Part shown: piece by piece, positions 1 to 64,000 of the stretch
How positions within the stretch are numbered: position 1 is the stretch's first letter
Layout: every line of letters begins with the position of its first letter
Assembly: GCA_020696385.1 (NCBI GenBank)
Contig: JAEHCQ010000001.1
Span: 129,003-193,002 of the forward strand
Origin: Methanobacteriota archaeon
GTDB lineage: Archaea > Thermoplasmatota > Thermoplasmata > SG8-5 > JAGLSY01
Direction of reading: 5' to 3'
Length of the DNA stretch: 64,000 nucleotides
Program-made: the position numbers and the translations under genes
The notes under the pieces: model-generated
What the model saw: the letters and a program-made list of their open reading frames with translations, nothing else
What the model was told of the DNA's origin: nothing
The model's database searches: none

Positions 1-3000
1 CAGACCCGGGAGAGGTCTGGGCGGTAAGGTAACCGGTGGAGCTTACCACTCCCACATTCGTATTCCATGAGAATATCGCGCCAGTTATTGGATTATTGTA
101 AATATCAAAGGCCACCGCAGTGAATTGGGCGGATTCGCCAGTGTCCACATCGGTGGGATCTGGTGTGACGATTATGTGATCGACTGGACCCACGACAACA
201 TCCACACTGGCATTACCAGATATAGGGCCATTGGTGGCACTCACAATGCCAGAGCCAGGATTTGTATTGGCGGTGAATAGACCATTTGAATCAATAGAGC
301 CTACATTGGAATTCCAGGAAAAGCTGACGCCAGTCACGATATTGTCGTAGATATCATAGGCCACCGCGGAGAAGCTTTGAGAATCGCCCACGACCACTGT
401 TTCCGGATCAGGGGACACGGTTATGTGATCGACTGGGCCCACAATGACATTGACGACCGCGGAGCCTGTTATGGAACCATTGGTGGCACTCATAAAGCCA
501 GTTCCGGGCGTGGTCCTGGCCGTGAAGAAACCGGATGAGTCCACGGTTCCCACATTGGTGTTCCAGGAAAATACCATACCTGGAATAATATTATTGTAAA
601 TATCAAAAGCAGAGGCCATGAACCCAAAGGTTTCCCCCACTATTCTGGTGGATGGATCTGGTGAAACGATTATGTGGCTCATAGGCCCTGAGACTATATT
701 GGCCGTGGCATTTCCTATCACCGTGCCAAAGGTCGCGCTTATAATCACTGTTTCAAGCCAGGTAGGAGCTGTGAAGTAGCCAGTGGAATTTATCATACCC
801 TCGGAGCTTGACCATACATAGTTAATTCCAGATATGGGATTATTATAAACATCACATGGAGTGGCTGTGAATTGCTGATGATCTCCAACGACCACGTCGA
901 CCGGATCTGGTGTGACAAATATATGATCCAATGGTCCCACAATGATATTGACACTGGCCGAGCCAGATATCGTACTATTGAAGGCAGTAACGAGACCACT
1001 GCCTGGCGTGGTTTGAGCGGTCAGAGTTCCGGTTACATCCACGAAACCCATATTGGTGCTCCAGATGAAATTCACACTGGGGATCACATTATCATGTTCA
1101 TCATAGGCCACCGCGGTGAAGAGCTGGGTGTCGCCCACGATCATAGTTACTGGATCGGGAGATACGATTATGTGATCTATACTTCCGGGAATGACAAAAA
1201 CAACCGCACTACCGTCAATGGAGTCATTTGTTGCAGTCACTGAGCCAGTGTACGGCGTGGTCTGGGCCATGAAACGACCAGTGGCATCGATGGATCCTGC
1301 ATCGGTAGCCCAGGTGAAATCCACTCCAGGGATGTCATTGTTATATATATCCCTGGCAGAGGCCGTGAACTGCAGGTTATAGGCCACGATAACATGGGCC
1401 GGGTCTGGGGTCACAGCAATATGATGGATATCACCAGGTATGATATGGACGACAGCAGATCCTGTTATAGATCCGCTGGATGCACTGACATACCCAGAGC
1501 CAGGTATTGTTTGGGCTGTTAGAAGTCCGGCAAAATTGACCACACCGAGATCCGTCGTCCACAGGAAAGTGGCATTTGGAATGAGATTGTTATAAGCATC
1601 ATATCCGCTGGCTGTGAAGACCTGGGAGAAACCAACAACCACGGATACAGGGTCTGGAGAAATGACGATATGATGAAGGATATCGGCAATGACCTGAACA
1701 TTGGCTGATCCTGTAACAGAGCCAGCAGTCGCATTGAGCAGACCGGTACCAGATACGGTGAAAGCCGTGAAGAAGCCAGTTGAGTTCACGATACCCAGAT
1801 CAGTAGTCCAGAAGAAGGAAACTCCGGGGATGGTATTATTGAAGATATCATAGGCCGTGGCCGTGAATTGCTGAGTTTCTCCTATCTTGACAGAAACTGG
1901 GCTGGGCATTACCACGATGTGATCGATATCACCCAATATGACAATTACAGATGCATTGCCAGTCACAGAGCCATTGGTGGCTTCCACAATACCGCTCGAC
2001 GGTGTTACCTGAGCTGTGAAAAGACCAGTGGCATCTATGATTCCCACATTCGTGTCCCATGTGAAGAGCATACCGGGAATTGAATTATTGTATTGATCAT
2101 AGCCAATTGCTGTGAATTGCTGATCCTGGCCGACCTGGATAGTTATCGGATCCGGCATGATGATTATATGATCGACCGGGCCAACAACTACATTGACAAA
2201 GGCAGAGCCAGTTACAGAGCCATTGGAGGCTTCAACCACACCATTGGAGACAAAGGTCTGAGCCGTGAAAAGACCAGTGGGGCCTATTGATCCAACATCG
2301 GTGCTCCAGGTGAAATCCACTCCTGTAATGACATTGGAGAACTGGTCATAGGCAATGGCCGTGAACTGCTTGTTCTTTCCCACCACCACGGATATTGGGT
2401 CTGGTGTTACAGTGATGTGATCGATGATATCAGGAATTACATTGATGTTCGACACGCCAGTCACAGAGCCATTGGTGGCTTCAACCACTCCAGTTCCAGG
2501 AAGGGTCTGGGCAGTGAAAGAACCATTGACATCGATCGTACCAATATCAGTGGACCATGTGAAATTCAAACCAGTTATCGAATTATTGTAAGCGTCATAG
2601 CCGGCGGCTGTGAAAGACTGGTTGGTCCCGACGACCATGGTCTTTGAGGACGGAGATACAACTATGTGATCTATGGGGCCGACCAATACAGTGATATTGG
2701 CCGATACAGTGACAGAGCCAGAAGTGACATTGACCTCGCCGATACCTGGGATCGTACGTGCGGTGAAATAACCAGTGGAATTCACCACACCGATATCAGT
2801 GGTCCAAAAGAGCATTGGAGATGGTATGAGGTTGTTGAAGGAATCATAAGCCAATGCGATAAATTGAAGGGGTTCTCCGACGATAACCGTAACTGGATCT
2901 GGAGATATGGTCATGTGATCCACATCACCCGTATTCACAGTAACTGGCACATTGTGACTAAGTGTGCCATTGGCCACGGTGACCGTGCCTATTATCGGTG

Positions 3001-5587
3001 TGGTTTGGGCGGTGAAGAAACCAGTGGCATCGATCGTACCTACATCGGTGGTCCAGTTAAAATCCACACCGGTGATGAGATTGTTATAAGCATCATAAGC
3101 CACAGCCGTGAACTGCTGTGTCTCTCCAACCTTCACTGTCAGAGGATCTGGAGTAACAGATATGTGATCCATTCCTCCAATGACCACGGTGACAAGTGCT
3201 GTATTGGTTATCGAACCATTAATAACCTGAACCTCTCCGAATCCAGGAGTCGTCTGGGCGGTGTAAAGGCCAGTTCCATCAATGGTTCCAGCATCGGTTA
3301 TCCAATTGAAATTCATACCCGGGATGACATTGTCATACTCATCATAGGCTATGGCAGTGAATTGCTGAGTCCCACCTACAGTGATAGTCAATGTATCTGG
3401 TGTTAGATCAATATGATGAATCGTGCCAGCAAGTACCTGGACAGGTGCGTTTCCAGTTATCGTGCCATTGCTGGCAGTTACTGTACCATTTCCAGGAGTC
3501 GTCTGGGCAGTGAGAGATCCAATAGCACTGACTGAGCCCATATCAGTTCCCCAGGTGAATCCCACACCTGTGATCTCATTACCATACTGGTCGTAGGCCA
3601 CTGCTTGTAGCTGTGTTGTATCTCCAACCGATATGGTAACTGGAGAGGGTGTTATCGTGATGTGATCGATGCCTCCGACCTCGACCTGTACATTTGCCAG
3701 ACCGGATACGGATCCATTACTGGCGATCACTGTGCCAGTTCCGGGAGTGGTCTGAGCTGTGAAAAAGCCACTGGCGTCTATGGAGCCCGCATTCGTGGTC
3801 CAAATTAAATCCACCCCACTCACAAGATTATTGTAAATATCATAAACAGTGGCTGTGAAGCTCTGTGTGGTTCCCACTTCCAGAGTTACGGAGGAAGGAT
3901 CCAATACAATATGATGCACATCACTGACCACGAGAGTGACACTGGCCATGCCAGTCACCATGCCGATCGTCGCACTGACATATCCCGAGCCAGGAGTGGA
4001 ACGGGAAGTGAGGATACCTGCGAAATTGATTACGCCAAGATCAGTACCCCAGAGGATCGTCTCATCGGTTATCGGATTATTGAATCGATCACGAACATCG
4101 GCCGTGAAAAGCTGTTGGGTCCCAACGACCACGGACACAGGATCTGGTGAGATTATTATAGAATCCACATCAGTGTGCTCTACAGTCGCGATAGATACCC
4201 CATCTGATAGGCCAGTACTATTCGCGCTCAGGGAGAAAGGTGAATTTATAGCATCCACATCGTAGTAATCCACCTGGATCGAATCAGACATGGCAGGAAT
4301 ATTGATCTGAGTAATCGGAGTGTTCGTGCCAACCAATCGGAATTCGCCTGTGACTGAGGTTGAGGAAAGCTGAACAAGAGTATCGACTCCAACAGTCTCG
4401 GGAACTCCAGTCGCATTCTGAGACTGGATCGTGATGGTGGATTGAGCTCCTGCGATCATGGTGAAAGAAGAAGGTATGATGGCCAATTGTGTAATGGCCA
4501 GCTGTGTGGTGATCGGAGCACTGGAGAGTATTGCACCTTCTATTATCGTGGTATCGAAGTAACCGCTGACATCGGCTCCAATATTCCCTGCTGGATCTGT
4601 GACCTCCACCCTTATCAAACATCCCTGCCCGTCTGTGCGGGGCAGATCCCACATATAGGAACCATCATTGGCCTCATTTTCAGAGATCGAGATCCATTCC
4701 AGGCCACCATCCAGTGAATAGAAAATGCTGACCGGATCGGTATCCAGGCCGAAATTATCGTAGGTCATCCACGTGATCTCATAAAGACCACCAATTTCGA
4801 GGTGATCTTGCAGGTCCTGGCTGGTTATTACGACCGTGGGTGAGATGGATCCAATTGTGAAGAAGTCATCACTGACATCATAATTTGAATTGCCTACACC
4901 ATCTCTGGCATATATCTTGACCAGGCATGTCTCACTTTCCATCATGGGAACAAGCCAGGAATATGAACCATCATTGGACTCGCCCTCGATGATCATTTCC
5001 CAATCCAGACCCCCATTTATTGAATATTGAATATCGATACTAACGGGTGATATCAAAAAATTATCACTGGCTGTCCAGTTAATGTATTTCAGCACCCCAC
5101 CCCTGATGACCTCTCCCCCATCAGGTTCATCGACCAAGATAGATGGAGCTGTGGAATCGATGATAAATACATCACTGACATCAAAGACCTCGATCTCATC
5201 CAGACCGACCACGCCCAATCTTACAAGGCATTCGTCAGAGCTTATGTAAGGCAGTCTCCAACTGAAGGAGCCGTCATCGATCTCCCTGTACGCGATAAGG
5301 GTCCAGGCATTTCCATCATCTATCGAATAATAGATATTGATCGGGTTCACTGCCAGATCGCCAGTGGCATTCCATTCGATGATATGGACATCGCCTCCTT
5401 TCCAGGTTTCATTATCAAAGGAAGAAAGCAGTTCCACAGCAAGTAGAGAGACCCCTGCGTTCAGTTCCGCATCTTCAACACTTTCGAAAGCCGCACTGCC
5501 ACTGACTCCAGTCATAAGGCTTGATAATAGTATTGCAATCGATATTAGAAATGCTAGCGGCTTATCTCTCTCGAACTTGTAGGTCAT
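1..5587 (-). CDS. Partial giant secreted repeat protein. The N-terminus is in the window (ATG at 5587) and the C-terminus runs past the window start. It has a signal peptide, then modules with an Asp-box-like motif (YYSxDxGxxW), then dozens of roughly 89-aa bacterial-Ig-like (Big_2-type) repeats
   Basis: The minus-strand frame is open from 5587 to position 1 with no stop, so the ORF track cannot list it. My own translation starts MTYKFERDKPLAFLISIAILLSSLMTGVSGSAA, a signal peptide. Repeats such as ITITPSPVTISVGDTTQLQAVAYDQYGNEITGVGFTWGTD recur with an 89-aa period. The many short ORFs listed on both strands at 793..4717 are repeat-derived frames inside it. Confidence 0.8.
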   Translation of the reverse strand, partial: MTYKFERDKPLAFLISIAILLSSLMTGVSGSAAFESVEDAELNAGVSLLAVELLSSFDNETWKGGDVHIIEWNATGDLAVNPINIYYSIDDGNAWTLIAYREIDDGSFSWRLPYISSDECLVRLGVVGLDEIEVFDVSDVFIIDSTAPSILVDEPDGGEVIRGGVLKYINWTASDNFLISPVSIDIQYSINGGLDWEMIIEGESNDGSYSWLVPMMESETCLVKIYARDGVGNSNYDVSDDFFTIGSISPTVVITSQDLQDHLEIGGLYEITWMTYDNFGLDTDPVSIFYSLDGGLEWISISENEANDGSYMWDLPRTDGQGCLIRVEVTDPAGNIGADVSGYFDTTIIEGAILSSAPITTQLAITQLAIIPSSFTMIAGAQSTITIQSQNATGVPETVGVDTLVQLSSTSVTGEFRLVGTNTPITQINIPAMSDSIQVDYYDVDAINSPFSLSANSTGLSDGVSIATVEHTDVDSIIISPDPVSVVVGTQQLFTADVRDRFNNPITDETILWGTDLGVINFAGILTSRSTPGSGYVSATIGMVTGMASVTLVVSDVHHIVLDPSSVTLEVGTTQSFTATVYDIYNNLVSGVDLIWTTNAGSIDASGFFTAQTTPGTGTVIASNGSVSGLANVQVEVGGIDHITITPSPVTISVGDTTQLQAVAYDQYGNEITGVGFTWGTDMGSVSAIGSLTAQTTPGNGTVTASNGTITGNAPVQVLAGTIHHIDLTPDTLTITVGGTQQFTAIAYDEYDNVIPGMNFNWITDAGTIDGTGLYTAQTTPGFGEVQVINGSITNTALVTVVIGGMDHISVTPDPLTVKVGETQQFTAVAYDAYNNLITGVDFNWTTDVGTIDATGFFTAQTTPIIGTVTVANGTLSHNVPVTVNTGDVDHMTISPDPVTVIVGEPLQFIALAYDSFNNLIPSPMLFWTTDIGVVNSTGYFTARTIPGIGEVNVTSGSVTVSANITVLVGPIDHIVVSPSSKTMVVGTNQSFTAAGYDAYNNSITGLNFTWSTDIGTIDVNGSFTAQTLPGTGVVEATNGSVTGVSNINVIPDIIDHITVTPDPISVVVGKNKQFTAIAYDQFSNVITGVDFTWSTDVGSIGPTGLFTAQTFVSNGVVEASNGSVTGSAFVNVVVGPVDHIIIMPDPITIQVGQDQQFTAIGYDQYNNSIPGMLFTWDTNVGIIDATGLFTAQVTPSSGIVEATNGSVTGNASVIVILGDIDHIVVMPSPVSVKIGETQQFTATAYDIFNNTIPGVSFFWTTDLGIVNSTGFFTAFTVSGTGLLNATAGSVTGSANVQVIADILHHIVISPDPVSVVVGFSQVFTASGYDAYNNLIPNATFLWTTDLGVVNFAGLLTAQTIPGSGYVSASSGSITGSAVVHIIPGDIHHIAVTPDPAHVIVAYNLQFTASARDIYNNDIPGVDFTWATDAGSIDATGRFMAQTTPYTGSVTATNDSIDGSAVVFVIPGSIDHIIVSPDPVTMIVGDTQLFTAVAYDEHDNVIPSVNFIWSTNMGFVDVTGTLTAQTTPGSGLVTAFNSTISGSASVNIIVGPLDHIFVTPDPVDVVVGDHQQFTATPCDVYNNPISGINYVWSSSEGMINSTGYFTAPTWLETVIISATFGTVIGNATANIVSGPMSHIIVSPDPSTRIVGETFGFMASAFDIYNNIIPGMVFSWNTNVGTVDSSGFFTARTTPGTGFMSATNGSITGSAVVNVIVGPVDHITVSPDPETVVVGDSQSFSAVAYDIYDNIVTGVSFSWNSNVGSIDSNGLFTANTNPGSGIVSATNGPISGNASVDVVVGPVDHIIVTPDPTDVDTGESAQFTAVAFDIYNNPITGAIFSWNTNVGVVSSTGYLTAQTSPGS

Positions 5588-6267
5588 GCTATCACGATCT
5601 CTCTCTCACATCGCTTATCGGAAGTATCCGATACAAGGTTCAGGCAAACCTATCAAATTTTAAAGAATATCGTACCCTATTACAGAATCACTATGATCCA
5701 AACATATATTCTAACATATTTGACTAATTGTTTCCATTCCCCTCATATTTTATCCTATCCTCTAAGATAAAGTATCAAATGATAATCACCATATATAATG
5801 GTATTGTCTATATAACCTACTTATACACCATACCCATATTTATAGGCATAATGAATATACGAATATCAAGAATATGACCTTAATAACTGTTGGTAAATTA
5901 ATATTATTTTAATAATTGAATACTTTTAAAAAAAGCAGGCGAAAATACATGCAAATAACTGAACTTTTTTATTTTTTATATGTCCAAATACATATTATGT
6001 GTACTATTTATTTAATGTTTAGAGATATAGGCACGAAAAATAGAATTCATACCCCAATATAAACAGCATAAAGTTGTTAAAAAATGATGTGTTATTTGTA
6101 ATTATATAAGATGCGATAAATAAATATTAATTTCATGCAAATTTATTGGTTTATTTTTGTGGTTATTTCCATGGATATTTTCATATACTTATTTTGGATC
6201 TTGATGATGGGGGTATATTGGTATCGGTATCGGCTGTTTTTTATGTCTGCCGATACGTGGTGGATTG

Positions 6268-6607
6268 CCAGGCGGAGGTAGCGCATCTGTACTATTGCTT
6301 TCCTGTGTATTCAAAGTAGCATCGCGGGAAAGAGTGAGAAATAGGCCAGGTGGAGGTAGTGGACCTACACTATTGTTTTCCTGTATGTTCAATGTAGTGT
6401 CGCGGGAAAGAATGAGAAATAGGCCAGGTAGAAGTAGTGGAGTATTCTTTACTGGGTCATTGAATGTAAACGAAAACTTTACTACCTCCACCTTATGCAG
6501 AGATGTAGTAAAGTGCCAGGTCAAGGTAGTGAAGTATTCTTTACTGGACCATTGAATGTAAACGAAAACTTTACTACCTCCACCTTCTACTGAGATGTAG
6601 TAAAGTG
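6268..6607. repeat. Tandem repeat array: two 78-bp units (6268..6345, 6346..6423) and two 92-bp units (6424..6515, 6516..6607). Each unit begins with CCAGGTGGAGGTAGT-like sequence, and the 92-bp units contain the inverted partner CTTTACTACCTCCACC
   Basis: The periodicity is directly visible. Units within each pair are about 85-90% identical. The unit-initial motif is identical to the segment at 6608..6626. Confidence 0.9.
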
Positions 6608-6925
6608 CCAGGTGGAGGTAGTAAGCCCCATTCTGTTTCTAAGCAGCATTCAACTACGCGTCCTACCAAATTTGGACTTGCACCGAATGGGAGTCGCCGT
6701 TTCATCATTTCCAAACCTTCGTAGCTCAGGGTCAACACCCATCATCGCTCCAGCCCGGCTGTGTCGTTTCTGCGCCCTTGCCATGCCTCTAAGCATACCG
6801 GCTTGAACCGGTCATTCATGTTTCACCCAAGATCACCGAAATGACTCAGGTGGGAGTGGGGACTTTCCTCGGTTGACTCAGGCGAACCTGAGTCCCCGTT
6901 AGCTGCTCACCTTCTCCTGGCATAT
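6606..6925 (-). ncRNA. rnpB: RNase P RNA (archaeal type A-like)
   Basis: The minus-strand RNA reads ...GGGGACUCAGG-UUCG-CCUGAGUC (a P3 hairpin with a UUCG loop) directly followed by GAGGAAAGUCCCC (CR-I, the 5' strand of P4). GGGUGAAAC follows about 45 nt later. ACAGAAUGGGGCUUAC near the 3' end (compare the bacterial ACAGAACCCGGCUUA) can pair with AAG-U-CCCC to form P4, with the bulged U. The 5' segment UGCCAGGAGAAGGUGAGCAGC can pair with the 3' segment GCUUACUACCUCCACCUGGCA to form P1. The region has no ORF and sits in a GC-richer island within an AT-rich spacer. The ends are approximate. Confidence 0.55.
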
Positions 6926-7325
6926 ATCCATTACCCGGGAGGATTATAACCCTTTCGGTTGGGGGACATGATAATCACTGGCCAAGCCATATCATTCACA
7001 ATTATACGAGATAGGCTATGATCGAATCCAATACTAATCATATGCTAATACCTAAATAACCTATACCTGTATTGGCAATAGTAATTTGTAACAATTAAAC
7101 TATTCATATTAACATTAACATACTCTTAAAGTAGTATTTGTGATAATGTAGAAACTATTATAAACATATATCTTATTTGTATGTTATATAGAAAAAGTGG
7201 GCCAGGGGGGCATATTGAGATAAATTTGAGGGGTATAGTAGCATTTTCTATGTTGACCTTATTTTTATTAACTGAGTGAGCCTAACAAAATACTCCTGCC
7301 TCATTGCAAAAAAAGAGGTGGAGAC

Positions 7326-10300
7326 ATGAAATACGCTCATAGCAGAAAGAGTAGTGTGGTAGCTTGCAGAATTTTGGCAATTTTCCTAATGATATCTTTG
7401 ATATCCCCAGGAATAGCCTCTGCGTCTAACAGTCTGATGGGGAATGATATCACTTCCCAGGGTCTGGTAGATATTGAACCAGTTATTAACGGAATGGTCA
7501 CTAATGATCATGATGCCGATGATGGGGGTGCTAGTCTATTCGGTGCCATAGGCGATACAACGAACTTTGATCACGATATCGAGGTTTCCAATATATTGTC
7601 TCCTGCGGATGCAGGGGTCTATCCCACGGATGCCGTCGAGATCAATGCCACCATAAAAAATCTAGGGATAGAAGAATCCTTTGATGTCAGGTATGAAGTC
7701 GGATATTATGATAATGCCAATACCATCTTTTTCCAGGATGATATGGAGGGGGGCAACAATGGATGGTCCCACTATGGATTCGGTGATGAATGGGAACGGG
7801 GATATCCTTCTGCTGGCCCAGGGTCTGCACATTCGGGCTTCAATTGCTGGGGAACTGACCTCAATTCATATTATTCAAATAATGCAGATCAATGGCTGGT
7901 GTCTCCATCCATCGATCTGACAGCTACAAGCACTGCCACCCTGTCCTTCTGGATGTATGTCAATATTGAGGGATATGTTTGGGATCATGCTTACGTGTAC
8001 ATAAATGACGGTGTGGATCATCAACTATATTACTCTGGCACAGGCTCTGGACCACATAACACAGCATGGCAATATTACGAGTACGATGTCTCAGCTTACA
8101 CTGGAGGCATGGTCACCTTGAAATGGAGACTGGATACTGATTCAAGTGTCACTTATACAGGGGTGTATGTGGACGATGTGACCATAAATACCACCATGGA
8201 CTCAAAGGTCATACTGCAAGAAGGAATAGAATCTGTTTCCAATCTTCCGGCTGGCGAATCCATGAATTTATTCGGTAGTTCTTACACTTTCACCACAGAA
8301 GGTGATAATTTCTACATGGATGTCGAGTCCCTATTGGCCTCAGACCAGGATACTTCAAATGATATAATGACAGCAAATTATACAATAGCCGATATTCATG
8401 ATGTTGGAGTATCTTCGATAAACTATCCAGAGAATGGAGAGCTTTACCCTATCGGTATGCAGGCGGTGAATGCCACAGTGATCAATAGTGGGACATTAAC
8501 AGAGAGCTTCCTGGTCCAGTGTACGATAAGAGATTCCTCCTATGCAATAGTATACTCGGATACAGAGAGTGTGACAGGAATGCCCTATGGCACAGAATCA
8601 ATAGTGACCTTCGCCCCTCAATGGAATGCCCTTGTAGAAGATGATTACACTATTGAGGTCATGACCATATTGGGCACTGATGAAGATCCATCCAATAACA
8701 ATCTGACAGGATCATTCACCATCGAGGATATAGAAGATGTTGGAACATCCGCTCTTAGATCTCCTGAAATAGGCAATTTCTACCGCGATGGAGCAGTGGA
8801 AATAGATGCTTCCGTGATCAATCACGGCAATGTTCCCCGATCCTTCATAACGAACTACACTATTGGCACAGCGACTGTGACAAATCAGAACATTTTCGTG
8901 GATGACTTTGAATCTGGAGCAATAGGCTGGACTCAAACCGGGGGTATACAGGGACAAAATACAATTGTGGATGAAAATTTTGATGGATCATTCCCTCCCG
9001 CTGGATGGAACGTTATAGATTATCAGGGCTGGGGAATGACCTGGTACCGGAATGATATGGTGGGTAGTGCTAATTATGCAGGAACTGGATTCTGCGCAGA
9101 TGCAGACAGCAGTGCCTTGTGGGGGCCTGGAGTTAATACAGGTCTGAGAACACCAAGCTTCAATTTGGTAGGCTACACAGATGCGACCCTGAATTTCTCA
9201 CATTCCTACCTTGACTTTACAATAGGGACTGGAGATTATGCAGAGGTCCGTGTGAGCACAAACGGCGGGTTCAGCTGGAGCCAGATAGCGTATTACAATG
9301 AGCAGCATTCTCCTTTTGGACCCGGTGAAGCTGTAAGCTTAAGCCTCAATGCCTTCCTAGGCCAGCCAAGTGTCACAGTGGAATTTCATTATGATGATTA
9401 TTCATGGGATTTCTGGTGGATGGTCGATGATGTCGAAATAATTGGAACCAGTGCTATGTCCCCTCAATGGCAATTGGGTGCTCCGGCCTTCGGAGATGTC
9501 ACAAATGCCCACGGCGGTACAAATTGCTGGGGAACAGATCTCATAGATAATTATTATCCAGATATGTCAGCCACACTTACCAGCCCGAGCTTCAGTCTTA
9601 GTGGCACTAGCAATGAGCGCCTTTCATTCTGGCACACTCACGACTTCTACAATACAGAAGCAGGTGGGATCGTGGAGGTATCGGTTGATAACCTACCATG
9701 GGTGAAAATAGACCCAATAGCGGGCGATTCATGGTACTCGACAAGCAATGCCTTCAGTGGTGCAGATGCTTTCACAGGAGACACATACCAGGATTGGTAT
9801 CAATCCACCTATGACATGACCCCTTTCAATGGCAGTAACAATGTTCGCTTGCGATTCAGTTTCCAATCCACATCAAATATAGCCTGTCATGAGGGATGGT
9901 ATATCGACGATGTAATGGTTACTGGCGAGATAATTTCTCTCAATAATATCATTGGTTGGGGAGATGAAATGGTCTCCAACTTGCAACCAGGAGAAGAAGT
10001 GGATGTATTCGGTAATTCCCACATCTTCACCAGTGAGGGAATGTACCACATCGAGGTAAAGACATTGCTGGCCTCAGATGAGGATAACAGTAATGATATC
10101 ATCAGTGGTTTCTTTGAGATCAAGAATGTCTTCGATGTAGGAGCGAGTGTCATAAATTCACCAGCAATTGGTGTAGCCTACCCAGTGGGAGCATTGGAGA
10201 TAAATGGAACAGTGACTAATTTCGGGAATGTTCCAGCCAGCTTCATAACCAATTATACAATAGGATCCATGAATGTCACATCCAATATCCTATATTCCGA

Positions 10301-13300
10301 TGATCTTGATTCGGGAGCGCTCGGATGGTGGACGTCTGATGGAGGGAATGAAGTCATTTATAATGAAGAGGGCAGCGGTACTGACTCGAGCAATTGGTAC
10401 TCAACACCTGGCGATGATCTATTCATATCTGCAGGAGATGGATTCTGTTATGATGTTAGTAGTACTACAGGGGATGGCATTTCATTATACTCATCCGGGA
10501 ATTTCATCACATTCGACCTCTCCGGGAATGCTGGGGCTGTTTTGGATATGTCACTGGACGCTTACTTATTCTATGGAACGTCATCCAGAGTGAAATATCT
10601 GGGAGTTTACGGGGGCTCAACTCCAGCAACATCATCTTTGATAGATGCCTCCAGCGCATATACAGTCTCCAATTCTGGATCAACTATTAGCTGGGATAAT
10701 ATCAATATACCGTCATCTCCGTATTATATCAAAATTCTGGTAGGATTCCCCTCCAGCCTTAACACTTTTGCTTTTGATAACTACACATTCAAATTAACTC
10801 AGCCAGGCTCTAGCTTTGAGATCGGAGCTCCATCATATGGAGATATCACAAATGCCAATAGCGGCGCAAATTGCTGGGGAACCGATCTTACAAGCAATTA
10901 TGTTCCGGACACCACCTGCAAGGTCACCTCACCAGCCTTCGATCTTTCCACAGGAACTGACAATGAAAAACTCAGTTTCTGGCATACACATGATTTCTAT
11001 AGCAGTGAAGGCGGTGGTATCGTGGAGATATCAACAGATAATTCCACATGGACCAAGGTCGATCCGATAGCAGGCGATACATGGTATTCCACAAGCAATG
11101 CTTTCAGTGGTGCAGATGCATTCACAGGAGATACATATCGAGATTGGTACCAATCCACCTTTGATCTGAGCCCCTTCAGTGGCAATAGTGATGTACGCGC
11201 ACGTTTCACTTTCCAATCCTCATCAGATCCAACATGCAATGAAGGATGGTACATCGATGACATCGTGGTAACTGGCGATATCATTGTTTTAAGCAGTATC
11301 ATTGATTGGGGAGACCAAATGGTATCCAACCTTCAGCCGGGAGAAGGTATCAATGTCTTTGGCAACACCTACACATTCACCAGCGAGGACACATATTACA
11401 TCCAGATGAATACACAGCTGGCAACTGATGAAGATAATACAAACGATCAGGTGGATGGATTCTTTTTGATAGATAATTTATACGATGTGGGAGTAGTTTC
11501 CATAGATTCACCACTTGATGGTGGAGTATACGGCGCATTATCAGTACCGATAGAAGCCACTGTTGAGAACTATGGTAATGTTCCAGTTAGCTTCATAACA
11601 AACTACACATTAGGAAATTACACACTTGATGAGATCTCGATACTAGAAGATGATTTCGAAGCTGGAGCCCCAGGTTGGGTTGCTACCGGAGGGATCATGG
11701 CCTTTGATGAATCGGATATTCAAGTGATATCTTTCCCCACCTTCAGTTCTGTACCAACTAACCATCCTTTCACATTTACATATCCAGCCACCGGCGCTGG
11801 AACCATATATCTCGACGCAAAGGATGGGGATTTTGATTCTACAGCCGAGTACATAGATGTATGGGCGGAGACCACGACCGGAACATATATTGGCCGGGGT
11901 CAGATCGGAGCGCAGAATAATCCCAACTGGATGCCCACAACGCCTCATTCGTGGACCGTGTCAGCAGCACAGATCAATGCATGGGGAGCAAGTGGGACGA
12001 TCAATATCGTATGCTCTTTTTCCTCAGGGGTCAATGACCTTGGAGGAGACAATGAGGTGAGAATAAGACTCACCTATCCCTCAGCGGTCACACCATGGGA
12101 ACTCGGAGTGCCTTTCAACCAGGATATAACTTCAGCTAATAGCGGAACAAATTGCTGGGGTACGGATCTGACAGCGAATTACATATCAGACAGCGAGGTC
12201 ACACTCACATCACCAAGCTTTGACCTAACTCCAAGTATGATGAACGAAGAGCTCAGCTTCTGGCACTCACATGATTTCTATAATACAGAGGCTGGGGGTG
12301 TGGTCGAGATATCCACTGACCCAGCACACACCACCTGGACAAAGATAGATCCGATAGCTGGAGATTCCTATTACAATTCATGCAATGCCTTTTCCGGAGG
12401 TACTGCCTTCACAGGTGATACTTATCGGGACTGGTATCAATCAACATTCGATCTGAGCGCGTACAGGAGCTACAATGATATCCAGATACGATTCAATTTC
12501 AAATCATCGACCTCGGCCACATGCCATGAAGGATGGTTCATTGACGATGTGAACATCACAGGGGTTGCCTTGGTAGGCATGAATGTACTGGACACCAAAG
12601 ACGAAATGGTTGTGAACCTACAGCCAGGAGAACAGTTCAATGTCTTTGGAAATACCTTTAATTTCACAAAAGAGGAATACTATTGGCTCAATGTGGAGAC
12701 CAGACTTGCAAATGATGAGATGAATAGCAATAATTACTCATCATCCTTATTTGAGATCTACAATTACGATGATGTAGAAATTGTCAGTATAGAGCCCTTT
12801 GATCAAAATATCATGTACCCGATCAGTATCTATTCTCCAAATGCCACTATAAGCAATATCGGCAATTACTATGCCTCAGGGTTCAATGTGACCTGCGATA
12901 TAAGAAATGGAATGGGAACCCTGGTCTATTCGGACACGGTGGCCATATCGACCATAATGTTGCCAGGGGAGACACGCACCATCGATTTCCTTGATTGGAA
13001 CGCACTCACGGAGACCGACTACATAATGACCATTCATATTGACTACGCCCTGGATGAGGACAGTTCCAATGATGATCTGGCAGTTGGTTTCATAATAGAA
13101 GATGTTTACGATGTGGGAGCTTATGACATAACAGGAATGGTGAATGGTGACACTTACACTACCGGAAGCTATGGCATCTCGACATTGGTAAGGAACTTCG
13201 GTAATATACCTCAACCGAGCTTCGACACAATATGCCAGATAACTGACTCACTTGGCATAACCGTTTACTCCAATATCCAAACAATTGGACTGATGCCGGA

Positions 13301-16300
13301 TGAAGAAGCGATGATATCTTTCACTCCAACCTGGGATGCTTTTGTAGAAGGAGTGTACACGATAGATTGCTTCACATTGCTAGCAGGTGATGAGTTCAAT
13401 ACAAATAATGGAACCCAGATCACCGTGATAATAAACGATATCTATGATGCCACGGTCTTATCCATCGATTCTCACACAAATGGAGACACTTACCCAACTG
13501 GCGAACAACGCATAACTGCGAATATCGGTATATTGGGTAATGTGCCAAGCCCTTCTTTCGTGGTGGCGTGTACGGTGACCAGTTCCACCAATAATCAAGT
13601 ATACTACGATGAAGAAACTGTTCCAGCAGGACTGTCACCAGGAGCCTTTGTGGATATATTGTTCTCACCTTTCTGGAACGTCAATGTGGAGGACACATAC
13701 CACATCTCGGTGGAAACCAGATTATTGGGCGATGAAGTACCGACCAATGATCAAATGGACATCATGATATTCATCGACGATATCTACGATCTGGGTATTG
13801 TTTCAATGGATCCATTTGTCAATAGTGGTTCATACCCGATAGATACATACCAACTAGAGGCGACTGTACAGAATCTGGGTAATGTTCCAACATCTGGATT
13901 CGAGGAAGTGTATTTCGAGATCCAAGATGACATGGGCATACCTTTGTACAACAATACGGTAATGATAGGAAGCGGACTGCTCCCAGGAGATACTGAGACC
14001 ATTGTCGTTTGCCCTGAATGGAATGCCTCGATCGAAGGCATCTATTACCAGTATGCCACAACGACAATGGCAATAGACCACAACACAGCGAATGACGATA
14101 TGCTCATATGGATGGAGATAGACGATGTGCTGGATCTGGAGGTCACTTCTATTGATACTTTTACCAATGCTGGCACTTATCCAGGAGGAAGTTACACCAT
14201 AAATGCCACACTGTCCAATTTGGGACATCTGGATATCATGAACCAATTGGTGGAATGCAAGGTCGCTTCTTCCAGTGGAACGGTCGTCTACACAAGCCAA
14301 TACACATTACCTTCTCTGGCTGCAGGGAATTCAACCCAGATAACCTTCACACCAGACTGGGCGATCAATATCGAAGACACCTACATCGTGCAGGTCTGGA
14401 CAGCCCTCACTGGCGATGAGAACCCAGGTAATGATCTGAGAAGCATGGTGATATATCTGGACAATCTACACGATGCAGAGGCATTGTCCATAGAGACCTT
14501 CATCGATGGAGGGGTGTATTATGCAGATTCATACTTTGTGAACGGCACTATCTGGAACAATGGTAATGTACCCATATCGGGATTTGATGTTTCTGTCACT
14601 GTGATCGACTCATCCAATACCCAGGTCTATTACTCCACGACCACGATCTCATCCCTTCTATTGCCAGGAGAGAATGCCAATGTCTCGATCCAGCCAGCCT
14701 GGATACCGACTCAGCCAGATACATACAGGATCAAACTGAGGACCACCCTATCGGGCGATGAAGTCCCTTCGAACGATGAGATAGAATACATGATTCAGAT
14801 CGAAGGACATGATGTGGGAGCCATAGATATTCCTGGCTTCACAAACAATGCCACATACAATACTGGAACCTATCAGGTAGATGGGATAATCAAGAACTTC
14901 GGAAGCTTGCAGGAGAATGATGTGGGAGTCACATGCGATGTACGAGACTCCACTAATGCCATAGTGTTCACGACCACTCACATTATACCATCCATCAACC
15001 CAAGTGAGGAAGTGGCATTTACTTTTGCGACGAACTGGACAGTGGCGATCGAGGATACATACACCATAGAGGTCTTCACCACACTGAACTATGACCTTAT
15101 CACCATTAATGATCTAACATCCAGATCGATCATCATAGATGATCTCCATGATATCGCGGTCATATCCAGCGCCCCCTTCGTAGAAGGAGGTACTTATTCG
15201 GCAGGCACATACTCGATAAATGTCACCCTGGACAATCTGGGAGACATAGATGAGGCCAATGTACTGGTAAACTGCACTATCGTAGACTCACTCAGTACCA
15301 TCGTTTACAGCTCGGAGTTCACAATACCATCAATATCCAACATGCAGACCATATCCTTCACACCCGACTGGAATGCCATGATACTGGATGATTACACAAT
15401 GACAATATCGGTTATATTCCCGACAGATGAGAATGCGGCAAATGACATACTCACTGTCAACTTCACTATCGGTATTTATCACGATATTGCCATGATCGGA
15501 ACCCCCACCTTCCTTGATGGAGGGATCTATCCAACTGGTTCATATGCCATGAAAGCGGTCATTGAGAATATTGGAACCGAAACAGAGTCGCCTGTTTTCA
15601 TAGCCTGTGAGATATTTGACTCGAGTAACACTTCAGTATATATGAGCCTGGGAGGAGTGGGGATCGTCAATTCTGGTGATCAGGCAGAGGCCACTATCGG
15701 CCTTATATGGAATGCACTGATAGAAGGAGATTATACCATCAAACTTGATGCGATCCTACCCACGGATCAGAATATGGCCAATAATCAGTTCATCATAAGC
15801 ATATCAATAGATGATAAGCATGATATCGCGGTGACTGATATCCAAACCTTCCTTGATGGAGGAATCTACAGCACTGGCACCTACACTATAAATGCCACCG
15901 TGGAAAATGCAGGAACCTCTCTGGAAAACAATATCATGGTCAACTGTACCATCAGAGATTCGTTGAATGTGATTGTGTATTCGTCAGAATACACAATCAC
16001 ATCAATGGACTGGGGAACCAGCATGGACATAATTTTCCTACCTAACTGGACAGCGAATATTGAGGAAGATTATACGATCAGCGTCACTTCATATCTCGCC
16101 ATCGATGATGACAATACCAATAATCAGACCCTGAACACCTTCACCATCGATGAATTCCACGATATCGTGGTAACTGGCATGGGTCCCTTCACAGAAGGAA
16201 GCTCATACAATCAGGGTGATTACAACATAACAGCCGACATAGTCAATAATGGATCTATAGAGGATACGAATATCCTGATCAACTGCACCGTGACTGACGG

Positions 16301-19300
16301 AATTGGCACCATCGTTTATTGGGATGAAGTAACTGTAGCCTCCTTGCTTTCCGGAGAGAATACCACAGTGACCTTCCTGCCATGGACTGCTGATTCGGAA
16401 GATAATTTCACGATTACCATAACCTCATCCCTGGCCAATGATGATAATACCATCAATGATGTAATGGCATGCCATATCGTCATTGATGATTATCACGATA
16501 TAGCATTGACTGGCTTCGGACCTTTCATTGACGGTGGCGTATACCAGACAGGGACGAATACCATGACCGCCTCGATAACGAACATGGGCACTATCGCGGA
16601 GATCGATATCACTGTAAATTGCATAATTTATGATTCCACGATGTCCATTGTGTATTTCAGAAATTCATTCATACCTCTCATCAATCCCGGCCAGACGATC
16701 ATCGTGACCTTCAGCCCGGATTGGACAGCGAATATTGAGGATGATTATAGGATATATTATGAATGCTGGCATCCACTGGATGATGATCCAACAAATGATA
16801 TTGAAAATATCTACATAACCGTGGATGAGTACCATGATATTGGTCTTACGACCACGCAACCTTTTGCAGATCTCGGAGTTTATCCAGCTGGAACCTACAC
16901 GATCGATGTGTCAATAGAGAATTTGGGAACTATCGACGAGTACGGCATGGAAGTTGTGTGCATGATCATCGATTCTTCCAGTGGTGTTGTTTACAGCCAG
17001 AACCTGACGATCGCCTTCATCGCCATGGGAGATACTATGATAATAACCTTCATTCCAGACTGGATACCATCAGCAGACGATTCCTACACGCTGATAGCCA
17101 CCGTGGGACTGGCCAATGATGAGAACATTATCAATGACCAGCACTCCACCCTGTTCTACATAGACATGACACCACCCACTGCAGATCCAGGACCTGATGA
17201 TTTCACCTTTGAGGATTCCATATATTTCTTCGATGGCACAGGCTCCTATGATCAACATGGTATCATGAATTACACATGGGACTTCGGAGATGGACAGATC
17301 GGATATGGGCCAGCACCAGATCACACATATTCCCTCCAGGGCATCTACTTCATCAATCTGACAGTGGCTGATGCCATGGGATTGACAGACACGAATATGA
17401 TGACCCTCATGGTCAATAATGTGAATCCGACAGCTGATGCTGGAATGGATATATCTATTCCAGAAGGTGATATTGTTAACTTCGACGCTTCAAACTCAAC
17501 TGACACGATATCCGATATACCCACCCTTGTTTACACATGGGACTTCGGGGATGGTAATACATCCAATTTGATGACCCCCGCTCACACATATTATTCTTCA
17601 GGAACCTACATGGTCACCCTGGAGGTCATGGACGATGATGGAGCGATCAGTTATGCTTACATCAATGTGACCGTGATAAATGTGGGACCAATAGCCGTTC
17701 CAGGAGGACCATACATGGATGATGAGGGAACCATCATATCCTTTGACGCTTCGGGATCTTATGAGCCTGGAAGCGACATCATACTCTATGAATGGGACTG
17801 GAACAATGACGGCATCTATGATGAGAGCTCGGTCGGACCATCAGCGAACCACACATGGTATGCCGCTGGTGTTTACGCCATATCACTGAAGGTCACTGAT
17901 GAGGATGGTCATTCACACGAAACAGGCACCAATGTGACGATAAATGATGTAGCTCCTGTTTCCGTACATGGAGGTCCATACAGCGGAAATGAAGGAACTA
18001 TCATAACCTTCAATGGCAGCAGCTCCTACGAACCAGGTGATGATATCACACTCTATGAATGGGACCTGGACAATGATGGAACATTCGAGACCATCGGCAT
18101 GGAAGTCAGTATGTCCTGGTTCACCGCCGGTGTCTACACGGTCGGACTCAGGGTGACAGACGAGGATGGTTCCTCCGATATTTCCACAACGACCGTGGAT
18201 GTCATTGACGTGGCCCCGGTCGCGATAATAATCGGAGGATCTATAGTGGTGGAGGAAGGAGAATCCATAATACTGGATGGCTCAAATTCCTATGAACCGG
18301 GAGATGATATAATTCTGTATGAATGGGATATGGATAATGATGGAACATTCGATCATACCAGCATCTCACCTCTCTTTGTCAATAATTGGGGCGCTCCTGG
18401 AACCTATACTGTCCTTCTCCAGGTAACGGATGAGGACGGATCGGTAGGTAACGAAACGACCATGATCATCATATCGAATGTGATGCCGATCGCCGATCCA
18501 TCTGGACCATACCAGGGATCTGAAGGACAGGCGATCTCATTCAATGCCGGAGCCTCTTATGAGCCTGGTGATGATATAATTCTGTATGAATGGGACTGGA
18601 ACAATGACGGGGTATATGATGAGAGCTCGGCAGTTCCAGGTATCACACACCAATGGGACGTCCCAGGAACCTACACCCTGCGCCTCATGGTCACTGATGA
18701 CGATGGTACAACGGACATGGCAATGACAACTGTGGTTGTTCATAATGTGGCTCCGATCCCAGTTCCTGGCGGACCTTATTCTGATCTTGAAGGAGCGGCG
18801 ATTGTCTTTGATGCCAGTGGTTCCATCGAGCCAGGTGATGACATACTGCTCTATGAGTGGGACTTTGACAATGATGGAATATTTGATTCCATATCCGGAA
18901 GCCCATTATCATCCATGACATGGTATTCGGCAGGGATGTTCAATGTCCTTCTAAGAGTGACAGATGCGGATGGATCCTCGGGTATGGCCACCGTGATGGT
19001 GACCATTTCAGATGTAGCCCCTGTTGCGGTTCTCGGTGGACCTTACACAGGTGATGAAGCATCGTCTGTCATGTTGGATGCTTCGGCATCCTCCGAAATA
19101 GGCAATGATATCATTCTCTATGAATGGGACTGGAACAATGATGGAACATATGACTTCAGTTCCAGCAACCCATGGGCTGCAAACACATGGTACACCTCAG
19201 GTGCTTACACCGTGTGGCTGAAAGTGACAGATGAGGAAGGATCAATTGATCTGTCTTCAGCAGTGGTGAATGTCAATGATATCGCCCCAACAGCCGATGC

Positions 19301-22037
19301 TGGCGATCCACAGGTTTGTAATGAGGAAGAACTCATAATACTGGATGGATCTGGTTCTACCGAACCTGGCGACGATATCGTCCTTTACGAATGGGACTTC
19401 GATGATGATGGAACATATGACTTCAGTTCCAGCAACTTCTGGGCCATAAACATCTGGAGCCTACCAGGAACTCATATTGTGACGCTCAGGGTGACAGATG
19501 CGGATGGATCTTCGGATATGTCGTTGACGACGATTGTCGTCAACGACATAGCTCCTGTTGCAGTAGCTGGCGGACCTTACCAGGGTTCGGAAGGCCAGAC
19601 CGTTTCATTCAGTGCCGAGGCATCTTATGAGCCTGGTGATGATATCATTCTCTATGAATGGGATTGGAACAATGACGGAGTTTATGAGGATAGCTTTGCC
19701 ACCTCGGGTGTGACACATACCTGGGACTCGGCTGGCACCTACATAATACGCCTCATGGTGACAGATGTGGATGGTTCCACGAATATCGCCACGACCACGG
19801 TGGAGATCATGGATATTGCCCCGGTCGCCATGCCAGGCGGACCGTATTCCGAAACTGAAGGAACAGCCATTAACTTCGATGCTTCAGCCTCTTATGAGCC
19901 TGGAAATGATATAATTCTGTATGAATGGGACTTTGATAATGATGGGGTATTTGATTCCATATCCGGAGATCCAATGTCTTTCTGGACATGGGACTCAGCA
20001 GGTGTTTCCAATATCCTTCTCAGGGTCACGGATTCGGATGGATCAACAGATACCGCGACGGTCATTGTCACTGTTTTGGATGTGGCTCCTGTCGCGGTGC
20101 TCGGAGGACCTTACACCACGGATGAAGGAATATCCATAAGGTTCGATGCTTCAGCCTCTTATGAGCCTGGAAATGATATCGTTCTGTATGAATGGGATAT
20201 AGATAATGATGGAGCATATGATGTTTCATCATCCGACCCATGGACAGACCATACCTGGAACACGGCCGATGTCTACGTCATCGGCCTTCGTGTGACTGAT
20301 TCGGATGGTTCACACGATGAGATCACCGTGACAGTCACTGTCAATGATCAGGCTCCTGTCGCGATAGCGGGTGGACCATATTCATGCAATGAGGGCGAAC
20401 TCCTTGTACTGGATGCTGGAGATTCTACAGAACCTGGAGATAATATCATATCGTACGAATGGGATATGGACAATGACGGGGTCTTTGAAGAGAGTTATAC
20501 CATACCTTATCTCATGCACACGTGGTACACACCAGGAACTTACACAGTGGGACTCATGGTCACAGATACAGATGGTTCTACAGATACTATCACCCTGGAT
20601 GTCCTTGTACAGAACATCGCCCCGGTGGCGGATCTATCCGGACCTTATCAGGGATCGGAAGGGCAATTGATATCATTCAATGCCGAGGCCTCCTATGAGA
20701 TCGGTGATGACATCGTTCTGTATGAATGGGATTGGAACAATGATGGAGCATATGACATTGAGACCGATGTGGCTGGTGCGAACCATCAATGGGATGAGCC
20801 CGGAACCTACACCCTGCGTCTCAGAGTGACTGATGAAGATGGTTCTTCTGATACGACCACGACCTCTATCGAGATAGGCCATGTGGCTCCGACAGCCGTA
20901 CCTGGAGGACCTTATTCATGCAATGAGAGCGAGGTATTGGTATTCGATGTTTCAGCCTCTTATGAGCCTGGTGATGATATCGTCCTGTATGAATGGGACC
21001 TGGACAATGATGGAATCAATGACGTGGTATCATCACAGCCAGTATGCTCCTATTCCTGGGATTCAGCTGGTCAAGTATCGGTCTATCTGAAGGTGACCGA
21101 TTCTGACGGTTCAACCGACATTGTGATATTCTCGGTCATGATATATGACATCGCCCCAACCGCGATGATCGTATCTGGACAATCTGGAGATGAGGCCTCA
21201 CCAATGGCCTTCGATGCTTCAGCTTCCCATGAGCCAGGTAATGATATAATTCTGTATGAATGGGATTGGAACGGGGACGGTATCTTCGACCTCATTGATC
21301 CTTCGCCATGGGCTCAGAATACCTGGTACACACCCGGCAACTATACTGTTTGGCTGAGGGTGACGGACGAGGAAGGATCCTATGACCTGGCAAGCATGAA
21401 CATCACCATCGAGGATCTGGATGACATCGATGGCGATGGATTCCTGGATATTTGGGAAGAAGCACTTCATACGGACCCACTGGACCCATATGACATGCCC
21501 ATCGATACAGACAATGACGGCATGCCAGATGGGGACCACTACAATAGCCAGATGTGGATGGACAATGATGACGACAATGACGGTGTCCTTGACAGTGGTG
21601 ATTCAGCTCCAACCGACGACTCGAAATACAAAGAGCCAACCGCCTGGGATAACTGGTGGTGGCTGGCACTTCTGCTAACTATCATCCTCATACTGTTGAT
21701 CGTACTGATCATCCTGTACCTCATGGAAGAGGAAGAGGAAGAAGAGGAAGAAGAAGAAGAGCTTGATGATGAGGAATTCGAAGAGGAATATGAGGAAGAG
21801 TTCGAAGATGAGCTCGCAATGGGAGCTTATGAAGCTGAAGAACCCGAAATGGAAGTCGATGAGGAACCCGAGATGGAGTTCGAAGAGGAAGAAGCCCTGG
21901 AGATGGATATCGATGAAGAACCATCATTGGACGAAAGGACCCAGATCCTTCTGGAGAAACTGGAAAACCTTTACCAGGATGGAAAGATAAAAGAGGATAC
22001 ATACATCAATAACAAGGAAAAACTGTTGGGGAATTAA
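7326..22037 (+). CDS. Giant (4903 aa) type-I membrane-anchored surface protein. Domain order: signal peptide; four jelly-roll (MAM/ConA-like) modules; about 14 CARDB repeats; about 16 PKD repeats; a DxDxDG calcium-binding (TSP3-like) segment; a transmembrane helix; a poly-Glu cytoplasmic tail
   Basis: Single ORF from the track. N-terminus: MKYAHSRKSSVVACRILAIFLMISLISPGIASASN. Recurring blocks NCWGTDL...LSFWHTHDFY...EGWYIDDV. CARDB-like 105-110 aa repeats between about aa 1770 and 3270. PKD repeats with the signature YEWDWNNDGxYD...VTDEDGS. DIDGDGFLD / DTDNDGMPDGD / DNDDDNDGVLD. WWWLALLLTIILILLIVLIILYLM followed by an EEEEEEEEEEEE tract. The SD-like motif GAGGTGGAGAC sits before the ATG. Confidence 0.9.
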   Translation: MKYAHSRKSSVVACRILAIFLMISLISPGIASASNSLMGNDITSQGLVDIEPVINGMVTNDHDADDGGASLFGAIGDTTNFDHDIEVSNILSPADAGVYPTDAVEINATIKNLGIEESFDVRYEVGYYDNANTIFFQDDMEGGNNGWSHYGFGDEWERGYPSAGPGSAHSGFNCWGTDLNSYYSNNADQWLVSPSIDLTATSTATLSFWMYVNIEGYVWDHAYVYINDGVDHQLYYSGTGSGPHNTAWQYYEYDVSAYTGGMVTLKWRLDTDSSVTYTGVYVDDVTINTTMDSKVILQEGIESVSNLPAGESMNLFGSSYTFTTEGDNFYMDVESLLASDQDTSNDIMTANYTIADIHDVGVSSINYPENGELYPIGMQAVNATVINSGTLTESFLVQCTIRDSSYAIVYSDTESVTGMPYGTESIVTFAPQWNALVEDDYTIEVMTILGTDEDPSNNNLTGSFTIEDIEDVGTSALRSPEIGNFYRDGAVEIDASVINHGNVPRSFITNYTIGTATVTNQNIFVDDFESGAIGWTQTGGIQGQNTIVDENFDGSFPPAGWNVIDYQGWGMTWYRNDMVGSANYAGTGFCADADSSALWGPGVNTGLRTPSFNLVGYTDATLNFSHSYLDFTIGTGDYAEVRVSTNGGFSWSQIAYYNEQHSPFGPGEAVSLSLNAFLGQPSVTVEFHYDDYSWDFWWMVDDVEIIGTSAMSPQWQLGAPAFGDVTNAHGGTNCWGTDLIDNYYPDMSATLTSPSFSLSGTSNERLSFWHTHDFYNTEAGGIVEVSVDNLPWVKIDPIAGDSWYSTSNAFSGADAFTGDTYQDWYQSTYDMTPFNGSNNVRLRFSFQSTSNIACHEGWYIDDVMVTGEIISLNNIIGWGDEMVSNLQPGEEVDVFGNSHIFTSEGMYHIEVKTLLASDEDNSNDIISGFFEIKNVFDVGASVINSPAIGVAYPVGALEINGTVTNFGNVPASFITNYTIGSMNVTSNILYSDDLDSGALGWWTSDGGNEVIYNEEGSGTDSSNWYSTPGDDLFISAGDGFCYDVSSTTGDGISLYSSGNFITFDLSGNAGAVLDMSLDAYLFYGTSSRVKYLGVYGGSTPATSSLIDASSAYTVSNSGSTISWDNINIPSSPYYIKILVGFPSSLNTFAFDNYTFKLTQPGSSFEIGAPSYGDITNANSGANCWGTDLTSNYVPDTTCKVTSPAFDLSTGTDNEKLSFWHTHDFYSSEGGGIVEISTDNSTWTKVDPIAGDTWYSTSNAFSGADAFTGDTYRDWYQSTFDLSPFSGNSDVRARFTFQSSSDPTCNEGWYIDDIVVTGDIIVLSSIIDWGDQMVSNLQPGEGINVFGNTYTFTSEDTYYIQMNTQLATDEDNTNDQVDGFFLIDNLYDVGVVSIDSPLDGGVYGALSVPIEATVENYGNVPVSFITNYTLGNYTLDEISILEDDFEAGAPGWVATGGIMAFDESDIQVISFPTFSSVPTNHPFTFTYPATGAGTIYLDAKDGDFDSTAEYIDVWAETTTGTYIGRGQIGAQNNPNWMPTTPHSWTVSAAQINAWGASGTINIVCSFSSGVNDLGGDNEVRIRLTYPSAVTPWELGVPFNQDITSANSGTNCWGTDLTANYISDSEVTLTSPSFDLTPSMMNEELSFWHSHDFYNTEAGGVVEISTDPAHTTWTKIDPIAGDSYYNSCNAFSGGTAFTGDTYRDWYQSTFDLSAYRSYNDIQIRFNFKSSTSATCHEGWFIDDVNITGVALVGMNVLDTKDEMVVNLQPGEQFNVFGNTFNFTKEEYYWLNVETRLANDEMNSNNYSSSLFEIYNYDDVEIVSIEPFDQNIMYPISIYSPNATISNIGNYYASGFNVTCDIRNGMGTLVYSDTVAISTIMLPGETRTIDFLDWNALTETDYIMTIHIDYALDEDSSNDDLAVGFIIEDVYDVGAYDITGMVNGDTYTTGSYGISTLVRNFGNIPQPSFDTICQITDSLGITVYSNIQTIGLMPDEEAMISFTPTWDAFVEGVYTIDCFTLLAGDEFNTNNGTQITVIINDIYDATVLSIDSHTNGDTYPTGEQRITANIGILGNVPSPSFVVACTVTSSTNNQVYYDEETVPAGLSPGAFVDILFSPFWNVNVEDTYHISVETRLLGDEVPTNDQMDIMIFIDDIYDLGIVSMDPFVNSGSYPIDTYQLEATVQNLGNVPTSGFEEVYFEIQDDMGIPLYNNTVMIGSGLLPGDTETIVVCPEWNASIEGIYYQYATTTMAIDHNTANDDMLIWMEIDDVLDLEVTSIDTFTNAGTYPGGSYTINATLSNLGHLDIMNQLVECKVASSSGTVVYTSQYTLPSLAAGNSTQITFTPDWAINIEDTYIVQVWTALTGDENPGNDLRSMVIYLDNLHDAEALSIETFIDGGVYYADSYFVNGTIWNNGNVPISGFDVSVTVIDSSNTQVYYSTTTISSLLLPGENANVSIQPAWIPTQPDTYRIKLRTTLSGDEVPSNDEIEYMIQIEGHDVGAIDIPGFTNNATYNTGTYQVDGIIKNFGSLQENDVGVTCDVRDSTNAIVFTTTHIIPSINPSEEVAFTFATNWTVAIEDTYTIEVFTTLNYDLITINDLTSRSIIIDDLHDIAVISSAPFVEGGTYSAGTYSINVTLDNLGDIDEANVLVNCTIVDSLSTIVYSSEFTIPSISNMQTISFTPDWNAMILDDYTMTISVIFPTDENAANDILTVNFTIGIYHDIAMIGTPTFLDGGIYPTGSYAMKAVIENIGTETESPVFIACEIFDSSNTSVYMSLGGVGIVNSGDQAEATIGLIWNALIEGDYTIKLDAILPTDQNMANNQFIISISIDDKHDIAVTDIQTFLDGGIYSTGTYTINATVENAGTSLENNIMVNCTIRDSLNVIVYSSEYTITSMDWGTSMDIIFLPNWTANIEEDYTISVTSYLAIDDDNTNNQTLNTFTIDEFHDIVVTGMGPFTEGSSYNQGDYNITADIVNNGSIEDTNILINCTVTDGIGTIVYWDEVTVASLLSGENTTVTFLPWTADSEDNFTITITSSLANDDNTINDVMACHIVIDDYHDIALTGFGPFIDGGVYQTGTNTMTASITNMGTIAEIDITVNCIIYDSTMSIVYFRNSFIPLINPGQTIIVTFSPDWTANIEDDYRIYYECWHPLDDDPTNDIENIYITVDEYHDIGLTTTQPFADLGVYPAGTYTIDVSIENLGTIDEYGMEVVCMIIDSSSGVVYSQNLTIAFIAMGDTMIITFIPDWIPSADDSYTLIATVGLANDENIINDQHSTLFYIDMTPPTADPGPDDFTFEDSIYFFDGTGSYDQHGIMNYTWDFGDGQIGYGPAPDHTYSLQGIYFINLTVADAMGLTDTNMMTLMVNNVNPTADAGMDISIPEGDIVNFDASNSTDTISDIPTLVYTWDFGDGNTSNLMTPAHTYYSSGTYMVTLEVMDDDGAISYAYINVTVINVGPIAVPGGPYMDDEGTIISFDASGSYEPGSDIILYEWDWNNDGIYDESSVGPSANHTWYAAGVYAISLKVTDEDGHSHETGTNVTINDVAPVSVHGGPYSGNEGTIITFNGSSSYEPGDDITLYEWDLDNDGTFETIGMEVSMSWFTAGVYTVGLRVTDEDGSSDISTTTVDVIDVAPVAIIIGGSIVVEEGESIILDGSNSYEPGDDIILYEWDMDNDGTFDHTSISPLFVNNWGAPGTYTVLLQVTDEDGSVGNETTMIIISNVMPIADPSGPYQGSEGQAISFNAGASYEPGDDIILYEWDWNNDGVYDESSAVPGITHQWDVPGTYTLRLMVTDDDGTTDMAMTTVVVHNVAPIPVPGGPYSDLEGAAIVFDASGSIEPGDDILLYEWDFDNDGIFDSISGSPLSSMTWYSAGMFNVLLRVTDADGSSGMATVMVTISDVAPVAVLGGPYTGDEASSVMLDASASSEIGNDIILYEWDWNNDGTYDFSSSNPWAANTWYTSGAYTVWLKVTDEEGSIDLSSAVVNVNDIAPTADAGDPQVCNEEELIILDGSGSTEPGDDIVLYEWDFDDDGTYDFSSSNFWAINIWSLPGTHIVTLRVTDADGSSDMSLTTIVVNDIAPVAVAGGPYQGSEGQTVSFSAEASYEPGDDIILYEWDWNNDGVYEDSFATSGVTHTWDSAGTYIIRLMVTDVDGSTNIATTTVEIMDIAPVAMPGGPYSETEGTAINFDASASYEPGNDIILYEWDFDNDGVFDSISGDPMSFWTWDSAGVSNILLRVTDSDGSTDTATVIVTVLDVAPVAVLGGPYTTDEGISIRFDASASYEPGNDIVLYEWDIDNDGAYDVSSSDPWTDHTWNTADVYVIGLRVTDSDGSHDEITVTVTVNDQAPVAIAGGPYSCNEGELLVLDAGDSTEPGDNIISYEWDMDNDGVFEESYTIPYLMHTWYTPGTYTVGLMVTDTDGSTDTITLDVLVQNIAPVADLSGPYQGSEGQLISFNAEASYEIGDDIVLYEWDWNNDGAYDIETDVAGANHQWDEPGTYTLRLRVTDEDGSSDTTTTSIEIGHVAPTAVPGGPYSCNESEVLVFDVSASYEPGDDIVLYEWDLDNDGINDVVSSQPVCSYSWDSAGQVSVYLKVTDSDGSTDIVIFSVMIYDIAPTAMIVSGQSGDEASPMAFDASASHEPGNDIILYEWDWNGDGIFDLIDPSPWAQNTWYTPGNYTVWLRVTDEEGSYDLASMNITIEDLDDIDGDGFLDIWEEALHTDPLDPYDMPIDTDNDGMPDGDHYNSQMWMDNDDDNDGVLDSGDSAPTDDSKYKEPTAWDNWWWLALLLTIILILLIVLIILYLMEEEEEEEEEEEELDDEEFEEEYEEEFEDELAMGAYEAEEPEMEVDEEPEMEFEEEEALEMDIDEEPSLDERTQILLEKLENLYQDGKIKEDTYINNKEKLLGN

Positions 22038-22132
22038 TAGAGCCTATCTCTTTCGATCAAAAGCAGGAACACGCCCTCGTGAAATTACGTAACCATTATT
22101 AGATAGAACGAAATGACCATCCTGGGATTAAT

Positions 22133-22519
22133 ATGTCATGGCAACAAGCTGAAGTAAGGACTCTGAAAGTAGGTAGATACGTCATAATAGACGACGTGCC
22201 CTGTAAGATAACATCTTACAGCGCATCCAAGCCAGGAAAGCACGGTGAGGCTAAGGCTAGGGTAGAAGGCTCTGATATTTTTTCAGGACAAAAAAAGAGC
22301 TTCGTGAGTCCAGTCACTCATAAGATCAAAGTACCGATGATCGACAAGAGGGGCGCACAGATAATCGCGATACAGGGTGAGGAAGTTCAGTTGATGGACC
22401 TTGAAACCTATGAGATGTTCAATGTTCCGATCCCGGAGGAACATGCGGATGCACTGGAACCTGGAAAGGAAGTACAGTACCTCATAGCCATGGATAGGAA
22501 AAAGATCACCAAAGTGTGA
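22133..22519 (+). CDS. eif5a: Translation initiation factor 5A (aIF-5A, hypusine-containing)
   Basis: MSWQQAEVRTLKVGRYVIIDDVPCKITSYSASKPGKHGEAKARVEG is canonical eIF-5A, including the hypusine-loop SKPGKHG. Confidence 0.95.
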   Translation: MSWQQAEVRTLKVGRYVIIDDVPCKITSYSASKPGKHGEAKARVEGSDIFSGQKKSFVSPVTHKIKVPMIDKRGAQIIAIQGEEVQLMDLETYEMFNVPIPEEHADALEPGKEVQYLIAMDRKKITKV

Positions 22520-23349
22520 GCATGAAATTCGCGGATGCTGATTCTGATTTTGATAGTGCGCGATTCATTATATTCGGCGCTCCGATAGATGTATCTGGTA
22601 GCCACAGGCCTGGTTGTGGTCTGGCTCCGGAAACTATACGTGCGGAATCATTCAATTTTGAAACATATCTGTATGATCTTGAAGTGGATCTCATACAGTC
22701 AAGTATATGCGATCACGGAGACTTTGATACCCCCTCTGAAATTGAGAAGGCTGCTCGAAAGATCGCTTCCGCCGGCAAGTTCCCGATGGCCATGGGTGGC
22801 GAGCATTCGATCACTCCTTCGATCATATCCGGATTCGATCCCGAAGGTCTTTCTGTTTTAGTTTTTGACGCTCACCTGGATTTCAGGGATTCATATGAGT
22901 ATGATAAGAATAGTCACGCCTGCGCGACCAGGCGCATATCCGAGATAATTGGCGTGGAGAATGTTGTTCCGATCGGTATTCGCTCCATATGCTCCGAGGA
23001 ATTGGAGGATGCGCGAAAAGCCGGCCTTACCTATCTCACGGTGGATGCTTTCCGTGAGAATGAGCTATCAGTTCTTCTTACCTATCTGGATGGACTGCTT
23101 TCAGATAAGATATACATATCATTGGACATGGATGCTATCGATCCCTCTTTCGCTCCAGGGGTGGGCACTCCAGAACCTTTTGGACTTTCACCATTGATGG
23201 TCAGGGATATCATCCGTCATTTTGCAGATCGTCTTGTGGGCTTCGATGTCGTGGAAGTTTGCCCGCCAGTGGATAATGGCAACACATCGGCATTGGCTGC
23301 CAAGCTGATGAGGGATGTGATCGGTTGTGTTTCTAAAAATACAGATTAG
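22516..23349 (+). CDS. speB: Agmatinase (arginase/ureohydrolase family)
   Basis: Motifs GGEHSITP, DAHLDFRD and SLDMDAIDPSFAPGVGTPEPFG. Its start overlaps the aIF-5A stop as ATGA. The eif5a-agmatinase pairing is a conserved archaeal arrangement. Confidence 0.9.
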   Translation: MSMKFADADSDFDSARFIIFGAPIDVSGSHRPGCGLAPETIRAESFNFETYLYDLEVDLIQSSICDHGDFDTPSEIEKAARKIASAGKFPMAMGGEHSITPSIISGFDPEGLSVLVFDAHLDFRDSYEYDKNSHACATRRISEIIGVENVVPIGIRSICSEELEDARKAGLTYLTVDAFRENELSVLLTYLDGLLSDKIYISLDMDAIDPSFAPGVGTPEPFGLSPLMVRDIIRHFADRLVGFDVVEVCPPVDNGNTSALAAKLMRDVIGCVSKNTD

Positions 23350-23421
23350 ATATTTGCCCAAATGCTTTATATATAGGTAAAGTGTATAATATTAAAGAAT
23401 TATATATATTGCAGGTGTCCA

Positions 23422-24177
23422 ATGAGCTCAGATTTCACCCTGGATAAATACTCAGAGCTTTGCTCTTCCCTCATCAAGAACTACGAGGTCGTGAGAATCT
23501 GTGATTTTCTTATGGCTCCTTCAGATGATGATATCGTGCTGCTGAGGCATGATGTGGACAAGTACCCGGACAGGGCTCTTAGAATGGCGAGCCTGGAGGC
23601 GGAGCACGATATATTCTCAACTTATTATTTCAGAATGGTTCCAGAGATATTTGTACCAGATATCATAAAGGAAATTGAAGAAATGGGGCATGAGATCGGC
23701 TATCATTACGAGGTCATGGACAAGACGGATGGCAGTTTAAGCGAGGCAATTGAGATCTTTGGACAAGATCTTATTCAATTAAGGGAGATCGCGGATGTCA
23801 AGACCGCGTGCATGCACGGCAGTGTGATGAAGAAATGGAAGAACCTGGATATCTGGGATAGATGCGAGCTATCTGATTTTGATCTTATTGGCGAGCCTTA
23901 TCTTTCACTGGATTTCTCCAAGATGGCGTATTACACCGATACAGGGCGCAGATGGGATGGTTGCGCGATAGACGATTGTGTCGAAGGCAATATCGCCCAT
24001 CCTGTGAAAGTCACGAACGGGCTCATCAAAATAATTGATGAGCAGGTATTCGATAAGATGATGATACTCACCCACCCCCAGAGGTGGTGTGAGAAGGGAT
24101 CGGAATGGACAAAAGAGCTTGTGGGCCAGAATATCAAAAATGTGGGCAAGCGGATCATCAAAAGGGGGAGACAATGA
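23422..24177 (+). CDS. Polysaccharide deacetylase-like protein (CE4 superfamily)
   Basis: LLRHDVD (the TFDDG-like motif) and MGHEIGYHYE (the GHEIG-H motif 2 of CE4 deacetylases). Confidence 0.55.
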   Translation: MSSDFTLDKYSELCSSLIKNYEVVRICDFLMAPSDDDIVLLRHDVDKYPDRALRMASLEAEHDIFSTYYFRMVPEIFVPDIIKEIEEMGHEIGYHYEVMDKTDGSLSEAIEIFGQDLIQLREIADVKTACMHGSVMKKWKNLDIWDRCELSDFDLIGEPYLSLDFSKMAYYTDTGRRWDGCAIDDCVEGNIAHPVKVTNGLIKIIDEQVFDKMMILTHPQRWCEKGSEWTKELVGQNIKNVGKRIIKRGRQ

Positions 24178-25205
24178 GGATCCTGGTCGATATCGGACAC
24201 CCGGCGCATGTGCATCAATTCAAGAACATGATACGGGGTCTTGAGGCCGAGGGTCATGAATTCAAGATTACTGCTCGTGATAAAGAGATGAGCATTGGCT
24301 TGCTTGATGCTTATGGCTTTGATTATGTTAGTCTTGGAAAGCCCTCGAAGGGCATTGTGGCCAAGACAGTTGGAGCCGCGAGAACGGATAAGCGATTATT
24401 GTCGATTGCGAAGGAATTCAAACCCGATGTCCTTGTTGGGGGCAGTGGGAACCTGTATGTCGCTCATGTGGGCTGGCTTATTAAAAAAAGATCAATCATC
24501 TTTGAGGATTCCGAACCAGAACAGAAGATCAAATTCGCCTATGAGCCGATGGTGACCAATATCTGTGTTCCAGAGGGTTTCAAAGGAAGTGTGAATTCCA
24601 AATACGTACGAGTGAAGAGCTACAAGGAATTGGCCTATCTACATCCGGATAATTTCACACCAGATATTAGTGTTCTTGAGCGAGCTGGCATTGTTGAAGG
24701 AGAAAGGTTTACATTAGTCCGATTCGTAGGTTGGGAGGCCGGCCACGACACCATGAAGAAAGGCCTGGATCTAGCTATGAAGATAGAGCTTGTGGAGAAA
24801 TTGTCCAAGCATGTCAAGGTTCTGATATCATCCGAGGGCGAATTGCCTGAGGAGTTGAAGAGATACCAGATGACCATCAAACCTCACGAGGTGCATGATC
24901 TGATGAGCTTCGCTTCTCTTATCGTGACAGATGGCCAGACCATGGCCACCGAGGGCGCGGTCCTTGGAATTCCGGTGGTGAGATCCGGTGCTTTTGTCGG
25001 TTCCATGTCCAATTTCGATGAACTGGAAAATGATTATGGGCTGATGTTCTCCATCAAGGAAGGGGCGGAGGCCGTGGCCAAGGCTCTGGAGCTTATTTCA
25101 GATTCTGGGCTTTTGGAGGAGTGGCAGATTAAGAGGCAGAAGCTGCTTGATGACAAGATCGATATGTCCAAGTTCATGATGGACTTCATTCTGGAGGGTG
25201 GCTAG
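24174..25205 (+). CDS. DUF354-family protein (predicted GT-B fold glycosyltransferase-like)
   Basis: Starts MRILVDIGHPAHVHQFKNMIRGLEAEGHEFKITARD. I place the start at the ATG at 24174, which follows GGGGGAG and overlaps the upstream stop as ATGA. The track's earlier start at 24105 adds 23 residues that overlap the previous gene. Confidence 0.6.
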   Translation: MRILVDIGHPAHVHQFKNMIRGLEAEGHEFKITARDKEMSIGLLDAYGFDYVSLGKPSKGIVAKTVGAARTDKRLLSIAKEFKPDVLVGGSGNLYVAHVGWLIKKRSIIFEDSEPEQKIKFAYEPMVTNICVPEGFKGSVNSKYVRVKSYKELAYLHPDNFTPDISVLERAGIVEGERFTLVRFVGWEAGHDTMKKGLDLAMKIELVEKLSKHVKVLISSEGELPEELKRYQMTIKPHEVHDLMSFASLIVTDGQTMATEGAVLGIPVVRSGAFVGSMSNFDELENDYGLMFSIKEGAEAVAKALELISDSGLLEEWQIKRQKLLDDKIDMSKFMMDFILEGG

Positions 25206-26212
25206 TGGACATCCTTCTTATCAACAATAGCAGGAAGGGATTGGGCGGCACCGCCAGTTACACCAGGCAGATGCAGAAGCATTTCAAGGCCGATCTTTTA
25301 GAACCGGAAGATGAAATGAGTGATATCAGATTCCTTATCAAGCTAATGTTAATGAAAAAGCCTTCCGGGAAGGTGATCCACGCCCAGCTTCCGATCTACG
25401 CATTACCCTTTTCTTTCAGAAAGAGGAATAAGATCGTGATCACCCTGCATGGGGACAATATGAAGGCGATGACCAGGAAACACGGTCGCTTCATTGGTAA
25501 CATGTACAGGATAATGGAATTCATGGCTCTGCGCCGTTCTGATCGGATCATCGCTGTCGATGATTCTACTTCTTCAGCTTATTCAAAAAGGGATCCGAAC
25601 CTGGGGATCATAACGATCCCGGTTGGCATAGACCTGAACCATTTCAAGCTCCTGGACAAGGATAAGGCAAGAACGAAGTTCAGTCTCACTGGCAAGGTCA
25701 TCATGTACGTCGGCAGGCTGAGAGCGGATAAAGGTGTGGACATTCTGATCAAGGCGCATGAACTTGTCAGGAAGCAAGTTCATGATCTCGAGCTCGTGAT
25801 AGTTGGTGAGGGTAAGGACTCTGCCAGTCTGAAGGAAATGGCTGGTGATGATGTCAAATTCTTTGGCTTCAGAAAAGCTCAAGAAATTCCAGAGATAATG
25901 AACTGCGCGGATGTGTTCGTCATTCCCTCTCTGTATGAGTCCGGCCCCCTTGTAGTTCCAGAAGCCATGGCTTGTGGTGTTCCGTGTGTGGGCACGGATG
26001 TCGGGCGCATGAGGGAATTTATCAGTGATGATAGGTGCGGGAGGATCATCGATAGGAATGTGGAAGCGGTTGCCAGTATGATCATCGAAGTTATCAAAGC
26101 TGGAGATTCGAGAGAACATTGCAATAAAGCGGCCCAGGAATTCGGATTCGCCAAAACAGCGGACGAAACATTAAAAATCTACGAGAGTTTATTCATACAA
26201 GGAAGTGCCTGA
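25205..26212 (+). CDS. GT4-family glycosyltransferase
   Basis: C-terminal VIPSLYESGPLVVPEAMACGVPCVGTDVG (EX7E-type GT4 motif). GTG start overlapping the previous TAG stop. Confidence 0.8.
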   Translation: MDILLINNSRKGLGGTASYTRQMQKHFKADLLEPEDEMSDIRFLIKLMLMKKPSGKVIHAQLPIYALPFSFRKRNKIVITLHGDNMKAMTRKHGRFIGNMYRIMEFMALRRSDRIIAVDDSTSSAYSKRDPNLGIITIPVGIDLNHFKLLDKDKARTKFSLTGKVIMYVGRLRADKGVDILIKAHELVRKQVHDLELVIVGEGKDSASLKEMAGDDVKFFGFRKAQEIPEIMNCADVFVIPSLYESGPLVVPEAMACGVPCVGTDVGRMREFISDDRCGRIIDRNVEAVASMIIEVIKAGDSREHCNKAAQEFGFAKTADETLKIYESLFIQGSA

Positions 26213-26215
26213 GCG

Positions 26216-27859
26216 ATGAGAACCTTCAAATTATCCCGGAATGTGGTCTTATTGGCCCTGTTGTTCATCATAGTGCTGAACGTCGCCATGAGGTATCCCA
26301 CGACACCTCACGAGATAGGTGACGACGGGTTCATGAACCAAGCACTGGCGAAGTACATCACGCAGGAAGGATACGCTTCCTGGCATACCAGTGTGTTCTC
26401 CTTCTTCGGGCTTGGTTCTTTCACCTACCCTGCGGGGTACCAGTTCGTATTATCCGAGGTCTCACAGCTGACTGGCTTCAGTTTGGAGGTCAGTGTGTTT
26501 GTCATTTCCACCTTGGTAGGAGTGTTTGGGGCCTTGTTCGCTTTCATAATGACCAGGGAGATATTCCAGGATGACTTCACCGCTCTGCTTGGAGCTTTTA
26601 TTTTCTCAACCGCTCCGCTTTTCCTTAGAATAACAAATTGGAATGCCTCTGCGAGGCAGTTGTTGCTTATGTACATACCACTTCTGGTCTTCTTACTTCT
26701 ACGAACAGACCTGGTAAAGAAAGCAGAGAAAAAGAACTTCATTGGCAAGGAAGTTTACATGGCATTGACATTGATATTATTACTTACGATGGGGATGATC
26801 CACAGATTGGCAATATACCTCTTCCTTGTAATAGTTGCTTTCATGTTCTCGATGATTCTTTTTAAAATGAAAAGAGCCTACACGATAAGAAAAGGAGTAT
26901 TGACCTTCAGAAAGCATGACATAGCGATGATGACCTTCCTGATGCTATGGGGACTGATGATTACTGGATTTATATACATGCAACTGAGTAATTTCGGCCC
27001 TTATGCAGGTATGAATTTATGGTATAAATATCAGAGTGGATTTCTTTTTTCAGGGAGTGACATTCGGACTATATTCATCAATATGGCAATTGATTATGCA
27101 ACTAGTTTTGGCATACTATCTGCTTTCGGTGTTCTTGGAGCAATTTACATGTTCCAAAAAAGAGAGAAAAATTATGGCTTTACATTCGTCGTTCTTTCTA
27201 TGTTGATACTATCTCCATTATACACAATCGGTCTATACACCCAGATACTTGTATTCACATTTTTCTTTGTTATAATGGTAGTAGGCATAGCAGGCTTGTT
27301 GAATAACAAAAAAATAAGAAAGATAGCAATGCCTATGCTAGTCATTATTATTATTTCTTCAGTAGGGTTTTCAGGCTTCATGATCGGGCATTGGCAATCA
27401 TCTGTAGGTGGAAATTACATGACTGAAAGCGAGTTTAATGCAGCTCTTTATGCCCATGAATATATCAATGATAATGAAACTTTTGTAACTAACAATCAAG
27501 TTTTTGGAAATAGAGTTATTGGGGTTGCAGATGCACAGTTTTTGACAGAAGATTTCGCGTATCCATTGATATATGGCTGGGTTGATAAAGAAGAAGCAAA
27601 AAGAGAATTTGATTTGGATAAAATGATCGAGGAAAAATCAATTATTGTAGTCAGTAATCTGGAAAAAGAAATTCTACACAATGCACGTGCAATAATTTTA
27701 TCAGATATTGATGAAACTTTTGCCCTTCAAAGATATTATACTGTGAAATATTCAATAGAAAATACAAAGGCCTTATCAAGTTACACAGCAGAGGAAAGCA
27801 TACATTCAAAGCGCTATTGTTTGTATTCAAATGGTATACAAAGTATATGGAAATTGTGA
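26216..27859 (+). CDS. Polytopic membrane protein, GT-C-fold glycosyltransferase-like (ArnT/PMT-like), not AglB
   Basis: About 12 predicted transmembrane helices. The first extracytoplasmic loop has HEIGDDGF (a DD motif as in GT-C enzymes). A C-terminal soluble domain of roughly 170 aa. There is no WWDYG motif, so it is not an STT3/AglB oligosaccharyltransferase. Confidence 0.45.
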   Translation: MRTFKLSRNVVLLALLFIIVLNVAMRYPTTPHEIGDDGFMNQALAKYITQEGYASWHTSVFSFFGLGSFTYPAGYQFVLSEVSQLTGFSLEVSVFVISTLVGVFGALFAFIMTREIFQDDFTALLGAFIFSTAPLFLRITNWNASARQLLLMYIPLLVFLLLRTDLVKKAEKKNFIGKEVYMALTLILLLTMGMIHRLAIYLFLVIVAFMFSMILFKMKRAYTIRKGVLTFRKHDIAMMTFLMLWGLMITGFIYMQLSNFGPYAGMNLWYKYQSGFLFSGSDIRTIFINMAIDYATSFGILSAFGVLGAIYMFQKREKNYGFTFVVLSMLILSPLYTIGLYTQILVFTFFFVIMVVGIAGLLNNKKIRKIAMPMLVIIIISSVGFSGFMIGHWQSSVGGNYMTESEFNAALYAHEYINDNETFVTNNQVFGNRVIGVADAQFLTEDFAYPLIYGWVDKEEAKREFDLDKMIEEKSIIVVSNLEKEILHNARAIILSDIDETFALQRYYTVKYSIENTKALSSYTAEESIHSKRYCLYSNGIQSIWKL

Positions 27860-27864
27860 ATTAT

Positions 27865-29016
27865 ATGAAAATTGCCTGGCTGTGTCCATATGATATGACA
27901 AAAGAAGTTCGTGGTGGTGCAGAGAGACATATCATAAATTTGAAAGATGAGATTGTAAAAAACACAGATGTCGAGCTTCACATTGTCTATTGCACTAATA
28001 AGAAAAACATGACAGTTCAAAAAGAGGCAGATAATATTACACTCCATCCAATTGATTCTTCAAGCTTACCAATGACAATTAAAGGAATCTTAATAGATGA
28101 TTTTAAGATCATGAAAACCGTCAAAAAAATAGATCCCGATATCATACATGCACAGATGATTGGGGCACCATATGGATTGGCGGCATCATTATTATCAAAA
28201 AAATATCCAACAATTGTAACCGTACATACCATGACCTTCCAGATGAAGAACAAGAAGCGCTCACTGAAAGGGATAATACATGATGTTATTTGGGAAGCAT
28301 TAGAGAAATGGGAAACAAAAAGGATACATGCTTTCATAGCTGTTGCCAATAATTTGGAAATAGAATTGAAAAGGATGAAGGCAGATAATATCACTGTTAT
28401 TCAAAATGGTGTCGAGAAAAAATGGTTTGACATGGATACAACTCCTGTGCCGGGAAGAATCATTTGTGTTGGTAGATTTCAAAAGATCAAAGGCCAAGAT
28501 CATCTACTTAGAGCCATCCATCAGGTCAAAAGCCAGGGAATAGAAATAGAGCTACATTTGATCGGAGGGATCTTTGACCATAAATACTACAATTCTCTAA
28601 AGGTTATGATAGATGAATTGAATATATCAAAAAATGTTGAATTTTTGGTAGATATAAACGATGATGAATTAGAAAAGGAATATGGTGAATCATCAATTTT
28701 CGTTCTACCGTCACGTGAAGAATCACATCCTATTGCGCTTCTGGAAGCGATGGCATCTGGCAAGCCAGTGATCGCAACTGGCGTTGGAGGCGTACCACAG
28801 ATGCTGACAACAGGAAGAGAAGGATATATCATCGAATATGGTGATTCGGATATATTGGCTAAACACTTGCAGACTTTGTTGAATGACGATACTCTAAGAA
28901 AGTCAATGGGGGAAAATGGGCGAGATACAGTTAGCAAAAACAGATGGAACGAGATTTCAGATAAAACATATCAATTATATTTAAATACTTTAAATAACTT
29001 CAAAAATACTAGGTGA
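27865..29016 (+). CDS. GT4-family glycosyltransferase
   Basis: ESHPIALLEAMASGKPVIATGVGGVPQM. The track starts the ORF at 27817. The ATG at 27865 (MKIAWLCPYD) lies 6 nt after the upstream stop and avoids the overlap. Confidence 0.8.
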   Translation: MKIAWLCPYDMTKEVRGGAERHIINLKDEIVKNTDVELHIVYCTNKKNMTVQKEADNITLHPIDSSSLPMTIKGILIDDFKIMKTVKKIDPDIIHAQMIGAPYGLAASLLSKKYPTIVTVHTMTFQMKNKKRSLKGIIHDVIWEALEKWETKRIHAFIAVANNLEIELKRMKADNITVIQNGVEKKWFDMDTTPVPGRIICVGRFQKIKGQDHLLRAIHQVKSQGIEIELHLIGGIFDHKYYNSLKVMIDELNISKNVEFLVDINDDELEKEYGESSIFVLPSREESHPIALLEAMASGKPVIATGVGGVPQMLTTGREGYIIEYGDSDILAKHLQTLLNDDTLRKSMGENGRDTVSKNRWNEISDKTYQLYLNTLNNFKNTR

Positions 29017-29020
29017 TCCT

Positions 29021-29731
29021 ATGGATGACAAAATTCTATTGGCCTATGAAAAACATGGAATCGGCAAGAAAGATTATGATTTCATGAAAATGATGACAGA
29101 CTGGAAGATGCAGAATTGCCTGTCTATACTACCAAATATAAAAATGTCAAAAATAATGGAAATTGGATGTGCTTCTGGAATGATGCTGAAAGAATTTGAT
29201 AAAAGATTAGCAGCGGACATGAACATAGGTCTTGACATGTCTGTCGGGAGTATTGAATTAGCCAAAGTAGAATTCCCAAAGAGTCATTATTTGGTTGGAG
29301 ATGGTAAGATACTGCCATTCAAAGACAAATCAATAGACCTCGTAATCGCTAGTGATATAATAGAGCACTATGAAGATCCAGAAGAAGGATTGAAAGAAAT
29401 GCAAAGAATATCAAAATATATAATGTTCAAAATACCATTGGAAAAATGCTTAAAGACCGTTGATGATAAATACGGTGAAGATCACCCCAGTGGCCATTAT
29501 TTTAAATGGGATAAGAAAGGAGCAATAAAGTTATTAAAAAATTCAGGATTGGAAATTATAGATTATAGAGTGGATCATCCAGGCGAGAATATACGATTTT
29601 ATAAAGAAAGGTATTTGCGTTACCCATTTCGAAAAGTCCTTATTAAATTTGAAAAGACAATATCAAGACATTTTAAAAATATATACCCATTTTTTTATGG
29701 CAGTAATCTCTTTGTATTCTGTAAATCATAA
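29021..29731 (+). CDS. Class I SAM-dependent methyltransferase
   Basis: IMEIGCASGMMLKEF (SAM-binding motif I) and DLVIASDIIEHYEDP (Methyltransf_11-like). Confidence 0.75.
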   Translation: MDDKILLAYEKHGIGKKDYDFMKMMTDWKMQNCLSILPNIKMSKIMEIGCASGMMLKEFDKRLAADMNIGLDMSVGSIELAKVEFPKSHYLVGDGKILPFKDKSIDLVIASDIIEHYEDPEEGLKEMQRISKYIMFKIPLEKCLKTVDDKYGEDHPSGHYFKWDKKGAIKLLKNSGLEIIDYRVDHPGENIRFYKERYLRYPFRKVLIKFEKTISRHFKNIYPFFYGSNLFVFCKS

Positions 29732-29754
29732 ATAAATATGATCCGGGTGCCCAA

Positions 29755-30918
29755 ATGAAAAAAATACTGATCTACAGCCCAAGATGGTTCCCCTCGATCG
29801 GTGGGATGGAGATGCATGTCAAGACACTTGTTGATTCATCCAAATTAAATTTCGAGATCATCACAAGCGCGGCCTCTGGCTATCCGCTTGAAGAATCTGT
29901 TAATGACAGGACCAAACTCACAAGATTCATGCCATTTGACAAGGAAGTGGTTTCAGACTCAAGATCATCCTTGAGCAAGCTTTCATTTCCTAGCAGACAC
30001 AAAGGAGACAAAAAGAGATTGGAGGATATTCAGAAATACCTGGACAATGCTGAATATGACATATTACACAATCAATATCCGAATATCCCACATACATTTG
30101 CCAAGCTCACTATCATGAAGAACAAGATCATTGGGCATGAGTTCATCGACCTGAAAAGCAAGAAGCCAAAACTGCTGACTGTTCATGGTTTGCTATCGCC
30201 ACAATCAGACTGCCAGGCGATTGAGGATTATGAAAAGAAAATAATTAGTTCATATCAGAATATAATTTGTGTAGACAAAAAGGTAGAAGAATTTGTTAGA
30301 AAATTAGATCCTCATAAAAATATTTGGAATATACCAAATTCAATCAATACCTCTAAATTCTCATTCAAGCCAAAATCCGCAAACAAGGAAAAGTTACAGG
30401 TCGGATTTGTCGGCCGCCTCGAATCTTCCAGGGGAGTGGAATTGCTTGAAAAACTGGTAGAATCAAAACCAGAATACATTGACCTGCACATCATTGGCTC
30501 TGGAAATCAGATCATGGTGGATAAGTTCATTAAAAAATGCACAGGAGCAAACATCAATTTCCAAAAAAATATACCCAATGATGAACTACCTAGCTTCCTT
30601 CAATCAATGGATGTGCTTTTCAATCCAGTAATGGTTGAAGGAATATCCAGAATATCATTGGAAGCCATGTCATGTGGCACTCCTCCGATCATGCTTGACA
30701 AAGGAGATAGAAAACCTGTAAATCACGGAGAAACAGGTTATCTTGTCAAGCCAGATATTGAGCCGATCAAAGAGCAGTTGATAAATATACAAAAATCTAA
30801 AGAAGACCTAGCAAAGATATCAAAGAATGCAAGAAAGGCTGTTGAGAAAGAATTTAGTAATGATGTCATCATTCCGAAGATAGAAGCAGTTTACAATAAA
30901 ATACTGGAGGGAAAGTGA
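29755..30918 (+). CDS. GT4-family glycosyltransferase
   Basis: VEGISRISLEAMSCGTPPIM and a GRLESSRGVELL mid-region, typical of the GT4 C-terminal domain. Confidence 0.75.
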   Translation: MKKILIYSPRWFPSIGGMEMHVKTLVDSSKLNFEIITSAASGYPLEESVNDRTKLTRFMPFDKEVVSDSRSSLSKLSFPSRHKGDKKRLEDIQKYLDNAEYDILHNQYPNIPHTFAKLTIMKNKIIGHEFIDLKSKKPKLLTVHGLLSPQSDCQAIEDYEKKIISSYQNIICVDKKVEEFVRKLDPHKNIWNIPNSINTSKFSFKPKSANKEKLQVGFVGRLESSRGVELLEKLVESKPEYIDLHIIGSGNQIMVDKFIKKCTGANINFQKNIPNDELPSFLQSMDVLFNPVMVEGISRISLEAMSCGTPPIMLDKGDRKPVNHGETGYLVKPDIEPIKEQLINIQKSKEDLAKISKNARKAVEKEFSNDVIIPKIEAVYNKILEGK

Positions 30919-30919
30919 T

Positions 30920-32248
30920 TTGAAAGCCAAGACAATGATCGGAATAATCGATGACCAGACACCGGAATTCAAAGTCATGGTGGAGCTTCTAAATCTCAAT
31001 GGGCACATATTCGAAGAAGCTCAGGAAGATGAAAAATACATCTGCGTTCTGATCCCTCACAAATCATACTCAGTGATCGAAGTTGCCAAGATGCATGTGG
31101 AGAATGAAAAACACATCATCATTGTTGATGAAATCATTCCCCTTAAGGAAGTGTTTGAACATCTGGCAGGCATCGATGATAAAAGATATCTTGAAGATAA
31201 ATTGATGGAAGTTCCAGTAAATGACTGCGCGGATAAACTATTGGACAGGATCAGACGATTATTCATTCTTAGAAAATTCCCACTAATCAGAAAATGGTAT
31301 TGGCCAGATTTCGCTAATGCCTGCGCGATAATCACGCATGACATTGATACGATGAACAATCCGCCATCAGGCTCAGCCAGTCAGTCATTGAAGTACGGAT
31401 ATACCAGGAAAGTTAAGAAAGAGCCATTCTCTGATAATATGGATAATATCTTCGAGATCGAGAAGGCTGAGAATGTTCAATCTACATTTTTCTTCTTTTC
31501 GAATTACGGTAAGTTCCAGGAACATTTCAAGGATAATTTTTGTAATATGAAAGATAAGTTCCCAGGAGAACTGGGGTTACATGGCTCATCACATTCATTC
31601 CAGAGCCATCACATGCTGGCCAAGGAGAAAGATGAGCTAGAGAAACTATTCGGTATAAAGATAAATGGAACCCGCCAACATGGTCTGAATTTCAGAATTC
31701 CACACACCTGGAGATATCAAGAGGAAGCTGGCTTTGATTATGATATGTCCCATTACTACAATGATAAATTCGGATTCAGGGCAGGGATCTGTCACCCATA
31801 TCATCCATTCGATGCCCTCAAGAAAGAACGATTCAATATATTGGAATTGCCAACCACTTTCATGGACTGGACAGCACTAAACATGAATATCGATCATGAC
31901 AATATAATGAAAAATATTACAAATCTTTCAGACATTATTGAAAAAGAAAATGGGATATTCACACTTAATTTTCATAATATGTACATCAATGAAGACACAT
32001 ATCCAGATATAACCAAGGCTTTTTCAGATTCAATTGCTCTTTTGAAACAAAAGAAGTTCTGGATCACAACTGGTAAGGAATGTGCAGAATGGTGGAGAAA
32101 AAGAGAAAACTCAAATATCGTGATCAAGGTTGCTCAAAACAAGATGGCAATCTATTCCGGGGAAAAACTTCCTGTGATCATAGAGTATCCAGATAAAAAA
32201 ATTGTGAAAAAAATCATTGATGCCAAGGGCATAAAGATGGAGTGCTGA
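30920..32248 (+). CDS. Polysaccharide deacetylase-like protein (CE4) with an N-terminal extra domain
   Basis: CAIITHDIDT (TFDDG-like) and GLHGSSHSF (HGxxH motif 2). Confidence 0.5.
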   Translation: MKAKTMIGIIDDQTPEFKVMVELLNLNGHIFEEAQEDEKYICVLIPHKSYSVIEVAKMHVENEKHIIIVDEIIPLKEVFEHLAGIDDKRYLEDKLMEVPVNDCADKLLDRIRRLFILRKFPLIRKWYWPDFANACAIITHDIDTMNNPPSGSASQSLKYGYTRKVKKEPFSDNMDNIFEIEKAENVQSTFFFFSNYGKFQEHFKDNFCNMKDKFPGELGLHGSSHSFQSHHMLAKEKDELEKLFGIKINGTRQHGLNFRIPHTWRYQEEAGFDYDMSHYYNDKFGFRAGICHPYHPFDALKKERFNILELPTTFMDWTALNMNIDHDNIMKNITNLSDIIEKENGIFTLNFHNMYINEDTYPDITKAFSDSIALLKQKKFWITTGKECAEWWRKRENSNIVIKVAQNKMAIYSGEKLPVIIEYPDKKIVKKIIDAKGIKMEC

Positions 32249-32249
32249 T

Positions 32250-33236
32250 ATGGTAATCATCAGAGAAGCCACAGAAAATGATAAGGAAGGGTGGAATAAA
32301 GTGGCTTCCCAGTCGGAATATGGAACTTATGCTCATACTTGGGAATGGGCTGATGTTATCGAGAATGGTCTAGACATCAAAGCAGTGAAGCTTATTGCAG
32401 AAATTGATGAACAGATTGTCGGTATTTATTCTGGCTTTTTGAAGAAGGGAAAGCACAATGTTCTTTTCTCACCTATAGATATTACCTGGGATTATGGCGG
32501 TCCAGTCATCAAGAATACAACAGAAGATAATATTATCGGACTAATGCTCAATGAAATGGAAAAAATGGCCAAGAAACATGATTGTGTGTCTTTAAGAATT
32601 TCACCTTTTGCAGGCTATAAGCACATAACTGCATTATCAGAATATAGGATAGTAGAGCGACTGACAATGATGATAGATCTATCATTGACCACAGAAGAAC
32701 TTTGGAGCAATGTGAAAAAGAATGCCAGACGCTATATCAACAAACCAAAAGAGGCAGGAATACAGATAATCGAAGATAACTCATTGGAGGGAATTTTGAA
32801 ATTACATGAGATATTAGTAAAATTCTTTTCGGAAATGGAAATCCCAGTGCCCCCACAGCAATTTTTTAAGGAGATCCATAATACATTAATCCCAAAAAAA
32901 ATGGCAAGTGTACATCTAGTACAATATGAAAATAAAATCATAGGCGGTGGATTAAGCTTTATGGTTGGGAAAACAGTGACGTTCAGATATGCAGCCATCT
33001 CCAAAGATTATAAAGATACATATGCTCATTATTTATTGCACTGGAATAGAATTTTGAATTTTAGAAATAAAGGGTTTGATCAAGTTGATATGGGGGGTAT
33101 TTCTTCGGATGAAAAAAGTGGAATATATTTCTTCAAAAGCAGATTCGGTGGGAAAGTCGTAAATGTGGATTGGTTTGTAAAAGATATTTATCTACCAAAG
33201 ATCAGAGCAATAAAACGAAAAATGAAAAGCAACTAA
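32250..33236 (+). CDS. FemAB-like / GNAT-fold aminoacyl- or acyl-transferase
   Basis: Length and a two-lobe pattern with FRYAAISKDYKDTYAHYLLHWNRILNFRNKGFDQVDMGG resemble FemAB/DUF482-type transferases. This is a weak assignment. Confidence 0.45.
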   Translation: MVIIREATENDKEGWNKVASQSEYGTYAHTWEWADVIENGLDIKAVKLIAEIDEQIVGIYSGFLKKGKHNVLFSPIDITWDYGGPVIKNTTEDNIIGLMLNEMEKMAKKHDCVSLRISPFAGYKHITALSEYRIVERLTMMIDLSLTTEELWSNVKKNARRYINKPKEAGIQIIEDNSLEGILKLHEILVKFFSEMEIPVPPQQFFKEIHNTLIPKKMASVHLVQYENKIIGGGLSFMVGKTVTFRYAAISKDYKDTYAHYLLHWNRILNFRNKGFDQVDMGGISSDEKSGIYFFKSRFGGKVVNVDWFVKDIYLPKIRAIKRKMKSN

Positions 33237-33862
33237 GCTATAATTTCAGCTCCATTTTCACCGATCTCAATTTTTCTTTTAAAAACAGCTGGAGAACCGC
33301 CAACTACTGTATATGGTTCAACATTTTTGTTTACAACACTATTCGGTAAAACAACACTATGATGCCCTATTGTAACATTCGGGTATATAGTTGACAATCC
33401 TCCAATCCATACCGAATCTTCTATTATAACAGGACCTTCCATTCTGTGTGTATTATCTGTGATCTTTGAACTCATAAGTGCTTTATTCACTGTTGAATGA
33501 GTCCAAATGCCCACACTTGGGCCAGCTATATGTACATGATTCCCAATTGTTAAACCACCACTACCATCAAGAATATTATTGAAACCAATATATGTGTGTT
33601 CTCCAATGATTACTTTATTTCTTTCCAAACCAAGTATCTGGGATCCTGTATCAATTACGGAATTAGATCCGATCTCTGATGCAATAATTTTAGCATGATG
33701 GCGAATTTTAACATTGTCCGCTAGCTTAGCACCCTTCCAGACAATCGAGTGTCTATCAACTTTCACATTATCGCCAATCTCAAGACCAGCTGAGCGAAGT
33801 AGAGAACATCTAAGGCCATTACCAGGTGCGACCCTAGCTAAACGTAGGAATACTGTACCCAT
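33233..33862 (-). CDS. Hexapeptide-repeat (LbH) acetyltransferase, WcaF/XAT-like
   Basis: Repeated hexapeptide pattern: IGDNVKVDRHSIV, IGSNSVIDTGSQI, IGEHTYIGFNNIL, IGNHVHIAGPSVGI. Confidence 0.8.
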   Translation of the reverse strand: MGTVFLRLARVAPGNGLRCSLLRSAGLEIGDNVKVDRHSIVWKGAKLADNVKIRHHAKIIASEIGSNSVIDTGSQILGLERNKVIIGEHTYIGFNNILDGSGGLTIGNHVHIAGPSVGIWTHSTVNKALMSSKITDNTHRMEGPVIIEDSVWIGGLSTIYPNVTIGHHSVVLPNSVVNKNVEPYTVVGGSPAVFKRKIEIGENGAEIIA

Positions 33863-33898
33863 ATGAAATGTGAGTATATTACAGCCATAAAAAATTGC

Positions 33899-35074
33899 CT
33901 ATGATTTCAAAGCCTCAATAATGTCTCGGGCTCGATGATTCCATGAATGCTTTTCTTCAATAGCCTTACGACCATTATGACCTAGTTTTTCAGCCATTTC
34001 TCTGTCTGAAAGAAGTATTGATAATTTATCTGCAAAGTCTTCAACATTATTTTCACAAATGAGCCCACAGCTTTCTTCTCCAATAATTTTCATTGTTTCG
34101 ATTAGATTGGTTGCAATAATAGGCCTTCCAGCAGCCATAGTATCAAAGAGTTTTAGAGGGGTGCAAGCATCTAGATAATCTGTTTTAGGCATTAAATTCA
34201 CACTTAGATAAGCATTCTTGAAAAAGTCAGGGGCATTCTCATAAAAAACATCTTTACTAAATTTGATCCAATTAAACTTTGAATATTTTTTATGTATATA
34301 TTCTTCGTATCCTGGTATGGGGCTATCTGATGTTCCGATCTCTACAGTGAGTTCAGCATGATCTTTCTTGACCTTTACACAACCATCCAATAGAGTTTCT
34401 ATTCCCGCAATTGGTTGCATACCAGTTAAAATTCCAATATTTAGATTATCTGGTAGTTCACTATGAATAAAATGATTAGGGTCTGAAGCGTTCATGCAAG
34501 TCATCCCTTTTTCAACAATATGGTCATCATATTTTTTCATCAATGTTTCTGAAGGAAACAAAATTAAATCAGATAATTCTTGTGATTCTCTAATATTTAT
34601 CTCAGCGGACCTAATCTTTTTCTCAGAAATTGGAATCGAATACCTATCATCATAATTCAAAGTAGATTGGTATTGTAAAATTGGATCATCTCTGAAATCA
34701 AGAGCAATTGGAATTCCAGTTCTTTTCAGCCTCTCCATGAATGTTTTCTGCTGAATACCATGGACCAAATACCATTTATTTTCTTTTTTTTCATCAATGA
34801 AATTCTGTAATTGTTTTCTTTTATCTTGTTGGTCCGAGCTCAATATTTTTACAGATCCTGGTCGCAATCTATATGGCAAGAAATCTTCAATCACTTCAAC
34901 ATCAGCTGATTCTTTCTTCAAGGCCATATCTAGATTAAATGGCCTATGGCCACCTCTCAAATTGGGCTTTGTGGGTTGAAAAGATAAAATGTTTAGTCCA
35001 GAATTCACATCCATACCTATGACATAAGAGCTATATAATTTTTTATCAAAACTCTTAAAATACATAAAGAGCAT
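33899..35074 (-). CDS. GT4-like glycosyltransferase
   Basis: C-terminal FDTMAAGRPIIATNLIETMKIIGEESCGLI. Confidence 0.7.
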   Translation of the reverse strand: MLFMYFKSFDKKLYSSYVIGMDVNSGLNILSFQPTKPNLRGGHRPFNLDMALKKESADVEVIEDFLPYRLRPGSVKILSSDQQDKRKQLQNFIDEKKENKWYLVHGIQQKTFMERLKRTGIPIALDFRDDPILQYQSTLNYDDRYSIPISEKKIRSAEINIRESQELSDLILFPSETLMKKYDDHIVEKGMTCMNASDPNHFIHSELPDNLNIGILTGMQPIAGIETLLDGCVKVKKDHAELTVEIGTSDSPIPGYEEYIHKKYSKFNWIKFSKDVFYENAPDFFKNAYLSVNLMPKTDYLDACTPLKLFDTMAAGRPIIATNLIETMKIIGEESCGLICENNVEDFADKLSILLSDREMAEKLGHNGRKAIEEKHSWNHRARDIIEALKS

Positions 35075-35089
35075 CTTGCTTTTATTGAT

Positions 35090-35737
35090 ATGACCAAAAA
35101 AAAACCTATTAAAAAAACTTTTATTCCTTTGTATGCGCCAATTTTCAGAGCCGTACCTTCAGCTCTAAAAAGATTTATTCTAAGATCATTAGGAGCTGAA
35201 ATATCTCATACTTGCATAATCAATAAGAATACATTGATTGAAGGAAAAATCAACCAGCTTAAGATTGGCAAAGGGGTTGTTATTGGAAAAAATTGTACAA
35301 TTAGGATTCATGGCAAAATGGTTATTGAAGACGGTGCGATAATAAGAGAAAAATGTGCTATTGGATATGGGCATACACCAGAAAAAAATGTTTTAGTAAA
35401 AATTGGAAAAAATACTATGATAAGTCCAAAGGTCTACATTGAAACTACGGGGGGCGTAGAAATTGGTGAACATGTTATAATAACTGGCGAATCTGTAATC
35501 TTCACCCACGAGCATAGTGTAAAGAAAGATATTTTAATACAGAAACAAAAAATTATTCCAAAATATGGAACAACAATAGGGAATGATGTATATATTGGAT
35601 ACAGAAGCACGATTTTAGGCGGAGTAATAATAGAAGATGGAGCTGTGATTGGAGCGAATTCTGTTATAACTAAAAATGTCAATCAAAATACAATAGTCGC
35701 AGGGGTTCCTGCGAGAATCATAGGCCATAGAGAATGA
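35090..35737 (+). CDS. Hexapeptide-repeat sugar O-acetyltransferase
   Basis: IGKGVVIGKNCTI, IEDGAIIREKCAIGYG, IGNDVYIGYRSTILGGVIIEDGAVIGANSVI. Confidence 0.8.
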   Translation: MTKKKPIKKTFIPLYAPIFRAVPSALKRFILRSLGAEISHTCIINKNTLIEGKINQLKIGKGVVIGKNCTIRIHGKMVIEDGAIIREKCAIGYGHTPEKNVLVKIGKNTMISPKVYIETTGGVEIGEHVIITGESVIFTHEHSVKKDILIQKQKIIPKYGTTIGNDVYIGYRSTILGGVIIEDGAVIGANSVITKNVNQNTIVAGVPARIIGHRE

Positions 35738-35740
35738 TTA

Positions 35741-37246
35741 TCATACTTTGCTTCTAACCAAAGCTTTGATTTCCTCTTTATCATCATTATTCAACATAAT
35801 GTAAAATAAAGAATAATATATTATTAATCCAAATATACTTAATATGCCCACAGTTACTAGGTTATTAATAGGTAATATTTGAACACAGATATACAATAAA
35901 AAACCTGTGATAATGGCCAATGGATAATTTGGAATTAATGCTTCTTTTACATACTTCACCACACTTATATCTAGAATTCTAAAAGACCATGAAATATATA
36001 CAGGCATTAGAACCATCATTGGTAATACAGTGCCTAATACGACTCCCATGATTCCAATATGCGATACAAGAACCACACTTATGATCAAATTAAGAACCAT
36101 ATTTAAAATTGTAAAGGTCAAGATCGGCTTGAACTTTTCTTTAGCTAAAAGAACAGATTCTGTCATTCCACCAACATTGAAGAACCAATAGAAAACAAAA
36201 ACCTGGGTCACGATCACCATACCCATGAATTCCTCACTGCCCATCCAATATCGTATTATTGGATCTGCTAATACGAATATCACTGTAGCGAATGAAAATA
36301 TTGCAGCACATGAATATTTACCTCCCTTAATAATAAGCTTTTCAAGCATTTCTTTCTGTTCCAATGCTGCCATTTCAGAGGCAGCTGGTAATATAGCACT
36401 GGTCATAAGTCGAGGAATTGTCATAACGAGATCATGTAGTTTTCTAGCAACAGCATAAAGAGTGATAGCTCCAACAGAAACAAAAGCTCCGATCAAAATT
36501 CGATCTGTGCCAAGTATGACAAGAACAGAAAATTGTATAATAAATACCGCACTGCTAAACTTCAGTATTTTTTGCAATGTTTCTTTTGTCATATACTTTC
36601 TACTTATAGTAATAAATGGATATAAACGGCTGATGATTATGATAGATATTACTTGTCCGATTGAGCCAACGATTATTCCCCATAATACTAATTCAATTAT
36701 ACCATAACCAGAGATAAGGAGTATGATAGTTACAACTGCATTTGCAGTTGAAGTCATAAACCCAAGATATGTGTTGATGTCATATCTTTGCATTCCAAGC
36801 AAGACAGTGCCAAAACTTTTGATTGGCCAAGAGGTAAGAGCCCCAATAGCAACCAGATAAGCAATCAATCTTGCTTTATCTATTTGATCACTAGGCACAT
36901 TGAATAATTCTACATAGAAATAACCAATTATCAATGTTGAACAACAAATTATTATTCCTATCACTAAAAAGAATATGTAAGTTGAGTTGACCATTTTGTT
37001 TATTGATTCTTTATCATCCACTGCATTAAATTGAGCTACATATTTTATTAGAGCCTGACCAAAACCAAGGTCCAATAGGCCAAAATATCCAACAAGAGCA
37101 CCCACTAACAAATAGATCCCATAATCATCAATTCCAATATAATGAATAGTAAAAGGAAATAAAAAAAAAGATATGATATATTTCCATGCCTTTAGTAATG
37201 AAGTAGCAATAGTATTCTTCACAATTTTCTTCTTCACGCCTACCAT
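35741..37246 (-). CDS. Wzx-like oligosaccharide flippase (MOP superfamily polysaccharide biosynthesis protein)
   Basis: About 12-14 transmembrane helices with a PST-family pattern. The likely start is the ATG at 37246 (MVGVKKKIVKNTIATSLLKAWKY). The track ORF extends to 37396 and adds 50 residues, which is probably too long. Confidence 0.7.
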   Translation of the reverse strand: MVGVKKKIVKNTIATSLLKAWKYIISFFLFPFTIHYIGIDDYGIYLLVGALVGYFGLLDLGFGQALIKYVAQFNAVDDKESINKMVNSTYIFFLVIGIIICCSTLIIGYFYVELFNVPSDQIDKARLIAYLVAIGALTSWPIKSFGTVLLGMQRYDINTYLGFMTSTANAVVTIILLISGYGIIELVLWGIIVGSIGQVISIIIISRLYPFITISRKYMTKETLQKILKFSSAVFIIQFSVLVILGTDRILIGAFVSVGAITLYAVARKLHDLVMTIPRLMTSAILPAASEMAALEQKEMLEKLIIKGGKYSCAAIFSFATVIFVLADPIIRYWMGSEEFMGMVIVTQVFVFYWFFNVGGMTESVLLAKEKFKPILTFTILNMVLNLIISVVLVSHIGIMGVVLGTVLPMMVLMPVYISWSFRILDISVVKYVKEALIPNYPLAIITGFLLYICVQILPINNLVTVGILSIFGLIIYYSLFYIMLNNDDKEEIKALVRSKV

Positions 37247-37420
37247 ACACTTGCATTGAGTTTTAGTTTGATATAAATAAGTTTCCATTTTAATGATTGA
37301 AAATGCATGCCAGTTAATGAAGAAAAAAACGAAAGGTTTAAGTGCGATTATATATATGTAGCATATAACGTGGTTGACCAGGTGGAGATTAGTCAACTAA
37401 ATATAAAGGAGTGAGGATAT

Positions 37421-38374
37421 ATGAAAAAATCAATACCAATTTTATTGTGTATGGTAATGCTCGTTGCATCTTTTGGTGTAATCGCAACAGATAGTGTTCC
37501 TGTAGAACAGAGTGGATCTGGAACAGTGACAATATCAAATGTTGCACCAGGATTAGACAGCATCGCGATAAACGATGGAGCATGGATAAACAGCATAGAC
37601 GTAGCTACCGAATATGATTTTTACGTGAACGTCAGTGATTCAAATGCTATAAATGATATTAAAACAGTAGTTCTGGAAATGTGGGTACCCGCAAATGAGG
37701 GTGCTGATGATCCAACATACAGGTACAAGTTCACCTATACAGAGACATTGACTGGTGATGGTGCATTAGCTGGTGCGTGGGTTCAGAATTTCCCAACAAC
37801 AGAGAACTACCTGGATGTCACAACAGCAAGCACACTGCCCGGTGATTCAGCATTAACCACTGGAAGCTACATGTTCAGTCTTACATTGAACAAGACTGCA
37901 AAATCAGGAGCATGGAGATACAATGCAACTGTTATTGACGAGAGCGGTGCTAAATCAGAGATCCCATTTGAGAACTTCGCTATCTACAAGTTCACAGAGA
38001 TGACCTATGATACAGGCGCTGGTTTCGACTTTGCATGGACATCTTCCGCAGGTCAGACCGATGTAGCAACAACATTCGACACAACGATCACAACAAACTC
38101 AGGTTACACATTGGCCGCAGCCTATGAGGACAGCTTCTACGGTGATGACCCAGCCACAACATGGTGGGGCAGCGAACCATCATTGGAGATCAAGACAGGA
38201 TCAGGTTCCAAGACAGCATTGACCAACTACACAGCGTCATTCGCAGATTGGACAACATTCCTGGGTCCAGCCTATGAACAGGTCGTAACACACACATTGT
38301 ACTTGGATGTACCAATTGGTCTTCCATCTGCATCATACACAGGCGTGACAATATACATACGCGCTTCTGTATAA
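37421..38374 (+). CDS. Secreted or cell-surface protein (Thr-rich), function unknown
   Basis: Signal peptide MKKSIPILLCMVMLVASFGVIATDS. TATA-like AAATATAAAGG and SD-like GGAGTGAGG sit upstream. Confidence 0.6.
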   Translation: MKKSIPILLCMVMLVASFGVIATDSVPVEQSGSGTVTISNVAPGLDSIAINDGAWINSIDVATEYDFYVNVSDSNAINDIKTVVLEMWVPANEGADDPTYRYKFTYTETLTGDGALAGAWVQNFPTTENYLDVTTASTLPGDSALTTGSYMFSLTLNKTAKSGAWRYNATVIDESGAKSEIPFENFAIYKFTEMTYDTGAGFDFAWTSSAGQTDVATTFDTTITTNSGYTLAAAYEDSFYGDDPATTWWGSEPSLEIKTGSGSKTALTNYTASFADWTTFLGPAYEQVVTHTLYLDVPIGLPSASYTGVTIYIRASV

Positions 38375-38393
38375 GCATAGACCTAAACTGAAT

Positions 38394-38442
38394 ACGTGCC
38401 TCATTGCAGGCACGTTCCCTTTTCTTTTTCATTTTTCTTTTT
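38394..38442 (+). terminator. Hairpin plus T-tract terminator
   Basis: ACGTGCC-tcattgca-GGCACGT followed by TCCCTTTTCTTTTTCATTTTTCTTTTT. Confidence 0.6.
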
Positions 38443-38463
38443 ATTTATTAATAATACATATAT

Positions 38464-40365
38464 ATGATAAATGGGTTAAGTGGTTCAATGCGTGGCAAAA
38501 TAACATTAATCTCAATAATGCTTATTCTATCAATGCTGATAGTCCCAGCAAGCACAGAAGCTAACTATCCATTAGGCATATCGGGAGAATCATCGTTTGT
38601 TGTACCGCCTTTCCAGGCAAAGCTACTTAATGATACTACAACGTACTTCAGACTGTATTTAGATGATACTGCACAGTCATCATTGGACATAGAGGTGGAA
38701 GTGGAAGGGGATATAGCGGATTATATTATTTTCCCGGAGTATAATGGCACATTGCCCACCTTCACGATCTATCCTGGAGATAATTTGAAGATCCCATACA
38801 TGATAGATTTCCCTGCCTCGACATCTGGAAAATACACTGGAACCATTTTGGCAATAGGTACGCCACCGCCATCACAGATCACAGGAACAGGTGCCATTGG
38901 TAAACCCGTTATGTCGATCAACTTACTTGTTGATGTACCAACCGATATTCAAATCTACAATTTCGCCGTGACCAACCCAGACGGGTTTTTGGATCAGCAA
39001 TGGAACTCATGGGGAACTGGCTGGGGCACAAGCTTTGATGTTATTAACGGAGCGAATGAGACTTTTAATGGCTACTGTAATGTGACACTCAGTGACGCAA
39101 CTAGTGTATTGGAATATGATAACTACACGATAACTAACCTTACTGCGTTGAGTGGCATTGATCCCCACACAACATCATGGCAGACTGATCTGCCCCTAGG
39201 GGCGGCGTATGCCATAAGTGCGAAGGTGTATTCAACAAACAATACTGGTTTTGATGAAGAAACTGGATCTATAGCCATTCCAACCCCAGCAGATATTATA
39301 AGTGTCAATCATCAGCCAGACATAGTATTTGGTGACGATGTTGTCACTGTCTATGCTTTACTTGCAAGCTCTGACTCGACAGTGGAATTACATTGGCAGC
39401 CAGCTGGTGGATCCGAGACAACTGCCGCCATGACCTATTCTTCCACACATGGAGAATTCATTGGCAATATACCGGAGCAAGCAGCTGACACAACGATCAA
39501 CTATTGGGTCACCTCAACTAATGGTGCATATTCTGACAGATCACCAGAAGCTGGTGCTTATTCATATTATGTATTTGTACCAGATATTTCCGACCTCGTG
39601 ATAGACGAGAACAGCATTTCATTCACACCTATTGATCCTACAGCAACCAATATGAATGAATCTGAATCAGGAACTAATATATTCGTAACAATCAGGAACA
39701 CTGGCCCAGGTGATGCTTCAGATATCCTTGTCAAGATCTATGACATGGAAGAGGAAATATTCAGCATCACAATACCAAGCCTGGCTGGCGAAGGTAATTC
39801 AGACACTGTGAACTTCAACTGGGCTCCAACCCAGGGAGTGCATAATCTGAGATTCGATGTCGATCCGGATAATACCATCCAAGAATTAAATGAGAACAAT
39901 AATGATTATTCGATCTCAGCAACCATATACGCTCCAGATCCCTCTGAGGGAGATGAGGATGATGAACCAGACGACCCCGTATCCGACAACCTCGTATTCA
40001 TAATAATCCCGCTCATAATCCTGCTCGCGGTCTTCCTATTATTATTCCTTCTGAAGAAAGGGAAGAAGATCAATGTCGTGGTGTATAAGGCCAGACCATC
40101 CAGAGCTGACAAAGAAGGAAAGATGAGATGGATATACAACTGTGGCTACGGCGATGACATCAGACTGGGAAACACAACCCCAACAACGGTCAAGGCAACC
40201 AAAGGCGATATTATCCAAGTCGATGCCCAGGGCCTTTCAGAAAGAGACGACGGCCGAATAGTTTGGCAGAGTGCGGAAGCCATCAAGCTCCAGCCAAAGC
40301 TTGACAAGGCGGATGACCCGGACAAGATCAAAAAGATGGTCGCGAAGAAAAAGAGCAAGAAGTAA
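38464..40365 (+). CDS. Surface protein with a CARDB domain, a C-terminal transmembrane anchor and a basic cytoplasmic tail
   Basis: Signal peptide (start possibly at MRGKITLISIMLILSMLIVPASTEA, 38488). CARDB-like segment DLVIDENSISFTPID...NENNNDYSISATI. C-terminal LVFIIIPLIILLAVFLLLFLLKKGKK. Confidence 0.7.
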   Translation: MINGLSGSMRGKITLISIMLILSMLIVPASTEANYPLGISGESSFVVPPFQAKLLNDTTTYFRLYLDDTAQSSLDIEVEVEGDIADYIIFPEYNGTLPTFTIYPGDNLKIPYMIDFPASTSGKYTGTILAIGTPPPSQITGTGAIGKPVMSINLLVDVPTDIQIYNFAVTNPDGFLDQQWNSWGTGWGTSFDVINGANETFNGYCNVTLSDATSVLEYDNYTITNLTALSGIDPHTTSWQTDLPLGAAYAISAKVYSTNNTGFDEETGSIAIPTPADIISVNHQPDIVFGDDVVTVYALLASSDSTVELHWQPAGGSETTAAMTYSSTHGEFIGNIPEQAADTTINYWVTSTNGAYSDRSPEAGAYSYYVFVPDISDLVIDENSISFTPIDPTATNMNESESGTNIFVTIRNTGPGDASDILVKIYDMEEEIFSITIPSLAGEGNSDTVNFNWAPTQGVHNLRFDVDPDNTIQELNENNNDYSISATIYAPDPSEGDEDDEPDDPVSDNLVFIIIPLIILLAVFLLLFLLKKGKKINVVVYKARPSRADKEGKMRWIYNCGYGDDIRLGNTTPTTVKATKGDIIQVDAQGLSERDDGRIVWQSAEAIKLQPKLDKADDPDKIKKMVAKKKSKK

Positions 40366-40468
40366 GGCCCCCAGCCAAAAAGAGCCCATACCCAACCAAT
40401 TCTTCCAACAAGATTAATAAACCACCTATCCATTCTATTAGAATATAGTTCATCATAGGTGAAGTAAC

Positions 40469-41425
40469 ATGAACATCATCGACACCGCACTGACGATATA
40501 TCTCATCATAGCCTTTCTTGTTGGTATCAAGATATTCACCGGAAGGAAGATCACCCTGAAAGCCCTCTATGACATGGGGTGCAAGTATCAGTATCATTTT
40601 TACATCATTATATCCATCATGATCATCAAGGTCTTCATCGACTGGGCGGAGGATCCTATCGAGCTGATGTTGAATATCGATTTCACACCCCTGATATACA
40701 ATCTGGAAGGCCACCGTGTTTATTACATCCAGCAGACGCTTCTCAATGATAATCTGACAACGTTTTTCGCCCTGATCTATATCGGCTCCTTCATGTTCAT
40801 CATGACCTTTTCCTTTTCCATGTTCGCATATCTTGACAAGTACAAGATCGCGAGCCAATTGGCTCTGCTGAACATCGTGCTTCTTTTCATGACAATACCA
40901 TTCTACCTGCTCGTTGTCGTGTACGTGCCATCGTATCCGAGGATGCTGTATCCTGGATCGAGCGCGATAGTCACGGGCATAGAGCCATTGCTTTACAATT
41001 ACAGCCCATTGGTGAATGAGTGGTTTGTCGGTTACGAGACCTTCAATAACTGCTTCCCATCGATGCACATCGGCTACCCGACCGCGATATTGATGATGAT
41101 GATGAGGAATGTCAAGGGTTTCAGAGGGTACAAGATATTCATGTTCTCCATGATCATCCTGATAGGCGTGGCGATCATCTATCTGGGCATACACTGGCTA
41201 ACAGACATATTCGGAGGCGTGGGGATAGCGATACTCGGTGTTTTGATTACAGAAAGGATATCTTATCCTTTCTGGAAAAAAGTTTATTTCTTTGACAAGA
41301 ACAGATCCTTCAGGCTCGAATTGCCAAAAGGTGCATTACCTGAAAAACCAGTGAAAAGCCATGAAGAAGTAGAGGTTCAGGAAAATGTGGATCTCAAAAT
41401 TGAGGATGATCTAAAAGGTCAATAG
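40469..41425 (+). CDS. PAP2-superfamily integral membrane protein (phosphatase-like, possibly polyprenyl-PP phosphatase)
   Basis: Multi-transmembrane protein. FPSMH (PSGH-like) and IHWLTDI (HxxxD). The KxxxxxxRP motif is not clear. Confidence 0.5.
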   Translation: MNIIDTALTIYLIIAFLVGIKIFTGRKITLKALYDMGCKYQYHFYIIISIMIIKVFIDWAEDPIELMLNIDFTPLIYNLEGHRVYYIQQTLLNDNLTTFFALIYIGSFMFIMTFSFSMFAYLDKYKIASQLALLNIVLLFMTIPFYLLVVVYVPSYPRMLYPGSSAIVTGIEPLLYNYSPLVNEWFVGYETFNNCFPSMHIGYPTAILMMMMRNVKGFRGYKIFMFSMIILIGVAIIYLGIHWLTDIFGGVGIAILGVLITERISYPFWKKVYFFDKNRSFRLELPKGALPEKPVKSHEEVEVQENVDLKIEDDLKGQ

Positions 41426-41440
41426 ATCCAACTAGGCTTA

Positions 41441-42607
41441 TCAATAAAATTCTTCCATCGCCCCAGAATAGAAGTCCTGGGTCTTTCGAGTGATTATATC
41501 CCAATCGAATCTTTCCAGGGATATTTCCCGGCTTCTCTTGCCCATGGTCTTTAGTTTCGCGGGGTCGTCCAGCATGATCCGAAGATTATCGGCCAGTTCC
41601 TTAGAGCTGCCTCTCTTGCACACGCGACCATTGCCATCCTGCTCCACCATCTCCGCATTGCCACCCGCATCACTGGCCATGAGCGGAGCTCCGGATGCTA
41701 AAGCTTCCAGCATCGCGATCGGGAAGACCTCCCATAAAGATGGGAGCACGAAGATATCCGCGGATGAGTAAAGATTGGGCATCTCCTCCTCTGGCACGAA
41801 GCCAGGGAATATGATATTGTTCTCCAGGCCGAGTTTTTTAACTTCCTGCATGTGCCTGTCCTTGAACTTGCCCTTGCCAGTTATCAGTAGACGGGTTTTC
41901 GGATGTTCTTTCAAAACATCCGACATGGCTTCGATGAGATATTTCAGGCCCTTCTGTTCGATTATACGCCCTACGAATATCAATAGATTGTCCATTCCGT
42001 CCTTGTACTTATCCTGATACAATGGCTCGGATGGTTTGTAGAAATTGGTATCCACGCCATTATGGATCACCGCGATCTTATCAGCAGGAATTCCGTAATT
42101 CATTATATCGACCTTCGCGGCCGCGCTGACGGATATGATCTTGTCAACATTATTGAGAACTCTTTTGCCAAAGACAGAGTCGTAAATGGAGCCTGTAAGG
42201 GATACGATCGGGCTGATTCCGAGTGGTCTTTGATTATGGAGAGTGTGTATCATCAGTTTGTTCTTCTTATTGGCATAATCCACAACGCGATTCCAGTTGG
42301 GGAACCAGCGGCCATGGAGATTGAAAGCGTCGAAGTTGATGGAATCATCCAGCTCTGTTAATTTGAACTCCACGCCTTTTGTTATGGGAAGGGGTGGTGG
42401 ATATATCACTGGGACTTTCTGATGCTTTGTTTCGAGGCGGTGGATGTTCATGCCTTCCAGAATCTCGTGCTCGACCGTATCTTCCAAGCGGGAGGTGACC
42501 ACATGGACATCTTCTGTTCTGGCCAGTCTTCGCCCCAGCTCGTACATGTGCTTTTCCGAGCCCCCGATAAAGGGATGAAAATAACCATTGACCATACAGA
42601 GCTTCAT
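41441..42607 (-). CDS. GT4-family glycosyltransferase
   Basis: FVLPSLWEVFPIAMLEALASGAPLMASDAGG, and N-terminal MKLCMVNGYFHPFIGGSEKH. Confidence 0.8.
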   Translation of the reverse strand: MKLCMVNGYFHPFIGGSEKHMYELGRRLARTEDVHVVTSRLEDTVEHEILEGMNIHRLETKHQKVPVIYPPPLPITKGVEFKLTELDDSINFDAFNLHGRWFPNWNRVVDYANKKNKLMIHTLHNQRPLGISPIVSLTGSIYDSVFGKRVLNNVDKIISVSAAAKVDIMNYGIPADKIAVIHNGVDTNFYKPSEPLYQDKYKDGMDNLLIFVGRIIEQKGLKYLIEAMSDVLKEHPKTRLLITGKGKFKDRHMQEVKKLGLENNIIFPGFVPEEEMPNLYSSADIFVLPSLWEVFPIAMLEALASGAPLMASDAGGNAEMVEQDGNGRVCKRGSSKELADNLRIMLDDPAKLKTMGKRSREISLERFDWDIITRKTQDFYSGAMEEFY

Positions 42608-42756
42608 ATGGAAATTGAGAAGGAGCCAGCACTATATTTATTTATCGTTTCATTTATGGGGCGTGCTATATGGATCCGTCTTATCATTTGTAGGCCAGCT
42701 TTTATAGATCATTTTCAAGGCAAGATGCGAATAAGTAATATAATATTGGCATCATA

Positions 42757-45700
42757 ATGTACCTTTACAGTGGAGGTGGAATTATCCAAAACAATAATGA
42801 TAAGCTTGTTGGCAGAAAGGAAGAAGCTAGACTTTTGGATGAGATCATAGACAGCTCGCTTGGCAATAAAGGGGCGGCTGTCATCATCAAGGGAGGGGCT
42901 GGTATTGGAAAGAGTAGGATCGCCTCGGAATTCGAAGAAATGGCCGAGGGCAAGGGTGTCAAGATCCTTAATGGCAGATCTGATGCTTATACCTCTAAGC
43001 CATTCCACCTTTTTTACGATATCCTTAAAGATATGGATGAAGAGCCAATGCTCAGAGACTCGGAGTTCAGTTATTTTACCAAAGTATTTGCTGTCAACAA
43101 GGCCAGTTTGCTGATAGCCGATGCCTCACCACAAGATGATGGGGGGCTTGACTCGGATATATTCGCAGGAATGCTTTCCGCTGTCCAGAGTTTTGTAAAG
43201 GACTCGTTTGACGGAGCCGGCAAGCAATCTTCTGGACTTGGAAGATTGGAATATGGTGATCTTAAGATAGTCATAGAGCATGGTCAGAGTGTGTTCCTTG
43301 CTGTTGTTTTCAGTGGAGAGGAGCACCCGAATATGAAGAACACCGTCAAACTGGCGGTCAATGATATTGATGAAGAGTGTGGTGACATCCTGGCAGAATG
43401 GAAGGGTGATATGTCCCAGGTGAAGTCCGCACAGGAGATCATTGAAAGATTGGCCAAAACCCAATTCCTGATCAGGAAGGATCTGGAAGGCGTGAAGCTC
43501 GATGCTGAGAGGGTGCGTGTGGCTGACTATGTCCTGGATCATCTAACCTCAAGCTCCAATGAACAGCCACTGGCAATTCTATTGGAGGACATACATTGGG
43601 CAGATGAATCTTCCATATTCGTTCTTCAGTATTTGATGAGAAGCATATCGGATAGGCGAATGATCATACTTGCCACACTCAGGTCTGGAGAGAATGATGG
43701 CATAGAAGAGTTCGCAGACAAGATGAGAGACGAAGGGAGCTGCATGGAGATCGCCCTTGAAAGATTGGCTTCCGAAGATATACTGGATATGATCGAGAAT
43801 ATCTTACCAGGCCATGAGCTTGATGAGAAGTTCATAAGTGGTCTCGAATCCCGATGTGAAGGAAATCCATTTTTCATACAGGAGATACTGAAGCATATGC
43901 TGTTGGATGGATCTATTGTCCAAAAAGACAAGAGATACTCATTGGTGGAGGAGGTCTATACAGTCCCTGATAATATTGAGGAACTGGTGCACAGGAAACT
44001 GGAAATGATCGAGCCAGATGCCATGACCATGCTGGAACTCTCATCATGTATAGGAAAGGAGTTTGACAGGAAGATCACCGAGTCCACAGGAGCAGTGGCG
44101 GATATTGGAGTCGCGATTAAGAAACTGGAGGATTGCGGATTGATGAGTGTGGAGAATGATATGATCAATTTCTCCCACGCCCTGTTCCAGGAAGTCATAT
44201 ATCGAGGTATTACAGATCGCTGGAAGATGGTATATCATCAGAATATCGGAGAGATATATGAATCACTATACGATCCAGATAAGGTCGTTTATGAACTGGC
44301 CCGTCATTTTTCCAGGTCGAGAGATCACAGAAAGGCCTTTGATTATTGTTCCAGAGCTGGGGAAAGGTCTGAAGCCATGTTAGCTCCTGAACAGGCCATT
44401 GATTATTATCTGGATGCGATAAAGGCATTGGACAGCATGAGGACGATCGCTGGCGCGGATGAGAGCAGGGGCGATCTTCTACTAAGATTGGGAGATGCTT
44501 ATTCATTGATCAGTGACTTCGAGAAGGCACTGGATAATTATGACATGGCCTTCAAACTGGAACCGGATATTGATACCAAGGCCATGCTTCACAGGAAGAG
44601 AGCGGGCATATTCGAAAAACGAGGAGACTATATTGATAGCAGTGTGGAATGCCAGAAGGGCCTGGATCTGCTGGATGGGAAGATGAACACCGTGGGCATT
44701 AACCTCATGCTTGCAAGATCTACGAACTTGCTCAGAACAGGATCCGTTGAAGAAGCTAGAGAGCTTGCGAACAAAGCACTCGAATTGGCAAAGGAACTGG
44801 GTGATAGAAAGATAGAAGCCAATACCTATCATTTACTCGGAAGTATGGGCCTTATAACAGGACAGTTCACAACAGCGATCGAGAGCCTTGATAGAGCGAG
44901 AGATATAAGAGAGGATATAGGGGACGAGTCTGGAGCCTCCGCCACCCTGAACAATCTGGGCATCGCCCATTATTATACTGGCGATATAAACTTAGCACTG
45001 GAATGTTATGAGAAGAGCCTGGTCATATACCAAAAGATAGGAGATAAATATGGAATGGCCTCCTTATTGAACAATATGGGAGGCTTCAGTCAGGACTTTG
45101 GGGAGCTCAGCAAAGCACTGGATTACCATATGCAGAGCATGGACATCAAGAAGCAGATAGGAGACAAATACGGAATGGCCAGCTCTTACACCAACCTTGG
45201 GATCGTGCACAGAGGTCTTGGCAAGCTGGATGAGGCACTGGAATTCAATAAGAAGGGATTGAAACTGGCCACCGAGATCGCCAATGCGAAGGAGATCGTG
45301 ATAAACATCAACAATCTCGGAGAGGCCTATCTCGAAAAGGGTGAGTACAGCATGGCGGAGGAGCAATACAAAAAGGCCATCATGCTGTGCCAGGAATGCA
45401 AGGACAAGCATCAGGAATCACATTCTCTGAGAGGGATGGCCAAGATTAATATCATGATGAAGGATGGCGAAAAAGCTGTTGAATACGCAGATGAGGCTTT
45501 GGCCTTGTCCGCGGAGATCGGATCTCAGGGCGAAGAGTGGAGATCCAGGAACATATTGGGAGGCGCACTGAGAGCTGCCAGATCATTTGATCGGGCACAG
45601 GAAGAACTGAACAAGGCTCTGGAGATACTTACAGCCACTGGAAGTAGTGAGAAGGAGCCATCGGTCATGTACGAATTCGGTCTTTTGTACAGAGATATGG

Positions 45701-45819
45701 GGAATGTGGACGAGGCAAAGAAATGTTTTTCAGCTGCCAGGAGCATCTACGATAAGAGAGGGTATGTCAGGGATGTGAACAAGATAGATAGGGAACTGGT
45801 CAATCTGGACCAGTTATAG
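42757..45819 (+). CDS. STAND/AAA_16-type P-loop NTPase with an inserted roughly 140-aa alpha/beta domain, followed by a long TPR-repeat region
   Basis: Walker A GGAGIGKS near aa 50. Walker B-like AILLEDIHWADESS near aa 270. Insert SDIFAGMLSAVQSFVKDSF...LEYGDLKIVIEHGQSVFLAVVFSGEEH. The C-terminal 450 aa contain TPR-like repeats (YGMASLLNNMGGFSQDFGELSKALDYH...). Confidence 0.7.
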   Translation: MYLYSGGGIIQNNNDKLVGRKEEARLLDEIIDSSLGNKGAAVIIKGGAGIGKSRIASEFEEMAEGKGVKILNGRSDAYTSKPFHLFYDILKDMDEEPMLRDSEFSYFTKVFAVNKASLLIADASPQDDGGLDSDIFAGMLSAVQSFVKDSFDGAGKQSSGLGRLEYGDLKIVIEHGQSVFLAVVFSGEEHPNMKNTVKLAVNDIDEECGDILAEWKGDMSQVKSAQEIIERLAKTQFLIRKDLEGVKLDAERVRVADYVLDHLTSSSNEQPLAILLEDIHWADESSIFVLQYLMRSISDRRMIILATLRSGENDGIEEFADKMRDEGSCMEIALERLASEDILDMIENILPGHELDEKFISGLESRCEGNPFFIQEILKHMLLDGSIVQKDKRYSLVEEVYTVPDNIEELVHRKLEMIEPDAMTMLELSSCIGKEFDRKITESTGAVADIGVAIKKLEDCGLMSVENDMINFSHALFQEVIYRGITDRWKMVYHQNIGEIYESLYDPDKVVYELARHFSRSRDHRKAFDYCSRAGERSEAMLAPEQAIDYYLDAIKALDSMRTIAGADESRGDLLLRLGDAYSLISDFEKALDNYDMAFKLEPDIDTKAMLHRKRAGIFEKRGDYIDSSVECQKGLDLLDGKMNTVGINLMLARSTNLLRTGSVEEARELANKALELAKELGDRKIEANTYHLLGSMGLITGQFTTAIESLDRARDIREDIGDESGASATLNNLGIAHYYTGDINLALECYEKSLVIYQKIGDKYGMASLLNNMGGFSQDFGELSKALDYHMQSMDIKKQIGDKYGMASSYTNLGIVHRGLGKLDEALEFNKKGLKLATEIANAKEIVININNLGEAYLEKGEYSMAEEQYKKAIMLCQECKDKHQESHSLRGMAKINIMMKDGEKAVEYADEALALSAEIGSQGEEWRSRNILGGALRAARSFDRAQEELNKALEILTATGSSEKEPSVMYEFGLLYRDMGNVDEAKKCFSAARSIYDKRGYVRDVNKIDRELVNLDQL

Positions 45820-46396
45820 TATCTTCCCCGGCTCCATCGATCCTCTTCTTGTAAACATAGGATGAGAGAAAGCTGAGGCCGATGATGATGAAAAGAGATA
45901 TCAATGTGAATTTCTGAGCGACTTCTGCCTCGAACTGGATATTGAGGAAGCCTATCAGGGCGAATAAAGCCCCATACTTGGCCAATCCGCCTATCAACAG
46001 ATATGACATGGACTTCCAGTAGTTCCACTCACAAACTGCGATAAAAGCGCCTGTAAAGGGCACTATGGGAGCCACCCTGTTGATAAGAATTATGCGCTCA
46101 TCCTTCAGGAATATGAACTCGGTCCATTTCTTCATTGCTTTTTTGATAAAGTCAGGGAGCTTGGCTTTCTTCACCAGGCCATATAGTAAGGAATTCCCGG
46201 TGAACTCCGCTGCTACAGCTGTAATTAATAGAATAATTCCCCATCCCAGCGTGGGGTCGAGGAGAAAGGCCAGTGTGGCGAATACCTCGGGCAATGCGGG
46301 AAACACAGCGGCATCGATGACCAGGATTATGAATATGCCTACCAGGGCGTACATCATCCCATGGTCCAGGAACCAGTCGAAGAGGCTTTCGAACAT
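45800..46396 (-). CDS. DedA/SNARE-associated (TVP38-like) membrane protein
   Basis: Transmembrane-rich 198 aa with LINRVAPIVPFTGAFIAVCEW, resembling the DedA core. It overlaps the 3' end of the convergent STAND gene by 20 nt. Confidence 0.55.
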   Translation of the reverse strand: MFESLFDWFLDHGMMYALVGIFIILVIDAAVFPALPEVFATLAFLLDPTLGWGIILLITAVAAEFTGNSLLYGLVKKAKLPDFIKKAMKKWTEFIFLKDERIILINRVAPIVPFTGAFIAVCEWNYWKSMSYLLIGGLAKYGALFALIGFLNIQFEAEVAQKFTLISLFIIIGLSFLSSYVYKKRIDGAGEDTITGPD

Positions 46397-46447
46397 CAGG
46401 ACTGGATGTTTATGTGTTCATATAAGGATATTGGGTCATCTTTGGTA

Positions 46448-46541
46448 TCAAGCCTCATACACATTCAGTGCCTTTACATTAGTAAACACTTATGTCAAGC
46501 CTCATACACATTCAGAGCCTTGATATTTGTAAATTCTCTGA
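46448..46541. repeat. Tandem 47-bp duplication of the 3' terminus of the aldehyde dehydrogenase gene
   Basis: 46495..46521 (TCAAGCCTCATACACATTCAGAGCCTT, the real stop plus last codons) and 46448..46474 (TCAAGCCTCATACACATTCAGTGCCTT). Both encode ...KALNVYEA-stop on the minus strand. Confidence 0.85.
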
Positions 46542-47865
46542 TCCCGAATTTTGACAGCTCACGGCCTATACCACTATTCTTGATGCCGCCAAATGGAACT
46601 CGAGGATCAGACTTGGTTATGGAATTGATGAAGACAGTGCCAGACTCTATCCGACTGGCGATCGTCCTTCCTTTATCAAGGTTGCTGGTCCAGACACTAC
46701 CACCCAGGCCGAACTCCGTCATATTGGCGATCCTGATGGCCTCGTCCTCGTCCTTGAAGGATATTATCGGAGCAACTGGCCCGAATGCCTCCTCCTGCAT
46801 CACCCTCATATCCAGTGTGACATTCCCAAGAACTGTTGGAAGATAGAAGAAGCCATTGCCTTCCTGTTTACTACCTCCAGCAAGGATAGTCGCTCCCTTG
46901 TTCACAGCATCCTGCACCTGCCCATCCAGTTCATCAAGGGCAGATCTATCCACCATGGGGCCGATCTGTGTATCCTGATGCATTGGATCTCCAACCTTCA
47001 GATCATTGACCTTTTCTGCAAATTTAGTTGTAAATGATCCCAGAACGGATTCGTGAACGATGAAACGCTTGGCCGCGATACAGCTCTGGCCATTATTTAA
47101 CATTCGTCCGATAACCGCATTGGTAGCTGCTTTTTCAATATCCGCATCCTGCATGACGATGAAGGGGTCGGAGCCACCCAGTTCGAGAACCACTTTCTTC
47201 AAGTTCTGGCCAGCTGAGGATGCCACTAAACTTCCCGCGGTCGTGCTTCCAGTAAGCGACACGCCTTTGATGATATTCGAGTTCAGTAATGTGGACACAC
47301 TATCATGATCGGCGATTATTGTCCGAAATACATTATTTGGAAATCCTGCTTTCATGAAAGCGAACCTGATGGCCATGGCGCATCCGGGAACTGAATTGGA
47401 ATGTTTCAAAATAGAGACATTGCCGGCGAGTATAGTCGGAATAGCGAATCTCAGAGCCTGCCAGAAGGGGAAGTTCCAGGGCATGATGGACAATATCACA
47501 CCAAGTGGTTCGTATGAAACTTGGTGTGCCAGGCCATCGGCTTCAATATTCTCGGGCTTCAGCCATTCCTCCGCATTCTCGGCAAATACCTCGGCAGTCC
47601 AGGCGCATTTCTCCACCTCGGCCAGTGCTTGGGTAATGGGTTTCCCCATTTCCCTCACCATCAACCGTGAATATTCATCCTCATTCTCCCTCAGAACTTC
47701 AGCCAGCTTGAGGAAATACGGTATCCGGTCATTCAGAGGCATGTTTCGCCATGAGAGAAAGGCCTCATGGCAATCCTTCGATATCTGGGTGATCTCATCC
47801 ACAGTCATGGTGTCATATTCCCCCATGACGGAACCGGTCGTTGGATCGATGGTGTAGAACCTCAT
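46495..47865 (-). CDS. NAD(P)-dependent aldehyde dehydrogenase
   Basis: ALDH hallmarks: VVLELGGSDPFIV, the catalytic Cys region GQSCIAAKRFIV, and EEAFGPVAPI. Confidence 0.9.
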   Translation of the reverse strand: MRFYTIDPTTGSVMGEYDTMTVDEITQISKDCHEAFLSWRNMPLNDRIPYFLKLAEVLRENEDEYSRLMVREMGKPITQALAEVEKCAWTAEVFAENAEEWLKPENIEADGLAHQVSYEPLGVILSIMPWNFPFWQALRFAIPTILAGNVSILKHSNSVPGCAMAIRFAFMKAGFPNNVFRTIIADHDSVSTLLNSNIIKGVSLTGSTTAGSLVASSAGQNLKKVVLELGGSDPFIVMQDADIEKAATNAVIGRMLNNGQSCIAAKRFIVHESVLGSFTTKFAEKVNDLKVGDPMHQDTQIGPMVDRSALDELDGQVQDAVNKGATILAGGSKQEGNGFFYLPTVLGNVTLDMRVMQEEAFGPVAPIISFKDEDEAIRIANMTEFGLGGSVWTSNLDKGRTIASRIESGTVFINSITKSDPRVPFGGIKNSGIGRELSKFGIREFTNIKALNVYEA

Positions 47866-47973
47866 AGAACTGTAAATGTTCGTAATGATATATGAAATAC
47901 TCTATTCGTCTCATTAACCGAGATTTCATTCTTCAAATTATGGGTCGTATAACATCCTGATATGCGATATATT

Positions 47974-48414
47974 TCAAGATGGGTCGTATAACATCTTGAT
48001 ATGCTGGATGCCAGCCTCCAAGAACACATCTCCAACAGGCTTGAACCCAAGCTCGATATAGAAATCCCTGGCGATCAATTGCGCATTTCCACCAATGGGC
48101 ATGTCCGATCGGCATTGCAGTAGGATGGTCTCAACCATCCTCCTGCCCAGACCAAGGCCGCGATATTCTTTCAAGATCGCGATGCGCTCCACCTTCTGCA
48201 TATCCTTCAGTATGGACAATCTGCCCGCACCCACAGGTTTGCCATCAACCAGGCAAATAAAATGTGTGGACTTGTCCTCGAACTCATCATATTCGATCTC
48301 CTCTGGAACATCCTGCTCCTCGATGAAGACCTCTCGACGGATGCGGAGGACCATTTGTTTTTCATCAGTGTTCTGGATGGTCCTACAGATAATATCAGCA
48401 GCCACTGGCCTCAC
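47974..48414 (-). CDS. GNAT-family N-acetyltransferase
   Basis: RIAILKEYRGLGLGRRMVETIL (acetyl-CoA binding motif A, Q/RxxGxG/A). Confidence 0.8.
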   Translation of the reverse strand: MRPVAADIICRTIQNTDEKQMVLRIRREVFIEEQDVPEEIEYDEFEDKSTHFICLVDGKPVGAGRLSILKDMQKVERIAILKEYRGLGLGRRMVETILLQCRSDMPIGGNAQLIARDFYIELGFKPVGDVFLEAGIQHIKMLYDPS

Positions 48415-50402
48415 TTCCTTTTCATATACAATAAGGTCACGATACCGACCACGACCACAAGGACTATGATGATCCCCAGAGTGGATCCGGACTCGCCAAG
48501 TGAGCTTCTGGCAGGCTCGGTGGTGAAGGAGACGACCAGGCCATCCTTCAGTTGATTGCCCTGAAGGTCCATGGCCTCTGTTGACATTGTGACCACGTAG
48601 TATGTGAGATAGTCATAAGATGAGGATGGTATGAATGTCAGATCATTATCGGTCCATTGGAAGGTTCCGGTGACATTGTTGGATATTGTAAAGGCCTCTT
48701 CGACCGAGGTCCTGTTCATGGGCTCGGAGAAGGATATCTGGATAGTGGAATTGATAGCCACATCCATATCCCCATGCACCATATTTGTAGATACGATCTC
48801 GGGCGGGATAATATCTCCGAGGTCCGTGAAGACCACCAGGACATCGTCGTCGATCTCAACACTTCTTGGATTATCATCAAATGTCATATTCGGGCTCCAC
48901 ACTTCCACTTCCATGGTGTAATGGAAGAGGCCGGTTGAACTCACCCTGATCTTCTTGACCAGTAATGTCTCTGTAAAACCGAGAGCGTCGGTGGTGATAT
49001 TGTTGTTCTGAATTGTGGAAAGCTCTCTTACCTCGACAGTCGCGCTTTGAACGGGTTGGAGAGTGTAATTCTTCACCTGAACCTGGATACTGCCATATGA
49101 TACGAAATAACAATCATCGCCTGTCATCACCCTGGTCTCATTGACCGAGCCATTGTAAGATCTGGCATTCGAAGACTCTGCCAGATTCAGATCTCCATGA
49201 CGGGATGAATAGAATTTGGAATTGTAGACGTCGAAGGTGGAATTGACAGCGTAAACACCGTTCATATTGTAAGATATATTACAATTATCAATTATCACAT
49301 CATGGCAATCATAGAGGGTGATAGATCCCTGATTTGTGAGCAGGCCAGTGAAATTGGATTCTTGTCCCGAGCTCAATTGAACACCCTCAATCGTGGAGTC
49401 CTTGAGTCCGATATAATAAAGATCTTTGGCAGGAATCCCGTTGACTGAATTACCGCTCATGTTCAATACCACGTTCTTGGAATCATAAGGTATGTCGACA
49501 CCGACATCATTGAATTCCATACGATTGTTCGTGAATGTGGAGTTAGAGCCTATGAAACGCGTGCCGTTCCCCGCACAGGATCTTATCAGATTATCCTCGA
49601 TCAAAGGAGAACAGAAGAAGATGAATATCCCATCGTGGCAATGGCTGACAGTATTGTCCGCGATAATACTGGATGAATTCCAGGCAAGTATTCCAACAGC
49701 GCATAGCTCGATGAAATTATTCCGTATCTGGGCACCGGAATAAGCGATGATACCATGCCAGCAGGTGTTGATATGATTATCAAGTATGATTGGCATTGAT
49801 TTATTATCGCACAGGATCCCGGCAAAGAGCGAATTGTTCACATCACAATTCTGTATCAGGGGAGTGGAATTGGCTCCACAATAGATGGCGAAGAAATGGC
49901 TGTAAGCGATGATGGAATTGGTTATGACTGGAGAAGTTCCTTCCGAGCAATTCACGCCACCACTGGCAAATGATACATGCACTGTATCCAGAACGCAATC
50001 CTTGCTGGTCTCCATAAACACTATGCCTTCCCAATCCTGAGCAGCTGGGTTGGCCGAATCTGGTTTGAACCATATCTTATTGAATGGATTCAGTGGATCC
50101 TTACCGCGTGCGTCCAGAGTGCCAGCCACGTATAGCTTGGCACCCTTGCTGAATTTCATAACAACGCCAGTGTCAATGGTCAGATTAGCATCCACTTTTA
50201 TGACAATGCTATTCTTCACATTGTATGGGCTTCCGCCAATGTCCCAGGTGACTGATGAGGTTATATCATCAGTAATTATCGTACCGGGTTCGATAGCCCT
50301 TGTGCCATCGTCCATATCCACATCAGTGGGGATCTGGGAAGGTGGCAATTGCACTACCATGAATAGAACAAGCAATATGGCCATTATGCGGATGAAATTC
50401 AT
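48411..50402 (-). CDS. Secreted right-handed beta-helix (PbH1-repeat, NosD/pectate-lyase-like) surface protein with a C-terminal Ig-like domain and transmembrane anchor
   Basis: Signal peptide MNFIRIMAILLVLFMVVQLPPS. Repetitive N/G/I/C-rich coils (NSIIAYSHFFAIYCGANSTPLIQNCDVNNSLFAGILCDNKS...). C-terminal LGIIIVLVVVVGIVTLLYMKRK. Confidence 0.65.
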   Translation of the reverse strand: MNFIRIMAILLVLFMVVQLPPSQIPTDVDMDDGTRAIEPGTIITDDITSSVTWDIGGSPYNVKNSIVIKVDANLTIDTGVVMKFSKGAKLYVAGTLDARGKDPLNPFNKIWFKPDSANPAAQDWEGIVFMETSKDCVLDTVHVSFASGGVNCSEGTSPVITNSIIAYSHFFAIYCGANSTPLIQNCDVNNSLFAGILCDNKSMPIILDNHINTCWHGIIAYSGAQIRNNFIELCAVGILAWNSSSIIADNTVSHCHDGIFIFFCSPLIEDNLIRSCAGNGTRFIGSNSTFTNNRMEFNDVGVDIPYDSKNVVLNMSGNSVNGIPAKDLYYIGLKDSTIEGVQLSSGQESNFTGLLTNQGSITLYDCHDVIIDNCNISYNMNGVYAVNSTFDVYNSKFYSSRHGDLNLAESSNARSYNGSVNETRVMTGDDCYFVSYGSIQVQVKNYTLQPVQSATVEVRELSTIQNNNITTDALGFTETLLVKKIRVSSTGLFHYTMEVEVWSPNMTFDDNPRSVEIDDDVLVVFTDLGDIIPPEIVSTNMVHGDMDVAINSTIQISFSEPMNRTSVEEAFTISNNVTGTFQWTDNDLTFIPSSSYDYLTYYVVTMSTEAMDLQGNQLKDGLVVSFTTEPARSSLGESGSTLGIIIVLVVVVGIVTLLYMKRK

Positions 50403-50411
50403 ATGATCTGC

Positions 50412-51059
50412 TCATTTGTCAGTTTTTTTTGGTTTATCGTCGGCCTTTTCCACACGGGTTCTAAGCAATCCAGCTGCCCTGAGCTCTTTCCTCAGAGTCT
50501 CCACACCTGTGATGATGTCAGCTTCCTGCTTGGCACCGGTACATACGACCTTTCCTGATCCGAATAGAAGCATGACCACTTTTGGAACAGCGACCCTGTA
50601 CACAAGTCCCGGGAACTGCTCGGGCTCGTACTCCACCCTTTCCAATCCAAGAGTGATAGCTATCGCATTGAGGTTGAGATCGCTCTTCAGATCATAAACT
50701 GCGACGATGTTCTGGACTGTTATAACTGGTTCCTTGATGATTCCAGCCATGCCAGCATCTTCCAGCTTCTTACTCACTGTCTTGATAGTGGTCTGCACGC
50801 TCTTGATGGTCTTGGCTCCTGTACAATTTGCCTTACCGCTTCTGAAAAGTAGTATTGCTGTCTTCTCTGATTTCAGCCTGTAAACGAGACCAGGAAACTG
50901 CTCGGGCTCGTATTCCGCTCCTTCCAATGCAAGAGCGACTGCTGTGAGATCCAGCTTTTCTGCCAATACTGTCGAAGCAACGATGTTTTCGACGCTGACA
51001 TCGGTCGTCTGCACTTTCTTTGAATCCGCTTTCTTTGAATCTGATTTCTTTGCTGCCAT
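50412..51059 (-). CDS. tbp: TATA-box-binding protein
   Basis: Two direct repeats with EQFPGLVYR...LLFRSGKANCTGAK / LLFGSGKVVCTGAK, and a basic N-terminal extension. Confidence 0.95.
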   Translation of the reverse strand: MAAKKSDSKKADSKKVQTTDVSVENIVASTVLAEKLDLTAVALALEGAEYEPEQFPGLVYRLKSEKTAILLFRSGKANCTGAKTIKSVQTTIKTVSKKLEDAGMAGIIKEPVITVQNIVAVYDLKSDLNLNAIAITLGLERVEYEPEQFPGLVYRVAVPKVVMLLFGSGKVVCTGAKQEADIITGVETLRKELRAAGLLRTRVEKADDKPKKTDK

Positions 51060-51074
51060 TTTTAAACTCCCCTT

Positions 51075-51107
51075 ACTTTATATACTCTTTATATAGTCTT
51101 TATATAC
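51075..51107 (-). promoter_or_regulatory. Three tandem copies of TCTTTATATA(C/G) (TATA-box-like) 16-48 bp upstream of the tbp start codon
   Basis: CTTTATATAC TCTTTATATAG TCTTTATATAC seen directly. On the tbp strand this reads TATATAAAG three times. Confidence 0.6.
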
Positions 51108-51235
51108 TAATTTATCACGCGAGATAGTCTTACTGTTTAAATAGTATTTGGTTCAAAGTCCATATTTTGAATAATTGTACAATGCTCAAATCCAGGCCAA
51201 AATCTTGAAGTGTGTTGGGCCATTATACCTCGGCA

Positions 51236-51871
51236 ATGAAAGCAGTTATATTCGATCTGGATGGCACTCTATTGGACTCACGCCAAACCATAAGGCGTTG
51301 CCTCAATGCCGCGATAATGGAGTTTGGGGAAGAGCCATTTGAGGGGGAGGATCTGAAACAACTTATTGGCAGACACCTGATGGAGATCCTGGCCCTGAAA
51401 GGTCTGGGAACCGAAGAAGTTGCCGAAAGATATAGGCAGATCCAGATGGACACGTACCATCTGGACATGAAGATGTATGAAGGTGTGGTGCAGATGCTGG
51501 ATGCTCTGAAGGTGAATGGCCTATCACTGGGAGTGGCCACCATGAGAAATGGCCGAATTACAAGGGACATATTGGATGGTATCGAGATCGGCCATTATTT
51601 CAATGCCACTGTTGGAGTGGATGAGGCGGAGAGACCGAAACCAGAGCCGGATCAGGTTATAGAGGCCTGTAAGCTTCTGGGTGTGAGGGAAAAGGATTCG
51701 GCAATGGTAGGGGACACGGTCATGGATATCAAGTCTGGCAAAGCGGCTGGATGTATCGCGATCGGGGTCTCATGGGGGAATGGAAATGCACAGGACCTCG
51801 AAGATGCAGGCGCTGACCACATTTGTAATTCGATGAAGGAATTGGAGCAATTGCTTCTTGGCTTGATCTAA
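51236..51871 (+). CDS. HAD-superfamily hydrolase (phosphoglycolate phosphatase-like)
   Basis: MKAVIFDLDGTLLDS (motif I DxDGT). VGDTVMDIKSGKAAG (motif III/IV). The start is moved to the ATG at 51236; the track begins at 51212. Confidence 0.8.
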   Translation: MKAVIFDLDGTLLDSRQTIRRCLNAAIMEFGEEPFEGEDLKQLIGRHLMEILALKGLGTEEVAERYRQIQMDTYHLDMKMYEGVVQMLDALKVNGLSLGVATMRNGRITRDILDGIEIGHYFNATVGVDEAERPKPEPDQVIEACKLLGVREKDSAMVGDTVMDIKSGKAAGCIAIGVSWGNGNAQDLEDAGADHICNSMKELEQLLLGLI

Positions 51872-51911
51872 TATTATGTGTTATTGATCGATGATTTTTG
51901 CTTTGTCAAAT

Positions 51912-51955
51912 TTAAAAAAAAGGTGGGGCAGACGAACTGCCCCAAAGATTTTTGG
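51912..51955. terminator. Bidirectional hairpin terminator between the convergent HAD and ftsZ genes
   Basis: AAAAAAAAGGT-GGGGCAG-acgaa-CTGCCCC-AAAGATTTTTGG: a 7-bp GC stem flanked by an A-run and a T-run. Confidence 0.6.
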
Positions 51956-52082
51956 ATAGGTTGATCCTGAATGCTCTGTTTTGGCCAGATCCAGGATATT
52001 CTGAATCTGGCTCGGGCTGGAGTATGGGCGATTTTTTGAGTATGGTCGATTTACTGGCCATACTCATTATCTAGTTACATTC

Positions 52083-53129
52083 TCAGGTGATCATCGGTAT
52101 CGAGTACTGCGTCACCTGTGTTTGTTCGGACTGCATGGTCATGTAGGGGTCGGAGAATTCCACACCATTTACCACGGACATTATCTTTACCTCTCCGTGA
52201 TAATCATCATCGATCCTGGCACCGAATATCACATTGGCATCGGGTCCCATGAATTCCGTCATCCCGCTGATTATATCATTGGTCTGCTTCACAGTCAGAT
52301 CAGGTCCAGAGGTTATGTGTATGAAGGTACTGGAAGCACCTGAATAATCAACATTCAGAAGAGGATTGCTCAAAGCCTCGGCGACCACGGACATATGATC
52401 ATTGGAGGAATTTTCCGCATAGAGAATGGTGGATGTTCCGCCACAGCTCATTACAGTGCGAAGATCTGCAAAGTCCAGGTTTATCATGGAGGGTTTTAGT
52501 ATTGCATCACTTATGCTCTTAATGGTCTCGGATATAAGCTGGTCCATGACACTGAAGGCCTGACCAATTGGCAAGGAAGGTACCATTGTCAATAATCTAT
52601 TATTATCCATTATGATCGTACTATCAGTGGCTTGTTTCAGCTTGTCAATACCGATCATGGCTTTCTGCCTTCGACCTTTCTCAGCATCAAAAGGCGTTGT
52701 CACCATTCCGATAACGACTGAACCCATTTCCTTCGCGATCTGCGCCACGACCGGTGCTGATCCTGTTCCGGTTCCGCCGCCCATACCCGCTGTAATGAAG
52801 GTTATATCCGCTCCTTCTAGGAGTCTTGCGATCTCATCTCTGGCCTCTTCTGCACAATACTCACCAACCTCTGGATGTCCACCTGCGCCTCGGCCCTTCG
52901 TGGTCTTGCGACCAATAAGGAGCTTTTTGTCGGCGAAGATGGTCTTGAGGTGTGCCTCATCGGTGTTGATGGCAATGGTCTCGGCTCCGTGAACACCAAG
53001 ACGTCCCAGTCTGTCCAGACTGTTATTGCCACCACCGCCGCAGCCAACCACCACTATCCTGGGGTCAGCTATGAGTTGCTCCATCGGCGAGGAGTACTGC
53101 AATGCATCGTCTACTATTTTTAATCCCAT
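52083..53129 (-). CDS. ftsZ: Cell division GTPase FtsZ
   Basis: VVGCGGGGNNSL, GAGGHPEVG, the tubulin signature ITAGMGGGTGTGSAPVVA, and NTDEAHL. The preferred start is MGLKIVDD at 53129. The track ORF extends to 53225 through a non-conserved leader. Confidence 0.9.
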   Translation of the reverse strand: MGLKIVDDALQYSSPMEQLIADPRIVVVGCGGGGNNSLDRLGRLGVHGAETIAINTDEAHLKTIFADKKLLIGRKTTKGRGAGGHPEVGEYCAEEARDEIARLLEGADITFITAGMGGGTGTGSAPVVAQIAKEMGSVVIGMVTTPFDAEKGRRQKAMIGIDKLKQATDSTIIMDNNRLLTMVPSLPIGQAFSVMDQLISETIKSISDAILKPSMINLDFADLRTVMSCGGTSTILYAENSSNDHMSVVAEALSNPLLNVDYSGASSTFIHITSGPDLTVKQTNDIISGMTEFMGPDANVIFGARIDDDYHGEVKIMSVVNGVEFSDPYMTMQSEQTQVTQYSIPMIT

Positions 53130-53220
53130 ATTTATCCATCCTGTTTGGAGCAGTAATTTTAGATAGGAAGCCCCGGAGGGAGCCCTAACTATGATAAAGT
53201 GCATTTCCAATCGCCTTCGT

Positions 53221-53247
53221 ATCACTAGCGATTAGAAGAACTAACAG
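53221..53247. promoter_or_regulatory. Palindrome-containing 27-bp direct repeat, copy A (ATCACTAGCGATTAGAAGAACTAACA)
   Basis: The core ATCACTAGCGAT is a 10/12 palindrome centred on CTAG. It lies about 95 bp upstream of the ftsZ start. Confidence 0.5.
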
Positions 53248-53465
53248 ATCCCAGTTCATATATCTGGCAAGTGCTCGTTCAATGAGAAGGTGTACTGCTC
53301 CGTAGCACCTTTTCGTGCATCCCATTCGAGAAAATTCTGTGCGGGTCTTTGGCGACCCTTGATAGAGTTTTCTCGTCCCTGATCCAATACCCTATCCCTA
53401 TGATATTGGACCCTGACAAGACTATGTTTCCCTTCGCCTATTTTTCTAATCGCCTCGGTTCTTAA

Positions 53466-53492
53466 TATCACTAGCGATTAGTTGAACTAACA
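53466..53492. promoter_or_regulatory. Palindrome-containing 27-bp direct repeat, copy B (ATCACTAGCGATTAGTTGAACTAACA)
   Basis: 25/27 identical to copy A and 245 bp from it, just downstream of the RHH gene stop. A third partial copy, TATCACTAGCGTTATTGTTG, is at 54085..54104. Confidence 0.5.
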
Positions 53493-53525
53493 CACATCCA
53501 GTTATCTTATCAACCGAGTGTTTGT

Positions 53526-53849
53526 TCAAGGTTCCTGTGAATCCTGCTCGATGGTTCTTCGAAGCTTCATGCGGACATAGTCACGCACGGCATTACGGAC
53601 CGCGTCGTCCACGGAGATAGCGTCTCCGTCGTGAACGAGCTCTTCGAGCTTGACCACATTTCCCTTAGGCAGTTCGACTGTCATTCGAGTTATGTGCTCC
53701 GGTGTGATATGCGTTTCAACGAATTCATCGATGGCGGCCCGGACCACGTCGGATATATTGGTGTACTGGCCCTTGTCAATTAGTATCTGTAGGGCTTCTA
53801 ATTTATCCACGGGTATCCTGACTGTCACTCTCTCTGATTCTTTTGCCAT
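53526..53849 (-). CDS. Tandem ribbon-helix-helix (CopG/Arc/MetJ-type) DNA-binding protein upstream of ftsZ (CdrS/CdrL-like position)
   Basis: From the ATG at 53849 (preceded by AGGTG): MAKESERVTVRIPVDKLEALQILIDKGQYTNISDVVRAAIDEFV (a beta-strand then two helices) and a second copy, MTVELPKGNVVKLEELVHDGDAISVDDAVRNAVRDYV. The track ORF runs to 53954. Confidence 0.65.
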   Translation of the reverse strand: MAKESERVTVRIPVDKLEALQILIDKGQYTNISDVVRAAIDEFVETHITPEHITRMTVELPKGNVVKLEELVHDGDAISVDDAVRNAVRDYVRMKLRRTIEQDSQEP

Positions 53850-53965
53850 GATCGCACCTAGTTTTTCGCCTTGTCGGACAAATTTATCGTTTCTGTCCGA
53901 CAGGTATATGACAAAGAAAGTATATAAAGTCTTCGGGGAGAGTGCATTGTTCACTTATTGTTGGT

Positions 53966-54047
53966 CGAAACCTCTATAAGGACAGATGGCGATTCACTTA
54001 GGCAAGCGTAGTCATGCCCCATAGTGAAGTCTGGCTACCTAGTAAAA
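53966..54047 (+). promoter_or_regulatory. Conserved BRE/TATA-like promoter plus leader module, copy 1 (CGAAACCTCTATAAGGACAGATGGCGATTCACTTAGGCAAGCG...)
   Basis: Shares the core CGAAA(A/C)CTCTATAAG(G/A)(A/G)CA..(T/G)GG(C/A)GATTC(A/G)CTTAGGCAAG with modules 2-5; module 6 is more degenerate. It lies directly upstream of small gene 1. Copies 1 and 2 are near-identical over about 85 bp. Confidence 0.6.
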
Positions 54048-54614
54048 ATGGTGGAAGAGATGGAAAAGAAAATTGTAACAGTAATTATCACTAGCGTTAT
54101 TGTTGTATTACTAATGTCCATCATTTTCTATGTGATAATACCTGATAATTCTGAACCAATAGAGCAGATATATGAACCAAAATGGACTAAAGCTGATTTT
54201 GAACAGCCCGGATTTATCATTCAAAATATTTCAGAAGGGCATTGTATCATCCATTATTATCTGTCATATTCATATTCTCCCAATAGGCTTCAACAATTAT
54301 TTGATTATCATGAAGAATTTGAGAATCAAACAACAATAATATGGATAGATGAGCTTCGGGATTCTGGTTACTTCGAAACAGCTGATTATTATTGTGAGAA
54401 TTATAGTGATATTCATTATAATGTTGGATTGTGTGTTGTAATAACCAGCGTATATAATATCGAATACAATGAGACTGTATATTATTACAAAACCTTTCGC
54501 CAGATAGATTATGAAAATATTGAAGATGGATATCAAAAGGGATTGACGGATATTCAGAAAGGTGTTCAAGAGGCTATCGATATACACAATGGTATTATTC
54601 CACCACCTGAATAG
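54048..54614 (+). CDS. Small type-II membrane protein (N-terminal transmembrane helix, Cys/Tyr-rich extracytoplasmic domain), unknown function; first gene of the six-gene array
   Basis: MVEEMEKKIVTVIITSVIVVLLMSIIFYVII then a 150-aa soluble domain. The track begins at a GTG (54024) inside the conserved upstream module, so I prefer the ATG at 54048. Confidence 0.55.
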   Translation: MVEEMEKKIVTVIITSVIVVLLMSIIFYVIIPDNSEPIEQIYEPKWTKADFEQPGFIIQNISEGHCIIHYYLSYSYSPNRLQQLFDYHEEFENQTTIIWIDELRDSGYFETADYYCENYSDIHYNVGLCVVITSVYNIEYNETVYYYKTFRQIDYENIEDGYQKGLTDIQKGVQEAIDIHNGIIPPPE

Positions 54615-54640
54615 AGCCAGTCCGCCCCGAGTAAGGGGGA

Positions 54641-54736
54641 CGAAACCTCTATAAGGGCAAGGGGCGATTCACTTAGGCAAGCGTAGTCATGCCCCCGTAG
54701 AAAGTCTGGCTACCTAGTAATAATGGAAGAGAGAAT
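54641..54736 (+). promoter_or_regulatory. Conserved promoter/leader module, copy 2
   Basis: CGAAACCTCTATAAGGGCAAGGGGCGATTCACTTAGGCAAGCGTAGTCATGCCCCCGTAGAAAGTCTGGCTACCTAGTAATA. Confidence 0.6.
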
Positions 54737-55381
54737 ATGGAAAGACCTATTCTGAAAAAAATAGTCGCAATAGTCATAATTCTAATTGTTTCCATTTTAA
54801 CTCTTGAAGCATCACTTTATTATTATTCTGATTATATTGAAGAGAAGGAATATCGAGAAGAAATAGAAGCCCGTGATCCAATTGGCCTGGATTATGTGTG
54901 TTTGACAAATACACATGGAGTCATGCCTGAAATATTTGTAGTTTATGAAGATGGGACATATTACGACCTCATAATTGACGATATTGTTAGCCAATATTAT
55001 GAACCAGAATATCAGATAACTACACAAAATGAATGTGAAGCAGTGTTGAATGATTTAGATGTACAAATGGGCACACCTTGGCTTGATGATTTTGCGAATC
55101 ACACATATTTTATGAAAGCTAAGAAAGGGATTCTTGAGAATTATACTGGCTTATTTAACAATAGTAAGATGGTTGAGGAGTTTGTAAACTGTGAAAACGG
55201 TTACTCATTATCCGCATCTCATGATGTGGGCTGGCACTCTATTGGGATACGAATGAACAATACAGTTCATAATGTTTCTCTATATGGTGGAGGAGGACCT
55301 AACGCTTTTGAATATTATTATCAGATTATGGATAACTTATGGTATGAGCATAGTTTTATTAGCCAAAAAGAGTACGAATGA
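54737..55381 (+). CDS. Small type-II membrane protein, unknown function (second gene of the array)
   Basis: MERPILKKIVAIVIILIVSILTLEASLYYY (a transmembrane helix) then a 180-aa Cys-containing soluble domain. Confidence 0.55.
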   Translation: MERPILKKIVAIVIILIVSILTLEASLYYYSDYIEEKEYREEIEARDPIGLDYVCLTNTHGVMPEIFVVYEDGTYYDLIIDDIVSQYYEPEYQITTQNECEAVLNDLDVQMGTPWLDDFANHTYFMKAKKGILENYTGLFNNSKMVEEFVNCENGYSLSASHDVGWHSIGIRMNNTVHNVSLYGGGGPNAFEYYYQIMDNLWYEHSFISQKEYE

Positions 55382-55429
55382 GGCCTTGAAACCCAATACA
55401 AGCCAGTTTGCTTCGAGTAGGGGATTGGA

Positions 55430-55476
55430 CGAAAACTCTATAAGGGCAGTTGGCGATTCACTAAGGGAGCGAGTGG
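55430..55476 (+). promoter_or_regulatory. Conserved promoter/leader module, copy 3
   Basis: CGAAAACTCTATAAGGGCAGTTGGCGATTCACTAAGGGAGCGAGTGG before the ATG at 55477. Confidence 0.55.
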
Positions 55477-55677
55477 ATGGAAGAGAAAATCGACAATGAT
55501 AAAACATTTCGAAAGTACAAAATCTATATGTCTATAATCTGTTATTTACTCGCATTTGGACTGTTTGTAATTTCTTATTATACCGATTATGTAATTATCG
55601 AATTAGCAATATTTTCTTTATTTTTTATTATATCTGGCACTGCGATATTTTTATCGATTAAATATGATATCTTATGA
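55477..55677 (+). CDS. 66-aa two-transmembrane small membrane protein (array gene 3)
   Basis: MEEKIDNDKTFRKYKIYMSIICYLLAFGLFVISYYTDYVIIELAIFSLFFIISGTAIFLSIKYDIL. Confidence 0.5.
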   Translation: MEEKIDNDKTFRKYKIYMSIICYLLAFGLFVISYYTDYVIIELAIFSLFFIISGTAIFLSIKYDIL

Positions 55678-55689
55678 ACAAGTGACTCA

Positions 55690-55756
55690 TGAATGCCTCG
55701 CCCGAAACCTCTATAAGGACAATGGACGATTCGCTTAGGCAAGTGGAGGGGTGTGA
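55690..55756 (+). promoter_or_regulatory. Conserved promoter/leader module, copy 4 (with the upstream GAATGCCTCGCCC block)
   Basis: GAATGCCTCGCCCGAAACCTCTATAAGGACAATGGACGATTCGCTTAGGCAAGTGGAGGGGTGTGA. Confidence 0.55.
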
Positions 55757-55966
55757 ATGGGTAAATTACAACGAATTATAGAATATGATGATCCATTTTA
55801 TAAAATTGTACTCTTATTCATATTTATATTCATTTTGAAGGTTATAGATGATTGGTTGCGAGAACAATTTGGTTATTGGCAAGGTTTTGTAATATTAATA
55901 ATAGGTGTAATTATAATCATATTGTTATTGAAGTTCATACGAGATAAGATAAGTAAAACACCGTAG
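55757..55966 (+). CDS. 69-aa two-transmembrane small membrane protein (array gene 4)
   Basis: MGKLQRIIEYDDPFYKIVLLFIFIFILKVIDDWLREQFGYWQGFVILIIGVIIIILLLKFIRDKISKTP. Confidence 0.5.
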   Translation: MGKLQRIIEYDDPFYKIVLLFIFIFILKVIDDWLREQFGYWQGFVILIIGVIIIILLLKFIRDKISKTP

Positions 55967-56007
55967 CTCAGACCTGCTCGGAAGCAAAGAGCCAGCGTAG
56001 AGCCTGC

Positions 56008-56063
56008 GGATGCCCCGAAAACTCTATAAGAACAGTGGACGATTCACTTAGGCAAGCGGAGGG
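56008..56063 (+). promoter_or_regulatory. Conserved promoter/leader module, copy 5 (with the GGATGCCCC block)
   Basis: GGATGCCCCGAAAACTCTATAAGAACAGTGGACGATTCACTTAGGCAAGCGGAGGG before the ATG at 56064. Confidence 0.55.
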
Positions 56064-56297
56064 ATGTCGATTTCTGATTCAGAAAAATCAAATATTCTTA
56101 AGAAGCCAGTAACTATTAAGCGAGTTCTTCTTAGTACAATGCTTTTTGTATTTGGATTCATAGCAATAATGTTTTGGTGGATATATTTAGAAGGTTTATT
56201 TAATGAAGCACTTATTATTCTAGCTATTGGTTTATTTTGTATTTTATCGGGAATCATTTTGCTATTGTCTGGTGAAATCGGCAGGTACCAATTATAA
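56064..56297 (+). CDS. 77-aa two-transmembrane small membrane protein (array gene 5)
   Basis: MSISDSEKSNILKKPVTIKRVLLSTMLFVFGFIAIMFWWIYLEGLFNEALIILAIGLFCILSGIILLLSGEIGRYQL. Confidence 0.5.
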   Translation: MSISDSEKSNILKKPVTIKRVLLSTMLFVFGFIAIMFWWIYLEGLFNEALIILAIGLFCILSGIILLLSGEIGRYQL

Positions 56298-56363
56298 CTC
56301 AATATAGACATCCCGTAGCGCAGACCTGGCCGTGAACGTTTTATTAACGACGTAAGGCCCCGT

Positions 56364-56423
56364 GGATGCCTCGCCCAAAACCTCTTTAAAGATCGATAGT
56401 GATTCACTTGAGAGGGAAAGAGG
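56364..56423 (+). promoter_or_regulatory. Conserved promoter/leader module, copy 6 (more degenerate)
   Basis: GGATGCCTCGCCCAAAACCTCTTTAAAGATCGATAGTGATTCACTTGAGAGGGAAAGAGG before the ATG at 56424. Confidence 0.5.
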
Positions 56424-56684
56424 ATGAGATACGAGATCATTAAAAAGAATATCAAAGAAGCGAAAGATAATCTATCCAAATCAGAATACTTCAATCTCAA
56501 GATCAAAGCCAGTATACTCCCATTGTTCTTTTTCATGTGGTTCTTCGCAGGCCCTTACATTCTTTGGGACGAGCCTTTTGGAAGCCCATTGAACATCATC
56601 TTCACGATCTGTGGGATAATTTCTTTCATATTCCTGCAACATTATATGACTGGCTTGTTCCATATTCGAATGAAGTTCAAATAA
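56424..56684 (+). CDS. 86-aa two-transmembrane small membrane protein (array gene 6)
   Basis: MRYEIIKKNIKEAKDNLSKSEYFNLKIKASILPLFFFMWFFAGPYILWDEPFGSPLNIIFTICGIISFIFLQHYMTGLFHIRMKFK. Confidence 0.5.
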   Translation: MRYEIIKKNIKEAKDNLSKSEYFNLKIKASILPLFFFMWFFAGPYILWDEPFGSPLNIIFTICGIISFIFLQHYMTGLFHIRMKFK

Positions 56685-56866
56685 TATTTTCCGAATTCCA
56701 CATACTGCATCTCCCTCGTGTGTGTGTTATATAACAATTACAAATAGATTTAAGTATAACTTCAATAATTGGTATTATGGATGGGTTTTGCACTCATATT
56801 AATGGGTCCATACTCACAGATAATGAGATAACGTGTCAGGAATGACATGCGAGACTCAAAACAAGG

Positions 56867-58696
56867 GTGATGAATATGAGAAAAATATTTGCGACCGTAC
56901 TGGGAATGATGATGCTATTGTCAATGGCATCCATCATGGCAGTTGGCGACATAGAGCCAAATAATAGCTTTGGACAGGCCGACTCCACCTATGACGGTGA
57001 TATTATATACGGAACATTGAACGAATACTCAGATTATGCAGACTACTACGAGATATGGCTGGATGTCGGAGATGAGATCACCATAACCATGACCGGAACT
57101 GGTGACGACTTTGATATAGACCTTTACGAAGGAGAAGACTGGCTGGTAGACTATTCGGTGAATGCTTTCTCAACCGAATCTATTGTTTACGAAGCGGTTT
57201 CCAGTGACTATCATTACATAATCCCATATGCGGAAACTGGCTATGGAGATTACACACTTAACGTAGATGTGGATGATGGGGTCTACGTTCCACCATATGA
57301 AGAGCCAGGCTCAGGCGGTGTCGAAGGCACCGGACCAGGCGCGGAAGTTCCAGACTGGAACATCGGCCAGGGATGGAGCTTTGGAAACATTGTCGATATT
57401 GAGGACGAACTTGGCACGGAATTGGAACAGGGACTTCAGGAACTGGAGAACATGGGATTCGATACCAACCTGGAGATCAATGGTGGAATTGGAGCTTTCT
57501 TCGGAATAGAGGTCGTTGATGACGACGTCATGGTCAATGGAGAAGAATGCTACGATGTCGAGGTCTATGGTGCCCTGGGTATCGATCTCGGAATAGAGGC
57601 GGATGTCGATGGTTCCACAGCATTCCTTGGCTCAACTATCACGGTCGATGGAGTAGGAGATGGAAAAGCAAAGGGCGAGGCGGTCTTGGAAGGAAACATG
57701 TACTTCACAACAGACCAGCTGGCCATAGCCAAGATAGACCTGACAGTTACAGCGGATCTCAAAGCAGATGTTCACATAGATGCCACAATCGAGGCAGAGG
57801 GAGAGAAAATGGATATCACGGCTGATGCTTCGATCAGTGTGGATGATGTCGAGATACAATTCATACTCAGCTTCGATCCTCCACTGAAGATATTCGACTT
57901 CCCAATAAAGGAAGGCGATGTTTGGTACGTGCCACACATGGACACAGAGGTTAGCGGTTCATTGAATGCACAGGGAACGGTAAAAACTGAAATAACAGCA
58001 ACCATCCCCGGAGAGCCAGCAATGGATGAGTCTGATACAGTTGATCTATCTAATGAAATTGGCGACAATGACTTCTTCGAGATCGTACCTGGTGGACCAG
58101 GCGATTGGTATGGAGAAGGTGGAGGAACAGAGTTCACATGCACAGACCTCATTGGTGACAATATCTACATAATCGAAACAAGCGCGGATGATGCAATGGC
58201 CTTCATCGACCTTCCAGGAACAAGGCAGCTCGACAGTATATTGGACCCAACATCCATGATAGGCGATTCATCAGCAGGTGTGGAATTCGATGCAAACTCG
58301 GGATTCGTAACTGGAGTGACGATGAATGGCGAGGTCATGACCGATACCGTCACAATGGAAGAGGTCAAGGACTTCACAGCTGATCCTCAGGGAGAAGTTG
58401 CTGACGTGACCGGAGGAGCAGGAGGAGACAGTGGAATATTCGGTCTCATCCTGATCATCATAATCGTGGTCGTCGTGGTCGTGGTCATGGTCGTGGTCAT
58501 AAAGGGCAGACAGAAGCCCCAACAGCCACAGTATCAGCAGCAACCATACCCACAACAGCAACCGTACCAGCAGCAACCATACGACGGGCAGCAGCAGAAC
58601 TACCAGCAGCCGCCGCCACCACCACAGCAGCCTCCTCAGCAATACCCGCCACAGGAGAACCCGCAGCAACCACCACCGCCACCACCACAGCAGTGA
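56867..58696 (+). CDS. Secreted surface protein with an N-terminal PPC (pre-peptidase C-terminal-like) domain, an acidic central region, a C-terminal transmembrane helix and a Gln/Pro-rich cytoplasmic tail
   Basis: The likely start is the ATG at 56876 (MRKIFATVLGMMMLLSMASIMAVG), which is a signal peptide. DIEPNNSFGQADSTYDGDIIYGTLNEYSDYADYYEIWLDVGDEITITMTGTGDDFDIDLYEGEDW matches the PPC pattern. IFGLILIIIIVVVVVVVMVVVIKG is the transmembrane helix. QQPQYQQQPYPQQQPYQQQPY...PPPPPPQQ is the tail. Confidence 0.75.
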   Translation: MMNMRKIFATVLGMMMLLSMASIMAVGDIEPNNSFGQADSTYDGDIIYGTLNEYSDYADYYEIWLDVGDEITITMTGTGDDFDIDLYEGEDWLVDYSVNAFSTESIVYEAVSSDYHYIIPYAETGYGDYTLNVDVDDGVYVPPYEEPGSGGVEGTGPGAEVPDWNIGQGWSFGNIVDIEDELGTELEQGLQELENMGFDTNLEINGGIGAFFGIEVVDDDVMVNGEECYDVEVYGALGIDLGIEADVDGSTAFLGSTITVDGVGDGKAKGEAVLEGNMYFTTDQLAIAKIDLTVTADLKADVHIDATIEAEGEKMDITADASISVDDVEIQFILSFDPPLKIFDFPIKEGDVWYVPHMDTEVSGSLNAQGTVKTEITATIPGEPAMDESDTVDLSNEIGDNDFFEIVPGGPGDWYGEGGGTEFTCTDLIGDNIYIIETSADDAMAFIDLPGTRQLDSILDPTSMIGDSSAGVEFDANSGFVTGVTMNGEVMTDTVTMEEVKDFTADPQGEVADVTGGAGGDSGIFGLILIIIIVVVVVVVMVVVIKGRQKPQQPQYQQQPYPQQQPYQQQPYDGQQQNYQQPPPPPQQPPQQYPPQENPQQPPPPPPQQ

Positions 58697-58719
58697 TGGA
58701 TGTTGTAGATTGATAAAAT

Positions 58720-58765
58720 ATCCGAGTGTGTGAAAAACGCACTCGGATCCCTTTAATATTTCTCA
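58720..58765 (+). terminator. Hairpin plus T-rich terminator after the PPC-protein gene
   Basis: ATCCGAGTG-tgtgaaaaacg-CACTCGGAT followed by CCCTTTAATATTTCT. The TATA-like TTTTTAATATTTTAAG for the next gene follows. Confidence 0.55.
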
Positions 58766-58800
58766 CATGTTTTTAATATTTTAAGACAATAGCACCTCCT

Positions 58801-60384
58801 GTGTTAATTACCATTCTGGACGGATATACAGATGAGCCATCGAGGCTGGGAGTTCCTCCCTTCATCGCAGGATATCCCCGATACATCGCGGGAGCCGTGT
58901 TCTCAGCTGGCCATGATGTGGAATACATGACGATAGATGAGTGGAGAAAGGGCAGATCGCCTTCCTCCAACCTATTGTTCATAATTGCCAATGCTAATGT
59001 TCCCGGCAAATACCTCAGGGGAACCCCAATATCAGAAAGAGAACTCATGAATATCAGGAAGGATCATGAAGGCCAGGTGCATGTTTGGAGTTCCCTGGGA
59101 TCGAAAGGAGATCCGGACACCTTGGCTTATGACATTCTCGTGAACGATCACAATGAGCCAAGAAGAAGAACGATAAAAGAATGGAAAGAATGGTCCGAGG
59201 CTGGAGCCAGGGTATTGGAACAGCATCCGGACTTCCCCCAGCCGGCGATCATGGAAATCGACATGTCCTTCGGATGTCCCAGATACGTGTCTGGGGGTTG
59301 CAGCTTCTGCCCGGAGATCGGATTCGGCCAGCCTGTTTTCAGACCCATAGATGACATCGTATCCGAGATGCAGGCACTCATGGAGCAAGGGGCGATCAAT
59401 TTCAGACTGGGTGGCCAGTCCTGTCTTTTCACTTACATGACGGAGGAGTTGGGCAAGGACGCTCCAAGGCCGAATGTCAAGGCTCTGAAGGAATTATTCA
59501 AAAAGATCGGCCAGCTCAAGGGCATCGAGGTCCTACACACGGACAATGCCAACCCGGGAATAATGGCCAACCACCCGGATGAGACAAGAGATATCCTTGA
59601 TTCTCTTGTCAAGGTCTGCACTGGAGGAAATCTACTTTCAATGGGTATGGAAAGCGCGGATCCAGCGGTAATACGGGCGAACAATCTCAATGCAACTCCT
59701 GATCAGGTCATGGATGCGATCAGGATGGTGAATGAGGTTGGCAGCGAGAGAGCGGAGAATGGAATGCCAAAGCTGCTGCCTGGATTGAACCTGGTATCGG
59801 GTCTGGAAGGCGAGACCAAAGAGACATATGATCTGAACTTTCAATTTCTCAAAAAGGTGCTGGATGAAGGGCTTATGCTGAGAAGGATAAACATAAGGCA
59901 GGTGGCTCCCACGAGGAAGGACTTCGGCCCATCACGTTTGAAAAAGGATTTCATCAGGTTCAAGAGTAGGGTGAGAGAGGAGATAGATGCGCCCATGCTG
60001 AAGAGGGTGATACCTGCTGGCACGATATTGAGAAATGTCTATATGGAGACCAATAGGGGAAAAAGGAGCTTCGGGAGGCAGATCGGTACTTATCCGATAC
60101 TAGTGGGCATGGAGTATGAAGTTGACCTTGAAAAATTCCACGATCTTATAATAGTCTCGCACGGTCAGAGAAGTATCACTGGCATTGAACATCCCTTTGA
60201 TATCAATAAGGCGAACATGCAGGCACTCTCTTCACTGCCTGGCATTGGGAAGAAAAGAGCGGCAAGGATAATCAGATCCAGGCCATACGGTTCGATTGAA
60301 GAATTGGAAAAGGTAATAGAAGATCCTTTGGTGATGGAAAGTCTTGAAGCCATTGGACTTGCATTCAGCCAGCATACTGATTGA
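58801..60384 (+). CDS. YgiQ/UPF0313-like radical SAM protein with a C-terminal helix-hairpin-helix motif
   Basis: GTG start. The N-terminal [29 protein letters not shown] resembles the YgiQ N-domain. The Cys cluster [16 protein letters not shown] has CX7CX2C spacing. The C-terminal [30 protein letters not shown] is the HhH. Confidence 0.7.
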
Positions 60385-60589
60385 GAGACCGACAGATGGC
60401 TTGATCGTTCTCTACATTTATAATATATCGACAGCCATTATCATCACCATCAGAAGGCCAAACATGAACAATGGAAGATTGTTCAATAGTTTCTCACTTA
60501 TGACCTTCAGCTTTTTCATATGGTCGAATGATGGCTGATTCACATTAATATGATGTGCGTTTGCATTATCATTTTTGGTTTCATTCATT

Positions 60590-63500
60590 CTAAATCACTT
60601 CCTTTCTTCTTCTAAATCCTATGAATGTTATACCCATTATTCCCAGGGCCAGTGGTAAGACAGATGAGAATTCCGGGATCACGACCACGGTTATCGTTGC
60701 CGAATCCGATTGTTCCGCGAACTGGTATCCGCCGGATGATGTGTAATTGAGTGTGGCCCAGTTCGTTATAGTGCCAGCAGGTGCAAGTGCGTCTATCAAG
60801 ACAGTTATCGTGAGGGAATTAACGCTGTTCTTGCGAACATTGGGGAAATACCAGGAATAATCATCGACCACGACCGAATCAGGTGCCGCACTGGAAGACA
60901 CATAGGTCGTGCCAGCCGGAATGGTGTCATTTATCCAGACATTGGCAGATGCTCCGCCTGTATTGTTGTACCAGATCGTGTAGGTGACTAGAGTACCTGG
61001 AGCGGCAGTAGTGGTGTTCGCCACCTTCTCGACGGTGATCTCCGGGCGGTCACAGGAAGTGGAAGCACTATCTGAATCACTTCCATAGTATACGCCTGCT
61101 TGATCTGTGAAGTCCACGTCCACATTATTGATCAGATCGGTCCCGTCAGCCACCGTGCCGTCCACCTGGACCACGATGTCGAATGTAATGGTAGTGCCTC
61201 CAGCCAGGTTTGTGAATGGGTATGTGTACGTGCTCCCACTGATGCTCGGGGTAAGGCCGCTGGTGTCGCTTACGTAAGTGACGCCAGCGGGCAAAGTGTC
61301 ATTCAGCCAGACATATGTCGATGTGGCGGAATTCCTCTTATTCTCCAGTGTGATTGTATAGGTGATATAATCTCCAGGTTCTGCAGTTCTGAGATCCGCA
61401 TCCTTAGAAACAGATACCTGAGGAACTGGAGGTGGTTTAGGCAATGGCACATCCCCAGGAGGTGCGGAACGTGTTCCAACAGGCGCCTGGGCCTTATGTG
61501 ATAATGTATCATCGCTCTGGTCTATGGAATGCTTCCAATCGGATATTTCTATGAATACTGAGAATTCATCCATGGAATTCAAGCCCATCATGGATAGAGG
61601 GATGCCCATTTCCATCCTGTGATAATCCAAGTCTGAAGGCAAATCGCCCACAAATTCCCAGGGTATGGTATTGGATGGCAGATATGTGAATAATTCACTC
61701 GATATTATCTGATTATTCCTTCCAGCTATCAGAGCCATGTGGTCGGCTCCGAATATCCCGCCTTTGTAATATCCAGTATTAGCATCTTCATCCGAGTCAA
61801 TGAAGATGCTGAGATAGTCCAGACCGATTATCTCCACATGTTTTGCCGGCCCGATATACCGACTTATGAATCTACCGGAGTAATTTGCATCGAAGTCATT
61901 GGGTATGGTGGTGTTCAACCAAAGATCTGGACCATCATGGTTGAAATCAATGATCCCATCCCCATCCAGATCGCCATTGGAATCCGCATCATTTGTGCCA
62001 TCATTGTTAAAGTCATATGCCAGGCTTTCACCAGCCCCATCAAATTCATTTGGAACTCCATCATTGTCAATATCTGGCAAAGGAGCGGGTGTGACGGGTG
62101 ATACATTGGTAGCAGGAGCCGCTCCTGGTCGATGTCTCAGCATTGGGACATCGATACCACCCATTGCAACTCCTGCAAGAGATGTGTAAACCAATAGGCG
62201 GTCATCCACCTTCATCCTATAATCCCCAATGTCGACATTACGGTTGATAAGGGTGGAATTGGTGTCCGAAACACCAACCACATCATTAGCAGCATCGATA
62301 TTGCTCCCGACATCGAGCCAGTCCCCGAAGGCACCGTCTATCTCTATATTACCAGGAATTCCAATATTGTGAATGACACCGGAGTTCTCGGCGATATGCA
62401 CCTTGATGCCTCTGGAAACCAAGATATCGGTGAGAATGACACCGACATTTGGGGCATCGGTAGATGCCGATACTTCGAAGGCCAGGAAAAGGTTGGATCG
62501 TTCACCAGCCTCGATGTTCAAGGATCTATCCAGATTGATGGTGAAATTATCACCATCGATCTCCAAGGTGGTCTCCAATATCTGATCACGGGAAGCATCG
62601 TAGATCATATCACCGTCATCGTGAACGATCCTGAGATTGCTCATTTCCGCAATGGTAAGGTCCCCTCTCTTATTGAAGACAAAACCCTCCACATCAGCAT
62701 CCTGGCCGTAGCTTTCCAATTGTATAAGAGTGGCATCGTGATCACCGGGCTCGATGATATCGGCCTTGACAGCTTCGGTGACTCTGGCTCTCAATGTGCC
62801 CCGCAAAGGCGTGATTATGGAATCGGATATATCGAAATGCCCGAAGGAATCCTGGGTCATGACGACATATGTGGGTTGGGAGAAGGTATCCAGTTCATTT
62901 ATCACTGCCTTTATCTCGATCTCATTATTATTGACAGCCCCCTTCGCATCCATGGAATATTCAAAGGCATTCCAATCATTGTGATCCAGATCATTATTGA
63001 ATCTATTCATAGTGATCTTGGAGATCGAATTGCCCCATCCCTGAACATCAAGAAGGACATCCGCGCCCATATTGGATATCATGTAGCCAGTTGAAGCATC
63101 CGAGTCCGTGTCGATGAATATGAATACAGAATCCAGACCACGGACATCGTCAGTGGATGAGCCACCCAGAAGGCTTCCTTCGACCTGGACATAGAAATAC
63201 ATGTTCGGGGGGCGGAAATTAACTCTGGACTCGATAATGTTCAGATCATTATTCGATATCTGGTCAACCGTGGAATCCTGATAGGTCATGAACTGCCTCC
63301 ATTCGGAGAAGTCACCATCAATATCCATGCCATATGCATCATCACCAGTCATTGAATTCGTCAATATCGGAAGGAATAACATGATGAATATCAGAACAGC
63401 CATCATGGTCACTCTCAATCTCCAGGCGGAAGAGGCATTGTATCTAATGTTCTGGCGATGCACTCTTCCACGATTATTTGCGAGAGCATCACCATTGATA

Positions 63501-64000
63501 AGGCCCATGCCATTGACAAGACCACCGGACTCGATCAGATTTGAAAGGCGGCCATTGACCAAACCATTGGTTCTGCCATTAACTAGGCCTTGGCCGTTTA
63601 CCAGACTCAGGCCAGATCCATTTATGCGGCCATTGACATAGCCATTTGTAAGACCATTGACACGACCGTTCGTCTTGCCATTGGTGAGGCCATTGACCCT
63701 GCCGTTAACACGACCAATGATCTTGTCACGGCCATTGGTCTTGCCGTTCACACGGCCATTTGTCCTACCATTGACCCTTCCAAGCGAAGAACCATTGATA
63801 TAGCCATTCACACGGCCAATGATCTTGTCATTGGCACGACCGTTTATCTTGCCGATGACACGACCATTGGTCTTGCCGTTCACATGACCATTTCCATTTA
63901 CCAAACCTGCTGGTATCTTATCAGAACGTTCATGCCTTTTCTTATCGGCTTCGGCCTCGATCTCCTCGTAACTACTGTGAATGACCTGGTCATAGCATTC
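60590..64000 (-). CDS. Partial large surface protein (>1130 aa). It has an N-terminal NG(R/K)-repeat region and transmembrane segment, DUF11-like repeat domains, and a C-terminal PEF-CTERM archaeosortase sorting signal
   Basis: The track gives a TTG start at 63904, but the frame stays open to the window end (ECYDQVIHSSYEEIEAEADKKRHERSDKIPAGL...). NGRVNGKTNGR repeats. LRTAEPGDYITYTITLENKRNSATSTYVWLNDTLPAGVTYVSDTSG is DUF11-like. The terminal PEFSSVLPLALGIMGITFIGFRRRKEVI has PEF, a hydrophobic stretch and RRRK. Confidence 0.8.
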   Translation of the reverse strand, partial: ECYDQVIHSSYEEIEAEADKKRHERSDKIPAGLVNGNGHVNGKTNGRVIGKINGRANDKIIGRVNGYINGSSLGRVNGRTNGRVNGKTNGRDKIIGRVNGRVNGLTNGKTNGRVNGLTNGYVNGRINGSGLSLVNGQGLVNGRTNGLVNGRLSNLIESGGLVNGMGLINGDALANNRGRVHRQNIRYNASSAWRLRVTMMAVLIFIMLFLPILTNSMTGDDAYGMDIDGDFSEWRQFMTYQDSTVDQISNNDLNIIESRVNFRPPNMYFYVQVEGSLLGGSSTDDVRGLDSVFIFIDTDSDASTGYMISNMGADVLLDVQGWGNSISKITMNRFNNDLDHNDWNAFEYSMDAKGAVNNNEIEIKAVINELDTFSQPTYVVMTQDSFGHFDISDSIITPLRGTLRARVTEAVKADIIEPGDHDATLIQLESYGQDADVEGFVFNKRGDLTIAEMSNLRIVHDDGDMIYDASRDQILETTLEIDGDNFTINLDRSLNIEAGERSNLFLAFEVSASTDAPNVGVILTDILVSRGIKVHIAENSGVIHNIGIPGNIEIDGAFGDWLDVGSNIDAANDVVGVSDTNSTLINRNVDIGDYRMKVDDRLLVYTSLAGVAMGGIDVPMLRHRPGAAPATNVSPVTPAPLPDIDNDGVPNEFDGAGESLAYDFNNDGTNDADSNGDLDGDGIIDFNHDGPDLWLNTTIPNDFDANYSGRFISRYIGPAKHVEIIGLDYLSIFIDSDEDANTGYYKGGIFGADHMALIAGRNNQIISSELFTYLPSNTIPWEFVGDLPSDLDYHRMEMGIPLSMMGLNSMDEFSVFIEISDWKHSIDQSDDTLSHKAQAPVGTRSAPPGDVPLPKPPPVPQVSVSKDADLRTAEPGDYITYTITLENKRNSATSTYVWLNDTLPAGVTYVSDTSGLTPSISGSTYTYPFTNLAGGTTITFDIVVQVDGTVADGTDLINNVDVDFTDQAGVYYGSDSDSASTSCDRPEITVEKVANTTTAAPGTLVTYTIWYNNTGGASANVWINDTIPAGTTYVSSSAAPDSVVVDDYSWYFPNVRKNSVNSLTITVLIDALAPAGTITNWATLNYTSSGGYQFAEQSDSATITVVVIPEFSSVLPLALGIMGITFIGFRRRKEVI

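Follow-up and report, generated by a model that had tools for sequence, protein, structure and literature searches.

The closest described systems are the gingipains of Porphyromonas gingivalis (Kgp, RgpA and HagA), which combine a C25 peptidase with cleaved-adhesin jelly rolls, and the secreted bacterial peptidases that carry InhA-like MAM or choice-of-anchor J domains. In the bacterial giant adhesins MpIBP, LapA, SiiE and BapA, long chains of Ig-like extender domains with calcium-binding motifs hold ligand-binding modules off the cell; unlike the hosts of these adhesins, an archaeal host has no outer membrane. Genes for extracellular peptidases, C25 among them, are present and expressed in sediment Thermoplasmata (PMC6461988, PMC9123169), and protein degradation by sediment Thermoplasmatota is debated (PMC9123169, PMC6461988).

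The window, by which is meant the whole 64-kb stretch of DNA analysed here, encodes a giant protein that we read, with a probability of roughly 0.6, as a Sec-exported type-I membrane protein and a non-catalytic capture or adhesion relative of surface-tethered archaeal gingipain-plus-adhesin proteins. It is read as a non-catalytic member of that family because no catalytic domain was found in it, while its closest homolog consists of the same body plus a C25 domain.

The likeness to the gingipains lies in the jelly rolls, which match Kgp K1, K2 and K3 by fold only (Foldseek E 2.5e-6 to 5e-4, TM on target 0.42–0.58), in the C25 domains (Propeptide_C25 and Peptidase_C25) of the related proteins P0020, P0001, P0002, P0005 and P0012, and in a cell-surface location, which is predicted for the window protein. 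The window protein differs from the gingipains in being archaeal and without C25, in being anchored by a transmembrane (TM) helix instead of a T9SS C-terminal domain, and in having a 29-domain CARDB/PKD stalk and jelly rolls nested in CARDB domains. Among InhA-like MAM and choice-of-anchor J domains, the best structural matches are B. anthracis InhA2 and eukaryotic MAM; whereas in InhA-type peptidases the domain is appended C-terminally, here it is inserted in a CARDB hairpin and has a whole extra domain in its first loop. By analogy, the design logic of Ig-like extenders, calcium motifs and projected binding modules would be common to MpIBP, LapA, SiiE, BapA and the window protein. No RTX repeats, T1SS signal or retention module were matched by Pfam (E ≤ 0.01), and in contrast to RTX/T1SS adhesins the window protein has a Sec signal peptide, a C-terminal TM anchor and an N-terminal, distal putative head.

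Gene and genomic setting

The gene is real and intact, and belongs to an uncultured Thermoplasmatota archaeon. FtsZ encoded in the window is 93% identical to FtsZ of GCA_020697715.1 and 80% identical to that of GCA_030634565.1 (both NCBI MAGs), and reaches 60–63% identity with FtsZ from named Thermoplasmatota and Proteinoplasmatales. Along a syntenic stretch, the nucleotide identity of GCA_020697715.1 to the window is 78%. Neither the giant protein nor the agmatinase and aIF5A of the window had an exact-sequence match in the collection searched. The initial annotation, made from the sequence alone, had described a single ORF of about 14.7 kb and 4903 aa, and had named a frameshift or stop as what might split it; the ORF was recovered uninterrupted at 7326..22037 (+), and no stop or frameshift is present over its 14.7 kb of assembled sequence. 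An archaeal RNase P RNA adjoins the ORF, and its product is strongly acidic (D+E 15.8%, K+R 1.8%). The intergenic region 5' of the ATG at 7326 is AT-rich, and the window also codes for several other surface proteins. The gene carries the following features:

7315..7321 (+): Shine-Dalgarno-like GAGGTGG, 4 nt 5' of the ATG at 7326, read from the sequence
7326..22037 (+): complete ORF with stop codon, 4903 aa, single and uninterrupted
7326..7424 (+): predicted signal peptide MKYAHSRKSS...LISPGIASA, aa 1–33, with basic n-region, hydrophobic core and ASA motif
7572..8336 (+): module 1, split CARDB (aa 83–139 and 271–337) around a MAM-like jelly roll (aa 140–270, nt 7743–8135), without a third-level insert
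8358..8672 (+): intact CARDB domain, aa 345–449 (117.6 bits, profile positions 1–106)
8694..10070 (+): module 2, split CARDB (aa 457–528 and 860–915), scaffold jelly roll and insert 2 (aa 541–712, nt 8946–9461)
10092..11420 (+): module 3, split CARDB (aa 923–993 and 1309–1365), scaffold jelly roll and insert 3 (aa 1008–1161, nt 10347–10808)
11442..12707 (+): module 4, split CARDB (aa 1373–1431 and 1745–1794), scaffold jelly roll and insert 4 (aa 1457–1588, nt 11694–12089)
12729..17105 (+): stalk part 1, an unbroken run of 13 intact CARDB domains, aa 1802–3260 (in-house HMM)
17172..21389 (+): stalk part 2, 16 PKD domains, aa 3283–4688, with YEWDx[DN]xDGx[FY][DE] in units 3–16
21417..21605 (+): three membrane-proximal TSP3-like DxDxDG repeats, putatively calcium-binding, aa ~4698–4760 (PF18884 and motifs)
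21654..21722 (+): predicted transmembrane helix WWWLALLLTIILILLIVLIILYL, aa 4777–4799, the top hydropathy of the whole protein
21723..21929 (+): predicted cytoplasmic tail, acidic and of low complexity, including a poly-Glu run (by composition)
21930..22034 (+): conserved C-terminal SHOCT-like motif DERTQILLEKLENLYQDGKIKEDTYINNKEKLLGN, a sub-threshold SHOCT match

Nested modules of the head

By their profile coordinates, the jelly rolls of the head are inserted into split CARDB domains: CARDB profile positions from about 1 to ~70 and from ~47 to 106 bracket the jelly roll in 4/4 modules, the flanking positions in module 1 being 14–70 and 37–106 (in-house HMM). Modules 2–4 contain, by the same profile evidence, three levels of nesting, with an insert inside the jelly roll inside the CARDB domain. 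In the AF2 models (pTM 0.59–0.66), four strands come from the N-terminal half of CARDB and three from the C-terminal half, and two long strands (model residues 56–77 and 371–400) extend into the jelly roll; the profile coordinates, the number of strands and the pLDDT values suggest that both halves would pack into one sandwich. The nesting, the three further inserts and the C25 peptidase of the closest homolog had been missed by the initial annotation, whose four jelly-roll modules were all found, NCWGTDL occurring four times (aa 173, 733, 1182 and 1609) and SFWH[TS]HDFY and EGW[YF]IDD three times each.

Assignment of the jelly rolls to InhA-like MAM (PF20773) and choice-of-anchor J (NF038128) is made on the scores and fold of module 1, which passed both cut-offs (40.4 bits versus 26.9, and 45.5 versus 30, respectively), and for which an AF2 model (pLDDT 83) gave Foldseek matches to InhA2, meprin MAM and Kgp cleaved-adhesin domains. 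InhA-like MAM was also reported by the Pfam scan of the whole protein. The module 2 unit scored 28.0 bits versus 26.9 for PF20773, which is borderline, and modules 3 and 4 are tied to the MAM family only via 59–66% amino-acid identity to module 2. Taken over the jelly rolls, fold matches comprised the MAM-like domain of InhA2, the MAM domains of meprin and neuropilin, the Kgp K1–K3 cleaved-adhesin domains, and CBMs.

The three third-level inserts (130–170 aa) are mutually unrelated, and all occur in one shared loop, running from the 'DDFExGxxGW' strand to 'WELG'. Insert 2 is a MAM-like jelly roll in its own right, of the FPPAGW type, and is homologous to aa 1822–1986 of P0001 (E 2.8e-38). Homologs of insert 2 fell on the scaffold columns in a MAFFT alignment. 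Insert 3 is an orphan domain, with no Pfam match and no homolog in a word-indexed protein search. In the AF2 model of module 4, the CARDB halves and scaffold have a pLDDT of 84–97 and insert 4 only 44–61; scaffold and insert 4 together are 63% identical to aa 1003–1306 of P0024, where this cassette lies within another beta-sandwich repeat host.

Stalk

HMM and fold searches upheld the domain families that had been proposed (CARDB, PKD, MAM/ConA-like jelly roll and calcium-binding loops), and the counts, put at about 14 CARDB and about 16 PKD, proved close. CARDB (PF07705) scored 87.7 bits versus a cut-off of 22.7, and the iterated in-house HMM located 14 intact and four split copies. PKD_4 was reported by Pfam in 16 stretches (E 7e-204, 660.9 bits versus a cut-off of 27), and exactly 16 PKD units were found with the in-house HMM; units 1–2 carry WDFGDG and units 3–16 carry WDx[DN]xDG, in keeping with PKD (PF18911/PF00801). 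The TSP3-like repeats gave 28.3 bits for Bacterial TSP3 repeat PF18884 with the C-terminal segment alone and 21.7 with the whole protein, at a cut-off of 25. The DxDxDG loops reported earlier are present as Dx[DN]xDG in 14 PKD units and the three TSP3-like repeats, and these 17 loops probably bind Ca2+ and stiffen the stalk. Given the typical size of an Ig-like domain, the extended stalk would measure about 100 nm.

Predicted signal peptide, membrane anchor and tail

The signal peptide and TM helix, both of which had been proposed before, are predictions made by inspecting the sequence and scanning its hydropathy. Only two strongly hydrophobic segments were found over the whole protein, one N-terminal (aa ~8–30) and one at aa 4777–4799, the pattern of a type-I single-pass protein with a signal peptide and one C-terminal TM helix. 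This agrees with the type-I topology first suggested; the N-terminus would lie outside, followed by a huge ectodomain, a single C-terminal TM anchor and an acidic cytoplasmic tail. The tail after the TM helix (about 104–108 aa) has 52 D+E versus 6 K+R; an acidic rather than basic tail after a TM helix is unusual under the positive-inside rule. Archaeosortase and exosortase signals (PGF-CTERM, PEF-CTERM and PEP-CTERM) were searched for in the last 215 aa, where no NCBIfam model matched at E ≤ 1; such sorted-protein signals end a few residues past the TM helix, whereas the window protein continues for ~104 aa. The C-terminal motif scored 14.9 bits for SHOCT (PF09851) versus a cut-off of 27 (E 0.022), below the level for family assignment, and also terminates P0020 and P0024. 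All three proteins share a C-terminal cassette made up of TSP3-like repeats, the TM helix, a tail of low complexity and the SHOCT-like motif.

Homologs and distribution

The closest homolog, P0020 (4582 aa), is encoded on contig DAOWAO010000005.1 of a Thermoplasmata MAG (GCA_030634565.1), and a fragment of its gene, L001, was found at 99.9% identity in the MAG of Thermoplasmata archaeon RS_8_37. P0020 follows one and the same body plan, with three modules of CARDB, jelly roll and insert, a stalk of CARDB domains, a PKD array that carries YEWDxDNDG, TSP3-like repeats, a TM helix, a tail of low complexity and the SHOCT-like C-terminus, and is 60–70% identical to the window protein in the scaffolds, 41% in the CARDB stalk and 52% in the PKD array. 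It differs in carrying an N-terminal gingipain-like C25 peptidase (Propeptide_C25 and Peptidase_C25) at the place of module 1, in having 12 versus 16 PKD units and 9 versus 13 stalk CARDB domains, in a tail that is not poly-Glu, and in its genomic neighbourhood. The window and the P0020 locus showed no synteny, for which reason we speak of P0020 as the closest homolog and avoid the term ortholog. Similarity between the inserts of the window protein and those of P0020/L001 was undetectable at each of the three equivalent sites, and the differing inserts of P0020 may reflect old paralogy instead of recent swapping.

Split CARDB domains recur in the Thermoplasmata proteins P0001, P0002, P0005, P0011 and P0020, and were not seen among the CARDB matches of bacterial proteins, which are intact. 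The scaffold profile matched 5918 representative proteins at E ≤ 1e-3; among the best 150 of these matches, only P0020 shares a jelly roll that lies in a CARDB hairpin and holds a domain in its own first loop. The same profile had no match among PDB sequences, and a metagenome scan with scaffold patterns returned 145 pattern matches and 0 confirmed relatives.

Proposed function

Following Sec export via the N-terminal signal peptide and anchoring by the C-terminal TM helix, the stalk (13 CARDB and 16 PKD Ig-like domains and three TSP3-like repeats) would project the four MAM/cleaved-adhesin-like jelly rolls outward. Each jelly roll would be lodged in a CARDB C-C' hairpin, and in three of them the loop of the first hairpin would bear, at the distal tip, a further domain unrelated to the other two. 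Ligand binding most likely falls to the jelly rolls and their tip cargo domains, the candidate ligands being proteins or glycans of particles or of other cells. The SHOCT-like helix at the end of the tail may oligomerise or dock the protein.

A wider proposal, which we put forward tentatively and at clearly less than even odds, is that the jelly roll is a natural domain-display scaffold in varied beta-sandwich hosts (CARDB here, another Ig-like repeat in P0024), whose first loop is a hot spot for unrelated domains that are exchanged among homologs while the scaffold keeps 60–70% identity, diversifying the ligand specificity of surface-tethered archaeal gingipain/adhesin proteins in the capture of detrital polymers. 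The three-level nesting in the head, with a conserved scaffold and interchangeable tip domains, is the most unusual feature of the protein; a scaffold that tolerates insertion of a whole domain may interest protein engineers. If the tips set ligand specificity, the family, in which one member adds a gingipain-like peptidase to this body plan, would show by what means uncultured Thermoplasmatota of sediments recognise particulate substrates and hold on to them.

The protein could instead be part of a surface proteolytic machine, recruiting or positioning separately encoded secreted peptidases, or binding detrital protein for them, in the manner of gingipain–HagA adhesin complexes. P0020 and the more distant P0001, P0002, P0005 and P0012 fuse C25 to CARDB/jelly-roll units, the C25 domain of P0012 contains an inserted jelly roll with 55% identity to that of module 1, the adhesin domains of Kgp are matched by fold, and extracellular peptidases have been described in sediment Thermoplasmata (PMC6461988, PMC9123169). 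No C25 (PF01364) match was found by Pfam on the 4903-aa protein, and cleaved-adhesin PF07675 reached only 13.9 bits versus a cut-off of 21.4, for insert 2. Against the proposal, a tblastn search of the whole 64-kb window with the C25 parts of P0020, P0001 and P0012 matched only the jelly-roll insert of P0012, so that no peptidase gene was detected in the window with C25 domains, Pfam having covered part of its ORFs. The proposal, with its hypothetical complex, overlaps the capture/adhesion reading, from which it differs in ligand alone; we consider it rather unlikely. A degraded C25 remnant 5' of the gene was also considered, and rejected by tblastn with the C25 regions.

A passive envelope or coat function, in which an acidic, possibly glycosylated, mucin- or S-layer-like protein would form a protective or hydrating layer and the repeats would be bulk, not a binding stalk, would suit the extreme acidity of the protein, its 55 N-x-S/T sequons, the glycosyltransferase island 4–16 kb downstream and the several further surface proteins encoded in the window. 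The sequons, however, are not enriched (55 observed versus 58.6 ± 6.7 in shuffled sequence), the head folds (MAM, cleaved adhesin, CBM and Eph LBD) are ligand-binding wherever structures exist, conserved scaffolds with variable tips resemble specificity modules, not filler, and the protein has one TM anchor and no known S-layer domain, all of which makes a coat unlikely. A special N-glycosylation link to the downstream glycosyltransferase island was dropped, since the sequons are not enriched.

Repeat divergence and integrity of the gene

Modules 2–4 had been described as near-identical at the nucleotide level, which is wrong: their pairwise nucleotide identity is 59–70%. Identity among the CARDB units averages 47% (pairwise nucleotide maximum 58.5%) and among the PKD units 55% (maximum 71%), being raised at lags 4 and 8 in the latter. 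A string said to recur at least six times in the PKD array was found, as the quoted 26-mer, twice exactly and five times at ≤2 mismatches. The longest exact repeat within the gene is 38 nt, TRF detected no tandem arrays in the gene besides the Glu tract and a 24-nt unit present 2.3 times, and BLAST of the whole protein against itself returned the identity match only. By this divergence, the repeats are old and not near-identical.

Since the longest exact repeat is 38 nt and repeat identity is low, assembly collapse or frequent recombination is unlikely; with repeats 47–71% identical and exact repeats of ≤38 nt, standard reads can therefore place the units uniquely. The proneness to collapse that had been suspected presupposed repeats of high identity and fails with that premise, and two independent assemblies of the P0020 gene agree at 99.9% identity, with 0 gaps over 4736 bp of the head region. 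Repeat-number variation was likewise anticipated, and does separate the window protein from P0020; ongoing recombinational change falls with the same premise.

It is thus very improbable that the repeat count or the gene itself is an assembly artefact (collapse, expansion or chimeric join), or that the gene is a fast length-changing contingency locus (by recombination or slippage): its 34 Ig-like repeats, the differing repeat numbers of homologs, and the fragmentation of the homolog gene in one MAG, where L001 is a wholly intragenic 4.7-kb contig ending where the CARDB stalk begins, are outweighed by the divergence of the repeats, 14.7 kb without stop or frameshift, the collinearity of the homolog's two assemblies across the head, and a Glu tract that is imperfect and in frame. 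It is common for giant repeat proteins to be written off as assembly trouble or as plain "adhesins"; the present gene is sound, and its repeats appear ancient. The poly-Glu tract, to which slippage had been attributed, is present as 12 Glu codons in a GAA/GAG mix at 21726–21761, and slippage in this imperfect, in-frame tract would alter the length of the tail only.

Gene, host and relatives

The giant gene runs through 4903 codons and a stop at window 7326..22037 (+) without interruption, as the initial annotation had it (a single 14.7-kb ORF), with a Shine-Dalgarno-like GAGGTGG 4 nt 5' of its ATG in an AT-rich intergenic region. Its neighbours are:

6610..6918, -, archaeal RNase P RNA (RF00373, 134 bits, full length), ~400 bp upstream, on the opposite strand
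22133-22519, aIF5A gene, downstream
22516-23349, agmatinase gene, downstream, after aIF5A

Given these neighbours, the host is an archaeon. The window's FtsZ is 93% identical in amino-acid sequence to that of GCA_020697715.1 and 80% to that of GCA_030634565.1, two NCBI MAGs, the second of which also codes for the closest homolog of the giant protein (P0020), and it is 60-63% identical to entries named Thermoplasmatota or Ca. Proteinoplasmatales. Window 42.7-64 kb is syntenic with GCA_020697715.1 (L005, JAEHCO010000006.1) at ~78% nucleotide identity. That contig is 77.9 kb long; the giant-gene position is expected, by distance, in its first ~11 kb, and the gene may be truncated by the contig end. 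A relative further removed (L007/L008, FtsZ 79% identical) has an IS240-type DDE transposase (8347-8880 in L007) directly upstream of the conserved FtsZ block.

Domain make-up

Most of the domain families named earlier were recovered by Pfam search, which matched PKD_4 in 16 stretches (E 7e-204), CARDB (87.7 bits), InhA-like MAM and, at 21.7 bits vs a cut-off of 25 in the whole protein and 28.3 in the C-terminal segment alone, the TSP3 repeat; the quoted motifs were found (NCWGTDL four times, SFWH[TS]HDFY and EGW[YF]IDD three times each). PKD and CARDB unit boundaries were set using HMMs iterated on the giant protein itself, and hydrophobic segments were located by hydropathy scan:

aa 345-449, one intact CARDB unit (self-iterated HMM)
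aa 1802-3260, 13 further intact CARDB units in a row (self-iterated HMM)
aa 3283-4688, 16 PKD units (self-iterated HMM)
aa 4777-4799, predicted TM helix (hydropathy scan)
window 21726-21761, mixed GAA/GAG tract of 12 Glu codons at the start of the tail

Only two hydrophobic segments were present, a predicted signal peptide ending ASA and the TM helix, after which comes a tail of 104 aa with 52 acidic versus 6 basic residues. Acidity is extreme across the whole protein (D 10.2%, E 5.6%, K 0.7%, R 1.0%). In 14 PKD units the canonical WDFGDG is replaced by WDx[DN]xDGx[FY][DE], and three TSP3-like repeats supply more DxDxDG loops.

Jelly rolls inserted in split CARDB domains

Eight partial matches to the CARDB HMM were paired round the four MAM-like jelly rolls of the head:

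aa 83-139 and 271-337, split CARDB of module 1
aa 457-528 and 860-915, split CARDB of module 2
aa 923-993 and 1309-1365, split CARDB of module 3
aa 1373-1431 and 1745-1794, split CARDB of module 4

Since the matches cover profile coordinates 1-~70 ahead of the jelly roll and ~47-106 behind it, each jelly roll interrupts a CARDB domain, at the hairpin reading '..C.IRDSS..VY..' in intact units. CARDB is equally split in the Thermoplasmata proteins P0001, P0002, P0005, P0011 and P0020; CARDB matches in bacterial proteins were intact. Modelled with AlphaFold2, module 4 (435 aa) reached pLDDT 84-97 in its CARDB halves and jelly roll, and module 1 (269 aa) 66-97. Four strands precede the insertion and three come after, and two long strands span the CARDB part and the jelly roll without a break; judged from profile coordinates, strand counts and pLDDT, the two CARDB halves probably pack into one sandwich. 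Foldseek hits for the jelly roll were InhA2 of B. anthracis (its MAM-like domain), the MAM domains of meprin and neuropilin, the cleaved-adhesin domains K1-K3 of Lys-gingipain, and CBMs, all of them ligand-binding beta-sandwiches. An archaeal C25 (gingipain-like) peptidase, P0012 (1455 aa), has a jelly roll within its catalytic domain (aa ~553-680) that shares 55% identity with the module 1 roll, so this catalytic domain is another host of the inserting domain.

A third level of insertion

The jelly roll of module 1 is unbroken, with no third-level insert. The first strand (DDFExGxxGW) of the rolls in modules 2, 3 and 4 lies 172, 154 and 132 residues away from WELGxP..NCWGTDL, respectively. 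Insert 2 is an FPPAGW-type MAM-like jelly roll in its own right, homologous (E 2.8e-38) to a domain of P0001 seated directly in a split CARDB; for insert 3, Pfam and protein homology searches detected no relative. Insert 4 and its scaffold (the jelly roll) share 63% identity over 306 residues with another giant protein, P0024 (3854 aa; aa 1003-1306), where the cassette is seated in the hairpin of a different, non-CARDB Ig-like repeat. P0024 also has a Gly-rich N-terminal region, a module-1-like jelly roll (aa 1613-1781) that likewise sits in a hairpin of an Ig-like repeat other than CARDB, and a C-terminal cassette of TSP3-like repeats, TM helix, tail (here Pro-rich) and SHOCT-like motif as in the window protein.

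The closest homolog

A profile search of 1.84 billion representatives returned full-length P0020 (4582 aa) at 775 bits, the runner-up scoring 335 bits; the 41.6-kb contig that carries the P0020 gene belongs to GCA_030634565.1. Scanning of species-representative genomes returned L001, a 4.7-kb Thermoplasmata MAG contig wholly within a homologous gene and stopping where the CARDB stalk starts. Between these independent assemblies, the head region of the P0020 gene is 99.9% identical and free of gaps, which argues that heads of this type assemble reproducibly.

P0020 has the body plan of the window protein, but its N-terminus is Propeptide_C25/Peptidase_C25, and no C25 domain was found in the giant protein or anywhere in the 64-kb window. 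The comparison of repeat number proposed earlier revealed a difference: P0020 has 12 PKD units versus 16, and 9 stalk CARDB units versus 13. P0020's three scaffolds are 60-70% identical to those of the window protein, whereas its three inserts (another MAM-like roll and two orphans) have no detectable similarity to inserts 2-4, and its cytoplasmic tail is not poly-Glu. TSP3-like repeats and a final SHOCT-like motif are common to the window protein, P0020 and P0024, the SHOCT model match at the C-terminus being sub-threshold. The FtsZ neighbourhood is conserved in P0020's genome; the giant-gene and P0020 loci share no synteny, so P0020 may be a paralog. The scaffold domain family is large (5918 representatives at E<=1e-3), and among the best 150 scaffold matches only P0020 combined scaffold, split CARDB hosts, third-level inserts and C25.

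Repeat divergence

The near-identical repeats that the initial annotation had singled out do not exist. In codon-aware alignments the jelly rolls of modules 2-4 share 59-70% nucleotide identity, PKD units 55% on average (maximum 71%), and CARDB units 47% (maximum 58.5%). The longest exact repeat in the whole gene is 38 nt, a 26-mer said to recur at least 6 times occurs twice exactly and five times at <=2 mismatches, and Tandem Repeats Finder reported only a short 24-nt repeat besides the Glu tract. With repeats so diverged, the assembly collapse to which the gene had been thought prone is unlikely, as is frequent homologous recombination. Identity within the PKD array is elevated at lags 4 and 8, a pattern suggesting that four-unit blocks were duplicated long ago.

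Interpretation

The giant protein is most likely a type-I anchored surface fibre, in which a stalk of 29 Ig-like domains, perhaps ~100 nm long from typical domain sizes and probably stiffened by Ca2+, would hold out a head in which four jelly rolls serve as binding modules and their tip domains vary. Because relatives carry the same units fused to a gingipain-like peptidase, and extracellular peptidases, C25 among them, are known to be encoded and expressed by sediment Thermoplasmata (PMC6461988; PMC9123169), the family plausibly serves capture of detrital polymers, plus hydrolysis in some members; the window protein would be a purely binding, non-catalytic member. The data also fit a docking platform for separately encoded peptidases, which would differ from the surface fibre only in its ligand. 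A passive acidic coat was considered, but N-x-S/T sequons are not enriched and the folds in the head are of ligand-binding types. The divergence of the repeats contradicts the idea that the gene is an assembly artefact or a contingency locus.

Surface proteins of giant size with CARDB and PKD domains are already a known kind. It is unusual that cargo domain, jelly roll and CARDB are nested on three levels, that the cargo is apparently interchangeable, and that there is kinship to C25-headed giants; no description of this was found in the literature searched.

Other features of the window

Further features were recorded:

~26000..38000, low-GC island (0.32-0.39 vs ~0.45 elsewhere), downstream of aIF5A and agmatinase
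56867..58696 (+), 38464..40365 (+) and 48411..50402 (-), three predicted surface proteins with signal peptide and C-terminal TM anchor
42757..45819, +, 1020-aa AAA_16 ATPase with long TPR array (STAND/MalT-like)
60590..63904, -, 1104-aa ORF with DUF11 repeats; its N-terminus is odd, being rich in GR/GK

GT4 glycosyltransferases are abundant in the island, which also encodes a DUF6541-like membrane protein and one methyltransferase and has the look of a variable region for surface glycosylation. The 1104-aa ORF ends in 'VIPEFSSVLPLALGIMGITFIGFRRRKEVI', which resembles a PEF/PEP-CTERM-type sorting signal (NCBIfam PEP_CTERM sub-threshold, 14.0 bits vs 16), and its counterpart in GCA_020697715.1 exceeds 2300 aa. 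The three surface proteins differ in their tails (the first Gln/Pro-rich; the second, on a CARDB protein, basic and ~100 aa long; the third, on a beta-helix/NosD + Big_5 protein, ending MKRK), so several types of anchor are in use in this organism. The ATPase is kept in the syntenic relative L005.

Follow-up and report, generated by a model that had tools for sequence, protein, structure and literature searches.

A promoter-like module repeated before unrelated membrane-protein genes in a probable cassette array of a Methanobacteriota archaeon

The window, by which we mean the whole 64 kb stretch of DNA analysed here, carries six consecutive membrane-protein genes, each of which is preceded by a copy of the same bipartite module. 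The region is fairly probably a cassette array that varies between strains, with one extended promoter, common to all cassettes, that would both express each of them and serve as a scaffold for recombination. The array appears to be lodged between a conserved cdrS-ftsZ operon and a surface-protein gene, and the module is confined to such arrays, while the genes behind it differ in every genome in which we have found it. No such promoter-bounded, fast-changing arrangement of cassettes has been described in Archaea.

Module copies and cassette genes of the window

All six module copies are direct repeats on the + strand, at 53961, 54636, 55425, 55698, 56011 and 56371. They form one repeat family (D2) with 71-100% identity over 42 nt, neighbouring copies being 273-789 nt apart, and the same tandem co-orientation is present in the related loci L008 and L014. 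The module is about 45-60 nt in length, with one copy located 5' of each membrane-protein ORF. Its degenerate core has five exact matches in the array, compared to 0.01 expected in the window from shuffles, and none elsewhere in the 64 kb. A profile built from 23 copies picks out the same six sites of the window, with scores of 44-54 bits, and nothing else there. The repeat search and the profile thus agree with the preliminary description, in which six + strand genes were each assigned an upstream module. A profile search of 245 kb (the window and related loci) located module copies in arrays only, so the module is not a common intergenic repeat in this sequence, and no true copies were found in viral contigs, phage records or plasmid records. 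The array region, described before as AT-rich, indeed has a GC content of 0.31-0.39 as compared to ~0.47 in its flanks.

Copy 1 (53954..54012, +; CGAAACCTCTATAAGG-N9-GATTCACTT; 50.6 bits) lies back-to-back with the cdrS promoter and is, by alignment, orthologous to the sole copy of L024. It is followed by a long-leader variant (54003..54059, +; GGCAAGCGTAGTCATGCCCC...AGTCTGGCTACCTAG), which is common to copy 1, copy 2 (54630..54687, +; 53.9 bits; leader running to 54736) and the L014 copy 8198. Right-flank identity is 0.80 between copies 1 and 2 and 0.73 between copy 2 and L014_8198. Copies 1 and 2, earlier reported as identical over about 85 bp, are actually 87% identical over 89 nt, with an exact run of 32 nt. 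The remaining copies are copy 3 (55414..55480, +; 50.1 bits), copy 4 (55686..55752, +; 54.1 bits), copy 5 (55998..56065, +; pre-BRE block GGATGCCCC; 52.9 bits) and the degenerate copy 6 (56357..56426, +; CAAAACCTCTTTAAAG...GTGATTCACTTG; 43.9 bits). The GGATGCC(TCG)CCC block previously ascribed to the last three copies needs correction for copy 4, whose pre-BRE block reads GAATGCCTCGCCC. A further block, CCGTAGCTCAGACCTG (55961..55976, +), covers the last six bases of w4 including its stop codon and then 10 nt of spacer. It resembles the 5' half of a tRNA, and ARAGORN finds no tRNA at this position. Its second copy is located at 56313-56328; the CCGTAGCGCAGACCTG block, previously placed at 56315, therefore starts at 56313.

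The first two cassette genes, w1 (54060..54614, +; 184 aa, GC3 0.25) and w2 (54737..55381, +; 214 aa, GC3 0.27), encode type-II membrane proteins with one predicted N-terminal TM segment each. Alternative starts of w1 at 54024 or 54051 give a length range of 184-196 aa. The only relative of w1 is P0063 (~30% identity), and w2 is an orphan. The last four encode proteins with two TM segments, namely w3 (55477..55677, +; 66 aa, GC3 0.25), w4 (55757..55966, +; 69 aa, GC3 0.24), w5 (56064..56297, +; 77 aa, GC3 0.23) and w6 (56424..56684, +; 86 aa), the last with a host-like GC3 of 0.53 that lies outside the low range of the cassettes. Gene sizes and topologies are consistent with the earlier account. 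A coding signal is present in the small ORFs, w3 to w6 being open at P = 0.0016-0.0092 each in dinucleotide shuffles. As had been claimed, the cassette proteins of the window share no mutual similarity in an all-vs-all BLASTP.

Cassette turnover and the position of cassette boundaries

The same module is present in the related Thermoplasmata MAGs L008, L013, L014/L026 and L024, again in front of differing genes. The comparison covers four independent arrays, all from MAGs. L014 contains 10 full copies and one half copy at the orthologous locus, L008 six copies and one half copy, and L013 and L024 one copy each. In L014 and L024, synteny with the window extends over both flanks, and the array has the same conserved right border, a PPC-domain surface protein (56873..58696, + in the window) that has a TM segment at its C-terminus and a P/Q-rich tail. 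Cassette proteins are unrelated within as well as between arrays and are nearly all orphans; at least one TM segment is predicted for 23 of the 24 module-driven genes. Co-oriented, unrelated membrane-protein genes of this kind support the accessory array proposed earlier. Among 28 cassette proteins no PADLOC or relevant Pfam match bearing on function was obtained, and PHROG gave no signal either. By eye, the C-terminal TM tail of a beta-helix cassette protein is PGF-CTERM-like.

Turnover is fast, as L024 is a close relative (its RHH protein falls in the same 90% cluster) and yet its cassette content is wholly unlike that of the window. Cassette GC3 ranges from 0.22 to 0.37 as compared to 0.50-0.67 in host genes, a host membrane-protein control included. 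This codon composition looks foreign, although low GC3 could alternatively reflect relaxed selection on young genes instead of horizontal origin. Homogenisation of the module within genomes is weak (within-genome identity 0.63 vs 0.60, p = 0.009).

The boundaries of the cassettes fall inside the module, in the stretch that separates the TATA-like box from GATTCAC. Four lines of evidence place them there. Firstly, the paralogous cassettes b3 and b6 are ~90% identical from GATTCAC through the next ...CGAAACCTCT, while their spacers differ at ~7 of 10 positions and by an indel despite a dS of 0.16. Secondly, the terminal half-modules of L008 and L014 retain the left box only; none were seen in the window or L024. 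Thirdly, left- and right-flank similarities are uncorrelated (r = 0.07, Mantel p = 0.16), and reciprocal examples exist. Finally, homology to L024 breaks within the module.

Such boundaries raise the possibility of an integron-like capture. The bipartite module would then act, in double-stranded form, as the att site of a dedicated site-specific recombinase whose gene would lie in another part of the genome. Cassettes would leave as circles and enter at the spacer between the two boxes, and the likeness to a promoter would be secondary or co-opted. The co-oriented short ORFs between conserved repeats, the foreign-looking orphan cassettes, their rapid replacement at a conserved chromosomal position, the clustering of breakpoints in a ~10-nt window between two conserved boxes and the terminal left-half sites all agree with this scheme, whose architecture parallels the Bacteroidales rAID-1 and CALINs (10.1101/471110; PMC9668308). 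However, Pfam scans of ORFs within ~12 kb on either side of the array find no recombinase (one flank has TBP, NosD-like, HAD, FtsZ and RHH, the other PPC, radical SAM and DUF11), and no integrase or recombinase is present in the L008, L014, L024 and L013 loci. The module has no attC-type hairpin, no R/L boxes and no inverted symmetry between its boxes, whereas its left box fits a BRE/TATA element, including the A/T tolerance at the TATA centre. In addition, no part of the module varies more than the spacer, the presumed crossover region. Tyrosine recombinases usually need identity in the overlap, and for a classical enzyme of this type so variable an overlap would be unusual. We therefore consider integron-like capture unlikely.

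A tandem paralogue family, in which a promoter-gene unit has been duplicated in place without any mobility, seems to us decidedly unlikely. The coding parts would have diverged beyond recognition because selection on them was relaxed or favoured diversity, or they would have formed de novo out of AT-rich spacer DNA, while purifying selection maintained the promoter. Similarity between cassettes does form a continuum (b3/b6 80%, a3/a8 34%, a9 vs b3 33%, w1 vs P0063 ~30%, the rest undetectable), dN/dS is high (0.65) for one young pair, w3 to w6 have a common topology, with a TM hairpin behind a charged N-terminus, and each genome has its own module dialect. On the other hand, the architectures are fundamentally unlike, ranging over a bPH domain, type-II and 2-4-TM proteins and a beta-helix with a C-terminal TM tail. 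The 89-nt leader of copies 1 and 2 is joined to the unrelated coding sequences of w1 and w2, and the same leader precedes a third unrelated gene in another genome. Moreover, cassette GC3 is ~30 points below that of host genes while the modules are host-like, the two flanks assort independently, and the single cassette of the close relative L024 is unrelated.

Promoter-like geometry and candidate regulation

The module consists of two boxes at fixed spacing, CGAAACCTCTWTAAGG and GATTCACTT, separated by a variable 9-nt spacer (CGAAA-CC-TCTWTAAG-G-N9-G-ATT-CAC...), and the conservation profile of the aligned copies follows these two boxes. The spacing is invariant in 22 of the 23 aligned copies, the exception being L014_9005 with a 1-nt spacer deletion. 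Within the left box, variation is limited to the W of T(A/T)TAA. In most copies across genomes, 31-61 nt separate the core from the start codon, and the ORFs of the window begin 46-95 nt after their module copy. Archaeal promoters have a BRE at about -33, a TATA box at about -27, a PPE at about -10 and an SD of the form GGDGRD (PMC5316973). The layout of the module agrees with this scheme: a BRE, an 8-bp A/T-rich TATA box, an A/T-rich element ~16-18 nt further on and a short leader. The same form, CGAAR-NN-TYTWTAW, recurs in the divergent promoter of cdrS, and the exact module form was not found in any other host promoter of the window. TCTWTAAG itself is a weak match to the TATA consensus. 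Judged on sequence and geometry, the module is thus a putative BRE/TATA promoter with a short SD leader, as the preliminary description suggested.

There is no sign of a conserved fold. RNAalifold gives 0 pairs and no covariation on 23 copies, folding of the five intergenic regions as ssDNA on both strands gives z from -1.19 to +1.26 relative to shuffles, and no Rfam match is obtained at E <= 1 in 50000-60000. The module is therefore neither attC-like nor a structured RNA, and known RNA families (riboswitch, leader, sRNA) are rejected. A MITE or other transposon-derived repeat is also rejected, since no inverted repeats occur within or flanking the modules, which excludes MITE-type terminal inverted repeats, and copies are restricted to arrays.

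It is highly improbable that the genes form a single operon with one upstream promoter, the module being an intercistronic element for processing or stability, for re-initiation, or for binding of a chromatin or regulatory protein. The genes are all co-oriented with short spacers and without T-tract terminators between them, and in L008 the module includes a conserved SD/ATG context. However, conserved RNA structure is lacking, and conservation peaks at the BRE/TATA-like box 30-45 nt before the start codon, not at the RBS. Copy 1 lies in a divergent intergenic region with no upstream transcript, and the L024 copy is the sole promoter candidate for a bPH gene.

On the left flank lies a CopG-type RHH gene outside the array (53526..53849, -), whose RHH domain, noted before, is matched by PF01402 (E = 1e-8). 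Pfam hits are to PF01402 and PF17723, and in 7/7 loci (window, L014-L018 and L024) the next gene downstream, on the same strand, is ftsZ. The cdrS-ftsZ2 arrangement (PMC7439475) likewise has a small RHH gene as the immediate, co-oriented upstream neighbour of ftsZ. The RHH gene appears to be the conserved cdrS gene of a cdrS-ftsZ operon and not a regulator specific to the array. Its promoter region (53872..53935, -) contains CGAAGACTTTATAT at 53922-53935 and an inverted pair, TGTCGGACA (53872-53880) and TGTCCGACA (53894-53902), a likely RHH operator. The proposal that the divergent RHH protein is a dedicated regulator of the array, acting through a GATTCACTTAGGCAAG operator, is the least credible of the alternatives: the gene adjoins copy 1 in the window, L014 and L024 and haloarchaeal CdrS is a multi-target regulator (PMC8406309), but the RHH-ftsZ pairing is kept in the module-less relatives L015-L018, the array of L013 starts beside an R-M methylase instead, and the conserved box CCTTGTCNGACA of the RHH gene's own promoter and of the RHH-ftsZ spacer is absent from the module. 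Of the proposed operator sequence, GATTCAC(TT) is the sole portion conserved across genomes, whereas AGGCAAG is limited to this window.

We favour the promoter-bounded cassette array. A cassette would comprise one gene, occasionally several. Most of these genes, of foreign-like low GC3, would encode orphans that are either small membrane proteins or extracytoplasmic proteins with a membrane anchor, and every cassette junction would be a copy of one extended archaeal core promoter. The predicted promoter consists of the BRE CGAAA, the TATA box TCTWTAAG, a G-rich 9-nt spacer and the conserved GATTCACTT box, which would place A/T at about -10 and extend to about -3. Transcription would start near GG(C)A, followed by a 10-16 nt leader, an SD (GGTGGA or GGAGGG) and ATG. 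Each cassette would be transcribed from its own module copy and the set would therefore be co-regulated, the likely regulator being a putative factor that binds the unusually conserved GATTCAC box. Read-through between cassettes probably occurs as well, because T-tract terminators are missing. The module copies would also provide homology for duplication, replacement, deletion and exchange of cassettes, though their homology boxes of 9-16 bp are short for homologous recombination. With exchange points between the TATA box and the GATTCAC box, an incoming cassette would automatically gain a complete promoter. The function of the cassettes is probably envelope-related, and we speculate that their products alter the cell envelope in a strain-specific manner, for example in surface variation or in immunity or exclusion against viruses or competitors.

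Comparison with known systems

The cdrS-ftsZ2 operon (Darnell et al. 2020, PMC7439475; Liao et al. 2021, PMC8406309) resembles the locus in its flanking RHH gene upstream of, and co-oriented with, ftsZ; this likeness concerns the neighbouring gene only, and no evidence ties CdrS to the module.

Integrons and CALINs, including archaeal integrons (Ghaly et al. 2022, PMC9668308), share with the array the tandem co-oriented short orphan ORFs with a repeated site between them, cassette composition unlike the host, variable content at a fixed locus and boundaries inside the repeat. As in CALINs, where at least two sites lie <4 kb apart, the six copies here are closely spaced (273-789 nt). In contrast, the array has no IntI nearby (~12 kb flanks in the window; L008, L014 and L024 loci), and the module is no attC, having neither an imperfect palindrome nor an ssDNA hairpin nor R/L boxes. 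Each ORF here has the promoter-like module on its 5' side, whereas a typical integron cassette lacks a promoter and depends on Pc for expression.

What defines the rAID-1 clusters of Bacteroidales (Ross et al., bioRxiv 10.1101/471110) is a XerD-like recombinase on the 5' side together with genes homologous to those for T6SS immunity. Like them, the array has at least two co-directional downstream low-GC genes with repetitive intergenic sequences, content that varies among genomes and many small proteins without other annotation. Unlike them, it is archaeal, the gene on its 5' side is not XerD-like but encodes an RHH protein in the window, L014 and L024 and an R-M methylase in L013, no toxin system is linked to it, and the 28 cassette proteins give no PADLOC or relevant Pfam match to immunity families.

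Unrelated surface-protein genes under a conserved promoter/leader box are known from the Borrelia 'upstream homology box' (UHB) genes erp/ospEF/elp, Mycoplasma vsp/vlp and the ups of Plasmodium var. In these families, as proposed here, a conserved promoter/leader is recombined onto unrelated or diverged envelope-protein coding sequences, leading to co-regulation and recombination-driven diversity. They are bacterial or eukaryotic, usually dispersed on plasmids or chromosome ends and often have a common signal peptide. The units of the array, by contrast, are tandem, with the junction within the core promoter.

Finally, the module resembles a generic archaeal core promoter with BRE, TATA, PPE and INR elements (PMC5316973, PMC4983044) in the order and spacing of its elements, its short SD leader and its A/T tolerance in the TATA centre. 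However, ~25 specific positions of the module stay the same from one unrelated gene to another and between genomes, which is not the case in ordinary promoters, and its GATTCACTT box goes well beyond a simple A/T-rich PPE.

Module copies, genes and promoter-like geometry

Six same-strand copies of the module, a bipartite promoter-like repeat, are located in the window at 53961, 54636, 55425, 55698, 56011 and 56371, and each heads an open reading frame, as the preliminary description had proposed. Five of the six agree in full with a degenerate core of 27 nt, where chance would give 0.01, and a scan with this core returned no further match elsewhere in the 64 kb. The genes behind copies 1 and 2 (w1 and w2) encode proteins of 184-196 and 214 aa with one predicted N-terminal TM segment each, and those behind copies 3-6 (w3, w4, w5 and w6) encode proteins of 66, 69, 77 and 86 aa with two predicted TM segments each. 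All-vs-all BLASTP detected no similarity among the six, in keeping with their earlier description as mutually dissimilar membrane proteins. The region was also correctly described as AT-rich (GC 0.31-0.39 in the array region against ~0.47 beyond it), and the small ORFs are improbable as chance openings in such DNA (P = 0.0016-0.0092 each). Two details needed correction: copies 1 and 2, reported as identical, share 87% identity over 89 nt, and the second CCGTAGC block starts at 56313.

A possible seventh copy on the minus strand upstream of ftsZ (53359-53372, string GAAAACTCTATCAA) is weak and gains no support from profile search, and a profile search for a degenerate half-module 3' of w6 gave nothing at E <= 1. 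The block CCGTAGCTCAGACCTG was considered as a tRNA fragment and rejected, as ARAGORN detects no tRNA; it recurs within long leaders and is therefore treated as one among several mosaic intergenic blocks.

An alignment anchored on the core comprised 24 copies from four genomes, and the single copy from a close relative (L024) was added later, giving 23 full modules and two terminal half-modules (25 in all). Conservation is bipartite, consisting of C-GAAACCTCT(A/T)TAAGG, a variable G-rich spacer of 9 nt and GATTCAC(TT), and spacing is all but constant, a 1-nt spacer deletion in one copy being the exception. Within the left box, only the central A/T of the TATA element varies. The upstream blocks GGATGCC, YCCGAGCAGG and AGCCAG, as well as the downstream leaders, are found in subsets of copies only. 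With CGAAA read as BRE and TCTWTAAG as TATA box, ATT would occupy roughly -11 to -9, and a pyrimidine-purine step (GG-C-A) would coincide approximately with +1; an SD (GGTGGA or GGAGGG) and start codon come 10-16 nt after this step. At the sequence level, this layout corresponds to the canonical archaeal order of BRE, TATA, PPE, INR and SD (PMC5316973), which bears out the promoter-like architecture suggested earlier. The divergent cdrS promoter, 31 nt away, likewise reads CGAAR-NN-TYTWTAW. GATTCACTT is a candidate box for a module-binding factor. No T-tract terminators are present between the cassettes, so read-through is likely, besides any internal starts.

Identity of the module with attC or a structured RNA was rejected: RNAalifold found 0 conserved pairs over 23 copies, single-stranded DNA of either strand folds no better than shuffled sequences, Rfam gave no match to the module and ARAGORN no tRNA in its region. 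The module is therefore a sequence read by protein as a duplex rather than a structured leader or a hairpin of the attC type.

Distribution and genomic context of the arrays

Among 185,579 species genomes scanned, the single true relative is L008, a contig of a Thermoplasmata MAG that bears six complete modules and one half-module; matches at L001-L007 and L009-L012 were single and due to chance. One metagenome scan gave L013, with one module copy. Homologues of both flanking genes led to L024 and to the orthologous locus L014/L026, where RHH-FtsZ and, at the opposite end, a PPC surface protein plus a radical-SAM gene enclose ten full copies and a half copy. In L024, whose RHH falls in the same 90% cluster as that of the window and whose RHH-side intergenic DNA is nearly the same, a single copy drives a bPH-domain gene. 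The module is thus present in L008, L013, L014/L026 and L024, always with different genes. It is absent from relatives with 66-74% RHH identity, where RHH-FtsZ is present, and no array built on another repeat was found in module-less relatives. When the module was checked against being a common repeat, a sequence-only profile search over 245 kb located copies in these arrays alone. No module was found in viral contigs, phage records or plasmid records: two pattern scans of viral contigs returned chance 17-mers lacking the right box, blastn against phage and plasmid collections gave no match, and a viral or plasmid origin was rejected. The confinement of copies to these arrays and their absence from viral, phage and plasmid sequence therefore indicate an array-specific module of a narrow clade.

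L025 (which stops before the array) and L026 (a duplicate of L014) contribute no independent array. In L025 the PPC gene is 100% identical to that of the window, the contig ends just before the array and nt 1-420 appear unrelated; the L008 and L026 contigs start within a module (position 1). Assemblies thus appear to break or become chimeric at module repeats. A 'pre-array' element of ~125 nt (~85% identical), containing CGCTGTCRGACAAA, immediately precedes the first module in L014 (9780-9905, minus strand) and L013 (about 300-430, minus strand); neither the window nor L024 has it. L013 also carries a ~24-bp hairpin with one mismatch (486-547; Rfam matches sub-threshold only). In place of cdrS, an Eco57I/N6_Mtase-type restriction-modification gene (728-2827, plus strand; GC3 0.26) adjoins the array start there, and arrays are therefore not bound to one genomic context.

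The RHH gene of the window (53526-53849, minus strand), proposed earlier as regulator of the array, lies immediately upstream of ftsZ on the same strand in 7/7 loci, including those without an array. This order corresponds to the cdrS-ftsZ2 arrangement, which is conserved across Archaea (PMC7439475). As the gene is apparently cdrS, a regulator of cell division, its assignment as array regulator is probably wrong; the operator-like box of RHH is also absent from the module. CCTTGTCNGACA is probably the operator of RHH (CdrS-type, putative), and TGTCNGACA, as opposed to GATTCAC DNA, is a candidate RHH-bound box. TGTCGGACA and TGTCCGACA (53872-53880 and 53894-53902) form an inverted pair over the region where RHH is predicted to start, and a CCTTGTCAG box in the RHH-ftsZ spacer (window around 53390-53400) is conserved in four genomes (L014, L015 and L016 equivalents). 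In the same spacer a 32-nt direct repeat (88% identical; 53215-53246 and 53461-53492) brackets ~246 bp which hold GAAAACTCTATCAA and are missing in L014, L015 and L016.

No recombinase is encoded within ~12 kb of the array. The PPC-domain surface protein on the right (56873-58696) shares only 50% identity with its L024 counterpart (10001-12085), against at least 90% for RHH and near-identical intergenic DNA, and the surface gene itself is therefore hypervariable. Synteny of FtsZ, HAD, TBP and NosD-like genes is kept across relatives; the TBP gene of the window (50412-51059, minus strand) has an N-terminal extension of ~110 aa. The window also contains a 4903-aa ORF (7326-22037), and giant HHH/CLIPPER/Zn-ribbon proteins flank the radical-SAM gene in L014, L024 and L025.

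Cassette proteins, composition and boundaries

Gene content behind the module differs in every genome, and 23 of the 24 module-driven genes encode at least one predicted TM segment. Only 3 of 28 array proteins scanned against PHROGs and Pfam matched a family, namely NosD-type beta-helix (L008), bPH domain (L024) and Zn-ribbon (L014, a module-less gene within the array), and PADLOC returned no defence or immunity annotation for the array proteins. Among 5.8 billion proteins, w2 has no homologue and w1 has one (P0063, 30% identity), whose N-terminus, MEEKMEE, resembles module-linked starts. Structure prediction for w2 without an alignment gave a pLDDT of 40, too low for use. Some cassette families recur: b3 and b6 within L014 (80% identity), a3 and a8 within L008 (34%), and a9 of L008 with b3/b6 (33-35%). 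The b3/b6 pair (dS = 0.16, dN/dS = 0.65, no indels) points to fast-evolving coding sequence. In L008 (3626-5133) four genes in a row (a6 to a9) are preceded by a single module, with GAGGTGGAAGAAATG-type start contexts alone in between, and several genes per cassette are therefore possible.

Cassette GC3 is well below host-gene GC3 in the window (0.23-0.27 for w1-w5 against 0.50-0.57), in L008 (0.23-0.37 against 0.55-0.62) and in L014 (0.22-0.33 against 0.60-0.67). The L008 host value of 0.62 belongs to a multi-TM CDF transporter, so the bias is no membrane-protein artefact. Intergenic modules are host-like (GC 0.45-0.56). Unlike w1-w5, w6 (56357-56684) has a host-like GC3 (0.53), and of all the modules its own is the most degenerate; this cassette may be older and more ameliorated than the others.

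Four observations locate the cassette boundaries in the part of the module that separates the TATA-like box from GATTCAC. First, b3 and b6 are ~90% identical over GATTCAC, the gene, its 3' flank and, in the module that follows, the left box, and identity collapses in the spacers on both sides, with ~7/10 mismatches plus an indel where dS predicts ~1.5. Second, the last copies of L008 and L014 keep the left box alone, with profile matches limited to positions 20-43 and 12-39. Third, homology between the window and L024 is near-perfect as far as CTCTATAAGG and drops beyond it. Fourth, similarity on the left flank shows no correlation with that on the right flank (r = 0.07, Mantel p = 0.16), as seen in the reciprocal pairs L014_8546/7343 (left 0.97, right 0.37) and L014_9005/7802 (left 0.34, right 0.93) and in window copies 1 and 2 (left 0.34, right 0.80). 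The two halves of the module thus move separately, the left with the preceding cassette and the right with the following one. The leader of window copy 2 is also found in L014, ahead of an unrelated gene.

Interpretation and comparison with known systems

The reading best supported is that of a cassette array which varies between strains; the extended core promoter common to its cassettes would both express them and act as a recombination scaffold. Exchange would take place between the two conserved boxes of the module, and either homology between the 9-16-bp boxes or a site-specific recombinase encoded elsewhere may bring it about. Pure duplication and divergence of one unit is disfavoured by the unrelated architectures of the cassette proteins, the presence of one conserved leader ahead of coding sequences that are unrelated, the difference in GC3 between cassettes and host genes, and the turnover of content between near relatives. 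As its spacer varies and its boxes lack symmetry, the module is an unlikely core site for a tyrosine recombinase of the classical kind.

A bolder reading, which we regard as rather improbable, is a hitherto unrecognised archaeal gene-capture platform unrelated in mechanism to integrons. The double-stranded extended core promoter would be its recombination site and the spacer its exchange point, so that captured cassettes would regain a full promoter under common regulation; the driving force would be an unlinked recombinase or else recombination coupled to the transcription pre-initiation complex, and strain-specific envelope, immunity or exclusion proteins would be its cargo.

A module serving as both promoter and exchange site would explain immediate, coordinate expression of newly acquired genes, and CGAAACCTCTWTAAGG-N9-GATTCAC could then be used as a sequence handle to find more arrays. 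We conjecture that the cassettes serve strain-specific envelope or conflict functions because of their membrane/extracytoplasmic enrichment, their hypervariability, the fast-evolving surface neighbour and the R-M methylase beside the L013 array. They form an unexplored pool of small archaeal envelope proteins, probably mediating strain-level interactions.

Cassette arrays are the main known prokaryotic device to stockpile and shuffle accessory genes, and to our knowledge the sole such platform reported in Archaea to date is the bacterial-type integron. The locus shows the population-genetic hallmarks of such a platform, namely a fixed site, gene content that changes rapidly from one near relative to the next, orphan cassettes of foreign appearance and boundaries within the repeat. 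A literature search revealed no account of an archaeal array of this kind, and we rate it as belonging with repeat-bounded cassette arrays, in a form previously undescribed in this domain. Among the architecturally closest systems are integron/CALIN arrays (PMC9668308), whose IntI (sought within ~12 kb of the array) and attC hairpins were not found here, and Bacteroidales rAID-1 (10.1101/471110), for whose XerD recombinase and immunity homologues the search was equally negative. Unlike in the integron platform, the repeat is linear and promoter-like rather than an attC hairpin, and an integrase is not adjacent. In the Borrelia UHB and Mycoplasma vsp families a conserved promoter box stands ahead of unrelated surface genes, and it is this promoter-box logic that the array resembles.
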